From Phoronis australis (taxonomy: Eukaryota; Animalia; Phoronida), in the NCBI GenBank assembly GCA_002633005.1, contig NMRA01000298.1:233887-297886 (forward strand): DNA of 64,000 nucleotides, read 5' to 3'. This document shows, in pieces, positions 1-64,000 of the stretch. The notes beneath the pieces are model-generated. The model did no database searches, was not told the origin of the DNA, and worked only from the letters and a program-made list of their open reading frames with translations. Both the position numbers and the translations under genes were made by a program. The first letter of the stretch is position 1, and the number at the start of each line of letters is the position of its first letter.

Positions 1-420
1 TTACATTTGGAGGTCTCTAGCAGGCCCAACTCGGGAGTTTACTTTTTTTTCTGCCATAGCCTACAAGTGCATGTTCAGAAATATTTTTCATGTTTTTTTA
101 ATGTGTACCTTCAATGACTAATTGGCAGCCACCCGGTCTTAAAAATAGTTCTGTTTGAGAAAGTGTTGTAGAAAGCGAGATCCTTCTCCAACCAATAATC
201 ATCCGACCTCTCATTCCCTCAACGTGTACATACAAACAGCCGCATTTGACTGACTACACAGAGAAATAGTGCTTTGCCCATTTCTCTCATGCTCAAGTCT
301 CGTGCCCACACGCCTACTTCATGGGGTTTCTCGGCACGTGCATTACATGTAGCAAAGCAAAACACAATGTTTCAAAGAAACTAACAATACGCACACACCA
401 CTGATTAAAATGAAACTCAC

Positions 421-619
421 CTTGGCCTGGACGATAATCATCTCTTGCCTTGCCCTTATACCACGCTATCTCTATTTTTCCTGGAGAGGGACACTCTTGG
501 TCGTTAAAGGTAAAGAACCATCGAGAGCAACAACCGCCGCAGTTGTAACCTGCGCGAATGACACCGCGGAATTTCACCCTCAACGAAGTGTAAGAGTATT
601 GCTTCTTGAAGGTCCTTGT
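421..619 (-). CDS. Copy A exon 4, CTHRC1 domain 1 core
   Basis: TRTFKKQYSYTSLRVKFRG...CGGCCSRWFFTFNDQECPSPGKIE; tttcag acceptor, gtgag donor. Confidence 0.88.
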
Positions 620-3600
620 CTGAAACATTGGCAGCAATTCGATAAAGTATAGCGGACTATATGTGCAGCACGTTTTTCTAGCTCCTGAACAAAGAAGTCT
701 TATATGTATCTAAAGCGAAATCCAGTCACTACAAATCAAATATAAGCGGAACATTAGAACTGGTTCGGATACCTCAAGATTTACGCTCACTATGAAATTA
801 CTAGACTTTCCTTTCAGAAATCAAACTTACCATTAAAACTCCGTTGTCGGTTCCACTACCGTAATTGGTGTAATAATAGTGTCGGATATTGGCAACCGGA
901 ATTTCATCACATTCTTTGAAAGGGGCTGTGTTTGAGAAGAGAGCTATTAGTGAAATAATGAAATTGGTTGACACACCACGAGTTTGTTTTAGAGCAGTAA
1001 GCGTACTAACTTGTGGATCTAGGATATCGCTAGCCTTAGTACAAAGTTGTTTAATAAGCATACAGATTTGCACAGACGTGGGTAAAAAAGTGGTAAGATA
1101 AAATTTGACGGGAAGTTAATCTCAATAAAAAGTACAATCTTCGTTGAGTAAACTAAATTATTTAACAGTGTTGGAAAAAATGGCGTTCTACCGTTATTCT
1201 GCTGCTAAAGTTGTGAAGCGAGCTTTAGCGACGGCGTTCGGTGACATGAAATATTGCGTCACCTATTGGCCAGTTTATTTTTTCGCCTATTTTTCAATCA
1301 GTCGTTGCTCTGTCACGAGCTTGCATACACGTCCCAAAAATTATTGGAACTGGTTTCACTTCATTTTAAGTTTTTAGAAATTTGGTATCGAAAACCTTAA
1401 TTTCAGAACAACTTGCTGCTTCAAAGTTGTCGCAAAAAATTAGGAAATGGCGCGTGCTTGTGACACGAGCGTACTGTTTTCAAAATGACGACATACTTTT
1501 CATTGTTAGAAAAGGCAGAGAGTCACGCGAGAAAATGACGTTTGTTGTATTGTATTGCTTATCACTTAAACGGCTCTAACAGGCAAGGTGGGTGTCGGTT
1601 GATTCCCAGATTTAGCATGCGTCCCGTCTGGTCTTTAGCTCTACATGTTGATACAAGTTTCACGGCGAGGTGACGAGCAGAACAACACTGGCTGTATGCA
1701 ATATCCGGGTTTACGGAAAAAATACACACAATGGTACCTAGCTGTATTTTGACGACTGTCTTCATACAGCTAGATGGCTGGCTAGAAAAGCGCAATCGCA
1801 AGGGGGCCCAACTTCACTTTTTCTTGTATAGCGTCCACATTTAACTTTAAAAAGGCGTTCTACTTCTTCGTTTAGTTAGACCCAAGAGCAGTGCCCCTAA
1901 ACTAAGCCAGCCAGCTTTCTGTATGAAGACTTTAGTCAAAGTACAGCTATGTACGAAATAGCGTTTAAGTCTGGCTTAACGGTATTAAAATTCTAAGAAC
2001 TTATAATGAAGTAAAACTAGTTCCGATAATTTGTGCTCGCACCTCGTGAAAGAAAAACATGAAACAGTTCATCGGCGAAATAAGAAACTGGCCAATAGGT
2101 GACGCTATATTTCACGGAGCCGAAAGCCGACGCATAAGATCGCTTCAGAACTTTAGCTGCTGAATAACGGCACATCGCCAATTTTTCCAACACCGTTAAA
2201 TAATTTAGTTTACTGAAGGAAGACTGTAGTTTTTGATAACACCAATTTCGTGACATATTTTATCTTCCCACTTGTTTACCAACTTTGGCGCAAAGTTGTA
2301 TACATGTATCTTTTATAGAGCTTTGTTCCAGTGCTACCCTAAACCCACCTAGAAGACACATTTTCATGTAAGTTAGCCAAAGTTTATTTCATTGACCACG
2401 CTTGCTATTAGGTTTAAGGCCTCGGACACGTGTGACAACCTGTAGTGGTTGGCGACTTCGTAAGTTCTTGCAGTATTGAGTAGGAAAAATGCAAGATGAC
2501 TAAGGCTACGCAAGAAGTTTAGCTACCATATTCAGACAAGTCAGCAGATTGTCTGATCCTAAAAACTACGGAAACACACGCTGCAATAAAACGACTTGCT
2601 GTTTTATGTGCAGACAAAAGTGAGCAAAATAAAGATTGTGTAAATATTAACAAAAAACGCGTGATTAAGTCGACAATGTTGATGGTACCTTGACGTTGGA
2701 CAGAGGTCAAACTTGGTTAAAAAATTGCGAAGACAAAAGTTAGCCACAATTCTTCGCAGCGTTTGCAAGAGTCTTTCCAAGATATCGTCATGTATTATAA
2801 GCAAAACACTTGAGTTCTACTCTCGAATACATGGCATTATTGACAGGGCCGAGGACGCTGCATCAGAAAATGTCCCTTGTGTTTCATACAAACTCTATCT
2901 TACCGACGCAGACTCCCACATTTTTAGTACAGTCTTTCGTACAAGCCTGGTCTCCACTTGCGCAGTTGGCGTTAGCGCACTCGCTGCTTGTGTCCTCTTT
3001 GTTGTTGATGTTTCCCTGAAAACAAGAAAGGTTTATGTCTACAATTTACGTGACTATAATAAACATGTTTTGGAGGAAACGTTAATACCAGTTATCTCAC
3101 GCTTTTGATTGACTTCCCATTTTCGCTAAGTTTTTTTCCTACGCAGCTTGATTTAGGGTGTTTGGGGGTGTTTAGGGTGTTTGGGGGTGTTTAGGGTGTT
3201 GCCACTACGAGCACAACCATAAATTAAAAATCTGTTGAGATCAGTTTTTCCAGGGATATTTTGCAACGACAGTTGTAGTTGATAGTGCGTAAATTAAAAA
3301 AAAAAACGACAATAGCGTTTATCGAGTCACACGAACACTCGCTACCCGACAATTACTGTGTGTATTTGAAGACCGAAACGTTCCAGATATATAACACATA
3401 CTCTGTCTGATTCAAAGTTGCCGATTCTTATCCTTCTCCTAGTATTCCCGCCCTCAGTCCCGCTTTGCCCTCTTGACTCCATCTGGTGGTAGCTTTCCTG
3501 GGAGAAGTAACACATTGCAGTATCTTCTTCGTAATAAGCCGAGATGCAAGCTGAATCTCTCCTGCAGTACACCGCACATTCCAAGTGGCTTCTAATGCCA

Positions 3601-3776
3601 CTTTTTTTCCTATAGAGTTTCGGTGAAAACGAACCAGATATATTCGAAATAGCAGCAGTAAATCCAGGCCTTAACGCAGAGCAGGTGTCGATTGTTTCGG
3701 CAAATAATGTTTCGGAAACAGACCCGCAAACAAAGCAGATAAAAATAGCTGCGATAATGATGCAACGTGTCTTCAT
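421..3776 (-). CDS. Copy A (coding exons 1-4; remainder lies left of the window): paralog of copy C
   Basis: Exons 3776-3402, 3015-2904, 925-831, 619-421, with GT-AG boundaries. Exon 2-4 lengths (112/95/199 nt) are identical to copies C and D. Confidence 0.85.
831..925 (-). CDS. Copy A exon 3
   Basis: (A)PFKECDEIPVANIRHYYYTNYGSGTDNGVLM; cacag acceptor, gtaagt donor. Confidence 0.85.
1031..1784 (+). mobile_element. Dispersed ~750-bp repeat with TAGCC...GGCTA ends (Academ-like, tentative), copy 1
   Basis: Homologous to five other copies in the window; imperfect terminal inverted repeats. Confidence 0.65.
1903..2336 (-). mobile_element. Same family, inverted internally deleted copy
   Basis: Reverse complement of both ends of 1031-1784; the shared pseudo-peptide SKLNYLTVLEK appears in the ORF track. 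Confidence 0.6.
2904..3015 (-). CDS. Copy A exon 2, Cys-rich module
   Basis: GNINNKEDTSSECANANCASGDQACTKDCTKNVGVCV. Not in the ORF track; found by homology to 38615-38726. Confidence 0.85.
3152..3200 (+). repeat. 19-bp G-rich minisatellite (TTTAGGGTGTTTGGGGGTG x2.5)
   Basis: Direct reading. Confidence 0.75.
3402..3776 (-). CDS. Copy A first coding exon: signal peptide + PAN/apple-like domain
   Basis: Hydrophobic N-terminus MKTRCIIIAAIFICFVCGSVS; PAN-like SHLECAVYC..DSACISAYY......CYFS; donor gtatgt. Confidence 0.82.
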
Positions 3777-3943
3777 CTTACTGTAGGCAACGAAAATATG
3801 AGGTGTCAACCTGCAATTAACTAAAATATTTCACGTTCACACAATACTGTTATTGATCAGCGATAAGATTGGTACATCGAGTAGTAACCTGCATCGATTA
3901 TTCGTTGAATGTACAGCAGGGTCAGATTGATCTTGAGCTGGTG

Positions 3944-4675
3944 TAGCCTTGGTATAAAGTTGTATACTAAATATACAGCTTTGCGTCGATGTGGGCAAAC
4001 ATGGCCAGATAGAAATGACGCAAAATTAGTATCATTAAAAACTACACACTTATTTGAGTAAATAAATTATTTTCTGGTTTTTGAAAAAGTTGAGGCTCTA
4101 CCGTTATTCTGCTACTAAGGTTATGGAGCGATCTTCTGCGTCGGCTTTCGGCGCCATGAATTATTACGTCACCTATTGGCTAGTTTCTTTTTTGCCGATT
4201 CTTCAATCAACTGTTGGACTTTCACGAGGGTGCGAACACGTCACAACAAATTATCGGATCTGGTTTCATTTCATTATAAGTTTTTTAGAATTTTGATACC
4301 CATAAATCAAATTTCAGTAAAAATTTTGCTGCTGCCGAGCTATCATCATTTCCCGAGAGATGTTGCAAAAATTTACAAAATGGCACTGCGCGTGTCACGA
4401 GCGTAGAGTTTTCAGACGCTGGCATAACTTTTCTTTGTTAGACATTTATCAAATGAAACGGCTATAACGGGCAACGTGAGTGTCGTTTAATTTCCAGGTT
4501 TTGCATGCACCCCGTCCGGTCTTAGCTCTACATGTTGATACAGGTTTTACGGCAAGTTGACGAGCAGAACTACTCTAGCTGCGAGCAACTTCGGGGTCTC
4601 TGGGAGAAAAACACAATGGTACATGTACCTAGCTGTATTTTGACGATAGTCTTTATACAGCTTGCTGGCTGGCTG
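3944..4675 (+). mobile_element. Same family, copy 3
   Basis: tagccttggtataaagttgtat start; agctgtattttgacgatagtc...gctggctggct end. Confidence 0.65.
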
Positions 4676-6906
4676 GAGCAAAGATAGTTAAAGTGGTTTA
4701 CGTTAGAGACTGGTGATTGGTTATCCACAATTCTGGGGCCGACATAGCTTGAGAGACAATGCAAAGAATTGAAGTGATGTTTTCGGTATTGTACAAACGA
4801 GTCACGTCTGCGTTGCGAGTTTGGTATATAAATGAGTTCCACGCGCAAAATAATAAATTGAAAGCACAATAAAAGGGGGATGCCTTAAAAAGTGTTTTCT
4901 ATCACTTTAGACCAAGTAGTCACCCTTGAAAATAGCAAGTTCAGTTTTTAATTCTGGCACTGGGCGGATGAGGTGTCTAAAATCACTAATGAAGTCATAG
5001 GTTCGAACACAGTGTGTTCAGAAGTTCACAGCACGCTTCCTGGTGTCAGCTCATCGCTTAACCTCATCGCTTTACTGCCCTAAATCATCAAAATTTGATG
5101 CTAAACCTTTATGAATACGTTGAGTTTTTAAACAAAAGAGTTGTTTTATTTCGTTGTTGCGGATTTATAAAAGTTTTGAACGCCTAGCACAGTAGCCTAC
5201 AAAGATCGGTTGGCCAGCTTACCGAGGTTGGAGGGCAGCTTGGATCATTTTTGGTGATAAATTAGAAGTATTCTTCCGTGATATTCAGACATGAGAGCAT
5301 AGCCGTGTGTTGTCATTTTAGGCTTATGGATTGTTCACTAGGTCTAAAGCCCAGTAAACGTTATTAAGTGTAACTGAGTGACTCGGAACCCGATTGGGAC
5401 GTATCGCCAGGATCTGTTGTACTTGGCTCATGCAGGGCCCATGAAGGTCCAGGTATTGTTTAACTTGGGAAATCCATGCGACACGCGTAAGCGCGTCGTA
5501 TGGTTGTCACCATTGTTTTCCTTTGGTGCGTCCTAGTTGGTTATACATGTAACAATTCAGGTAACAGGGATTTCGTACCTTGGGTGCAAATCATTCGGTT
5601 ACCGATAAATGCTTACAGTCATCTCTATTACAAGAAAGAAAAAAGTGAACAATGGATACGCATACATGTACATGTAACTACCGATATCTATGCGACAAGT
5701 TCGCGTCCTAAAGGGTAGTTTCACGTATGTCAGATTTACTTTAGCATTAATAAAACTAAAGCTGCGTTTGACCCGTATTAGCCTAGATTTAAGTATGATA
5801 AGGATATTGGACCTTTAACTGTATGTAAAACGTGTCTTTTGTGTCACTTTGTAGGGAAGCCGACATTAGCTATCTCCGATTCCAGCTTTTGCTAAACCAT
5901 TTAGTCCTAACGATTTTGTTATATGTTTAAGGGCATTTCGTGACAATATAAGCGGAAACCAGTACATTGGTACTTATTGGCAATGATTAGTCATTCCACG
6001 CCTTTTTAAACAGACCAGCTGAAATGAAGGCTTTTGTTGAATTCCTTACATTGATTGGCCAGTTTTTGTCAATTCAGTTTGACCAGAGATCAATATTGCA
6101 CCACATTGTCCACATGCTGATGATTGACCACATGTTTCAAGCGAGTCACGGGAGTGTATGCCGTTGAATGATGTCAATAATGTTAAAAACAGTTTCTTAC
6201 TGTACATCATTTTAATTTCAAAAAGTACCAATGGGTGTTCATTGGTGATTTCTTTAAGTTTTGATATTTTGTTGTTGCCAATTATGAATCGGAATGAAAA
6301 AAGCGAGAATCTCCAAATGTTTTTTCCGCTACAGCCACCTAAACGCAGGTTTCTTGATTTTCTAATTTCGGTGTACATTGTAATTATAAGCTTAGCTTTT
6401 GATTTCAGCACAAAATGTAATACCGTTTTTTTAATCGATTTGTTTTGATACACATTATTTCTTCAGCGAAATAAATAATAGATGTCCACCAAATTTACTT
6501 TGGAGCAATTTCACTTCAAACAACATCACATGAGCCTTCCCAATATACCACGATTATCCCCAATTCACTAGAGGTTACGTTGTTGCAAATTAGTGAAATA
6601 ATTTAAAAGGGGACTGTAGTCAAAATAATGTTGCAGTTAATCGGTTCTAACATACAAATAAAACTCACATTTGCCTGACTTGCGTGCCAAACTAAAGCCA
6701 ATTCGAATTCATGGTCAAAACACTGAATTCTGAAAGCGATCACTGATTGGCTGTTGTGTCAGTGACGTGAACGGCGGGGTATCGGCTGTTTTACACATCC
6801 ATTGCTTATGTCATATTTGAAGAGTTTACATGGTAATTTATCATTGTATCAATCGTCCTTATTTCTTATTTTTTATTGTTTGCCACAGTGCTGTAAAAGG
6901 TTCGCT

Positions 6907-6990
6907 ATGCCTTTTTGTATGGCACCTGGTTGCTCAAACTCTTCGAAAAAGGCGTCTTCTAAAGGGATGGTCATCGCATACCATCGCCGG
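6907..6990 (+). pseudogene. THAP zinc-finger N-terminal fragment (transposase remnant)
   Basis: MPFCMAPGCSNSSKK....IAYHR resembles the THAP start (C-x4-C-x-N ... [FY]HRFP); truncated where a second element is inserted. Confidence 0.6.
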
Positions 6991-6992
6991 GT

Positions 6993-7877
6993 TACCCAAG
7001 CCTTGGCCCAAAGCTCAGTGTAGATATGGGCCTACAGGTTTTAGCCGATATGGGTAAAAAATGTACAAATAAAATCTGACTCAAATAAATGTCCTTAAAA
7101 CTAAGTCATCCTTGAGTAAACCTAGGAACCAGGTTCCTAGAGTAAACTAACTTCTGTATTTACCGGTGTTGGAAATGTTAGCGATCGTTCATCGGCTGGT
7201 GCTAGTAAAATTGTGATGTGTTTTCTTGAGTCGGCTTTTTGCGATTACGTCACCTGACCTTTACCAGTTTCTTTTCCCCCTGATTCTTTTATCATGTGTT
7301 CGTCGCTGACGGTACCTAGGTTGCGTACATGTTATAACAAATTATCGGAGCTTGTTTCATTTTGTTTCAAGTTTTTAGTATTTTTACACCAGCAAACCGA
7401 ATTTTAGAACAACCTTGGTGCTGCGAAGCTGTTATCATGTCCCGAAAGACGTCTCAAATTTTTATGAAATGGCGCGTGCGCCGTGTCACGAGCGTGCTGT
7501 TCTTGAAACGGACGACACACTTCTTTGTTAAAAAGGCGGCAAATTATGCTACCAAAGGACGTTTATTTGATTGTTTTCCACTTAAACGGCTGCAACGAAC
7601 AATGGAAGTGTCGGGTGACTATATCAGATTTTGCATGCGCCCCCGCCGGTCCGTTAGCTTTATATGTTGATGTAGCCTAAGTTTTACGACGAGGTGACGA
7701 GCATAACTGAGTCAACTATACCCGGGTAGTCAACGGCTGTCTGAAATTTCGGGGTTAACGGAGCTCAACACACAGTGGTACGATAGTCTTCATACAGCTA
7801 CAGTAGGTAACCTACCAACCCTTCAAGTTTACAGAGCTGCCGGAGTATTGGCTGACAGCTGGCTGACTGGATGGCTA
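6993..7877 (+). mobile_element. Same family, copy nested in the Kolobok-like element
   Basis: Homology with 1031-1784; interrupts the THAP frame. Confidence 0.6.
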
Positions 7878-8431
7878 GAGTCCACATTGCCCTCGGCGCA
7901 GTCACTGGCACCAGTTGCACCGGCAAATGTTCGTCTGACGATGACGATGACTGGGTATCCCTTTGTGTTGCCTCGGCTTAAACAGGTATCCCTGGTGACC
8001 CGACATTTCACACTAAAATTTCTTATTCCGACAATATGAAGAACGCTAATTGATTGCACGCTAACACAGGACAGTGACTTTGCCCCCGCCAAATACGTCA
8101 CGAGACTAAGCAGCGCTCCAAGCCGGTAAATTTTTTAGCTTCTTTAGAGAATATAAGTTTAATTTTTGGTGTTGAATTATTTGTGAAATTAATCAACAAT
8201 TCATAGAAAACTATCCAGAATTTATTCAGAATAAATTACAGTTCCCTTTTAAGATGTAGGACAATAAATTTTGCCTTTAACAAATTTAAAATAGCCGTTT
8301 GGATTGAGTCACAAGTAATCAGTTCACTTGGACTTGCCTATTGTTCAATACGATTCTATTATGAGCTTTTACGTCGCAAGGTAATATTAGATGCCTTAAT
8401 AGGACGAAGTTGAAGTAATATAGCCATTTTC

Positions 8432-9032
8432 TATGATGGGCCGTTGGGGGGAAAGTGTCGCTGGAAAAATACGAGCGTAATTGTGTACATTACGCCGTTA
8501 TTTTCGCCGTTATTTACACCGTAAAATTAAGAGCGTAATTTAATTCTTTACGGCGTAAAATTACGCTCTTATTTAGTTTAAAATCTTAGCCAATGACGTT
8601 GGGTTTTACAATCCACGATCGCGCGCGCTCATGGAAATACTTATTTACTGACGAATTTCATGTCTACGATACGAGCGCTGAATCATGGAAGATCAAATCG
8701 CTGCTGCCATGTCAGCGATTGTACAAGAACGAGCTGCCCAGCAACAGTCGTGTATGTTAAGTCATCACCGATTGGTTTCAATTTGGAACGTTTTAAAGTT
8801 ATTTTACGAGAGTAAGTTACTGCGACATTTCCCCTTTTTAATTTACGGGCGTAATTTTACTGCAACACCTTTGCAATTTAACTTACGCTCGTAATACGAG
8901 CGTAATTTTACGGCGAATCTTTTCCCCATTTAATTTACGAGCGTAAGTGTACGGCGATACTCCTGCAATTTAATTTACGCTCGTACATAATTATATTTTA
9001 CGGCGACACTTTCCCTTCCACGGCCCACCATA
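8432..9032. mobile_element. MITE with ~30-bp TIRs and internal TTACG-x-CGTAA repeats
   Basis: tatgatgggccgttggggggaaagtgtcgc versus gcgacactttcccttccacggcccaccata. Confidence 0.7.
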
Positions 9033-12000
9033 ATTCTTAAGTTAAAGAATCTGTTATTTGAAAGCAAACAATTTAGGTGAGTTCATGCCATAAAAATGTC
9101 ACTGCTTTAAAGCTTTTTGGCTAATCGGGTCGAACCATTAATTTGCGTTTATTACCGATAATACAGATAACATAGGAGTATCGGACTATACCCTATAGTC
9201 GAGAAAACTAACAAAGATTCAAATCGAAAGCAAGTAATGGTGAGATAAAAACGCATTTGTTAAGTACTATTCACACCGCCAAACAATATGCCAACTCAGC
9301 TTTATTAAACTAAACTCTTAACAACTCATATACATTTCCAATTAGGTAACAAGAGAGACGGAATCGAGTAACAGCCAACTGTGAGGGATGCAGTCAAACG
9401 TTATGTTTATCCGTAAGGTCAATATAAGGAGAGCATTTGCGTCACTTTCTCAAACTGCACGTGCGTTAGTTTACGGTGAAGACTTCGCTGACTACCAGAC
9501 GAAAGCTAGAATCTCAGCAGGTTTGAGCGTCGTTGTAGCTGTAACCTGGACACGTCTGTGCGTATAGCCGTATATTGTAGCTTTCTGCTCGAAAGTCGCA
9601 CAACCCGCCAACTGAAAAAGATGTAGCCATCAGATGTGCATATCATGGTGAAAATCAAAGGCTCGTCCCTCGTTATCTTAAGCTCATGGAGGATGTAGCC
9701 GAATATCTACAATACCATCAATTTTAACGTAGGAAATGTCTACATTTTCTGAAAATAGAAAACCGGATTTTTACCAATCTGCCATTAGCTTAGTGACGTC
9801 ATAATTTATATTTAGTAAAATTTAGCAAAGAGGACGATACTATGATAGCAAAATAACGGTATCAATAACTTGATTACAGTGATATTTACTGTCAAGATGA
9901 GATCTCAGAAACCCTGTTTAACGTTTTTAAATTGCCATTTGTTTTCGTTCCCGATGCAAAATCTGATCTTTTTCATAAAAATAGTAAACGTGTTGATATC
10001 TCTTCATGCAAAAGCAGAAGATTTTAAGTACATTTTCTACCACATCTTAGAAGAACAGTGCATTTTTCTAGAATTCTAATTAACCGTCAGCCAATACATG
10101 AACCCGTATATATACTAAATTAACAGGCCTTGGCAGGGGGATCATCGGCCTACCTCATCAGTTGTTACGAAAGCTATTGTAATCAACAGACGTATGGTTT
10201 GCTTAGTAACATTTTCGTATTAACAAGTAACCATGACCAAAGCTATATCAACACAGTGTCACTAAATACCCGTTTCAACTACAGACAATTACTCCAGTGA
10301 CGCTGTAGGATTACACTTTCCCTGTCCAGCTACACTATAATTAATCCCAGTGAAGACTGAATGATTTCCAATGACGTTCACCTTCACCAATTTAATGGTC
10401 ATCACATTTGTAAACAACTTAATTAAAGAAGTCAATGTAGCTGGGCAAAGCACCTGAACGATAGTAGAACAAAGATTGTGAACTGTGCATTCGATGTGAG
10501 TTGAGAAGTAATGAAAAGTTTTCAGCTTAAGCAGACAATTAAGTATCTACGGAACAATTGCTCAGAATGAGAAGAAAGGTAGCTTAATGCGGTGAACCAA
10601 TGCATTAGGCATTTGACCACGAAAACTTGTTTCAAAGCCAGGGTAGGTGTGGCCAACCGGTGAGTGAAGCCTACCTCAGCACATGTTTGTTAAGTTACAA
10701 ATTTCAACAAAAATACAAATGCAATCTACTGAAACCCAGTAATTAGTTGATGACGGCACAAGTATTCATGTAAGCCCTGCAGTTGTATTGAGCTGGTCCA
10801 ATGACTCATACTAAAACATTCAAAATAGCGTGGACCCAGAACCATGACCTGAAAGTCTGCCAATGAAAAGACAGTGAAGGCAAAGGGTAGATGAAAACCA
10901 GGACCGAACTCTTTGTAAGCAAAAATCGATTCACATTCATGTAATTGCAATGTACATGTACGGCGTTTTGAAGGATAATTATGCTACCAAAAATTCAATT
11001 TAGGCTTATACACACAAAATGATTCGGTTCCCCACTTCTTCACAATAAGCACATCACCCGTGGTATGGTCCGTTATATAATTGGAAGGGCTTCCGCTTCA
11101 TTTAATCTATATATAGTGTTAAATACTATTATCAATTATACAGATGTTGTAATCAGCTTTAATCCTGCTGCAAACAGCGTTATTGATTTAAAGATCAAGG
11201 CGATGTGGTGACTCGATCATGTATGGATTTCGCATTAATTCAAAAAAATCACGCAGCGGCCTTGGCCACTTCAGACTATGTGAACTTATTTTTCCTCGGA
11301 AACTTTGGTTGGATACTCTACCTAAACAATGCTCAGCGAACTTTTCAATTAAAGCTTTTCTAAGACCCAGAGAATTCAGCCCACAGCACAAGTCAAAGCG
11401 TATAATAAGTCAGCGGCTGAAGGAACTAGCCAGAATGCCATAAGAGACTGATATTTTGCTGGCGAGTAAGAGGCATTGAACGATAAGCTTACATGAACAT
11501 GTAGCTTCCTGTCACTCGAGGTAGCTGACTGAGCGCGTAGTTCTTTATCTGTCTCCTGCCTTATTCAATGAAATATAATTGAACCAATTTTCAAATTTAT
11601 TAATGCAGAATTGATCGCACTTACACGACGAAGTATGGTGTTGGTTATCGTCGACATTCTCTGTTCTATGGAACTGTCCTTGGTAGACAATAGTAGCAAT
11701 TTTTGCAGGCGTTTAGCATTCAGCTCATTTAAAGTTCAGATACCAACGGGCGCAACAGGGAGAGCCGTGAGTTTACTAATATTGTCGTAAGTCACCGTTT
11801 TACAGAACAGATTGTAGACTTTGAGATGACTTCTAATAATAGGTGAACCACTACGTGGAGTATATAAAAACACATACTCCTATAAGTAACATTACATTCA
11901 ACAATTTCTGGCAACGTAGGCCCATACTCCCCATAACCAAGTTGATGGGAACACCAGAGCAACTTCTACATCTTACTAGCAATTGCCAGTTAACCAAAGA

Positions 12001-12076
12001 CCAGAAAAACTTAGAAACTTGAGCAGCCTTCGTACAGCATATTAATTAAATCAGTTTTTGGCCACACTAAGATTAA

Positions 12077-12588
12077 AAACCGGACGATCTCCGCACAAAC
12101 TAAAAAGTCCATGTTAAATCAACGCTTCGTCTATTCATTAGATATCATCAGGATCGTATTGACAACAATTTAGGACCACGAGTGCCAACATACAGCTCAG
12201 GTAACATTCATAAAGTGAAGTGAGAGATACAGGGATTATAGTCATCACCATAGTTGCATTGACTTAGCAACAATCACCAAGCCAATTCAGTTACATTATC
12301 TGCAGCGAACTGTTACTGTACATTAAAGAGACATTGGCCATTCAAAACCAGCACGCCACTGATTCTCTGAATAACATGCAGTGCTCAGTGACCCTGCAAC
12401 TATGGTGATGACCAGCTACTGTCTATATTTCCCGTATCTTTCACTTCACTGTATGGATGTTACCTGAGCTTTATGTTGGCACTTGTTGTTCTAAATTGTT
12501 GTAAATTTGATCCTGGTGATGTCTAATGAATATACAAAACGTTGATTTAACAAGAACTCGTTTTATTTGTGCGGCGATCGTCCGGTTT
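12077..12588. mobile_element. Foldback element with ~180-bp inverted arms
   Basis: 12077-12258 is the imperfect reverse complement of 12396-12588. Confidence 0.72.
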
Positions 12589-13185
12589 CGTACAGTACAT
12601 GTATGTACATAGATAATGTATAGTTCTGTCAAGAGATCTACAAAATTTCGCAAAACTGTACCGCCCTTTATACCACATGAACAGCCTGACATGGCCAATA
12701 CAACCGTTAAATAACCCATTTAGTTATCGTACCGACATTTATACCGTGTGAAAAATACGACGCACAATTTCAATAAAAACGACATTCATAATTCAGTTAA
12801 ATTGAACTGTCATTTGTCTCCTTTGTAAATCATCGATCTCCATATTAAATGCGTGTAACATGTCGTAGGCCATTGTTTGACTTGGCCTAGTAATCAGTAA
12901 CTAGCTGTAACCTACTTTATCCAACGATATTTTAACAGTGGAAGCTTAGCACCATGAGTTAAGTACCAAACTAGACTACAGTAGTTGCTGAAAACTTATT
13001 TTATAGATTCGCTGTATTTCGATTTTATTTAAAATTTCTTTTCACTTGGTTGTGAGTAAAAGCATTAATTTACGAAGAATAACTCGCCGTTTCTTATTAG
13101 GTCACGACTTCCGACCCCGTAGTTACAAAGCCGGAGCGAGTCGAGAAAGGTAGACCGGTTCATTTCAATTTTTTATCGTTCGCGT

Positions 13186-13312
13186 GTTCTCCCGTAATCT
13201 ACATGTAGAGTCCTTGTGGCTTTGTAGAATTATCGCCTTCGGGGCTAATGCCTCTAGGGCGATAATTCTCCAAAACCCACTCGGGCTCTTTATGTAGATG
13301 ACGGGGGATAAC
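13186..13312. repeat. ~127-bp imperfect palindrome (mini-MITE)
   Basis: cccgtaatctacat...agaattatcgcc versus ggcgataattct...atgtagatgacggg. Confidence 0.65.
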
Positions 13313-13369
13313 GCCATGTGTATGTATATGAATTACCATTAAAGGCAGGGATCATACAAACTTCTGTCA

Positions 13370-13900
13370 ATATGTAGAGCTGAGTGCATGAAAAAGTCTG
13401 GTTGTCAACCGACACTCACCTTGCCCGTTACAGCCGTTTAAGTAAAAAACATAACAAACTTCATTTTCTTGCTTACTTCTCCGCCTTTTGTTACAGATAA
13501 AAATATGTCGTCGCAGTAAACAGTACGCTCGTGACAAGCGCACTCGCCATTTTTTAAAAGTTTGCTACATCTCTTGTGCGGTGATGATAGCTCCGCAGCA
13601 GCAAAATTTGTTCTGAAATTCTGTTTGCTGATATCAAATTCTAATAACTTATTATGAAGTGAAACGAGCTCCGATAATTTGTTATGACGTGTACATGTAC
13701 GCAATCTTGTGAAAGAAGAACAGTTGATTGAAGAATTGGGAGAAAAAAAATGGCGTATTGGTAGCATAATAACGACAGAACACAAATTAACATCGGTAAA
13801 TAATGTAGCTTACTTAAGGAATAGTGCAGTTTTTAATGACACTAATTTTATGACAGATTTTTTCTGTTCAAAGGCCCATATCCATGCAAAGCCGTATGTT
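13370..13900 (-). mobile_element. Same family, partial inverted copy
   Basis: gtcaaccgacactcaccttgcccgttacagccgtttaagt is the reverse complement of the family core; boundaries approximate. Confidence 0.6.
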
Positions 13901-16900
13901 CAGTGTACGCATTTGCGCCAAGTCTATCGTCGCGGGGGACGTTGTATTCTGTAAGCGCCTCCTATAGTGGATTAAAAGGACAGCGGAGTTTGAACCTGAC
14001 ACTTGTGCAGCCCATAGTACGTCAAACTCTTATTCTACGCAAAAACACATTCATTTTTCAAAGAAAACGTATTTTTTCAAAGTTTAAATGTCAAATCCTG
14101 ACTCTGTTTTAAGCCTCCGAAGGTGAAGTTGCACTAGTGACGTACATGACAAGGTCACGTGTCGTTATTTTTCCCTATGTGACAGCTATTTAGCAATAGC
14201 GGAGTAAATTCAATTCGCCGATAATGGAAACCAGACCAGGTCAGAATCAATAAGAGGCTTTATGTTTAATGGGAAACTAGTTATTGAACGTGTAAACAGC
14301 ATAATTACACGATTTTTGTTGTGAAATTAGCAACGAATTGTTTCTCCACATCAAATATTTAGTCGGCTGAGGCAACACTTCGCGGATTTTTTTGGACAGG
14401 TTATTTTTCTACTGCCATGTTGAGAAATTTGGACTGCGAACGAATGGAGGGAGTTTGCACTCAGGCTTTTTTATCTTTGTACCTTTCACAAAGTTGGTGA
14501 CTATCATATAGCAACTGGTTAGTCATAAGAAGCCGTAGGTTTAAATTTTGCATCGACAACAAGTCTTGTAACAGATTCTTTGCACCCGAAACTGTAAAAT
14601 TTTGTACCGTAGAGCTCTAGATCTATAAGCCCTATGTAGGAATCTGGGGTGGTACGGCTTTGGTTCGCATTGTTACATGCACCTCCAGCGCATTTCAATG
14701 GCGGTCGAGAAAAATGGTGACGGAATACACAGCTAACTCAATTTTGGTACCTGAAATTTGCGAATATTTTACGCAGCAGGTAAGAACATAATCTAAACAT
14801 TTTCTCAATGAACTAAAAATCTTTTAGCGATTAAAATTGGAAAGAATTTTTTGTGACTTGTAACTTATTAATATGACCTGGATTTATAAAATCCAACTTG
14901 GGATTTAAGCTAGGTCGCAAATTGCTACCTGGCGATTTCCATAGCGTCGAACGCTCAACATGCAAATTGTATTCTGAATATCACTAGCTCTACTCAAATA
15001 AGCACAGTGATAATGATTATAATGAGAAGAAGCCCGTGTTCAATACTCACGATACAACTGTACTTCCGATGTGTCCGTTGCCTGTACCGCCCACTACCAC
15101 CACAGATGAAAGTTGTAGGCTGCTCGGGCAGTCACTGCTGTCACAAGCCACGACTGTTATCAGTCAAACACGACAGGCTATGTATTAACTGAAGACCGCT
15201 TCATTGTATATTCGATTCACTATTCATCCGAACGGATGACAGTACGTGTACCTATATTCTATGTGCTGCCGGTCCAGCTGCTGCAATATGAGAGAAAATG
15301 AACTTTCGACTATTAGGTCCAATACGGACGCTAAGATTTCTCAATTTAATTCGTTTAGGAAAACATAGTTTAAGTAACTTACATTGTAAAAAAATTGATC
15401 ACCAGCAGGTGTCGGTATTTTACAATCACAATTTTAATTCATATTAATCCAATGGTCTATTTGCCGTCACTTTGAAGTCATAGCCAGATTGTTTCGAAAC
15501 ACGGGCGCAATTTTAGTAGCGTCCAATTTGCGTGTCTCGTAGTTTCTGCTTCTAAGTAAATACAACTTCAAGCTCCGTATCACTGGGTTTTTATGGAATG
15601 CATGTACAAAAGCAGTTCACACATGTCTTTGCCTCATCCACAGTGCAGCAACTCATGCAAACACGGCGAGATAGAGATGAAACACTTTTACTTAGAATGA
15701 GGTGAATACACGCATTAACGAAAGTACTTCTGTGATTATATAGAAGACCTAAATTTTCTGACCATTATCAAAAAGGCCCCGCAAAAGAAATCATTCAACA
15801 AGAATTTTGCAAAACATTCATTCCCTGAAATATTTGTCCGGAAAAGAAAGTAAACCAAAAGACAAAACAATGTCGCGCTGGTCACTGAGAAGTTGGAGTA
15901 ATTTGCCTGCGCTGACGTCAAGGTCGTATAGGATCTCCTCGACAAACCCTGTTTCTCTGATTCCAGCCTGTGTAACCATCCATGCTGTCATGCTACCTGG
16001 TGATATGTATCTCAATAGACCCCCTAAAGTTCTTGCCCCGATATTATTGCGCATACCATCAACTGAGTAAAAAGGTATTTCAGTTATAGTAAAGTCTACC
16101 TTAATCTGTAACACGTGCAGCTTATACCCATAACATCACTGCATCGGTCGAAGGCAATAACCTGACAAATCCAAGTAATTACCGTGTTTATCGGGCCAGA
16201 TTGCAAGTAAAAAGCATGCTACATCTGTACAAGGAGAACTACATGAATGTTTGTCCACGTACTCTAACACTACTCTAATTCGTCCAATGTGTCTTGGAAA
16301 ACTTCCCTCGTCGCCAAGCTAAACTGGCGTCGGTAAACTCTGTTGCATTAAGTATGGTATTAATTACATTCCAACGATCAAATTTCTTTTTAAAATGAAA
16401 ACAAAAAGATTCCCAACAAAAATTAAATATCGGATATGTCTTCAGGTGAAATTTGTTTCAGTTTATACATAGTTTTACATTAAATTTATTGCAGTTGATA
16501 TTAAAATTTTAAAAACTAAGCGCATAGTCAATATGGAGAGAAGCTAAAGCAGCCTATTGCTGACGCAGTACATGTACATGTACATCACTAGTGAAACCTA
16601 GCGGAGCAAAAAGCTCCTGCGAGAACGTAACTTTCAAAAGAAAGATGGCGCTGCACAGTTGAGGCAGGTTGTCACTTAAGCGTTGGGATGTGGCACACTT
16701 GAAGAAAGTTTATAGGTTTGTATTGTAGGTGGGTTTAACGAATCTAGTTTACTCGTGCTTGCGAACACCTACCTGTATGACACTCCAAATAATAGTCTAA
16801 TTATGTACACAGGGAAAGAAAACGTTGGACGAAGAAAGAAAATTTCAGCGAAGTAGTCTTATCAAGTAGGTTGAGACTGTTTTATATTTTTGAACTTTGG

Positions 16901-19900
16901 AAAAGTGCTTTCACTCAGACTTTTTGCATTTATAATAAATTTGGTGCACACTTAAAGCAGCATTAAACTCGCCTTTCATCGGAAAGACCAACGTTTGAAA
17001 TTGGTTTTAAACTGTTTTTAGTAAAATTAAATATGATTCCGGGGTTTCAAAAGAGTTGATAATTAGTGATGATCTATCTGCAATGAGATGCCGCAGAAAT
17101 CGCTTAGAATTTGATTCCATAGTTTATACCCATCTGTTGCTGATTGGGTTACGGGAGCAAAAATGAGCATTCGTTCATAGCGATATCAAAGATAACAAAC
17201 TTGCATCATTGTTTTCATTAAAGTTTAACTTTTATGTAGAAGGCATTTAAGGTACAATTATTTGATAGCTTAAACAAAGCAGAATCGTTAAGAACATGTT
17301 TTAAAGGTATTTAGAAAACCATATTCAGAAATCACATGATCTCAAAAGTTTATTTGAATTCTTATTTGACATTGCTGAGATATCAGATGATAACCCGGTG
17401 TTACCAATATTTTTGACATTTTCCTAGGATTACTCGGGACCTAAATCTCCACTGAAATAGCAATTTTCGAAGAAAGTATCAACATTCAACAGTTGCACTT
17501 ACTTCCGCCGGTGTCGTCATTTGAGTGCAAGTGAGCGTCAGTAGCACCTAAGGTGCCAGGGCTTGTACAGGTGTGGCCGTCGAACAGGACCGTGTAGCGC
17601 AGGGCCCCGTGGCCGTGCAAGTAGATATTGGCCAGGAACAGAATTCTTATGGCCGTGGCCGGCTGCTCTTTTGTAGTGGTAGAATGTCTAAAATTAATAG
17701 CTTATTGGTGTTATTCACGGTACAGCTTTAAAGTGTTCTAAGATTGACAGAGGTGTCACGCCAATCATTTCTGGTGAAAGAAATGAGCCACGTAAATACG
17801 AATCTTACATTGTGACAGTTTCGGTAGTAGCCTGAGTCTGAGCCAGCTTATTTAATGATTTTATATTACACAGATTCGATGCGATAGGAATCAAGAGAAA
17901 TTACAAATGAAAATACACTCCTTTTATTCATATAGTGATTAATTCTTCTTCCATGCTTGTGTCAGAAGATATTTTTATAAATGACCTGCGTCGAAGTTGA
18001 CGTGTGTGACTCTTAGGTGAATTTGCTTTCGCCCGAAATGACCTATTTTGTACATGCGCTCTCTAACTGAATGGATATCCAAATGGTAGCAACATGGGGC
18101 ATCTTATTTTTTATACGAGAGCGCGTCTGTTGATTTGTGTAACTAACGTGAACGTTTTTGTTTTGTTTACGGAACATAATACGCGGGATCAGATGAGGAC
18201 TGTTTTACCAAACAAGTAATGGCAGTGAGATCTATTTGGAGGTCACGTTTAATACATGCAAGTGTGACTGTACGTTTACTGAAAATATTTGTAAAATAGA
18301 AGTAGCTGAACATTTTCTAAAGTTGATAAATTTTGTAAACGATTATTCGGAGGACGTTTATCTTCCATAATATTTTATATTCTACAATTTAAGCATATAC
18401 ACCTGTATCACTGATGAGATGGGATACTGTATGTGTTCTGTTTGCCAAATAAAGATGTCTAAATGCTTTGGTAGTTGAACATGTACATAATCATGACCAT
18501 TGTCTTTTCCGCTTACACCAGTCCACGTGAACTACTGGATACTGAATCGAGATAATTTCGGGCAGGTTCCCAAGAAGGCAAAATGCAATCCATTGCTCAA
18601 TGTCAATATATTTAATAGGACACAAAAAGGCCAAATATCCAAACAGCTTACCATTTCTTGATCTGTTGAGAATTTAGTTGTCATGTTCGTGAGGCATGTG
18701 TACAAGTGAGTTGAGACCACTTCATTTTTTTCTAACATACATTTTAAATTCAACTCGGTGCAAACTTTTCCTTAGCAACAAAAAGTCTCCAATTTTGACG
18801 ATGGAATAAGGCACATACCTCATAACGAGGTAATAAAATGCTTCCCTCAGAGTGGGCCCGAAAATGGCCCTCAATTTCAGAGTCCGATCTAAGAAACCAC
18901 AAGCAAATTTCGGCATATCTACCTACATGCGGCCACCTACATGTATGTGTTGAATGAAGAAAATTATGTAGCAATGACAATAACACTGCAAAAAATCAGT
19001 AGCACGAATAAATGGCATCCCTAAGTCAGACCATCTATTGAACTTGAACAAGAGCGTTGTCTGGACTATACATATACCTCGGACTGTGCCAGTTTTGGTC
19101 AAAGCAGAAAAGCGGCAGTCATGACTGGCCCTCTCTACCAGGAAGGAAATTATCAAAATTTTGGACACTCGGATCTCTTCGGCTACCGGCCTTTACGATA
19201 GTAGTTTTGTCTCTTGGCTACTTCGACCACACTGGACACCTCGGCCTCGTGTTTAGTCTAATATGAGATTGGTTGGCGACGAAGCACCCTTTCAGCCATT
19301 GGGGGCAAAAATCCCTTGCAGGCACATTCAAAAAGATAGGTAAAAACAGTTTAAAATATGGTTTCCCATTTCTCAGTCGTCTTTTTGGAGTAGAAATGAG
19401 GCACAGGATATTGTTATGGAAAACGCAGTGGCACCTAACGACGTCACCATTACAACCAAAGCCATTGTGATTGCGCATGACTATACGATGTATAGTTACA
19501 CTGTATTTGACACTAAGCGCTACTGCAAACGGTAACATGCAAGCTGATCCGTCGTCTTCACAGCATAGCTCATAGCTCAACACGGTTTACCAGCACATAA
19601 AACGTACCCATGATGTAAATTGTAGATCATTTTTTTCTTTCCTGGCTTTATTAAATCGTATTTCACTTGATGGATTGGTAAGTCCCCTCCGTCTTACATT
19701 CTTTCATGGTATAACAGGGTACGTTCATGAGAGATAGTTCATTGACCACTAAAGCCATATTGTTGTTTGAGTGCCCTACACTAAGCAACTAGAATTCAAA
19801 ATGTAGCTTGTTAGGTAAAATTAAGGATTATGACTTTTAAGCCAGGTAGTAGTCAATGCCATCCGACATGCTAATGATATTGACGAAGAATAAAAACTTA

Positions 19901-20110
19901 AATGATGACAACGTCCGAGTCCCCACTTGAATCTGGATATCTTTTGAAATGTCTGGTGCTTGGATTTATTAACTCTTGTATGTAATACACTGATAACAAC
20001 CTTTGTAATTCACGATTTCTCACTTGGACAATTTCCCAATCGCGGTCGTTATCTTGATCAGAGGTGGCTGAACACCACAGTTGAGTATGGTTCATCTTAA
20101 TACACTCACT

Positions 20111-20948
20111 CATAGGTGGATTTAGGGGGGCCCAGCCCCCCCCCCCNGGGGGGGGGGGGCTCAGATCAAAATTCAGTTCGGAACACGGCGCAATCGTAAC
20201 GGAACTATGGCAAAGTATAGACTCCCGCGACATGTCGGGAGACCGGCAGTGGCGCTGCGCACTACGACTGCGTTTCCGTCGTCTGCTTCACTTTTAAATG
20301 AAGAAATTTACTTCATTTTTTAAAGAAAATAGAATATGAGTGACCATGAAAAACAGAAGCTATTGGTAAGATGTGAATTTTAACCGAAGCTGTTGTGAAT
20401 CACTCAGAAACTCATAATTCTCTCTTTGTCAAACCTTAACTTAAGACGAGTTCCAAAGCAATTGCGTCATTCATTAATGCCAATACAAAAATGGATTTGG
20501 TCTTTTGGGCATTTGAAGACTATTTTAAATACAACATTTTTTATACGAACTGGTTGCACAAAATATAAACAAGTAATATTACAAAAAGAAGTAGGTTTCG
20601 CCCGCATACTCTGTGGACCATAAATAAGTAAAGTCTCTTAGTATCAAATTACAAGTGAAGTCCTGGTGGTGCAGTGGTAAAGCACACGCGCTCTATACGT
20701 CAGGTCTGGAGTTCGAGATTGTGTTGAATGCAGTTTTTCGAGTTTGACACGTTCTCCGTATTTTTTTGTTGTTTTTTTGGAAAATACTTCAAGAATCAAG
20801 GGAAACGCTTGATTTTAAGAGAAAAAACAGAAATTCCCCCTCCCTACCTCCCCCCAATCGGTGCTATGCGCATCTACAATGTTGCTTTGCGCAAATGTTT
20901 ACAGACAAAATGTTGGCCCCCCTTTTTGATATTCTAGATCCGCCAGTG
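20111..20948. mobile_element. TIR element inserted in the FN2 exon of pseudogene B
   Basis: Ends CATAGGTGGATTTAG and CTAGATCCGCCAGTG; flanks tcact/ccact; the FN2 coding sequence continues on both sides. Confidence 0.75.
20660..20730 (+). repeat. tRNA-derived (SINE-head-like) fragment
   Basis: A-box-like TGGTGCAGTGG and B-box-like GTTCGAG; acceptor stem not intact. Confidence 0.45.
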
Positions 20949-23900
20949 CCACTGTACGTCACGGCCTTGTAAACGAACGGAAACGTGCACGGTGATCCAT
21001 CGAGAATACCGACATAAGTTGGCAGGTTAGTTTCTGGGAATTAAATGTTTTAGAAACATTATACATGTAAGCAAGAGTACGTGGACGCTTTAGTATTTAT
21101 GTATCAGGCGTCATACACATACTTCCAGTGAAATTCGTTGTCAAGGTTTAGCAGTCAACTTGGCCAAATACATTTTAGTCAATGGCCTGTAATAACATTA
21201 ATTCACAATCAATTAATTAATAAAAATGATTGGAGTGTCTGTAATTACGAATGGCTATTGAAACGCTCTTCGCGGTCCACGAAGCGAATGTTTGATTCAG
21301 ACCAACAAAAGTTACATGAACATTTAGCACGAACATCATTATGACGTATTGGACCCAATTTGACGACATGTCTATTCTTATTTCCACCTCCAAATAGCGA
21401 CATCTACTGCCATTACACGTGCTCCTTACTCTGACAAGAAGTGATTTCTGGGCTTGAAAACAATTGTCCGTTTGTTTTTCTTTGAAATAATTTTTGGCGG
21501 ACAAATTGACACCCCGTAACACTCGAAGTTTACAACCTAATCTTAAGAAGTAACGATCCGATAATTCTTTAAAAACCCTGAAATCACACTCATTTGACTA
21601 AGGGATAATTTGAGACCAGTTTCATAACGGAAAGTAGTCTACACCAAAACTCAAGCTCTGTAAATTCCGTTACCACTCAAAAGTTTCGAAAAAGTTTAAG
21701 AACTTACGATTTTTTACTAACCACAAATTCAAGCTGTACTTGCATTTGGCTTTGTCAAAGCAAAGACCGAATTAAACCTTATATTTTCATCAAATCGGAC
21801 TTCTGTGATACAGGTGATCTACCGTTGAGGGATTCGATTTCTGTTACAAACAACACTATCAATTTATTCAATGAATGTGAAATCATATTTGATCTTGAAG
21901 AAATTAACAGTTCTTTGTTTTTGGCTTCGACAGCATTTGGATATTACATTATTGTGGTTTACAATAAAGAGCGGTATATGGCTACACAGACTTGTGAGGC
22001 TTTGATAGAAAGTGTACAAGAATTGCCGTGGCCAGGTTTTGGTGCATACAAGACATGTCTATGCCGGTCTTATGTTCACTTTTAAATTCATATTGAAAAT
22101 TGTTGTTAAATAATATGCACAAATCCCTAAAATTCCTTGTTCCTTGATTGAAATAACATTCTAACCCCATATAGTTCTCACTGTGTTTTTTATGTGACTT
22201 GTTAAAAGACTGTCTTTAAGACAAAAATGACTTTTTTAACAACTTAATATAGCTATAAACATCTTCTCGTTTCAAAGGGGGACCTAAACCTCTGCAATTC
22301 ATTGAGGAAATGCTAATCGTTGTGTTGCAATAGGTACTGAAATTACCTGCAATTGCGATGCGCTGAAACAAAGAGGAGCCATAAGAACTGCCTGAGGCAA
22401 CGGAGACCACTAGGTATGACGGTGAGTACAGTTACACACAAACTGAAACTGGGGATTAACAAGCACATGTATAAGTAAAACTACAAAGTGAATCCAAGTC
22501 AAAACGGCAAAAGGTGCGCAGCGTAGTGTACTCACTAAAAACCTATAGCATGGCTCCATGTCATCGGTCCATAAGAATACAAGTCATGTACCTATCACTC
22601 ACAAGAGTTAATCACTTACAGACAGGGGATCACCACTCATCAGTTATAGTTACTGAATGTGCCAGTTGGCCTGTTAACAGGGTACGTATTGAGTACGTAC
22701 TCTGAGAGTACGCCCGTGACAACCGAATGTACATTCTGTAGTGTGTGGAGATACGCACTCCAGTGATACTCAACAATACGATTTAATGACAAGAAATGAT
22801 TAAACTTGATTCATAAAAAGTCACCGGGAAAGTTCTTGTACCTTATGTAGTACATGTAGCTAACAAGCAATATTTTTCACTGTCACTGGAACAGTCCATC
22901 AATTCCTCTATGACCCATGACAGCGTTTTTCCGTTCAGTGACTTTACCAGACGTAGGGGGTTGTGAGCGTGTGATTACATCTAGCTTCTTTATTAACTGC
23001 CAAGCACAATCTTTTGTCTGTTATGACAAATTATCTTCCAGGCTTATTTCACACCACGACTGAACTCCGTCAAACCCAGAGTGAATTCTTGGTACATTCG
23101 AAAAGAATAGATTATCTTAACTTCGGTTGCAGTTGGAAGATTTTGGAGATTCAAAAGCTAAACATGATCACTATTTGAAGAGGATTTCAAAAATGCTATT
23201 GGTTCATGTTCAAATATGCTATAACTTAACTTTTATTTTTAACAGCACAGCCCAGTAAGGTTAGATACGATCTTATTGAAGATTAGAGCAATTATCGAAC
23301 AAAAGAGAGCTGGCCAACCAACCATGAATGCTAGAATGGAGTTTATCAGTCGTGTAAAATATTGGCTACAGGGGTAAACTTCCAAACTTGTTGTTGGGCT
23401 ATAGACTCGAACAAGTTGGGAGCAACGGGAGAACGCCGTAATGCAGTTTGTCGCTATTCGGCGAAGGTTTCATTTTCAAACCTGTTGCAGCCATGAGTCA
23501 CTGGAACAGAACGTTGCTAAGCACAATGCTGTCCTTAGAGAAATCTTCACTCACACAGAAGTTTGTGCCTTTCAACACAAACCGAGCACACCAAACAGTC
23601 TCAATTTGCTTGTATAAATCGAACTTTGCTGTAATGGGCACAAAATTTGCGAAATACCCATTTTCGGAACTGAACGAGGGACTTCTCGAAGGAAAAAGCT
23701 TGATAAAGGGAGTATTTCGTCAAGTTGGAAAGAATTAAATACATCGAATGCCACTTAAGGCCGGTGTCTCTCCATGCGTAGAAGCGCAGAAGTATATATA
23801 TCAACGTGATTGATGTTTTAGTCATAATTTTCTGAACAGATTGCGTCTCTACTGGCCGGCAAATTACTGCGTCGTGAATGGTACACCAGATTTATTCACT

Positions 23901-24901
23901 TTCCTTTCAATTATCTGTTAAACTTTTGTCACACTAACAACCACTGGTCAAGGAGTTCTTCATTTTTCTTGGATAGGTCATAGGCATTATCGGTGGTGCT
24001 GATTGTCATAATTCTAGTCTGCCTGGCCACCGTGTGACTTTGGAAAAGAGGATAAAGGTCTGACCAATTAGAGTAAATGAAATTACCGTCTCGCCATCTT
24101 AATCGAAGTCAAACAGGTGAAATCTTCCTACGTAAGCGAAAAGCTACCTATAATTAAATTAACCAATGAAATCCGTTTGAAACAAATTTTAATGTAAATT
24201 TCGTTCCGAGATGTAAATTCTGTTTTCAAAAGCGGTATTTCCTGGTTTTCTGATTTTCTAACGTTGATGTACATTGAAAGTAAATCTTTTAGCGTTTTTG
24301 GTTTCAAAACAAAGCGTCATACTCCAACTTTTACACGTACGTTTCATAATGAAATAACAAAAAATTCGAGATTACCAACACCACTATTGAGCAACATGCA
24401 TTTCAGTTTTAAATGTGCCTCATGAGAATGTGCAAAATACCGCGATTACTGTCATTGGAATAAGGTTATGTTGTTTGAGATTAGTGAAATATGTTAAGTT
24501 CATGTGAGGAATCTGAGACAAACTCAGAATTGCAGTTTGGATTAAGCCTCGACTAATCACTTGGCTTGGGGTTTCCTATTGTTAATGTGATGATTTTATG
24601 AATTTTTATGTCGCATGTTGTTATTTAATGCCAAAAAAACAAAAAGGTGAGGTAAAATAACCATTTTCAAATATATTATTTTGTTTTTTGAAAATGAAAA
24701 TTGTAGTAAATGTCGTAAAATGTGACTGCTTTTCAGCTTTTTGGCTGTGTCGAACGCCATTAATTTCCGCATATTGCCGGCAATTAATACAGTGATTACA
24801 TGAGAAAACTAAGAATGAGACAAATCGAGAAGGAGTAAGCGTAAGGCAACGAGAAATTTGTAAAACACCATTCACGCCGCCAAAAAGTATGTCAACACAG
24901 C

Positions 24902-24907
24902 TTTATT
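24902..24907 (-). terminator. Probable polyadenylation signal AATAAA of copy C
   Basis: About 180 nt after the stop; also present at the homologous position of copy B (9301-9306). Confidence 0.5.
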
Positions 24908-25083
24908 AAAGTAAAGCGATTTGGTATAAATTCTTAACAATCCGTATACATTTCCAGTCACCAGGGGGCGAGAAAGACGGAATCTCATAACTCCCACTGT
25001 GAGGGGTGGATGCATACATCATGTTTATCCCTAAGGTCAATGTCAGTTGAGCAATTGCGCTACTTGCTCAAACTGCACGTGCG

Positions 25084-25229
25084 TTAGTTCACGGTGAAGA
25101 CTTCGTTGACCACCAGACGACAGCTGGTATCCCAGCACGTGTAGGCCTCGTTGTAGCTGTGACCAGGACACGTCTGCACGTAAAGTCTTATGTTATAGCT
25201 TCCTGCTGGAAGACTGCAGAACCCGCCAA
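25084..25229 (-). CDS. Copy C exon 12 (terminal), end of CTHRC1 domain 3
   Basis: (F)GGFCSLPAGSYNIRLYVQTCPGHSYNEAYTCWDTSCRLVVNEVFTVN-TAA; not in the ORF track. Confidence 0.85.
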
Positions 25230-28200
25230 CTGAAAAAAATGTACATGTAGTTATACCATCTGCAAACCATGATGCAAATAACAGCTCGTCCCTCGTTTCC
25301 TTATGTTGATGTAAGACTTAGTCAAACATCTGCAATACTATAGATTAAAGATATCAAATGCTTACATTTTGTCAAAGTACATGTGTAGAGAATCTGAAGA
25401 ATGTTTTTTTTTTTTTTTGTTTTTTTATCAGTTCGTCAATAACTGAGTGACTTCGCCATTTATATTTAGTAAAATTGAGCACGGACGAAGATACATTAAC
25501 ACCAAAACAACAGTATAAGCGACTTAGTCAAACTGATATTTGGTGCAAACGTGCTCAATAAGATCTCTACATTACCATTCCTTTTCGTTGGTTGCAAAGT
25601 CTGAGATTTTTCCTTAAAGAAATAAAAGTTGTATTTTGATATCCCCCATGCAAAAGTGGAACACGGTAAACACATTTACTACAAGTTTCGGAGAACATTG
25701 CAATTTTGTGGAACCTACTTAACCTTCAGCCAATACCTGAAGCCCTACAGTATATAAAATATATTAAGTGACCTTTACAGGGGAATCCTGAAGAAACCTC
25801 GTCAATTGTTACTCTAAAAACCGCTATTGTAATCAAAAGACGTATATTTTGCTTAGCAACATTTTCATCTTTTAATATTGGTAAAACAAGTAACCAGCAC
25901 CAGGCTATACAGCTGTAGCAAGAAAGTGTAAGTAAATATCAGTGCTGTTTCTGGATCTTCTAAGCTTATTTTCCTCAAAAAATTGATGCTGCCAATCCCT
26001 CATTCCTTTCCTGATTACTAGACCAAAGCAAAACTCAGCAATCATGTCAATTAAGGTCATTTAAAACCTTATTTAGTGGTCTCCATTCTCACTCGTATAT
26101 AAAAAGAACAGGCTTAATTTGTGTCAAATAATAAAAGTACTGAAAGAAAAATATGAGGGCTTATAAAATATACTTTATACTATTGTGCCATTATTATTAT
26201 TACATTAAAATCTTTTAAGTCAAACTTTTATTTTAAAAAGCTACATAACCGCTAATTCGATGTTAATCAAAACCTTTTTAGATGAAAACCACACTCATTA
26301 CCTCAAAAATGCTTTTTTCGATTTATCTTTTTGTTTGGTTTCTATTTCAAATCATCTGGCAAAACTTAAAATAGTTTTGTAAAAATAACAGTTGTATTAG
26401 ACTTTGTTACATTATGCAAAAACCAGGCCTTTATATCACAAATCCATCACCTCTTTTTGAGATTGATAAATAAATATTAATTTTGGAAATTTTCAGCGGG
26501 ACATGCAAAAATCCGGTCAAATTCAATTAATTATCCTGTGAAAACTTGTTTTTTCGTCAGAATAACCTATACATGTCTTATCCAAGTTATTTATTTCAAC
26601 ATTCACTCGCAAAATCAACTGAATTTGCAGTGCGTAATTAACTTAACTATAAGTTGATTATACGTTAATTTTTTTACAGTTCCCGGTCCGATACGAGGGA
26701 TCAACCGTAGGTAAACAGTTCACTGTTGTACACAACACAAGCCGAGGGACTGATATGAAACCACTCAATGAATGAAAGAACAGAGAGTAGGCAACATACG
26801 GAGCTGCTCTCTGCCTAGTGGGAAATTCGATTTCAGTGGCAGCCCCGTAACCTTTGGCCTCGGATAAGTAGTGAACAGATGTTGAGCGGCTGCAAGGTGG
26901 TTCTGCAAAATCTGTCTTTCTATCTGTGCGGTATGTATTTCATATTTGAAGTTCCCCCAGTATGAAGATAACGTATTTTGCTAGAGAAATGTCAGACGTT
27001 GTCAGAATGGCCCATTTTTGAAATAAGGTTTGAGACATCCTTAAAGCTTACCCAGGGCCCAGAGAATTCTGCATACAGCTCAAGTCAAGGAGCATACTGA
27101 GTCACCGACTGAAAGAGCTAGCGCGAAAGTCAAAATTTACTGATCATTTATTTCGTTTTTTTGGCGTTCAACTGACATTGCGCTATGAGCTTACATGTAG
27201 CTTCCTGTCACTTGTGGTAGCTGATTGGTTGAGCGTGTAGAGCTTCATTTGTGTCATTCCTTATTCAATGAGATTCAAAGGAACCGTTTCAAACAACTTC
27301 CATGCACTTACAAGTAGAAGTATGGTGCTGGTTATCATCGACATTGTCCGTTCTGTGGAACAGTCTTTGATAGACAAGTGTGGAAATTTTTCCAGGCGAA
27401 GAACATTCGGCCCCATTAAAGGTCAGATACCAACGGGCGCAACCGGGTGTGTCGTACGTAGACTCAAGTTGCCGTAAGTCGCCGTTGTACTGAACAGATA
27501 GCAGACTTTGAGATGACTTCTTATTATAGGTGACCGACTGCGGGAAAAAGAACACATTCTTCGGTCAGTAACATTAAATTCAACATGTTCTGGAAATGTA
27601 GGCCAATACCCCCACAGCTTATAGTTGATAGGAACATCAACTTGAAACTGGCAAATGTCGATCAATTAAAAAACCCGGCAATCTGCTTTTCCAAAATACT
27701 ATGAAACGGGATCCTTCTTTTGATACATGTGCAGTATGTGAATAGATGACTTGTACTTCGTTTAGGCCAATTAATCAGACATACTGTGTGCGTTCTTTGG
27801 TGCGAGAATTTCGCGAAAACGCTAGAAGACACATTACTTCGCGAGACAACACCAAGTAGGCCAATTACAAGCAAAGGAAGTTGTCACACTAGTGTCCCTC
27901 AGCGAGATTCTGCAAACTACATGGAAGCATGCCGAGAATTCTATGATGACACTTGGCGTACCTTAATATCCAACTGATGCCTGCTGGTTTGGATACTGGT
28001 CCAGTTATGTTGTACACCAAGCAGAATTATTGAGGAGCATATTGTGGCGACATTGTTCAAAAGTTCATGTTGAAAAATTCACATTCCTTTCCCATTTTCA
28101 AACTTCAAAAGCATACTGAATTAGGTGTAATTATCACGAACTACTCAAATGTGCTATTAAATAAAAAAATTTAAAGCCCCGAAAATCAAAAGTATTCTTT

Positions 28201-31200
28201 TGTCGACCCCAGTGCAGTTTTTCTGATTGTCTAGAGAACGATAACATCAGCAACCTGAGACGACGAAATGAACAAAAACAGCATTGTGTTTTTGATCCAT
28301 GCCGGCCAAATTCGAGGTACCCAAACCAGTCCAATGGCACAATCTCAATCGTTGAGGGTGTCAACGCAGGATATCTTCCATGGGAACTCTACCGGTTCCC
28401 CTAAAAGATCCAATGAGTAAACCCAGTTTTCAGTTGGATGCAGTTCACACACCTACTCTAGTGTTCTACGCTCGAACCAATCATTTATTCATTCAAGAAG
28501 ACCATCATAACGAGACATAGATTTACGAATATGCATGTCGTACCGTGGATATCATTAGATCTATCTAACACAATGACAATGGTGAAAAGGGGGAGAAAAA
28601 GTCTGTGTTCAACACTTACAATACTTCCGATATGCCCGTTGTCTGTATTGTCGTTCAATGACCTCCACCACCATTGGTGAAAATTGTACTCTGGCAGTCG
28701 CTGGATGCTGCCGTCACGCGCCACGACTGTCATCAATCATGAACAACAGAGTAAGGGTTACATAAAGGCTACTTCATTCCATTCGGTTTAATATACTTCT
28801 GCACAGATATTAGTACCTGAGTTCCGCGAGCTGCCTGTTAATCTATTGCACTTTGAGAGGAAACTTTCCAATACGTAAGATTAGATTTTTCACGCGGGTA
28901 CGTTTGCGAGTGACTCTGAGAGTTACTGAATTCTTCAATTCAATGTGCTTATAAAGACATTCACAAGTTTGAGTCTTTAACCGTATTACGAACAACGCAA
29001 ACAGAGCGAGCGAGAGAAGAAACATTTTTATTTACTATGAGGTCATTTCTACAAAACCTATAAAGACTGCAATAGTTGTGGTGAAAGAACTACAATAAAT
29101 TAACAAAAAATTAATTCTGGAATTTATATGTTGTTAGACAAATATACCAAATAATGGAATTGGAAAGACAAAACATTGTTGCTGTGATCACTGAGAACAG
29201 AGAGGGATTTACCTGCGCTGATGTCTAGGTCATAGCGTATCTCCTCGACAATAACCCTGTTTCTCTGATTCCAGCCTGTGTAACCATCCATGCTGCCATG
29301 GGACCTGGAAATGTGTATCTCAACAGACCTCCGTCCCGCTGCGATGTTATTGCACAGACCATCAACTGAATAAAAAAGTGTTTCCGTTGTATTGAAGTTT
29401 AGAGTTATCGGTAACACGCGTAATTGATTTCCATAATACATGCGTGCACCCAGTGGGGGCTCTGAGGGCTCGAACGAGCCCCCCCCNCTACAGAGAAGCA
29501 AAAATTCCCAGAAAACAAGAAACAGTCACCAAAAAGGCACAGTTCACAGTTCTAAAGGTGGTACCCCGTTTTTTTTTGTTATTTTTTCAGTCCTGCCGCC
29601 TTTTTCGCCAGCAAAAGATCCACTTCATCAGAAATTCGAGCCCCCCTCCATATTAAAGGCCGGGTGAGCGCATGAATACTGCTGTTTCATCAACATCATT
29701 AAACAAACGTAATAGTTATCGTGTTTACCACTTGGCCAACGGACGAAGTGTAGCATTGAAGTGCAGCGGCACTGCAATCTGCCACAAATTTAAGTAGCCG
29801 TCAAACAGATTCAGTTTGAAAGAAATGCGAATGGTTGGCAGGTCTTTGGGGACACGTTTTAAATTTTTTTGAAGATTTGCTTTCCAAATCTAATGTCAGC
29901 GTCTATCGGAAATTGTGAGGGAGTAGTTTCGGGTTGAAAACGGTCAATTTTACATGTTGGCCGCCACGTGCTGAATCGCCTGAATAAAATTTAAAATAGG
30001 TAACATTGCACATTTTAGCTTGAGTTACATCAATATCATCAAGTCTCTTCATTTAATTAAATATTTAAGCAATCAAATATTTGCAATGAAAGAACGTACT
30101 ATTTACGGAGTTAGGAATCGTATTGAAATTGATTTTAGATGATACTTCAATTTGTGATTTGTTAGGTCACGTGGTCATGCATGTTTAGTGAAAATGAGCC
30201 AAAATGAATAATCGTACCTAGCAATATCTTTAATAACATATTTATGTTAAATGAATTCAAGATCGAAACACTCTATTATTTCTTTCTTCATCTTTCAAAA
30301 ATAATTAAATTATTTCTGTAGAAAGCATCTAAGCACAACCAATTGATAGCCTCTTAAACAAAGCGGAACTTTAAGAAAGGATCCATAAGGTATTTAGGAA
30401 ATCAACAAAAATTTCGTTGATGATAGCCCAAAGTTTTGCTTGTATTCTTATTTGCCATTGCTGAGATTTGATGTTCCTAGGGGTGCTCGGGACCTAAATT
30501 GTGCACTGATAAAATGCGTAAATCTGCACTTTAATGGCAATTCGCAAAGAGCGTACAACATTCATCAAGTGTACCTACTTCCGCCAGTACTGTCATGGGT
30601 GGCGTCGACAACATTTGAGTCCATGTGAGCATAAGTACCGTCTATCGTGCCAGGGCTTGAACAGTCGTGACCGTCAAACTTAACCGTGTACCGCAGGGCG
30701 CCTTGATGGTGCAAGTAGATATTGGCCAGGAACAGTACTCTTATGGCCGTGTCTGCTGCTCTTTTGTAGTAATAGAATGTCTGGAATAAATAGCTTGTCA
30801 GTGTTCCTAATGATACAGCTTTAAAATAGCCTTTCATTGACAAAGGGCCCTTATCAACGAATTCTAATGCGAGAAATGGGCTGTGCAAATGTGATACCTG
30901 CAAATGCGTACTTTACTGTAAATTTCTGCAAAGTAGAACTAGCTTAAAATTTTCTAAAGTTGGCAAATTTTGGTAACAAGAATTCAGACAACATATATCT
31001 TCCTTAATGTTTGGTATTCTATTATTTAAGCAGACACCACTAATGAGCAGGGATGCATGTTCTCTTTGCCAAATAAATACGTCTAAGTGCCTTAGTAGTT
31101 AAAAACTCACGTAAATATGACCACTGTCTTCACCCCTTGAACCAGTCCAGGTGAACTGCTTGATGTTGAATCGTGATAATTTCGGGCAGGTTCCTTGAAG

Positions 31201-34200
31201 GACAAATACGATCAACTATTTAATTTCAAAACAAGGCTCTATATCCGAAAGGGTTGACCAGCTCTGGATCTTTTGAGAAATCAACTTCTAACATTCGTGA
31301 GACCACTTTATTTTTATCTAACAAATGTTTTAAATTTAACTCGGTACAAACTGTCCTGGCGACAAAACTTTGCCAATGTTGATTGTGGAATAAAGCACTT
31401 ATGTCATAACCAGTAACTAAAGTTTCCCCTCGCAGTGTACTCCAAAATGACCCTCATTTTCACAGCTCAATCAAAAAAAGTTCAAATAAATTTCAAAATT
31501 TCTACATACATGTATATGCCTAGAATGATTGTTTAATCAAGGACATTTATAATTTTAAACGTATGAACAATAAGACCCCAAACATGTACATGTACAGTAG
31601 CACGAGTAAATTGGCGCCTGGAAATCAGATCATTTATTTAACTTGAAGAATATTTTATGTGATATAGCTCGGACTATTCCAATTTTGGTCAAGGTGAAAG
31701 AGCACAATCATGACAGACCTGCACCGCCAGAAAGGGATAATCAAAATTTTGGACACTCAGTTCTGCTCTGTCATCTTCTTTTACGGCAATACGTGTCTTA
31801 TGAGTGCTATGACAACATTGTACACTTCGGGCTCGGAACACCCCATGTTTAGTACAGTATCAGTTTGGTTGTCAACGAGGCACTCTTTCAGGCAATGTGC
31901 GCAGTAAGTCCTTGCAAGCTATTCTCTGAATCATGTTTGCACGTTGACAAAAAGAGGCGAAAACAAATTAAAGAGGATCCGCTATCGGATTTTTCACTCT
32001 TATATATGAAGCAGAGTCCTTGAAGACTAATGAATTGTTATGGAAATCGCAAATGCGCTTAACGATGCCGCTAATATAGCCAAAGTCGTCGAGATTGCGC
32101 GTGACTAAGTATTTGCCACTAAGGGCCAGTTCAGACGAATACACATGTATCTGCAAGCTGATCCGTCGTCCTCTCACCTCATTCCATAGCTCGACAAGAT
32201 TTACCCGCACACAGTATAATCGGCACTTGATACAAAATAGAAAAACAATTTGTGGAAGTCCATCAAATCAACGAATAAATGTGGTGTAGCAGTACCTAAT
32301 ATCTCACCATTTGTCCAACGAACCACTTCAGTTGTGTACCCTCGGCAAAAAACACAATTCTGGTGGTTTTATCAAAAGGAACGCTCCACTGTATTTGAAC
32401 CTCGTCCCGATATGCGAATCAAAGAAGCCAACAAAGATGGGAGCAGTTTAGCTAAGCACTACTGAATTCAAAGTTGAACTTGAGACCGATAACAGAAAGT
32501 TTCTTGATTAAATGAATTTTGATAAGAAGAAGAAATATTCCCGAAAAAGATGACACCGCTGCTTTTCCGTAAAAATGAACCCCGGAGCCCAATAATTTCG
32601 TTTTGGTCGGAAAGCAGCCAGTACCCGGTTGCATGAAACAGTCCCAAATAGGAACTCAACTAAGGTCCCCAAATCTAATCTAAGTTTGTGTACTTGTCTA
32701 AACATTGAAGAATGTCTTTTCTTATACTGTTTTAGTTTCATTACTAAGTAAATTTTTGGCTTTGATACAAAACGAGAGTGAATTCTACATGTACGTTGAA
32801 TTCTCAATATCATTGTAAATAAATATGGATGTTTTCATGAAGCACTCCTTATTTAAGGACTAAGTCTCTGTTCTTTTCAATGAATAAAGGGTTCAGATTT
32901 TAGATACATTATTAGAAAATGTCTTTAGCCAAAGAGAAGCTCATAATGAAGATAAAATGATAGAAAAACATTACATCTGGGAGTAAGGAACGACACAAAT
33001 ATGCAAAAGATTTAGGGACTTTACGCGAGTCCCTAATAGAGACTGTTTCATGCAGCCGGGCACAAGACTCTTAACGATAACCACAGGTGGGGTCACATCG
33101 AGTTACAGCATCTACATTAGAGTGAAGTTCTTGAGCGTGGAGCCGCAGAGCTTTCTCCCCTTTTCCTATCAAAAAGGAAGTACAACACCGGGCAGTAATC
33201 GAGATATATCAACTCAAAATGTCAAACATCTACTGCATAAAGTTCAAGTGGACACAACAAGACTAATGTTCTTTTTGGAATTCTAATCCAGTGTTGCATT
33301 GGGGAATAATCCACCTACCGATCCTCTAGTATGCTACAAATTACCTGTTCCTTTTGACATTTGCACACTGTTATGTGAATTTAGACTCGTCTTATGTCGA
33401 ACGGCGGATTTTGTGGTTGACATATCTGAAGTGTTTTCACGAGGTCCATATCCCCACCACGTCATGGGCGGAGAACGATACCGGACTAGGGGTCATATCA
33501 CCCCACTTATTTCAGTGCTGGGCCCCCATGGGCATGGTCTGCGCGCACCATGGGGAGCTGGAGGGCTAAAGAGCCCCCCGCACACACCTTTATTTCAGTG
33601 CTGCGCTGCCCATACACGTACTGTACATGTACATGTTCAATAGCCGGTCATAGCAATGCTGACCTTTGGGAAATTCACGTCTGTTGCGACCTACATACTT
33701 GATCTCGAACCCGCAGATGTTGCTTATCTGTTTTGCTCCTGAGTGTTAGAGGTACATGTATTTTCCGTCGGCACATCGGACTCCACGGTAACAAAACTGT
33801 CACGTTTTCAAGATGAACGGTAAGCAAACGACTAGTACTACTGTGTATATGTGAATAATGTTGTTGTCTCACCTGGGCAATTTCCCCATCGCTTGTCATT
33901 GTCGTAATTAGAAGTGATAGAACACCACGGTTGACTATGGTCGGCAGCAGTGCATTCACTATACGCGACACCTTTGTATGTGAACGGGAACTTGCATGAT
34001 GAACCGCCGCCATTCCCGCCGTATGTTGGTAGGTTAGTTTCTGCAAATGAAATGACGTAAAAAAGAACTGACCACATAGAAGTTTCTCTATCACTTGTGA
34101 CCTCCCAGTGAAATTCTTTGAAAAAAAAAGGTAATAGTTCTTAACACAAATTTAACCGTGAAATTTGGCAAATACAATGTATGTCAAATTATGAAGTATC

Positions 34201-37200
34201 CATGATAAAGAACTTAACAGTTGTGTGTAGAGATATTCAATCACTTTAACACATAGTAATTGCGACCAGGTAACAGTCACCTCTTAAGCAAAAAATTTCA
34301 AACCAATAGAAAGCCTCTTTAAAATTCCTGACTTTGTTTGAAACCGCGGGATAATTTACGGCTTTGGGTAGAAACCGCTGAGCTACACGACTCACTTCGT
34401 AAGGTCGAACACGCTCTTAGATCAATGTTGCTAAACATTTTCTGATAGCAGGACACACACACTGTTCGCGTTCGCGTGAAAGGCCCGGAGACATTCGCTA
34501 AATATAAAAATGCAAAATGCTACCAACAAGACGTCATCTTTTTGCACACTCACCGAATGACCGCCTGAGATCGTTTTCCTCAACCGTCATGGAAGCTCCC
34601 ATATTATTGCCCCATCCCGTATAGGAATCTGGTACACCATATCCAGAGCATCCACCCACGTTGAACTTGATGACTATGTCCCCAGTTTGTTGCAAATCAC
34701 AAATGCCGTCCACTGAAATGGATAGACAAAATTTCAAGCTCCGTTCTTTTGAGATTTGAAAGGTGAAAGACTGTGCTTGCTCAATAGATCACTGTTAAGC
34801 TGTCACTTTTTTTGCTAAACGCGTCCCACTCCTGGCTGTTCGTGTCAATCGATGCTATTAAGTCACAGCATATGCTTCAAGTAGTCCTTGTGTACATGTA
34901 AGTGGTTCACTTTGTCCTACGAGTCTGTAAAAGATCACATTTAATGACAAAGTCCGGCCTTATAATGACATACATGTAGTCTCACTGAGCACTTCGGTAT
35001 TCAACGAGATTCCGAATAACGCCACCTTATGCCGGCATTGCTCAAAATGAGACGGTAGCAAGTGGCGCCACTCTCTCCTTAATCTCTTAGCTATACCAAA
35101 ACATGCCACCAACATGTCATTGTAAAGTTTGTCCGCACCACTTTTCTTTGAGATTTTTCGGTAACTCTCCCCCCTCCAAGAGCAGAATAGATTCACCAGT
35201 AAATAATGAAAGTATTGGTGGTTTCCGTGGCACTGGACATTTATTTATTCTCCTAATATACACTGGTACGGTCGCTAAGTTAATAGCGATATATTAGCCG
35301 CTCAAATTCAAATGATATCATCAATATGAAAAGGACGATGTACTCTTCAAAACAGTTCTCACCTTGGCCTGGACGATAATCATCTCGCCCCGTGCCTTTG
35401 TACCACACTAATTCTATTTTGCCTGGAGAGGAACACTCTTGGTCGTTAAAAGTAAAGTACCATCGGGAGCAACATCCGCCGCAGTTGTAACTCGAGCGAA
35501 CGACACCGCGGAATCTGACCCTCAATGATGTGTAAGCATACTGCTTCTTGAAGGTCTTCGTCTGAAACATTGCCATTGTTTTTCACAATTAGCACATCAC
35601 CCGCAACACCTCGGTTATTTTCGTTACCTTAAACTCACCTCCAAGGTGAACGGTTCAAGTTATGCGATTTCAACCATACGGTAAGTTACAGTGTATTTCA
35701 CTAACAAGCTGGAGACAGTTTGGTCCCAGGGATGACCTTTGCACATGCGCAGATAACGTTCACCTTGGGAAATTTCAGGTTCCCTTGCGTTCCGAATGTT
35801 CATTTACATGTACAAAAGGGCGTTATTTATGGATTTTCAATATGTCCTTAAGTTTCATTATCCTGCTCATTGTTTTACTTGTCTTTTCTGTTTAGAAAAA
35901 AAAAACTTCTTGTGGCATAAATACAGTAACTATCTCCGTATCAAAGCTATTTATTCAGAGCCACAGACAACTATAACGTGAAAACTAATCAATTCAAACA
36001 ACTCCGTTAACATCGAAAGCTTGTTCGTGTTTGCTATGACAATTTTCTTTTTCATGGTTTGTATTTATGCTTATCAGCGGATGGATGGGAGTTATAAAAT
36101 AATGTTGGACGATTTGTCCCTTGAAATGTTTTCAGAGTTGAGAAACACTCGCGAAGGAGATGCGGCGAGACACATTAGCTGGGACAACGAAAGCAGTGCA
36201 TTTTATCCAGTAATTCCACAATTCAAACTTACCGAACAACCACTCTTTACATTTCCATTTTACCGCGCTACGCTCAATAGAACAAGAGCATAAGCCTACT
36301 TTCGAAACACCCTGGTGCTGTACGTCAGAATGAATTTTATAAACATGCGTTCTGATAAAATTGGCAGGCTAGGTTAGGATTAAAGTGTGAAGTTTTAGGA
36401 TTGGTCGCGAAATGGTATTGCAAACCACACTGACTTGTATGTTATGGACCCAGAGAGACGGAGAACGCAGCTGAATACGAAGTGCGGAAGGAATTGTACA
36501 TATTTTGTCTTTTGTCTGAACTTACATGTACAAGGAATTGTCCTACCAAACATTGAACTGGATAGTATACAAAATAAGCATTATCGGTGCAGTAATTCAT
36601 TCGATTGTAGATCGAAGCATTCATTTTCGTGACTCAAACCAGGAAAATGAAACCTAACCTTGATTTCCATAAGGGCTTAGGTCTGTGTGTCTATCGAAAA
36701 TTTTGCAACAAAAGGGTAGCCAGAGCGTCCCTTTATATTGTGCAACAAACCCTGAAACCGCAAGGAGTTTCTTTTAATCATTTTAAAGAAAAAACACAAT
36801 TCACTCGATACTCAAATCTACAGCACCTTGCTTTGTATTCTCCAACGTGTGCTCCGTCCCGGTTTCCATAAAATACCTGAGGGTATATGATTATGTTCTT
36901 GACGATAAACCAACAAAATTTTCAGGAAACGCGGCGTACGCACACATGAACGTAGCACCGAAATCATGAATACAGCTTCTGGCAATGACCTGTAAAGTAC
37001 GTTCACTGACGCTTGAACACAGTCTCGCAATCACAAAACACGGTTTAGACACCCAAACAGAATGTCTCCTGGACTCCTGTTATTAAGAATCATGTACACG
37101 GTTCCGCGAAGAGCCCATACATGTAAGTCTTGATTGCAGTTGCCAAAACTGTGATTGCGTCCAAGGAGCCGCGCTTTTAGAGTACGTAATCGTGGTGCTC

Positions 37201-40200
37201 TTCAAAGTCTGTGTGATGGGTTTTCAGGTCAGTGAGCCGTCATAATAAGAGCTGACACGTTCATGTACATATATGTCCATAGGCGCTTGCATCGTGTTGT
37301 TTCGGTAGCCTGAGCATACATGTATTCGTAAAATTCTCTCTCAAGACGACTTTTCCCGAATTACAGGGTCAACACAAAAAAATCATGGATGTCAATGCGT
37401 ATTTCGATTTCAACTAAACACAAATGGTCGTCTCCCTGGTAAACCAACACTTGTGCATTATGTTCCTTAGTCCCCATCAGATTACCTCATATATAACCGG
37501 AAATGGTATTTTCAAACCAAAAAGTGAGACGTGATTTTGTAATTTTGGGCATCTCTAAGAAATTATGCCAAGCTACAACCTCTACTTTTTATTTCTCTAA
37601 TATATCGTCCCTTTGCCAAACATATTTTCTGCGTCAATTTACACTACGTTTAAGGTATCGCCATCTGATGACTCGCCGAAAGACCTCAAACTATCGATGA
37701 GTTGTATGTTAAAAGTAAATTTCATTTCCATCAGTCGTTCGAATAACGGGATGGGTAAAGAACCCGTGCTATTTTTGAACCCTGAATCTTCGTCAACAGT
37801 AAATCTCAAATAATTCCAGAACCGCAAGTTGAAGCAAAAAAAAACCTTTTCCAGTAATTTGATAACTCTAAATGAGGTCTACTAACGCACAAAATTCCAA
37901 AAAGATTTGTTGAAAGAAGTCAAGACGACACGAGCAGTCACATAAAAATTGCAGGCATCAAAAAATCTCTATTAACTTAAAAAACAGGACTTTGAGAGAT
38001 ACATGGATGACACGACGATTCAAAGATGGCATCCAAACGCCACAATCGGTACTAATCCCGCCCCCTAAATAATGTAACCAATTAACAAAGGCGCTCTGAT
38101 GGAGAGAACCTTGACGAGACGACTGAAGAAGGGAGTGGGATGAAAAAGACAAAGACTGAAATTATTTTACGTAATATTCACATTGGAACTGTGCTCATGT
38201 TGCCATCTAAAAACGCTGACATACTCCCGCGACTGTTTAAACGTGCCAGATTCTAAATGGAGCATAGGGAAAATAGGGATTTTCTAAACGTACCGTATTG
38301 TTTCAGACAGTTTACTTACCATGAGGTTTCCGTTGTCGGTTCCGCTTGCGAAGTTCGTGTAATAATAGTGTCGGATATTGGCAACCGGTACTTCGTCACA
38401 TTCTTTAAAGGGAGCTGTATTTGAAAAGAAAACTGTTAGTGGAATGATGCCATTCGTTGAGATGCCACGACTTGGTTTAGACAATTTGACGATCTAAGAT
38501 ATTACTAAGAGACATTCTAACTGGTTTCTAATAAAAAAGTCATCCCACTGCTATTATATAAAAGCGTGATTTCTTAGTCTGACCGAAGAGTTACTCCCTC
38601 TGTCTGTATCTTACCCACACAGACACCTGCGTTGTTGGTGCAGTCTTTCATGCAGGCGTGGTCTCCATCCGCGCAGTTGGTGTTGCTACATTCGGTGCTG
38701 GAATCCGCCTTGTTATTGGTGTTTCCCTGAGAACAAAGAATTTTTGACGCTACAATGTACATGTATGTGAATGTAATCAAACCACTTTAAATCAAACTTG
38801 AATTAGACTTCTTACCCTCTCTCGACACACAGTATGCAGCTTTAGAGGCTGGGGGATGTTCTCCCACAGACTTCCTCAAAATTCGTCAGCAAACCTATAC
38901 CTAAGCGGATTTTCCATCAAAAATGTGGTTTCCACTCCACAACAACCCTGCTAAAACAGTGTCTTAACCGACATTGTGTTTACGTTTCCGCAACACTTAA
39001 GGACAAAATGAAGACATGGACAAAGCCCATGGGACGATGAAAAAACGTTTTCACATATGCAAATTGCAATTAATTAGTGGCATATATAGCTAAGAGCCCA
39101 CTGTAGGTTGATAAGTTTCAGGAATGGTAACGCTCAAATATCTAAAAAAGAAGTACCAAAAAATTAAAACACACCTAGTATAAGCACGGTTTACACTAAC
39201 AAACGCTTCGTTTGCAAACACCACTCGTGCCAGCAACAAAAAATGCCAAACCCGACAAGCTGGTTTGCTAATTTGAAAACTACAGATTTTGGTAAGAAAC
39301 CAATGAACAAACAGCTAAAAATCGTGTGACATCACGTATAAAAACGGAAGTCTCCATGAGAGACTAGTTTTTAGATGCGAAACAGATCCTTATTCGAGAA
39401 TACGAGAAACATCAAAATCTGCACAACTCTCTTCACCTAAAGCAAGCATGTTGCAGATTATGTCATAGTTCGTTTTTCAACATACATGTGGCAATATCTG
39501 AATTTTTAATCAATAAAAATAATTGTCAAAAACACAACAATTGGTAAACTTTAATAACTTCTTCTTTATCTCTTTATTTACAATCTCTAAAGTTCCTAAT
39601 AAAATATTACTATTATTCTCGTTATATTTATCGGCACTCTTACACGTAATTCGGATGTTTAGTGACAGCGTGTCATGGCCGTAGATGGCGCAATTTGGAC
39701 CCGGAAATAAGTATAGACATGCTCTCACACAGGGTTCAAAATGTCATGATGACCTCAAAATGGGAGGCTATATATTCCTATATCGTTCTCATTATCGCCG
39801 TCGTCAAAATCATTAAATTGTAAATAATCATACTTGTGACTTATTCCTATTAATTTTACACTTAGCACCTAAGCTATATATAATAGTGATATGTAATTCC
39901 CACAGGGCAGATACATGTAAGCCAAAGCTATTCACTGGTTTACTCTTAAATCAGTTTGTAGTTTTTCCCAACCAGGTAATGAACTGATGTTTATTAAGTT
40001 AAAACAATCAATCTAAACCAGCAAAGTATTACAAACTTTAGGTAGCAAGCCAAAGTCCGTTTGATGCTGTTTGGCAAAGTTTACGAATGGTTGCAACTTA
40101 CATGTATATAGCAATAAGACCAGAGAACACAATGTGATGAGTTTTCGAGTGTCAAGTGATTGCGTCATTTTTTATGTTAGAAGATACATTCTCTAAAGGG

Positions 40201-40758
40201 TAAAAATGCACCAAAACTTATTTATACGAAATACCGATATTCTACATTTCTTTGAATTTGAAAGATTTTTTCATCTGATCAGACGTGGTCACCTGCATGT
40301 TGTCATATCTGAGCAATGGCTGCGCATATTTGGAGACCGATACAATTTTGATATAATAATATTCAAGTACATACTCTGTCGGATTCAAAGTTGCCTATTC
40401 GGATAGTGTTTCTTAAATTTCCTCCCATGGTTACAACATTTCCTCGAGACTCCATCTGGTGGAAGCTTTCCTGGGATAAGTAACATAAACCATTATCTTC
40501 TTCGTAATAAGCAGAGACGCAAACTGTATTTCTCCTGCAGTACACAGCACATTCTAACTGGCTTCTAATACCAGTTAGTTTCCCATAGAATGACGGTGAA
40601 AACGAACTCGAAATATTCGCCACACTAGCGGTAAATCCGGGCCTCAACACAGCGCATGTTTCGATTCTTTCTCCAAACAATGTTCCGGATCCAGAACCAA
40701 AAAATAGACAAGTAAAAACAGCTGCGGTACGAAGAGGCATGGTGGTACGTGCCGTCAT
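25084..40758 (-). CDS. Copy C (complete, 12 coding exons): secreted PAN + Cys-rich + 3x CTHRC1-C-terminal-domain + FN2 protein, ~677 aa
   Basis: Exons 40758-40375, 38726-38615, 38414-38320, 35561-35363, 34712-34554, 34040-33873, 31193-31111, 30780-30579, 29365-29213, 28726-28620, 27537-27312, 25229-25084. All have GT-AG boundaries and compatible phases, summing to 2034 nt with no internal stop. Motifs RWY(F/L)TFN..EC..P, (V/I)DG.C and TGW....VEE match the CTHRC1 C-terminal domain. Confidence 0.88.
27312..27537 (-). CDS. Copy C exon 11, CTHRC1 domain 3 core
   Basis: SVTYNKKSSQSLLSVQYNGDLR...GCARWYLTFNGAECSSPGKI. Confidence 0.88.
28620..28726 (-). CDS. Copy C exon 10, start of domain 3
   Basis: VVARDGSIQRLPEYNFHQWWWRSLNDNTDNGHIGSI. 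Confidence 0.85.
29213..29365 (-). CDS. Copy C exon 9, end of domain 2
   Basis: (I)DGLCNNIAAGRRSVEIHISRSHGSMDGYTGWNQRNRVIVEEIRYDLDISA. Confidence 0.88.
29439..29674. mobile_element. CATGCG-ended MITE
   Basis: TIR catgcgtgcaccc / gggtgagcgcatg; internal gggctcgaa/gagcccccc motifs shared with 60691-60895. Confidence 0.65.
30579..30780 (-). CDS. Copy C exon 8, CTHRC1 domain 2 core
   Basis: TFYYYKRAADTAIRVLFLANIY...LRYTVKFDGHDCSSPGTIDG. Confidence 0.87.
31111..31193 (-). CDS. Copy C exon 7, start of domain 2
   Basis: (G)TCPKLSRFNIKQFTWTGSRGEDSGHIY; not in the ORF track. Confidence 0.83.
32621..33063. mobile_element. Harbinger-like MITE (second partial copy at ~49281-49600)
   Basis: TIR cccggttgcatgaaacagtc / gactgtttcatgcagccggg. 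Confidence 0.65.
33873..34040 (-). CDS. Copy C exon 6, fibronectin type II domain
   Basis: TYGGNGGGSSCKFPFTYKGVAYSECT...PWCSITSNYDNDKRWGNC fits the FN2 consensus; symmetric phase 1-1 exon. Confidence 0.92.
34554..34712 (-). CDS. Copy C exon 5, end of domain 1
   Basis: VDGICDLQQTGDIVIKFNVGGCSGYGVPDSYTGWGNNMGASMTVEENDLRRSF. Confidence 0.88.
35363..35561 (-). CDS. Copy C exon 4, CTHRC1 domain 1 core
   Basis: TKTFKKQYAYTSLRVRFRGVVRSSYNCGGCCSRWYFTFNDQECSSPGKIE. Confidence 0.9.
38320..38414 (-). CDS. Copy C exon 3
   Basis: (A)PFKECDEVPVANIRHYYYTNFASGTDNGNLM. Confidence 0.85.
38615..38726 (-). CDS. Copy C exon 2, Cys-rich module
   Basis: GNTNNKADSSTECSNTNCADGDHACMKDCTNNAGVCV. Confidence 0.85.
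40375..40758 (-). CDS. Copy C first coding exon: signal peptide + PAN/apple-like domain
   Basis: MTARTTMPLRTAAVFTCLFFGSGSG leader (start could be the second Met at 40740); SQLECAVYC....CVSAYY....GLCYLS. Confidence 0.82.
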
Positions 40759-43700
40759 GATACTGTTGGAAACGCAAGTGCGATTGGGGTCTCTGTGAAA
40801 TTATTCAACTTAACTTTTGTCGATATACATTGCAGTGTGGTTATTCAAGTGCCAATGGATCGATATCTGTATTTAGTGTGTCCATAATTCATAACATCTT
40901 CATGTTATCCGAAAGACATCGACCGTGCGATGAATGTGGGGTCGCAATTTGTCTTGAAGTAATTATTGGTTCTTTGTTTTGACTGCTTGTATAGAACACT
41001 GTTGCGATATTTGTGACCAAGTGTCATGTGTGGGTATCGATTAGACTAGGAATTCGGCATTGTAACCCGCTGGCAACATTAATTTTCACCCAATACAAGA
41101 TATCTCCAACTACAAGACTCCAAAGTTGTTGAACCTAATAACAACAATCATTAAAATTATGGACGACCTTGTCGACAAGTCTGTGTATAGTCCAGCGCTT
41201 GCAATAGATTTTAACACAGTAGAAGTATATGTTTTCTCAAAGAAGAAAACACGTAAAATTTGAAATTTATCTTTTTCCAAACGGCCATTCAGTGGGCCTC
41301 GTGACCATCATCAACAAAAAGGTGTATTGATGCAAAATACCGATTTTTGTTGCATGATCAATTTATTTTCGCTTGACATAAATGTTTAGGACAGAACCCC
41401 AAAAACCTTGTCACTGTTTTCCTAATTGGCCAATAGCTTATGTTAAATGCAAATATTACGTTTTTTTTTCAGGAAGACCATACAAGTCTTATTCTTGAGT
41501 AGGCCCATCTCATGCAAAAGTGGAGGCGTAAAATACAATTCTTAGCAGCGTTTGAGAGACGACAGCATATATCTTAGTGCAATTTTCCACTAGTTTTTGC
41601 ATGTAATAATTGCTAAAATAGTCGTTTTCGCATTTTTCAATGTCCGAGTACCTTTATGCAAACAAACTGAGTTACAGCAAGTGACGTTTTATGGCAAGAA
41701 CACATTACAACCCATGTTATTAATGAACTAAGGCGCTCCTGATGTTTATCTTTGTGGAGAAGTTTACCAAAATATAATTTTACTTGGCGGCCATATTGTG
41801 TTAAGTAAGTGGATATATGCCGTAATATACATGTACATGTACCTACCTGGAGGTTTTGTGTGAATCCTTTCAAAGTATTCTGATATACATGTATGATAGT
41901 CCGAAGTAAGCCAAATTAGGATATTTTATAGGGTTCTACATTAGCTAAACATTGAGTTTTGATGTCAGTTTTACAAAACATTGCAAGTCGTTACCACCTG
42001 CCCACGTTCCGGTCGCCTGACAATAGAGCCGTCCGGAAATACCGCAGCAAAACTTTCATGTTTCAGTATTTACCTACAATGCAACACAGGTGTCGTTACT
42101 CGTCTTGCTTCTTAATGTGGAGTTTTTTTCTAGTTAGTCACTATAATTGATGCAGCAATAAGCCGCCTCTCTGTCGAAGGAACTAAATTTTGTTTGAGTT
42201 AACGGTATCAAATTAGTGTTAGCTTGCCCGAACTCATTTGAGAAGATAATTTTGTTAGTGCAAAGAATTGACAGTTCGTTATTCCTCAATATCATGTTTG
42301 GCGAAAAGCGAATCAAGCTTTAGAACCTGCTATCAAGCAAAAATGAGCTGTCAGAAACTGCTCAGATAGGATCGTGCTCTGTGAGGCTCACAGGTTAAGT
42401 TTTTAGAAACCAGAAGGAAAAACATTTAAAGGGACACTATTGACAATATACTTTCTTTCTGAGATCGGTCAAACGATTAGTAGAACTCATAACCTCAGCG
42501 GACGCAGTCCAATGTTTTTTTTTTCTGGCAGAGTTTAAGAGGAATGGAACGCGAAAGCTCTTGAAAATTGACTTTTAAACCATTCCTGACGAACGTACGA
42601 TCTAGCGATGTGTACTCTCTTCCCACAAAAAACATAAAGTTCACGATTTTGAAATAAACCCCAATAAAAAGGTCTGTAGTCACAATAGAGTTCCTAATCT
42701 TCTTCCCACTTACATGTACATTCTGTGTATGATAAACGCATGCATGCACTCAGTCATTCGACAAACAACTGACTAACAGATTGGTATTAACGGCTGACTA
42801 TATGTGACTGTGATGGGACTCCGATCTGAGATCGATAGCACAGTATGAGACAAGCCAGTGAAGCAAACAACTCTCCAGTATTTTAGAATATATTTGAATG
42901 CCACGATACCTTTATAAATAGTTTTAAGCAGTTCGAACTTATATCAATTGCCTCTCAATCACACTAGCTGCTGCTTGAAGTCGACATTGTTTTGTTCACA
43001 CTAAAGTTCAAAGGTCACATGCAATGAATGAGCCCCCCGTTTGACGAAACGGGCAAGAAGGTCCACCCCTGAGAGACAAAAAGTCCAAGAAAATGGGACT
43101 AAATAATAGAAAACGCGCACTTCACGGTAGTGCTCCCGTTTTTTTTTTTGTTTTTTTTTTNCGTGATTTCCATGTTGACTTACAGGAAAATGAATGATGC
43201 AACTGTGTTTACAAGTGAAATTCTGCATTGACTGCAATCAACACTACATGTATTTCACCTTGATTCTACACGTCCATCTTTTCCTTTGCATTCGCAGTAA
43301 CCTGAACGTGCAGCGACAAACTGTTCTCGATTCCTTAAGTAGTCTTATTGGAGTGTGTAGCGTTAAACCGTTTGTACTAGCATATCTGACTATTTGAATT
43401 CTTATTTTAGATGATAGTTCTGTGTATACTACTTTCATCTATGTACTGTCTACAACCAGATACAATGCTTCGTGATTTCTGGGTTTGTAGTTATTTCATT
43501 GTATGATCTGTGTATGTTTAAGTAAATAAATATCATTGGGAAAAATCTTGAAATCTTTTACACTAAAAGTGACTTAAGTTTTACAGAGAAAATTGGTTTT
43601 GAGCTCCGCACAACTGTTTCAGAAATTATATTTAAACATCATTTGGATATGTAAATGCAACTTAATCCTAATTTAGAGGAATTCGTAAACTGTACTGAAG

Positions 43701-44382
43701 AAAGGACATGAAACTCAAACGACATACAATTGGTGGCATCAGTCACTTGTTTTAACCTGTAGTCAGGTACATGTATTGTGACCGGTAGGAGCCCATCTCC
43801 CAACCCACCGCATTTCCAGGTCTTTTCTGGGAAACGTCAACGCGAAGTTCGAATCAACCTAAGGCTCAACGGGGATAAAACATTATTGCTAATACCATAG
43901 AAAATGAAAAGTAGAAGGCTATCAGCACGGGGAATTGAAAACTTGGTGATGACCGGGGCGTGGTGAGCAAAGTGAACCGATACATAATTTCGCACCAACG
44001 CGTAAGGATAGCTGTCCACGGACCGTTGTCTACAGATTTTGTGCACAGGATATCCACCTACACTTAAAAATGGAGCTTAGGCTCACAAATCTAAGTGCGA
44101 AAAATACCGGCGAATTACCGATCTTAAAAGAGGCCTGAACTACATGTTTCAGAATATTAACATGAATTTTGAAAGTATAAAGGTTGGTTACTGGCATTCA
44201 CATATTCTTAAATAGTGCCCCACTGCAGGTGCTGTTTTTTCTTGACGTTACTGAGGCTGTACAGCACAAAGATATATAGGCCATTTGCCGTGCGAGTACG
44301 GAGTACAGTCGACAGATCAACATATGCATACTCTCAACCTCTTTCGTTTTTCTTTCCTGTGACTTTGATTCATCCCAGGGCT

Positions 44383-45162
44383 TAGCCACCCAGGTAGCTG
44401 TATGAAGACTATCTTCAAAAGACAACTACACTGTAGGTACCAGTAGCACTGTTTGTGTTGAGCTCTGTTAGACTCCGAGATTTCACATAGCCCGGGTAGT
44501 TCTGCTCGTCACCTCGTCGCAAAACTTATATCAACATGTAGAGCTCTAAACCGACAAGGGAGCGTGCAAATATCTGGGTGTCAACCGACACTCACCTTGC
44601 CCGCTGGAGCCATTTAAGTGAAAAACAATCTAGTAAACGTTTCTTTATTTCATTATTCTCAGCCTTTTGTAACAAAGAAAACTGTACATGTACGCTCAAC
44701 ACACGCTATTTCCTAAAATTTTGCGACATCCGCAGTGTCGGGAAATGATGACACCTTCGCAGGAACAAAAATGTTTTTATGAAATTCGGTTTCCTGGTAT
44801 TAAATTCCTAAAAACTCGTAAGGAAATGAAATCAAGTCTAATGATTTGTTTTGACATGTACACAACTTCGAAGAACAGTTCGATTGCTTGGAAGAAGAAC
44901 AACTCTGGGAACAAAACTGGCCGTGAGGCAACAGTTGACGGCGCCGATAGCCGACCTTAAAGAGCGCACTCAAATTTTAGCAGCAGAGTGAACAACAGAA
45001 CGCCAAATGTTTTCAACGCCAGTCAACAATTTAGTATACTCAAAGAAGAGTGTAATTTTTAATGACACTAATTTTGTGTCAGATTTTATTTGATCAGTTT
45101 TTACCCACGTCGGTGCAACGGCCGCTGTTTATTTACTATACAGCTTGCACCAAGGCAGGCTA
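44383..45162 (-). mobile_element. Same family, full-length inverted copy
   Basis: TAGCCACC...AGCTGTAT at the left and ATACAGCT...GGCAGGCTA at the right; flanks ggct/cgct. Confidence 0.65.
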
Positions 45163-47947
45163 CGCTGTCGGGGCTCTTTCCGGGCCCGTGCCGAGAATGG
45201 CATCAGTCAACACTACAAGGCAGTACACTTGTATTATGAACTTTTGAGAGCCGAGATCGCAGAGGAGTTATGCACATTAACCACAGTTCTGTAGACGAGA
45301 AGCATTCACCCAATGAGCTATATAATAAGATTGATTTACCTTATTGCCTTCACACTTGGTACAGCCTCAACTGACGTCAGACGCTCGTTAGGCAGTAGGA
45401 ATAAACATTGGAAAAACGCTTTTTTACAAAAATTTGAAAGAGTAACGAAGATGTGATTTCTGATAAAGACTTCATTTATAGATTAAATTACATTAAAAAT
45501 GCATGGTATTGTACTTCAGGAACGTTTTAAAAAAGCAAGGTGCATGAATCTTAATGTGCGAAGTTTCGCCCGAAGTCAAAATAGCTGCAGCTCATCGTTT
45601 TCGAATATGAACCAGTTTTCAGACGGATTTGGCGCAATGGGCCCACCGTAATTACCATTTTCATTATTTTCAAATCATGTTATTGGTGTCGGCCTCTTTT
45701 TCTGCCACGTCGTTAGAAGGATCATTGTGAAACTCATTAGATGCCTTGTGTTTGCATTAAGACAAGTACATGTACAACTAACCGTGACGGATGCATTTTT
45801 AGGGCGGCCCATAACCATCCTGAGGTGTTTTGTTTCGGTCTCATTAATTGCCAAGTTTTTGTTGGGTTTCCATGAAATTTGGTGTGTTTCTGTTTGCACT
45901 GAAGGCAGAACGGATATAGTTGTTTTTTGGGTATACGCCGATCCACTGTAGCGATCTCCACTTATTATAATTTAGGTTTTATTTACGTTTGCCTCATGAA
46001 ATTAAAGAATTACGTTCCTATGAGAGAGACAAAGGCACCTGCACAATTTCTATCGGGATGAATCAAGTCTGCTCACTTTATTGGCCACTTTTATTATTTT
46101 TGGTGCCTGGCTCCCTCTACGGCAAACTGTTCGAAGAATCATCATCAAGTTTGCTGGTGTATCCCATTGAGGAAAACATGACCGACGTAAATTTTTGAAG
46201 AAATCCATGCAGAGCATCCTAGCGGCAATTTACGTGTAGCTTTCTTAGCGAGTTCTTAACCTGTCTCTACGAAAATTGCATGCTTGATGGTTGTCAATAG
46301 AGACTATTGTTGATTTTCAGACAGATCCGGATACTATGGCGCCACTGTGGTGCTAATTTGACGTCAATGCTTCTCCCAATACACTTGACGGTTCTTCATT
46401 AAATTTCTCGTCTGCGTTTCCATTAAGTAGAGCACGACTGCTGTTCCCTTTAGAACAGATGAGACTACTGTGGTGCTCCCTTGTAATTTAATTGTGGTTG
46501 TCTCAGCATCTACCATTATTGTTCATGTACCTTCGTTAAATTTAGCGTATGATCAGTGCCGATTGACTAACGCCGAGTGGTGTTGAATTTGAACTGATCT
46601 GACTGTTGTGTCAAACTGACACTGTGTCTGCCTTGATATCAACCAAATTGATTGACAGATGTCCATGAAATTTTTTCTTACCTTTTCTAGCATGTAGTAT
46701 CTCAATAGGAACTCTCAGACAGATTTTGACAAACTTTGCTATTTGCGTTTTTACGTAACATATAGGCAGCATACTGTGGATAATTGTGGTCCGTGAGATG
46801 AGTTTATTGGTGTTCGTCAAGATCATGAAAGTTTTTGGTAAATATCCAAAGCATACACGTATAATTTAAACAAGCCACGTGCATGTAATCTCACTGTCTT
46901 TCACTCTCTAAAATTTTCCGTTACACAATGAGCATTTGTGTTTTTGAGGCGTATCTCGATTATACTGATTATAAAGAATATAAAGCTAAGTGGTAAACAC
47001 AAAGAAATTTTCAAGTGCATATTGGTTATATTTACCTGTGGACCGTGCAATAGATCTTTGCATTACAAAATTTCTGCAATAGGATAGATCACGGTAATAC
47101 AACTTATTTCAATTAGTCTTGCTAGAAGGCTAAGCTACCACACTATGAGAACGTCCCTCGACTTTGGTGACACATGGCAGCTACAAATACAATCCCAAGA
47201 CATTACTTAGTTATTTAAAAAAAATGAAAAATATTTTCGAAGAAAGCCCTCAAGTCTATTGAATACTGGCGCAGTTTTGACGACTAGATTTAAAAACAAT
47301 GCGGGTCGGTTGCAACATTGATTACAGACAATAGATTCGCTACTCCGACAATTTCTTTCAAAATTTCCTAGAGGCGCCACAATCTAAACATAGCAAACTC
47401 AGCTTCTGGGTCGTGCATTGTGCCGCGAAATTCTTGCATCTAATTTACCAGCGACGGATTTAAGGGGGTCAAGAATCACTTTGGCAGTTTGGGGAGTGGG
47501 CATGTCTGCCGGCAAAATCCTGACTGATTTCGGCATTGAAAAGATGTTCAAAATCTTCCAAAAATAGAGTCCAGAAATTTTGAGCGGTGCCATTGGAGCA
47601 TGTAATCTGCTGTTGAAATGCAAGATAGATTTTGAGTTGGCCTGGTGGTTATTTCTGGAGTGTTAATGTGAGCGTTATTTAAGAAGTTAACGTTTTACGA
47701 GCGTTCAATTTTTTTAACCACGTATGTGTGTTGGGCTAAATCGCCGATCCAAATCCTGACGAAATTACCATAATTAGCAGACGACGTAGTTGCCAGAAGT
47801 AAAACGTGCTATCAGTCAACCACTCAGTTGTCGCTAGTGAATAGTGACGTCACGGCTTATGCGTAAGATCACAGATTTCGTCCATTAAAAATATACGGAG
47901 TTGACAGTTCATTTACTATATGGGTGCAGCAAGTAACTGCATGGGTG

Positions 47948-48093
47948 CTAGTTGACGGGGAATACTTCGTTAACCAGCAAACGGCTAGTCGACTCCCAGC
48001 CAGTGTAAGCTTCGTTGTAGCTTTGTCCAGGACACGTCTGAAGGTATAATCTAATGTTATAGCTCCCTGCTGGAAGTTCACAGTATCCGCCAA
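47948..48093 (-). CDS. Copy D exon 12 (terminal)
   Basis: GGYCELPAGSYNIRLYLQTCPGQSYNEAYTGWESTSRLLVNEVFPVN-stop. Confidence 0.88.
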
Positions 48094-51000
48094 CTGTAAA
48101 GGAAAGAATTAGAATATATTCACCATGGTTTATTTTAGAAAACATCTGAGGCTGCAACAAGAGCAGACTTCTACCCAAGCAGTTGGTCTGCGTTCCGCTG
48201 ACTCAAAACACTAGCGAATCAACTTCGTGACAAGAACTGTTGCCTTATGGACCTGAAGCACTGAACTGTAAACCATGGTTCATCATTCCAGTTTCACCAG
48301 TCAGTCCTGTCACTGGTCATCGTTTTCTACGGTACGCTATCAACTGAGTTACCAAACAAAATGCACTCGTTTTTCAATCGGGTAATTTTGCTTAACTTTG
48401 TTTTTCTTACCTTCTTGCGTCCAGTGAATGCATCCCTGAACTTTTCACTAGCCTAGGTAGGTACGTGTAATGTGTGGTAATTTTAATTTCCTAAATAAGC
48501 AGAGTGGCCAATGCCTTATTTATTGTTTACAATTTTATAAAAGAAGTCTGTAAAACAGACACCTGTCGGTGTTCTTGTGTCCTTAATAATAACTATAATG
48601 CCAATACAGATTGATTTAAAAACACGAGGCAAGAAATACCGTTTAAAAAAACTTTGCACTATTATATGGCACCAACTTTCATTTCCGCTCTATCTGTTCA
48701 CAGATGTTAAAGTATCTGCAATTTTATTTCGGTTTATCTAATGATGTTAACATTTCTCAAATGGGAAATGGCACAGCCACTTCACGTGTGACAATGGTCT
48801 GTGAAAGCGTCGCAGCTTCGACACCATACTCACAGATTGAAGCATGATGTTGATTGTCGTCCACGTTGTCCGTCCTGTGGAACAATCTTTGATAAACTAG
48901 TGTTGAAATAGGTCCAGGTGTTGAACATTCGGCTCCGTTGAAGGTCAGGTACCACCGGGAACATCCGGGTGTGCTGTAGGACGACTCGTACTGCCGAAGA
49001 TCTCCGCTGTACTGTACCGCTAGCATACTCTGTGATGACTTCTTGGTGTATGTGACCGACTGCGTACAACATTGAATTGATATGAAAATCTCACTGAATA
49101 AAAACATGAGCGTAATACAATAATATGAAAGTCATGCGATGTGCACCAGTTGGACCTACTCAGATTGTGCCAAATACAGCAGTTCGTATAACTAGCAAAC
49201 ACATTTGATGAGGTTTGCAACCCTGGGTTTGACCTATGTGCAAGTGCAATTAAGTATGCAGATACGGATTAAGGGGTGCAGTGTCCGGTTGCAAAAGACA
49301 GTCCCAAATAGGAACTCAGTCAAGTTTCCAAAATCTACTGCGTATTTGCTGACTTGTGAAAACACTGACTGTCCTATCTGATGCTGTTTGAGTATCATTA
49401 CTTTGACAATTTTGTTTCAATACAAATCAGGATTGAGCTCTACACTGAATTATCAATATTTTTGAAAATAAGTGGTGATCATTTCATGCAAAGCCCCAAA
49501 TTAAAGGACTACGTCCCTAAATATTTTGATTGACTGGAAGACTCATTTTTTGTTATATTATTAGAAAAGGCCATTAGTCAAAAAAGATAAAGATATATAA
49601 ATCATATATATCATATCGCGGGTGTCTCGGAGGGCTCAACGAGCTCTGTGGAGCAGAATGAACACATTAATTAGTTCCACAGGTTTTAAAAAGGTAAAAT
49701 TTGACTTAAAAAAGGATTAAAAATTTATTGCGTCATGCTTCTATTACTAAAATATATTCAAATCGTCGACATTCAACTCGTAGGCTACAGTTCACTGCAC
49801 TCCCACCCCCCTTCATTTGTGGATTGTTTTTTAGACTACTGTGAATTTTTGAAACTTTTTAAGATATGTTTGTTTAATAATTGAAAATCAAAGTCAATTA
49901 GCATGTGAATGTTTTTCCAGTTAAGTGACAAATCGGGGAACTGCAGCCGTGTTCGAACACTAAGCAAAGGTCAATGGCATTTCATGTGAGTTGCGCATTG
50001 TTGGGGATAAAAATGTTTTGTTTGTTGAAACGTGTATTTTTTTTTCTTTTAACGGCCAGTAAAGCCGGTTCCGATTTCCTGTCGAGTTATGGTACGAAAT
50101 GTGCTGTGGGTAATCACACGGCAATTGCTCTTACTTTGCCTTAGTTTCTCGATATGGCGATAACGAAAAGACATTTGCCGATCTAAAAAGGTTTTTCTAC
50201 TAATTCATTACCAGAAATGGTGCTGTTGTTGAAATTTGATGACCCATCGCGATGAGTTAGGGCACTCCAATAGTGTTGGCTGAGGGAGAGGCGGAGTATT
50301 CGTAATATGAACTTAGGATTGTATTATTGTATCGTCATTCATGTATGCAAAGAACTGGTAAAATTTGGACAAAAATTATCATATTCGTATAATAAGAGCC
50401 AGTCAGAACCAGAATCAAAACCAACCTAACAAAAGAATAATGCGTACATGTATACACGCTCACGGTGATATCAATACGTTTTCAAAGACAACAAGGCCGT
50501 CTTTCAGGAATCGTTCCTTAACTGATGCCAAGGAATTCACGTCACGGAAATATACGGAAATAGCCGAGGACTTTTTATCTCGCCCGAGGTACAAAATTGT
50601 AGTTAAAAAGGCTTTTAGTTTGATAACAGAGCAGATTTAAACATTATAAAATGTTACATATTGCTTAATGTCGTATAACTTTTAGAGTTTTTGAACAACA
50701 GTATACATGTATTAAGCCTTTGAGATAAGGAATTTAATCAATTTTGCTGTGTCACTTGGTCAGTTTGGTTTCCGTTTTGTCAAGCCATAATGAAAATAAT
50801 AGCAAGAAATTGGCGTAACCTATCTTTCTATTTTGAAAATCAGTGCAATCTAATGAGATTTTTAACTAACTAATTACACACCATATCTAACAAAGTTTGA
50901 ACACGTCAAAAGTACCGTTGCTTGAACTGCCATTTTTGTAGATTTCTCTGCAAAAGAATCTTGACTCAACGCTTTTGAACAAATATCCAAGTCGGGTTAA

Positions 51001-54000
51001 ACAACATGTTGGTCAGAGATCACGTGCTAAAAAAGCGAAGTGTTCGCGTAAGTTAGAAAGATACATGGATGCGCTTTAAGACCAGGCACATTCACCTTCC
51101 GACTGGACTATTTACTCACAAACGCTCCGATATGCCCGCTGTCTGTACCGTCGTTCACTGCCCACCACCACCATTGGTGAAAGTTGTACTCGGGCAGACG
51201 CTGGATACTACCGTCACGTGTCACAACTGTTGGAAAAAATAAAATACAATGTGCTAGGCATTCCCTACAAATCATAATAAAAAATCGTTTGAGCCCGACG
51301 GCGTAACATACCAGGGCCCGGTCTCCAATCTTTTTACTCGAAATGGAACTCGAAATTAGGTTTGGCATTTTGTACTCTACTTTTGGGCGAACTCAAGATA
51401 AGTGTCTATTATTCTATGCTCGAGTACACAATAACTTACGTAGATAATTTATTGCCCTTAGTTCACAATTTGTAAACCCAATATTAAAGCAATAAGTTCG
51501 AGTTTGAACTCGAAATTTCGAGTTTTTACTCGAGTTTGTAGCACGAATATAAGGGTCTTCAAGGGCAAATTTGAACTAGAAACTTCTATGTATAAACTGT
51601 AATGTATTCGAGCACAGTCTGATAACCAATTATCTTAAGTTTGCACAAAAGGAGCAGAGAAATTGACAAAAATAGTTTCGAGTTCGTTTCGAGTACAAAG
51701 ATTAGAGACCGGGCCCAGATGCCCTCATGTTTCTCATAATTGCATATGTATATACCCTGTAAGGCTCACAAAGTAGGAAATCAAAAATTACTGTGACAGC
51801 GCATGTTTGAACACTCAGTGAAACAGCATTTTGCCGTCCGTGAAGTATTTCTAACTGTATGATTTTATAAATGCCAAACAAAGACAAATGAGGTAAAAGC
51901 ACCATCAAAACATGTACTTCCAGAATTTAAAACTCGATTTCGTTTAAACATCTGTACCTGCACTGATGTCAAGGTCGTAACGAATCTCCTCCACGATGAT
52001 TTTACTTCTGGAGTTCCAGCCCGTGTAGCCATCCATTGAACCTGACTTTCTGGCAATGTGAATCTGAATGGATCTCCGTCCTGCTGCGATGTTATCGCAC
52101 AATCCTTCAACTGCCAGAACAAACAGAAACCATAAATTTTTGGATAAAATTGTTTTATATGTTTCACGGTGTCTTTAGAGTTCCAGAAAGGTTAGAAATC
52201 CTGCTGTCTAGAGGCATCTCAAGTTAAACTGACCTTTTAGTTTTCTTAAATCTTAGAGCCCGGAAAGACCACAGCGGTGGATGCAATGTTACTCGACTGG
52301 TGAAAGACGGAATGCCTTTTACGTCTGATCATCAAACGTCTGGGGAAAATGCTGAATAAAGGAGCAATGCTTACCACTTTAGCTCCGCGGTCAAACGATC
52401 GAAATATAGGAAAATTTGAATAGACGTTTTGGCAGGTTTCACGTCGTATTTCGTTAAAGACGTTGCTGATTATTGTAAAACCTCTTCTGCATTAAGGACT
52501 TGCCTTTACGGAATTGCTATGGTAATAAATCTTATCACGGTAGTCTATATTTTACGTTCTGATTAATCTTTGAAGAACACACTAAGGAAACCCTGAGAGA
52601 ACCACAAAAGTCGGCCACCATGTCGCCACTGGCAGGCTAACAATATAATGGCTGTCAAATTGCAGCAAGTTTACTTTAGTAAATTTGCTGTTAGAAATTA
52701 TCTCTATTTTTAATAAAATTATCAGAGAATGTAGTTCTGTTTAAGGAATGCATTTCTATCAATCAGACCAAAGCAATGTCACTGCAGGGTAAAATGGTTC
52801 TTTATTCTCTTGGCATGTTGCTACATGTAGCACGTGTGCTTCCTGGGTTTAAATTGCTAGTTTCTAAAGAGAAATGAAAATAATACGGTTGTAGATTTTT
52901 AGTTCATTCAGGTGTTTTCATGATGAAGAAAAATTTCACGGCATCAACTGTTACATGTATAATCCTATAATGCGATCGTTCATATTGGTCACACTCGGGG
53001 ATTTAAACTGCACCCTCTCTCGGTAAAATCAAAACAAAACAATACTACAGAAACGAGATGGCACTAGAAGCTGAATGCATTGCAACGGAACGGACAGTCA
53101 TGTGTTTCTCAGATTTTTTTCAAGTAAGACTTGAGGAACTTCGGATTCTTCTGTACCGTCTGTGCTTAAAGGCGAAGGCAACATTTTTGTGTAACTTTTA
53201 GCAAAATTAGGTTCGTTGATTTTTCCAGATATATTTTTCACTTAATTACACCTTTTTAAAACTTAATCAATTACTCGTCCTTTACTCCGGAAGTGACGTT
53301 TTGGGAGACAATAATTTTGCGCCATTTTCATTTCATATAGTCAGAATGTGAGAATTGAAAAAGAAAATGTCTTTGCCTTTAAGAAATAACTTCATGATGA
53401 ATGCAGGAATAAACAGAGAACGAAACCTAAGCCAAGCAAGACGTCAACATCAAATTTCCTAGTTTTGAAATTGACAACAAAAACGATTTGGCAATTGGTA
53501 TATAGTAACTGTCAACACGTGTTCAGTAGAGATCAATAATATTTAACTCGGCAGGGTGCAACGAGCCTGCATTCGGAGGTCTAAAGGACGGCAATTAGTG
53601 TTTGCCAGCAAGCCTGCATCATCGAACGTCAGCCATTGGGAGGTGTCCAGAAGCCCTCCTTCAGACGTTCAGGGAGTTAGAAGACAAAACATTTTGAACG
53701 TAAGGTATATTCCCGTTCACTTACTTCCTCCGGTTCCATCATGGGTGTGGTCAACAACGTTGCCGTCCCAGTGAGCGTAAATGCCATCTATGAGGCCAGG
53801 ACTAGTACAATCGTGGCCGTCAAACCGAATAAAGTAGCGCAGAGCGCCTTGTTGGTACATGTAAATATTGGAATGAAATAGAACGCGAATGGCAGTGTCG
53901 GATGCTCTTTTGTAGTAGTTGTACGTCTGAAATACAGCCGGATACTTTGTGAGGCAACAAATGCAGCAATGCAAGTTCAAAGTATAGGATTACGGTTATC

Positions 54001-57000
54001 CCAAAATGGCACCCTAGCCTTTGCTCCTTAAATATTTACTTCGAAATAATTAACAGTAGTAAAGAATTCTTTTCAATACAAATCTATTGTGAGTAGATGA
54101 CGTTTCTACCAAACTGGGAAATGGTAATGATCGTTCGCTGCCTTTTGGGGGCCTGTTTAAAATTCGCTTTAAGAACACTTGCAGGCAGGGAGAAAAGTTG
54201 TCAATCATTTCACTACGTGCGTCACTAGAGATGCATGTTACTGATGTTATCAGTGGTTCCTCTCGTTAGTTCCTCAATGCTGTTTGGACTATTGGTATAA
54301 ATGACATTCCAAATATCTTCGTAAATATACGTTAAGAGGACTCAAACCCAGGGCTGATGATCTACCATACAAATCCTTAAAAACTTACCAAACGCAGTAA
54401 GATAAAAGTGTCTCTTAAGTTTTTGCTTCTTAATAAACTTGTAGACCACGTGGGAAGGGGGTAAATAGCAACTACTTTGTAAAGGTGATGACAGATATTT
54501 TCATTTAATTGTATAAAAATGCATAAACTAAGAATGAAATGTCAGTAGGTGGTGAGTCGAAGTTGAAGTAGCACCAGTGACGCAATGGGCTTACCCGAAG
54601 AAATGCAAACAGTCATGAGACCCTGATTGGACTAGCGCCACCACAATGTGTGAGCATCGAGATCGGCAAATAGCCAATCGATATTCAATATTTGATGCTC
54701 ACCCAGAACCATTACTTTTTTAACATCTGAGTAGGTCAAGGGCATTTCTTACACTAACGCCACATCGTGACCCTCGAGTTTCCTTTACACCTGACCACGG
54801 TTTCGTCCAACATCTTAAATGCGTACATGCATCTAGGTAGAGTGAAAAGACAACTTCACATCCGTTTCCCAAGAAAGTTGACGGGAGAGTAAGAGATATT
54901 CAAACATTGTCGACGGACATCGACTGGATTGTCGAAAGATTACTATTATGCCATTCCCTAGGTATTCAAAATTAATAAAATCTCTAGCAGGGCCACCTGT
55001 GGCCGATTTTGGAGAGCGGTAAAAAATGCCGATGATTGTAATATTAATCCGGTCATTTTCAAGGCCAGCCATGTCCACAACCTGGTCACTGCATATACTG
55101 TTTGTTAGCCCTCATTACTAACAAAGAACTATTGCAAAGTCTTACCTCCATTGCAATTGCAATTTTTTGGTCTCTCACCCCGGCATCGTCTGACCAGTGA
55201 CACCGCGACTTTTACGATAAAAAGAATTTTGTGTCCAAACAACCCACCAAGCTTATATTCCATGCGGATGGCAGCAGCGTACATGTACCTGTATTGTCGA
55301 ATGCTGTGTGCTCCATTTACTCGCTGTTTCAAGATCAACCTGCATTTGGTGGTCGGGCTCAATAGATTGCAGTGTCATAACGGCTTGTTCACTCTACCTA
55401 GTTTTCCACCTGGCGAGTGCGCGCGCGCTGCGCATGCTTAACTCGAAACCGTGGACTTGCGCATTGAAAGAGCTAGCGGCTAGTTCAGTCAACTGTTGAC
55501 GCATTTCAATTGCGTGGCCTGAGCTGTCACCTCTGCTATAGTTCTATGGGTCGCGGAAAAGGCAAAAATAGTTAATACAAAAATCAACTCTAACTCGTGA
55601 TTTTGCCCTTTCCGCGCACTTAGCTATATGTAGTTTGATTTTCCATACGCGATTGATTTTTGCGAATTAGATTCAATTTTTATGAATTAGGATTGATTTT
55701 CTAAGCAAGATTGATTTTTGCGAATTAGGTTCGATTCTTTTATTAACTATTTCTTGCCCTTTCCACAGACAATATCGTTCACTTGAACCAGGCAGCTCAG
55801 CTCGCAACATTCCGTCTGCGGTGGTGCTTACATAGATATGACCGTTGTCTGCTCCATTCACACCAGTCCACGTGTATTGTTTGATGTTGAATCTGGATAA
55901 TTTCGGACAAGTTCCTAAAATGAAAATTCACGTTATTCGATTAAAGTTTTAACTTAAGAGCTGTACGGAAACTATGTTCTAAACGTGAATGTATCAATCG
56001 TGAAATGCGAATTGAAATATGGTTAATTGCTTAAGTGCACTTAGACACGCACCTCAAAAGCGGGGCAGGCTGGATTAAGTGTGGAGACGAGGGCAAACGG
56101 CAACGGGAATAGAAGGAGAGGGGGCGAACGGTGAAGACACAGGGAGTGCGCTGTAAAATTTTGAGGTCTATGAGGTACATGCTTATAAAATTTACATATA
56201 ACGATTCATATATGAATTTTGTCGCTTGTCTGCATGCAGCTACATGTACATGTGTCTGGCGGGTTAATCCACGGATTGCTTTTCAAAATATGGGCTAAAA
56301 TTGGATGAGATAATTGTGGTCGTAAACCAACCCGCCTGTTTAGCGCGGAGTTTCAAATTCAAAACACGAACAATAAGAAAAGCAAGTAACCAAAAATGGC
56401 TTTAAAATTAGAAAAGTAAATAGTAGCCGCCTTTTAATTTTTAAAGTCAACGCATTATAAGACAAATAAAAGTATAGGTTTTCTTCAGCATAGCGGCTAA
56501 ACCACGAGCATTAAATTGTTAATCGATTGGAACCGGTTAGTTGCAGTCTGGCTTAGGCTCGCTTAGGCGTTGGGGGTACAAAACCCCCGCATGGTGGTGT
56601 AGGAGTTGTCTCATGCACCAACCCTACCCTACATCGTAGCAAAATTTTGCCGTCAGTGAGGCTTTTGGTTGGCTTCAAGGTATTTCAGACATTTATTGCC
56701 ACACTAATGCGTGGAAGTTGTCCCGCACCACCCCCGAGCCCCCGCACTCATCAACGTTGTGGTCTTCATGGGTGAGGTCGTTGTCATCCCTCTAGCCGTC
56801 CCCCGATGGTTTGATATTGCCCGGCTACATCCTTTGTAGCGCCGTGACGTGTCTGGAGTGACGCTGCCAGTTTCAACGCTATGAAAACGGGAAGTTATGA
56901 TGCGGACGCGATTAAGCATGACGAATAATGATGATGTACTGAACGTTTTCATGCCGTGAAGGGGTAGTGGCACCGTTATTGAACAGCATAGCCTGTTGCT

Positions 57001-60000
57001 CCAAAATGGAGTCGAGTGGAATGTCCAAGTGATTAGACTTGCCATTTTAACCCCTCTAGTTGAACCAAGGCAGCACACAAGCAGATAATGAAAGGTGCAG
57101 CAAAATATATAGCTCTAATCAACGGTGTTGTTAAATGCTCCTTACCCGGGCACTGTCCCCATCTCCCATCGCTGTCGTAATTAGAAGTGGTCGCGCACCA
57201 CGGTTGATTGTGATCCGCCTCAATGCAAGCACTGTACGACATGCCTTTGTAAACGAAGGGAAACGTGCACGATGAGCCACCGGCATTACCTCCATAAGTT
57301 GGCAGGTTAGTATCTGTGAAAAGTGATATATCAATCCGTTTCGTGACGTACATTATGGTGCAAAGAGATTTGACATAATTGGATTATTTACAATTGGCTA
57401 AGCTTGTATTGCAATCACGTGTTTCCTGTTTGTTTTTGAATCGTTGAGTATCAGATCAGCTATGAGGAGAATATCCGTGGACCTGAGCTCCCTATCATGG
57501 TGTCATATCTACATGAGAATGGTTGGTGTCGGTTTAAAACCGTTTTAGCCGGATGATGGCACGACAAGCACACGAGCCTTTACCTGGACAATTTGATTAG
57601 ACTCACGTTTTTCAACAATGATGATATCCATTTGTCTTCGGGAGGTTTTAAAGACATGCTTCCCTGCTCTCCTTGCTTCAACTTTGTCACTAGCAAGACG
57701 TTTTACACATGGAGAAATGTTTGTACAAAGCAATTAATGTTGGCAGCCACTTCGCCCTATTTGCTGTGAGTTCATACATGTACCACGTGACTGCGTTGTG
57801 CGATAAGGACAAGTGCCACTCACCGAAAGATCGTCTCAGGTCATTTTCTTCTACAGTCATGGACACACCGTTGCCACCCCAGCCCGTCTGACCATCCACC
57901 ACATTGTATCCACTGCATGTACCGATACGAAACTTGACCACGATGTCACCGGAGATTGGTAAATCACAGATACCATCAACTGAAATTGCAAAAGCAGATG
58001 AATACATGACTTAAAATACGGAAGGATGGCTGGGTGGTTACCATTGTCTTACCGATCGAACTGTTGACGTAAATAGCTACAGGAGCTAACAATAATCCAT
58101 ATAAAATCCTTTCAGTTGCAACACAGATGCAAACATATCAGACTCTTACCGTTGGCAGGGCGATAATCATCCCTTGCTACGCCTTTGTACCACACTATCT
58201 CAATCTTCCCAGGCGAAGAGCATTCTTGATCGTTGAAAGTGAAGTACCAACGATTGCAGCAACCTCCGCAGTTATAACCGGCGCGAATGATACCTCGGAA
58301 ACGCACTCTCAGTGAGGTGAAGGAGTATTGTTTCTTGAAAGTTTTTGTCTGAAACATAGAGGCAGTAGAGTGCATAGCAACGGTAGCTTCAGTCAAGGTA
58401 GTTTGTTGCATTCGCCTAGTACACTTTTGACGGAGTCACTATAAGATCAAGGTATCTGTCCTCTTAAAAAGGGGCCCACTTGTATTAAGTTTCCACTACT
58501 TTTTGAGATAACTTTTCGGATAAACTCTCTAAGTATTCCGACAAGACGTTTATCTAAGCTCAGCATAATCCGACACAGTGGTCTCAACGTCTGTCTAGTT
58601 TATTTTGAAAACTTCCGCAAAGCCCCGCGGGAACAATTTATTTAAGCTTGAAGCAGTTAAAGATAGGCCATGTCGTCACAAATGACACCAGTTCACAAAT
58701 AAATATTAAACCCTTCTCTTAATTCATTAAGTAAGAGTGGGAATCCTTTGTAGAGTTTGGAACTAGCGGAGAGAACTGTGCTGTATGGATTTTTGTCGGG
58801 AATTCATCCCTTTGCACGGAAACTGGTCATGAATGCGTCACCCTATTGTGAGGCACGTCTCGTAGCTTTTCCATGGAAGTATATTCCCCCCGGATTCACA
58901 GAACTGTACCAACGCTTGACATTCTGGCAACGAAAATGGGGAGCATTCATACTGACAGGATGACATCACCACTGCTAATACGCTGTATATCGTTTTACAA
59001 CTGTTCATTCGGACATCATAGCTGTTCAATTAACTATCAGTGGCCGTCTGATTCCTCAGTTTAGGTATTGTGTGCGCTGCTGGGGTCTCGGTCTCAGTAC
59101 CGAAACAAGGTCATACGTTACACTAGCGGGACCTTTTGTCATCCCCGCTTTGCAATTACTAGCCTAACTCAACGCACTAATGTGTCTTTCTCGAACTGAC
59201 AAAGAGGCAAATTCATGAACTGAAATCACTCCGCGTTCATTTCGTCAACTTAATGATCATCTTTTATGACGTGTAAGCCAATGGCTCAGAATACCCAAAT
59301 AAGGCAAACGGTTTGCCAAACACTTGCAGGAAAAGCATTTAAGAACTCGGCTTCGCCAGAGAGAATAAAGAAAGGAAAATTTGCAACGGTCCAGAATCAA
59401 ATTGTTTTACTCGAAATCGAAGTCGAGTTGCATTATACGTTCTAATTGGATTAAAATTCAAAAACTGTCTATGATTCTGTGCTTAAATACATGTATATTA
59501 TGGTTTACATACATGTAGGTAATTGCGTAATTATATTTTGCACTTGGTGACCGTAGAATTAAAGCCATGAGTTCCCGTCTGAACTCGAAATCTGGAGTTT
59601 TTACCTTAAATCTAGTGTCTCTAATCCTGTCTGTACCTCAGATCTTAGAGTTATTAAGTACACTCATCCACGTAAACCATAATTTCTTCGAGTACAGAAT
59701 TAAAAACGCTCTGTGTTTGTAATTAAGTAGTCAAATATAGGTACATGTTAAAAGACTTCAATTTCACGTGAAAATGAACCTCCGTATTCAAAATAAATGA
59801 TTGCATTAAAGCATTGATTACATTGTTATAGAGTCACCAAGTCAAATTATCAACTTCATTTCCCAAAAAATGAAGGTTATCGCATGAGCTAACACATACA
59901 ATAAAGAAGTAAAAATGTGTCAACTTCAATCTTAAACCTATCAAAGTTATGGAAGAGGGAATATTACGCAATCAGTAAATTCACCAATCGAGTCCCAATG

Positions 60001-63000
60001 TGGATGTCGGAAATCAAAGTGCTGCTGTCTGTCCGGAAACAAGTTTCGGTTTAAGGCACTTATTGATATCACATTGGTTGTTTCTTGTTCCTTAAAAGCG
60101 ATCTCCGGACTAGAAAAACACTGACGATCTGTGACTTCTTCAGGTATCAGCAATAAAAACTTTTGAAGTCTTGTAATCACATCTAATTTGATTAAATGAA
60201 GGAAAAGTTTTAGAGTATTCCCATAGTGATGCCCTGCCGAAATCAAAACTCGTTTTTGGCAGAACTGTGGCAATGAATGAGGCTTTCAGATTGGGAAAAA
60301 TCTCAAGACTTACCAATAAAGCTGCGTTGTCGCTACCGGAACTGTAGTCCTTGTAGTAGTAATGTCTGATGTTAGCAACCGGAATTTCGTCACACTCTTT
60401 ATATGGCGCTGTGTTGGGCAAGAAAACATTAATATTGGACGTTGGTTTGATAAAAACTCATGTCTTGGGAGTATCAACATATTTCTACATTTAGGCATTT
60501 GTACATAAAGATTCAATGACAATTATTCACATGTGTCTACTGATACATTTACATATCAAATGGAAACAAACACTGTGATTGAACCACTGACTTTGATTAT
60601 TGACCACGCCTTTTGTTGAACGGTAAATTGGTCTGCTAGGAAGAGGATGGGCTCCCCAATCACTCCTACTATCCGTAACGGATCCGACACCATGCGCGTA
60701 CCCAGCATTCAATATGGGGGGCTCGAATTCCTGGCGTTGTGGAGTGAATTGCGTGTTTGCGCTTATTTAGGGGGCTTTTGTCCCATTTTCTGAGAATTTT
60801 TGTCTCTCGAACGTGGACCTTTTTGCCCACTTCGCTAAATGGCGAGGCTCGTTCGAGCCCCCCAAGCCCCCCTCCCCCATCTAGGTGCGCGCATGCCGAC
60901 ACCATAGTCACTCTACAGACGCAACCTCATGGATTCGTTCAGTTTCGCAAAGAGTATTCGAATGACAAACCTGGTCAAGTCACGTGCTTCATTTCCAGAG
61001 CATGGTGACATCTCGTGAAGTCTGCATACATGCGTGATCTTGCCAAACTCACAGGAAACTAGCCTCACGCTCTTCATCAATTGATCAAATAGTCTGATAG
61101 ACTGGCGGTTAATTGTGTTTTTCTCAGAATGTTTGCACATTATTGAAGGGAGTTTGAAATTGGTTATAGATCTGAAATAGCAGCTGACACTGATGATTTG
61201 ATTAATGTAACCCGGTGAAAACTGCATATAATTCCGACAAACGAGATTACCCAACGCCTATCACAGTTACGGTTGTGGAAGTGCCACAAGGGAATGGCCA
61301 ATATGGTGGAAGTTATTTGCACCAGTACCATAGCAGCAAGTTCTTTTCGATAAGGGTAAATTATCGCATCCCCGCTTATTACTCCTAAAAACCTATCAAA
61401 TCGCCCAACGTTTTATAAAGGTACCACTGCAACATGCGCGTCAAACAACCAAGAATGTGTGAAATAAAAAACATAAAATTATTTGACCGGAATCGCAAGC
61501 TTGAATACCACTGTTTATGAGAGCTATCCGTTGTCTTAATATTGGCAATACTATGTCGCGCTGCCATCCACGTCCATAGTATCAGGTTTGACTGTTGATT
61601 CATATTCACACTATCAAATACAAGTTGTGAAGAAATAGCTATTGGTTAGTAAATTCCTTCTGTAAAAAAGCCTTAAAGTTTATAAAAGTGGGTGATTATT
61701 GAAACCCGTCTCTCCGACCCTCGCATTGCAACGGTGATGACCGAGGATGTGTTCCGTAGACGCTTGTAACTCGCCAAACGTAAGATCACGCAGGCCTTTG
61801 CGAGGCATATCCATTTGGTACAAGCGAACCACCTACCCTTACAAAAATGAACTTAAGTTTTTCGCTGACAACTTAAATTTTTGGCGAAAAAGCTTAAGTT
61901 TTTGAAAAATAACTTAAGTTTTAGAGGAAAAACTTAAGTTCTTCCGAAAAACTTAAGTTTTTAAAAGAAACTTAAGTTTTAAAACTTAAAATCTTCCGAA
62001 AAACTTAAGTTTTTTTTCAGGTGCAAAACTTAAGTTTTCACAAATAAACTTAAGTTTCAAGTAATAACTTAACTTTCCATGAAAACTTAAGTTTTTTGTT
62101 CTAACAAAACTTAAGTTTTTCTGATAACTTAAGTTTATCACAAAACTTAAGTTTTTGTAATTTTAAAAACTTAAGTTTTCCTGACTTCCCAAGTTTTTCG
62201 CAAACTTTAGTTTTTCCAATCATAGAAACTTTAGTTTTGCCGACTCCTTAAGTTTTTCAGAAAAATGGATTTTTTCTAGGTTGGAATACTTAAGTTTTTG
62301 AAAAACTTAAATTTTCAGAACTTAATTTTTTGAAAAACTTAAGTTTTAAGAACTTAAGTTTTTAAAAAACTTAAGTTTTTGAGAACTTAAGGTATGAAAA
62401 CTTAAGTTCGTTCCAAAAAACTTGTTCCAAAATACTTAAGTTTTCGCCAAAAAAATTAAGTTTTTCGATGAAAACTTAGTTCATTTTTGTAAGGGTAGTC
62501 ACTCTAGCTTTTCTCGCGAATGTGTTAGTACGTTTACGGAATGCAGACGTATTCTAGCAAGCTACCTTTCGTTCTCGCTCGCTGGAACAGATAACCAACA
62601 TCACGCAGGTGTCGGTTCCACGAGACAGGAGATTGGCTGCAAGTTAACGACTGGGGGGAATTAATCACTTTACGCTATGATGTTTTATGCATGGCTCCAT
62701 ACGAATAAGGTAACAAACAGTAATGTTGCTTACAAACAGGTCCCTGTTAATCACGCAGGAAGCCAAAACGTGGTGAACTGCTTTTTGTCTCCGACCCATG
62801 TAGATGTTAAAAACAGGAGTCTATATTCATCAGCACCACCTTTATGTACATTGTAGTGAACATGAAGTCTCAAAGAGGCATGGAACGCGAAAGCTCGTCA
62901 AAAACAATTCCGGACGAAAGTATAGTCGCAACGTCTACTACAGGTTTATTCACTCCCCCTGTGCGGGAATTTCTAGAAAAAATTTAAAAAATCATGAATA

Positions 63001-63762
63001 TTGAAATAGGCACTATGTATGGAAAAACTCAGTAGTCACCACAGAGTTTCTTATCTCCCTCCCACTTATGATAAAACCACGTATGCGCTCACAGTCATTT
63101 GACACCTGACTGACAACATGGATATTAACGGCAGATTATCATGTCTAATCACATTTCGAACCTGAGGTCTACACCACAGTATGAGGCAAGCTAGAGAAGC
63201 AAGGGCTTTCCTAAAAATGGTGTTACAAGTGCATTTTAGAATATATTTGAATACTGCAGTACCTTTAAAAATAATTCCAAACACTTGGGACTTACATCAA
63301 TTGACTCGTAATCGGATTGACTGCTGCTTGAAGTCTCCATTGTTTTGCTATAAAGGTCAGAGGTCACATTTCTCATATACGGTAAGTTTTCTACTTCTGC
63401 ATCTTGTCATACCAAATAAGGAGACGTGTTTTGTATTGTGGGAGAAAAACCGACGAAGTGACGAACAGTTAGCAAATCATTTTTTTTTGAAATTTGAAAC
63501 TATAAATTAAAACTTTATACTGTAAACGGTGAACGGCTTGAATTCTGTTTCAGTGTCGGAGAACCACTATGAATAATGCAATTTAGTCTGGTTTTTGCGT
63601 TCCAGGTCTCTTTAAGGGCGTGTTGCTTACACGAGGTATGAAAGACTTACCAACGCAGACTCCTACGTTGTTAGTGCAGTCTTTCACACAGGCCTGGCCT
63701 CCGTCTGCGCAATTGGCGTTCGTGCATTCAGTGCTTGAGTCAGCCTTGTTGTTGACGTTGTC
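47948..63762 (-). CDS. Copy D (exons 2-12; exon 1 lies right of the window): paralog of copy C, intact frame
   Basis: Exons 63762-63651, 60408-60314, 58348-58150, 57979-57824, 57313-57146, 55914-55832, 53926-53725, 52110-51958, 51226-51120, 49059-48834, 48093-47948. Lengths and phases equal copy C except exon 5 (156 vs 159 nt). Ends EVFPVN-TAG. Confidence 0.88.
48834..49059 (-). CDS. Copy D exon 11
   Basis: SVTYTKKSSQSMLAVQYSGDLR...GCSRWYLTFNGAECSTPGPI. Confidence 0.88.
51120..51226 (-). CDS. Copy D exon 10
   Basis: VVTRDGSIQRLPEYNFHQWWWWAVNDGTDSGHIGAF. Confidence 0.85.
51315..51715. mobile_element. PIF/Harbinger-type MITE
   Basis: TIR GGCCCGGTCTC(C/T)AATCTTT(T/G)TACTCGAAA; 3-bp duplication CAG. 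Confidence 0.78.
51958..52110 (-). CDS. Copy D exon 9
   Basis: (I)EGLCDNIAAGRRSIQIHIARKSGSMDGYTGWNSRSKIIVEEIRYDLDISA; the ORF track shows a different frame here. Confidence 0.87.
53170..53378. mobile_element. Short TTAA-flanked MITE (Kolobok-like)
   Basis: ttaa-aggcgaaggcaacatttt ... aaaatgtctttgcct-ttaa. Confidence 0.6.
53725..53926 (-). CDS. Copy D exon 8
   Basis: TYNYYKRASDTAIRVLFHSNIY...LRYFIRFDGHDCTSPGLIDG. Confidence 0.87.
55650..55740 (+). repeat. Short degenerate direct repeats (GATTGATTTTTGCGAATTAG)
   Basis: Two exact copies plus partial units; the adjacent hairpin at 55552-55616 suggests a transposon remnant. Confidence 0.5.
55832..55914 (-). CDS. Copy D exon 7
   Basis: (G)TCPKLSRFNIKQYTWTGVNGADNGHIY. 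Confidence 0.84.
57146..57313 (-). CDS. Copy D exon 6, fibronectin type II domain
   Basis: TYGGNAGGSSCTFPFVYKGMSYSAC...PWCATTSNYDSDGRWGQC. Confidence 0.92.
57824..57979 (-). CDS. Copy D exon 5
   Basis: VDGICDLPISGDIVVKFRIGTCSGYNVVDGQTGWGGNGVSMTVEENDLRRSF. Confidence 0.88.
58150..58348 (-). CDS. Copy D exon 4
   Basis: TKTFKKQYSFTSLRVRFRGIIRAGYNCGGCCNRWYFTFNDQECSSPGKIE. Confidence 0.9.
60314..60408 (-). CDS. Copy D exon 3
   Basis: (A)PYKECDEIPVANIRHYYYKDYSSGSDNAALL. Confidence 0.85.
60691..60895. mobile_element. CATGCG-ended MITE with 7-bp target-site duplication
   Basis: TIR catgcgcgtacc / ggtgcgcgcatg; CCGACAC on both sides (60684-60690, 60896-60902). Confidence 0.75.
61834..62497. mobile_element. 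Foldback/MITE filled with palindromic AAACTTAAGTTT units
   Basis: Perfect 20-bp TIR TACCCTTACAAAAATGAACT; roughly 30 degenerate units at ~20-bp spacing. Confidence 0.8.
63651..63762 (-). CDS. Copy D exon 2, Cys-rich module
   Basis: DNVNNKADSSTECTNANCADGGQACVKDCTNNVGVCV; ttccag acceptor, gtaagt donor. Confidence 0.85.
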
Positions 63763-64000
63763 CTGGAAAGAGATTGTATGTCAGCGTCTGAAATTTTCAT
63801 GCATGAAGATTCTCTGTGAACGCGTCAATCATGTTTATGACCTGTAAAGATAATTGTAACCATTGTCTGAGTACCGTAGTTGGTCGTTGCATATCATTCC
63901 CTTCGCATCTCAAAACTAAGGGTGAGTGTAATATGTCGGAAGACAGCAAGGAAGTGATTGAGGCACAGGGTCAATCAGCCGAGGTGTGGCCATTTTGTTG

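Follow-up and report, generated by a model that had tools for sequence, protein, structure and literature searches.

How does a chain with three CTHRC1-type C-terminal domains manage without a collagen helix, and what could such a chain be for? The question is raised by a gene in a 64,000-nucleotide stretch of the Phoronis australis genome (contig NMRA01000298.1, here called the window). CTHRC1 itself trimerises via its collagen region; for the C-terminal domain, ab initio modelling gave a C1q-like structure (PMC7058181). The protein considered here has 677 residues: a hydrophobic N-terminus is followed by a PAN domain, a cysteine module, one CTHRC1_C domain, a fibronectin type II (FN2) module and two further CTHRC1_C domains.

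The gene comprises 12 exons on the minus strand. Spliced from the window DNA they total 2034 nt, which corresponds to 677 amino acids and a TAA stop. All 11 introns run from GT to AG and the spliced frame is free of internal stops. The exon set and the domain order proposed in a preliminary description of the sequence are thereby upheld, the latter by Pfam matches. Fourteen open frames were scanned (cut-offs 21.4 bits for PAN_1, 22.2 for fn2 and 27 for CTHRC1_C), leaving aside the exon 7 frame. Exon 1 (40758-40375, amino acids 1-128) carries the ATG, the hydrophobic N-terminus, likely a signal peptide, and the PAN domain (PAN_1, 26.4 bits). Exon 2 (38726-38615, amino acids 129-165) encodes a five-cysteine module with a weak EGF-like match (E 0.069). 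CTHRC1_C domain 1 (amino acids 171-314) starts in exon 3 (38414-38320), whose own frame gave no Pfam match, has its core in exon 4 (35561-35363; 50.3 bits) and ends in exon 5 (34712-34554; 32.2 bits). Exon 6 (34040-33873, 168 nt, amino acids 317-372) holds the FN2 module (fn2, 62.3 bits); it lies between two phase-1 introns, and its skipping, which may occur, would preserve the reading frame. Domain 2 (amino acids 376-513) starts in exon 7 (31193-31111), has its core in exon 8 (30780-30579; 22.7 bits, below the cut-off) and ends in exon 9 (29365-29213; 27.0 bits). A conserved linker and the start of domain 3 (amino acids 526-677) occupy exon 10 (28726-28620; 12.8 bits, below the cut-off), the core exon 11 (27537-27312; 53.4 bits), and the end with the TAA exon 12 (25229-25084; 23.4 bits, below the cut-off). 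Use of a donor at 30575 for exon 8 would bring in 12 stops and was ruled out. A phase-0 intron lies near the start of each CTHRC1_C domain; PMC7058181 gives as a Cthrc1 trait a conserved intron towards the 5′ end of the region encoding the C-terminal domain. Both in exon 1 and in copy D of the gene (see below), an AG ends 4 nt ahead of the ATG, so that an upstream exon is likely.

When their exons are joined, domains 1, 2 and 3 score 100.3, 82.8 and 109.7 bits against a CTHRC1 profile built solely from 14 collagen-bearing CTHRC1-like proteins, and the best of 500 shuffles reaches 5.4 bits. The first assignment of the repeats to the CTHRC1 C-terminal domain thus holds. The three are 25-29% identical to one another. 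As originally described, the protein contains no collagen Gly-X-Y run of at least three triplets (the longest has two) and no membrane segment (maximum 19-residue hydropathy 1.25, at the N-terminus). Hydropathy is the sole basis for the signal peptide: its 9-residue peak is 2.42 at amino acid 12, with a short core (amino acids 12-20), and reaches 3.49 in copy D. The FN2 module contains four cysteines and scores 69.1 bits in copy A. No Pfam C1q match was obtained in scans of the exon frames or the homologues.

Joints in RNA reads are listed for three of the 11 introns: 7-8, in three runs, and 10-11 and 11-12, at both ends of exon 11. For these the predicted junctions are seen in RNA; the other eight, including 5-6 and 6-7, have no listed joint at a threshold of three reads and very low depth. 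Each listed junction is covered by 2-4 reads out of 1.6-1.8 billion letters per run. Reads on the locus are mostly just 90-95% alike and may derive from other alleles or close paralogues.

Exons 1-12 very probably belong to one gene, as was first assumed. This reading draws on copy A, in which exons 2-12 are open with matching phases and, apart from an exon 5 shorter by 3 nt, matching lengths, and on the homologue P0003, a 611-residue uninterrupted frame on a contig of 2632 nt. A division into two genes (exons 1-5 and exons 6-12), or an optional FN2 exon, with the 677-residue product an artefact of prediction, strikes us as highly improbable. Such a split would suit the lack of listed RNA joints between exons 1 and 7, the decayed copy C, which comprises only exons 6-12, and the stop met five codons after read-through of the exon 5 donor. 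However, in full-length homologues PAN and the three domains lie within a single collinear chain, and exon 6 itself contains neither a start nor a signal sequence. Furthermore, the donor of exon 5, the acceptor of exon 6 and the residues spanning them are kept in copy A, unlike the intron between; 14 of 15 residues at the 5-6 and 6-7 junctions are identical between the two copies.

The window holds four tandem copies of the gene, including the one described, all on the minus strand. Copy A (47948..63762) has exons 2-12 in an open 549-residue frame with FN2; its 10 introns are all GT..AG with the same phases, and its exon 1 is expected past the window end. It shares 78% amino acid identity with the 677-residue protein, and a dN/dS of about 0.11 over 548 codons indicates purifying, not diversifying, selection. 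Copy D (421..3776), toward the window start, comprises open exons 1-4 with a strong hydrophobic N-terminus and a PAN domain above the cut-off (25.8 bits); its identity is 72% and its dN/dS about 0.26 over 262 codons. Copy C (9466..21033) is a decayed partial duplicate: its frame is broken by stops and frameshifts, splice sites are lost and exon 6 is interrupted by about 0.8 kb. Over five exons compared, its nucleotide identity is 81-85% to the 677-residue gene and 68-78% to copy A, and its introns are alignable. No Pfam match came from twelve further long open frames of the window. Since ordinary Cthrc1 genes likewise expand in invertebrates, to a maximum of 31 copies, copy number is of little weight.

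PAN, the cysteine module and three CTHRC1_C domains are also found together at five Lingula anatina loci, all annotated ‘uncharacterized’ (XP_013395411.1 at LOC106162620, XP_013412409.1 at LOC106175114, XP_013399537.1 at LOC106165752, LOC106180315 and LOC106178942), and in P0003. These proteins are collinear with the 677-residue protein at about 27-35% identity, and the Lingula paralogues are 30-52% identical among themselves. The cysteine module is present in most Lingula homologues and missing in P0155. Unlike the 677-residue protein, P0003 and the Lingula homologues scanned lack FN2: the alignment to Lingula P0002 covers amino acids 30-674 at 30% identity, and its single gap of 56 residues is the FN2 exon 6. 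None of these proteins has been characterised. The architecture unrecognised in the preliminary description is thus present in public annotation already, in uncharacterised proteins, and among the sequences compared only the FN2 insertion is special to this locus. Literature searches found no printed description of PAN with three CTHRC1_C domains. The main text of PMC7058181 reports collagen-less forms from choanoflagellates, dinoflagellates and bacteria and does not mention multi-domain animal forms; its supplement contains none of five accessions or five short motifs looked for, a negative of little weight because Lingula rows there carry gene ids and rows are trimmed and line-broken. Partial or PAN-less relatives are LOC106180490, LOC106175063, XP_013388928.1 and Bugula KAF6026444.1. 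Other searches for close relatives were negative: word-indexed searches with exon 11 against longer proteins (none of eight candidates), a poorly aligned profile of P0003 and 14 exon frames (2 of 5770 matched, neither a close relative) and an ESM Atlas search with P0002 (no usable match).

All seven full-length homologues profiled contain exactly three CTHRC1_C domains. In trees, the domains cluster by position (support 95 for domain 1, a moderate 73-87 for domain 2 and 91, likewise moderate, for domain 3), which implies an old triplication. The positional groups were named only after the first domain tree had been seen; a second tree gave the same grouping. Independent triplication in the window lineage was rejected (window-only clade, p-AU 0.0025). 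All three domains sit outside the clade of the collagen-bearing proteins tested (support 99/96). Members of other repeat families (P0001, P0008, P0010, P0066, P0069 and P0111) were left out of the trees and two short domain matches were dropped.

The FN2 exon would be a later insertion, by exon shuffling, into the linker between domains 1 and 2. Phase 1-1 modules are described as a mark of exon shuffling in PMC8001218, and such an exon, present here and missing in the homologues, makes a clean case. FN2 also stands between CTHRC1_C repeats in Oscarella pearsei EP00118_P015510 (P0006). In contrast to the 677-residue protein, P0006 has four CTHRC1_C domains, retains a collagen stretch and lacks PAN. 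Its domains cluster with collagen-bearing CTHRC1s, hence the pairing with FN2 likely arose separately.

The arrangement of the three domains was studied on AlphaFold2 models of two homologues (603 and 611 residues, both without FN2). The models have pTM values of 0.70 and 0.74, even though pLDDT falls below 50 in 146 residues of the first and 117 of the second, and confidence in the PAN part is low. For one model, the top five VIA-align matches were all single-chain trimers: C1q (5HKJ and 5HZF, Z 25.0, rmsd 3.6 Å, 338-341 residues aligned, model residues 163-600), adiponectin (4DOU, Z 24.5), Cbln1 (5KCA, Z 23.4) and APRIL-BAFF-BAFF (4ZCH, Z 22.1). The row after these has Z 10.7. Three jelly-roll domains match in each over 338-349 residues (Z 22-25) at 7-9% sequence identity; these trimers are engineered laboratory constructs, whereas the arrangement would be natural in the proteins with PAN and three CTHRC1_C domains. 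Foldseek ranked 5HZF first for both models; its rows for Cry1Aa (rank 2) and a glucosyltransferase (rank 3, other model) were set aside at TM-scores of 0.14-0.15 and rmsd 25-36. The CTHRC1 C-terminal domain seems to have no sequence relative among solved structures, as the six matches of a sequence search at E up to 1 all fell in the PAN region.

On these models, the three CTHRC1_C domains are likely to form a single-chain pseudo-trimer, folding jointly into one C1q/TNF-type head. The models are not independent, their alignments (8 and 9 sequences) having most rows in common, and AlphaFold may be biased toward trimer packing for this fold. Jelly-roll domains in a three-part head, as in the C1q/TNF superfamily, were seen on the homologue models only; an FN2 insert between domains 1 and 2 would have to be accommodated in such a head. 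The multivalency first attributed to the repeats probably does not amount to three independent valencies, since they pack as one trimeric head in both models. With all three protomers supplied by one chain, CTHRC1's trimerising collagen helix would be dispensable and the positions would be free to diverge, giving an asymmetric head whose three faces differ. The protein shares with the Cthrc1 family (Leclere et al. 2020, PMC7058181; Pfam PF25815) a homologous C-terminal domain, a hydrophobic N-terminus, a predicted C1q/TNF-like trimeric head and tandem duplication in invertebrates. However, it has no collagen helix, three domains per chain in place of one, and PAN, cysteine module and FN2 in addition. 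All component domains are already known.

We give roughly even odds to a secreted single-chain C1q/TNF-like head that binds extracellular surfaces, most likely glycans. FN2 would provide an extra tether to matrix or membrane and PAN would contribute a second binding site, while the head could serve in recognition or adhesion, as do mussel three-C1q-domain proteins and TNF-like lectins. Of the two functions put forward in the preliminary description, signalling modulator and lectin-like protein, we favour the second slightly. A recognition role has about an equal chance of being right or wrong. It is suggested by tandem gain and loss of copies and by single-domain VIA-align matches, which include the lectins PLTL (Z 8.3) and BC2L-C (Z 8.1) besides the Bdellovibrio Bd2734 C-terminal domain (Z 10.4), Z near 8 being background by the tool's own warning. 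The lectins match no better than EDA, 4-1BB ligand and C1q, so the shared fold shows no function. Another pointer is the bivalve protein HcC1qDC6: lophotrochozoan and collagen-free, with three tandem domains of the same fold class, it binds bacteria, LPS and peptidoglycan according to the abstract of PMC5519582. It belongs to a separate sequence family, with no PAN or FN2 named in that abstract, and offers analogy, not membership.

On another reading, rather unlikely in our view, the same head would work in the manner of vertebrate CTHRC1 or of a TNF ligand: tethered to matrix, it would bind protein receptors and modulate Wnt/PCP or TGF-beta signalling. The domains are true CTHRC1_C homologues, Leclere et al. 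propose a conserved signalling role, and PMC7058181 and PMC10193374 have the CTHRC1 C-terminal part stabilising Wnt-Fzd/Ror2 complexes; low expression, purifying selection and the EDA and 4-1BB ligand matches would fit too. Yet the three domains lie outside the collagen-bearing clade, PAN and FN2 are foreign to CTHRC1, and a pseudogene, copy turnover and divergent Lingula paralogues suit a conserved ligand less. Matrix proteins often contain FN2, PAN and C1q-like folds, and the heads of collagens VIII and X have the same fold. A structural or adhesive matrix part of tube, shell or basement membrane, with FN2 on collagen and cross-links via head and PAN, is still improbable, even with Cthrc1 genes up-regulated in the Exaiptasia adhesive pedal disc (PMC6626399). 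The few reads per junction speak against it, a weak point given the unstated tissues. Gelatin-binding MMP FN2 modules have a Gly-Arg motif that the FN2 sequence here lacks.

The binding of surfaces by the head can be taken further, to an old, undescribed lophophorate-type family in which the CTHRC1 head became a natural asymmetric single-chain trimer and serves as a TNF-like lectin for pattern recognition, diversified in tandem arrays and fitted with tethering modules by exon shuffling; we hold this only tentatively and think it doubtful. Were the lectin reading true, the ancestral CTHRC1 head would bind sugars and human CTHRC1 might contact many of its reported partners via their glycans. Within animals, the CTHRC1 head is thus able to lose its collagen. 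A natural three-in-one chain would also support a C1q-like CTHRC1 trimer from a separate angle, and a collagen-free single-chain construct could be used for a first CTHRC1_C structure and a ligand screen.

Between positions 24000 and 42000 of the window, the region read for exons, twelve minus-strand exons (25084..40758; copy B) splice into 2034 nt encoding 677 amino acids and a stop, with GT..AG borders at all eleven introns. The ~677-aa frame of the preliminary description is thereby borne out, as are its PAN, FN2 and CTHRC1-type domain calls, since Pfam matched PAN_1, fn2 and CTHRC1_C pieces among 14 open frames. Against a profile built only from 14 collagen-bearing CTHRC1-like proteins, the joined domains (aa 171-314, 376-513 and 526-677) score 100.3, 82.8 and 109.7 bits, whereas 500 shuffled controls reach 5.4 bits at best; the kinship of the repeats to CTHRC1, for which a profile search had been proposed, thus holds. 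The three domains share 25-29% pairwise identity. In the 677-aa product a Gly-X-Y scan finds no collagen run and hydropathy no membrane segment, in agreement with the first reading, and the N-terminus is likely a signal peptide, as judged by hydropathy alone.

The intron phases are, in order, 0,1,0,1,1,1,0,1,1,0,1. Each CTHRC1-type domain comprises three exons with an identical phase pattern, and FN2 is a single exon flanked by phase-1 introns. An acceptor-like AG ends 4 nt 5′ of the ATG in copy B and in copy D, another tandem copy (40759-40765 and 3777-3783), so an unseen upstream exon is likely, probably non-coding. Two cysteines kept in domain 3 and in collagen-bearing proteins are missing from domain 2 of copies A and B (30579-30780, 29213-29365); their loss as a pair suggests one disulphide between them.

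Searching with a profile built from exons 4, 8 and 11 retrieved 526 proteins at E up to 0.001, with 150 listed; 28 of these, picked for length or several matches, were scanned for domains together with five further homologues. Five Lingula anatina loci, all ‘uncharacterized’, encode PAN plus three CTHRC1_C domains (P0002, P0004/P0155, P0157, P0158 and P0176), as does the 611-aa frame P0003 from a 2632-nt contig. P0159 has three CTHRC1_C domains without a PAN match, and P0007, P0009 and the Bugula protein P0013 are shorter. The nearest named relatives among these proteins are brachiopod and bryozoan. Judged by sequence, the gene is a member of Pfam CTHRC1_C and of an unnamed PAN + 3 x CTHRC1_C family; the core of the architecture, at first not recognised, is present in public annotation and its parts are known. 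Tandem CTHRC1_C repeats are also seen in Symbiodinium and in non-animal-type proteins, with 3 to 8 copies in P0005, P0011, P0033, P0075, P0106, P0012 and P0020; those of P0005 run in threes, and P0075 groups with Symbiodinium proteins. P0016 and P0098 are CTHRC1_C fusions, one (a Branchiostoma floridae model) with folate-receptor-like repeats and the other with RING and TRAF zinc fingers, and each could be an artefact of gene modelling.

P0002 aligns to aa 30-674 at 30% identity, and the one 56-residue gap in the multiple alignment is exon 6. This coincidence, together with the FN2-less homologues, suggests that FN2 was likely inserted later into a pre-existing three-domain gene. Among the 33 scanned proteins, fn2 and CTHRC1_C come together in the sponge P0006 alone, a four-domain protein that retains collagen, in both respects unlike copy B. 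A tree built on 90 domains of 40 proteins sorts the first, second and third domains into positional groups of moderate support, separate from two bacterial-type three-domain proteins as well as from the collagen-bearing ones (99/96). A 41-row tree supports the groups at 95 (first), 73-87 (second) and 91 (third), and a clade uniting just the six domains from the window is rejected (p-AU 0.0025). The triplication is thus older than the divergence from the Lingula genes.

Four copies, all on one strand, lie in the window. Copy A (63762-47948, minus strand) comprises exons 2-12 in an open 549-aa frame; its ten introns are all GT..AG, with phases as in copy B, and all exon lengths but one are equal. 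The two are 78% identical, with dN/dS ~0.11 over 548 codons (0.145 for FN2). Copy D (exons 1-4) is 72% identical to copy B, and its dN/dS across 262 codons is 0.26. Copy C, a duplicate of exons 6-12 nearer to copy B than to copy A, has decayed. Between 3900 and 25050 no remnant of its exons 1-3 or 5 was found, and the sole match for exon 4 reflects cross-matching with its exon 11. Within one of the introns of copy A (61850-62464), 15-20-nt units that have a palindromic core form a degenerate, A/T-rich tandem array. In and beside copy D, a 330-nt repeat recurs with alternating orientation and 76% similarity (1060-1383, 1981-2302, 3972-4300).

The spliced protein itself is absent from the databases searched. 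Structures were predicted for two FN2-less homologues, P0002 (8 sequences; pLDDT 69.3, pTM 0.70) and P0003 (9 sequences; 69.1, 0.74), whose alignment rows overlap. Both models show three confident all-beta domains and an N-terminal part of low confidence. The top Foldseek match of each is single-chain C1q, and engineered single-chain trimers make up four or five of the top six. VIA-align, which re-examined 972 chains ranked by Foldseek rather than searching freely, placed 5hkj (C1q) first for the P0002 model at Z 25.0, with 338 residues superposed at rmsd 3.6 (residues 163-600 of the model, 2-405 of the chain), followed by 5hzf (C1q, 25.0), 4dou (adiponectin, 24.5), 5kca (Cbln1, 23.4) and 4zch (APRIL-BAFF-BAFF, 22.1); the single-domain matches that come next begin at Z 10.7. 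This rigid match across three domains indicates that they are arranged in the P0002 model like a C1q/TNF trimer. In such trimers the chain ends sit at one pole, so an insert could loop out.

CTHRC1 trimerises via its collagen region (PMC7058181). One chain of copy B would likely provide all three protomers, which would explain why collagen was lost and why exactly three domains are found in 7/7 full-length homologues profiled. The three positions may have diverged once three-fold symmetry no longer bound them. For the putative head we favour surface or glycan recognition, with about even confidence, given the TNF-like lectin matches, a mussel three-C1q protein and the turnover of tandem copies. 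In VIA-align such lectins match single domains of the P0002 model at Z ~8, level with TNF ligands, and the mussel protein binds bacteria and LPS (PMC5519582). Purifying selection between copies speaks against recognition, as does the expansion of ordinary Cthrc1 genes (PMC7058181). A CTHRC1-like signalling role seems rather unlikely and a matrix role improbable.

Without collagen and with three domains, the gene falls outside Cthrc1 as Leclere et al. define it (PMC7058181); the main text of that paper mentions no multi-domain animal form. The literature searched, which excludes most subscription papers, yielded no description of the architecture. The novelty lies in a single-chain head predicted to occur naturally in animals and in the gain of FN2.

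Copy B is a real, conserved and weakly expressed gene. Four RNA runs sharing the species label were aligned, and for three that consist of raw reads the sample covered 18-19% of each. Joints were found for three of the eleven introns: 7-8 (2, 2 and 3 reads in three runs; 3 other letters), 10-11 (3 reads, run X1; 7 other letters at the exon end) and 11-12 (4 reads, run X2). The proposed RNA-seq check of the junctions is thus positive for these three, the other eight being without a joint. Exons 1-6 have a mean bin depth below 0.5 and no listed joint, and the sampled reads list none at 5-6 or 6-7. The first mate lies on the plus strand at every joint, which fits minus-strand RNA in a usual stranded library. 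Similarity is 90-95% for most reads, some of which may therefore stem from alleles or close paralogues. Intron 6 contains a ~440-nt element whose 56-nt terminal inverted repeats are 80% complementary (32621-33063; partial second copy at 49279-49582). It attracts most RNA reads, nearly all continuing into unlike sequence, and looks like a MITE-type repeat widespread in transcripts.
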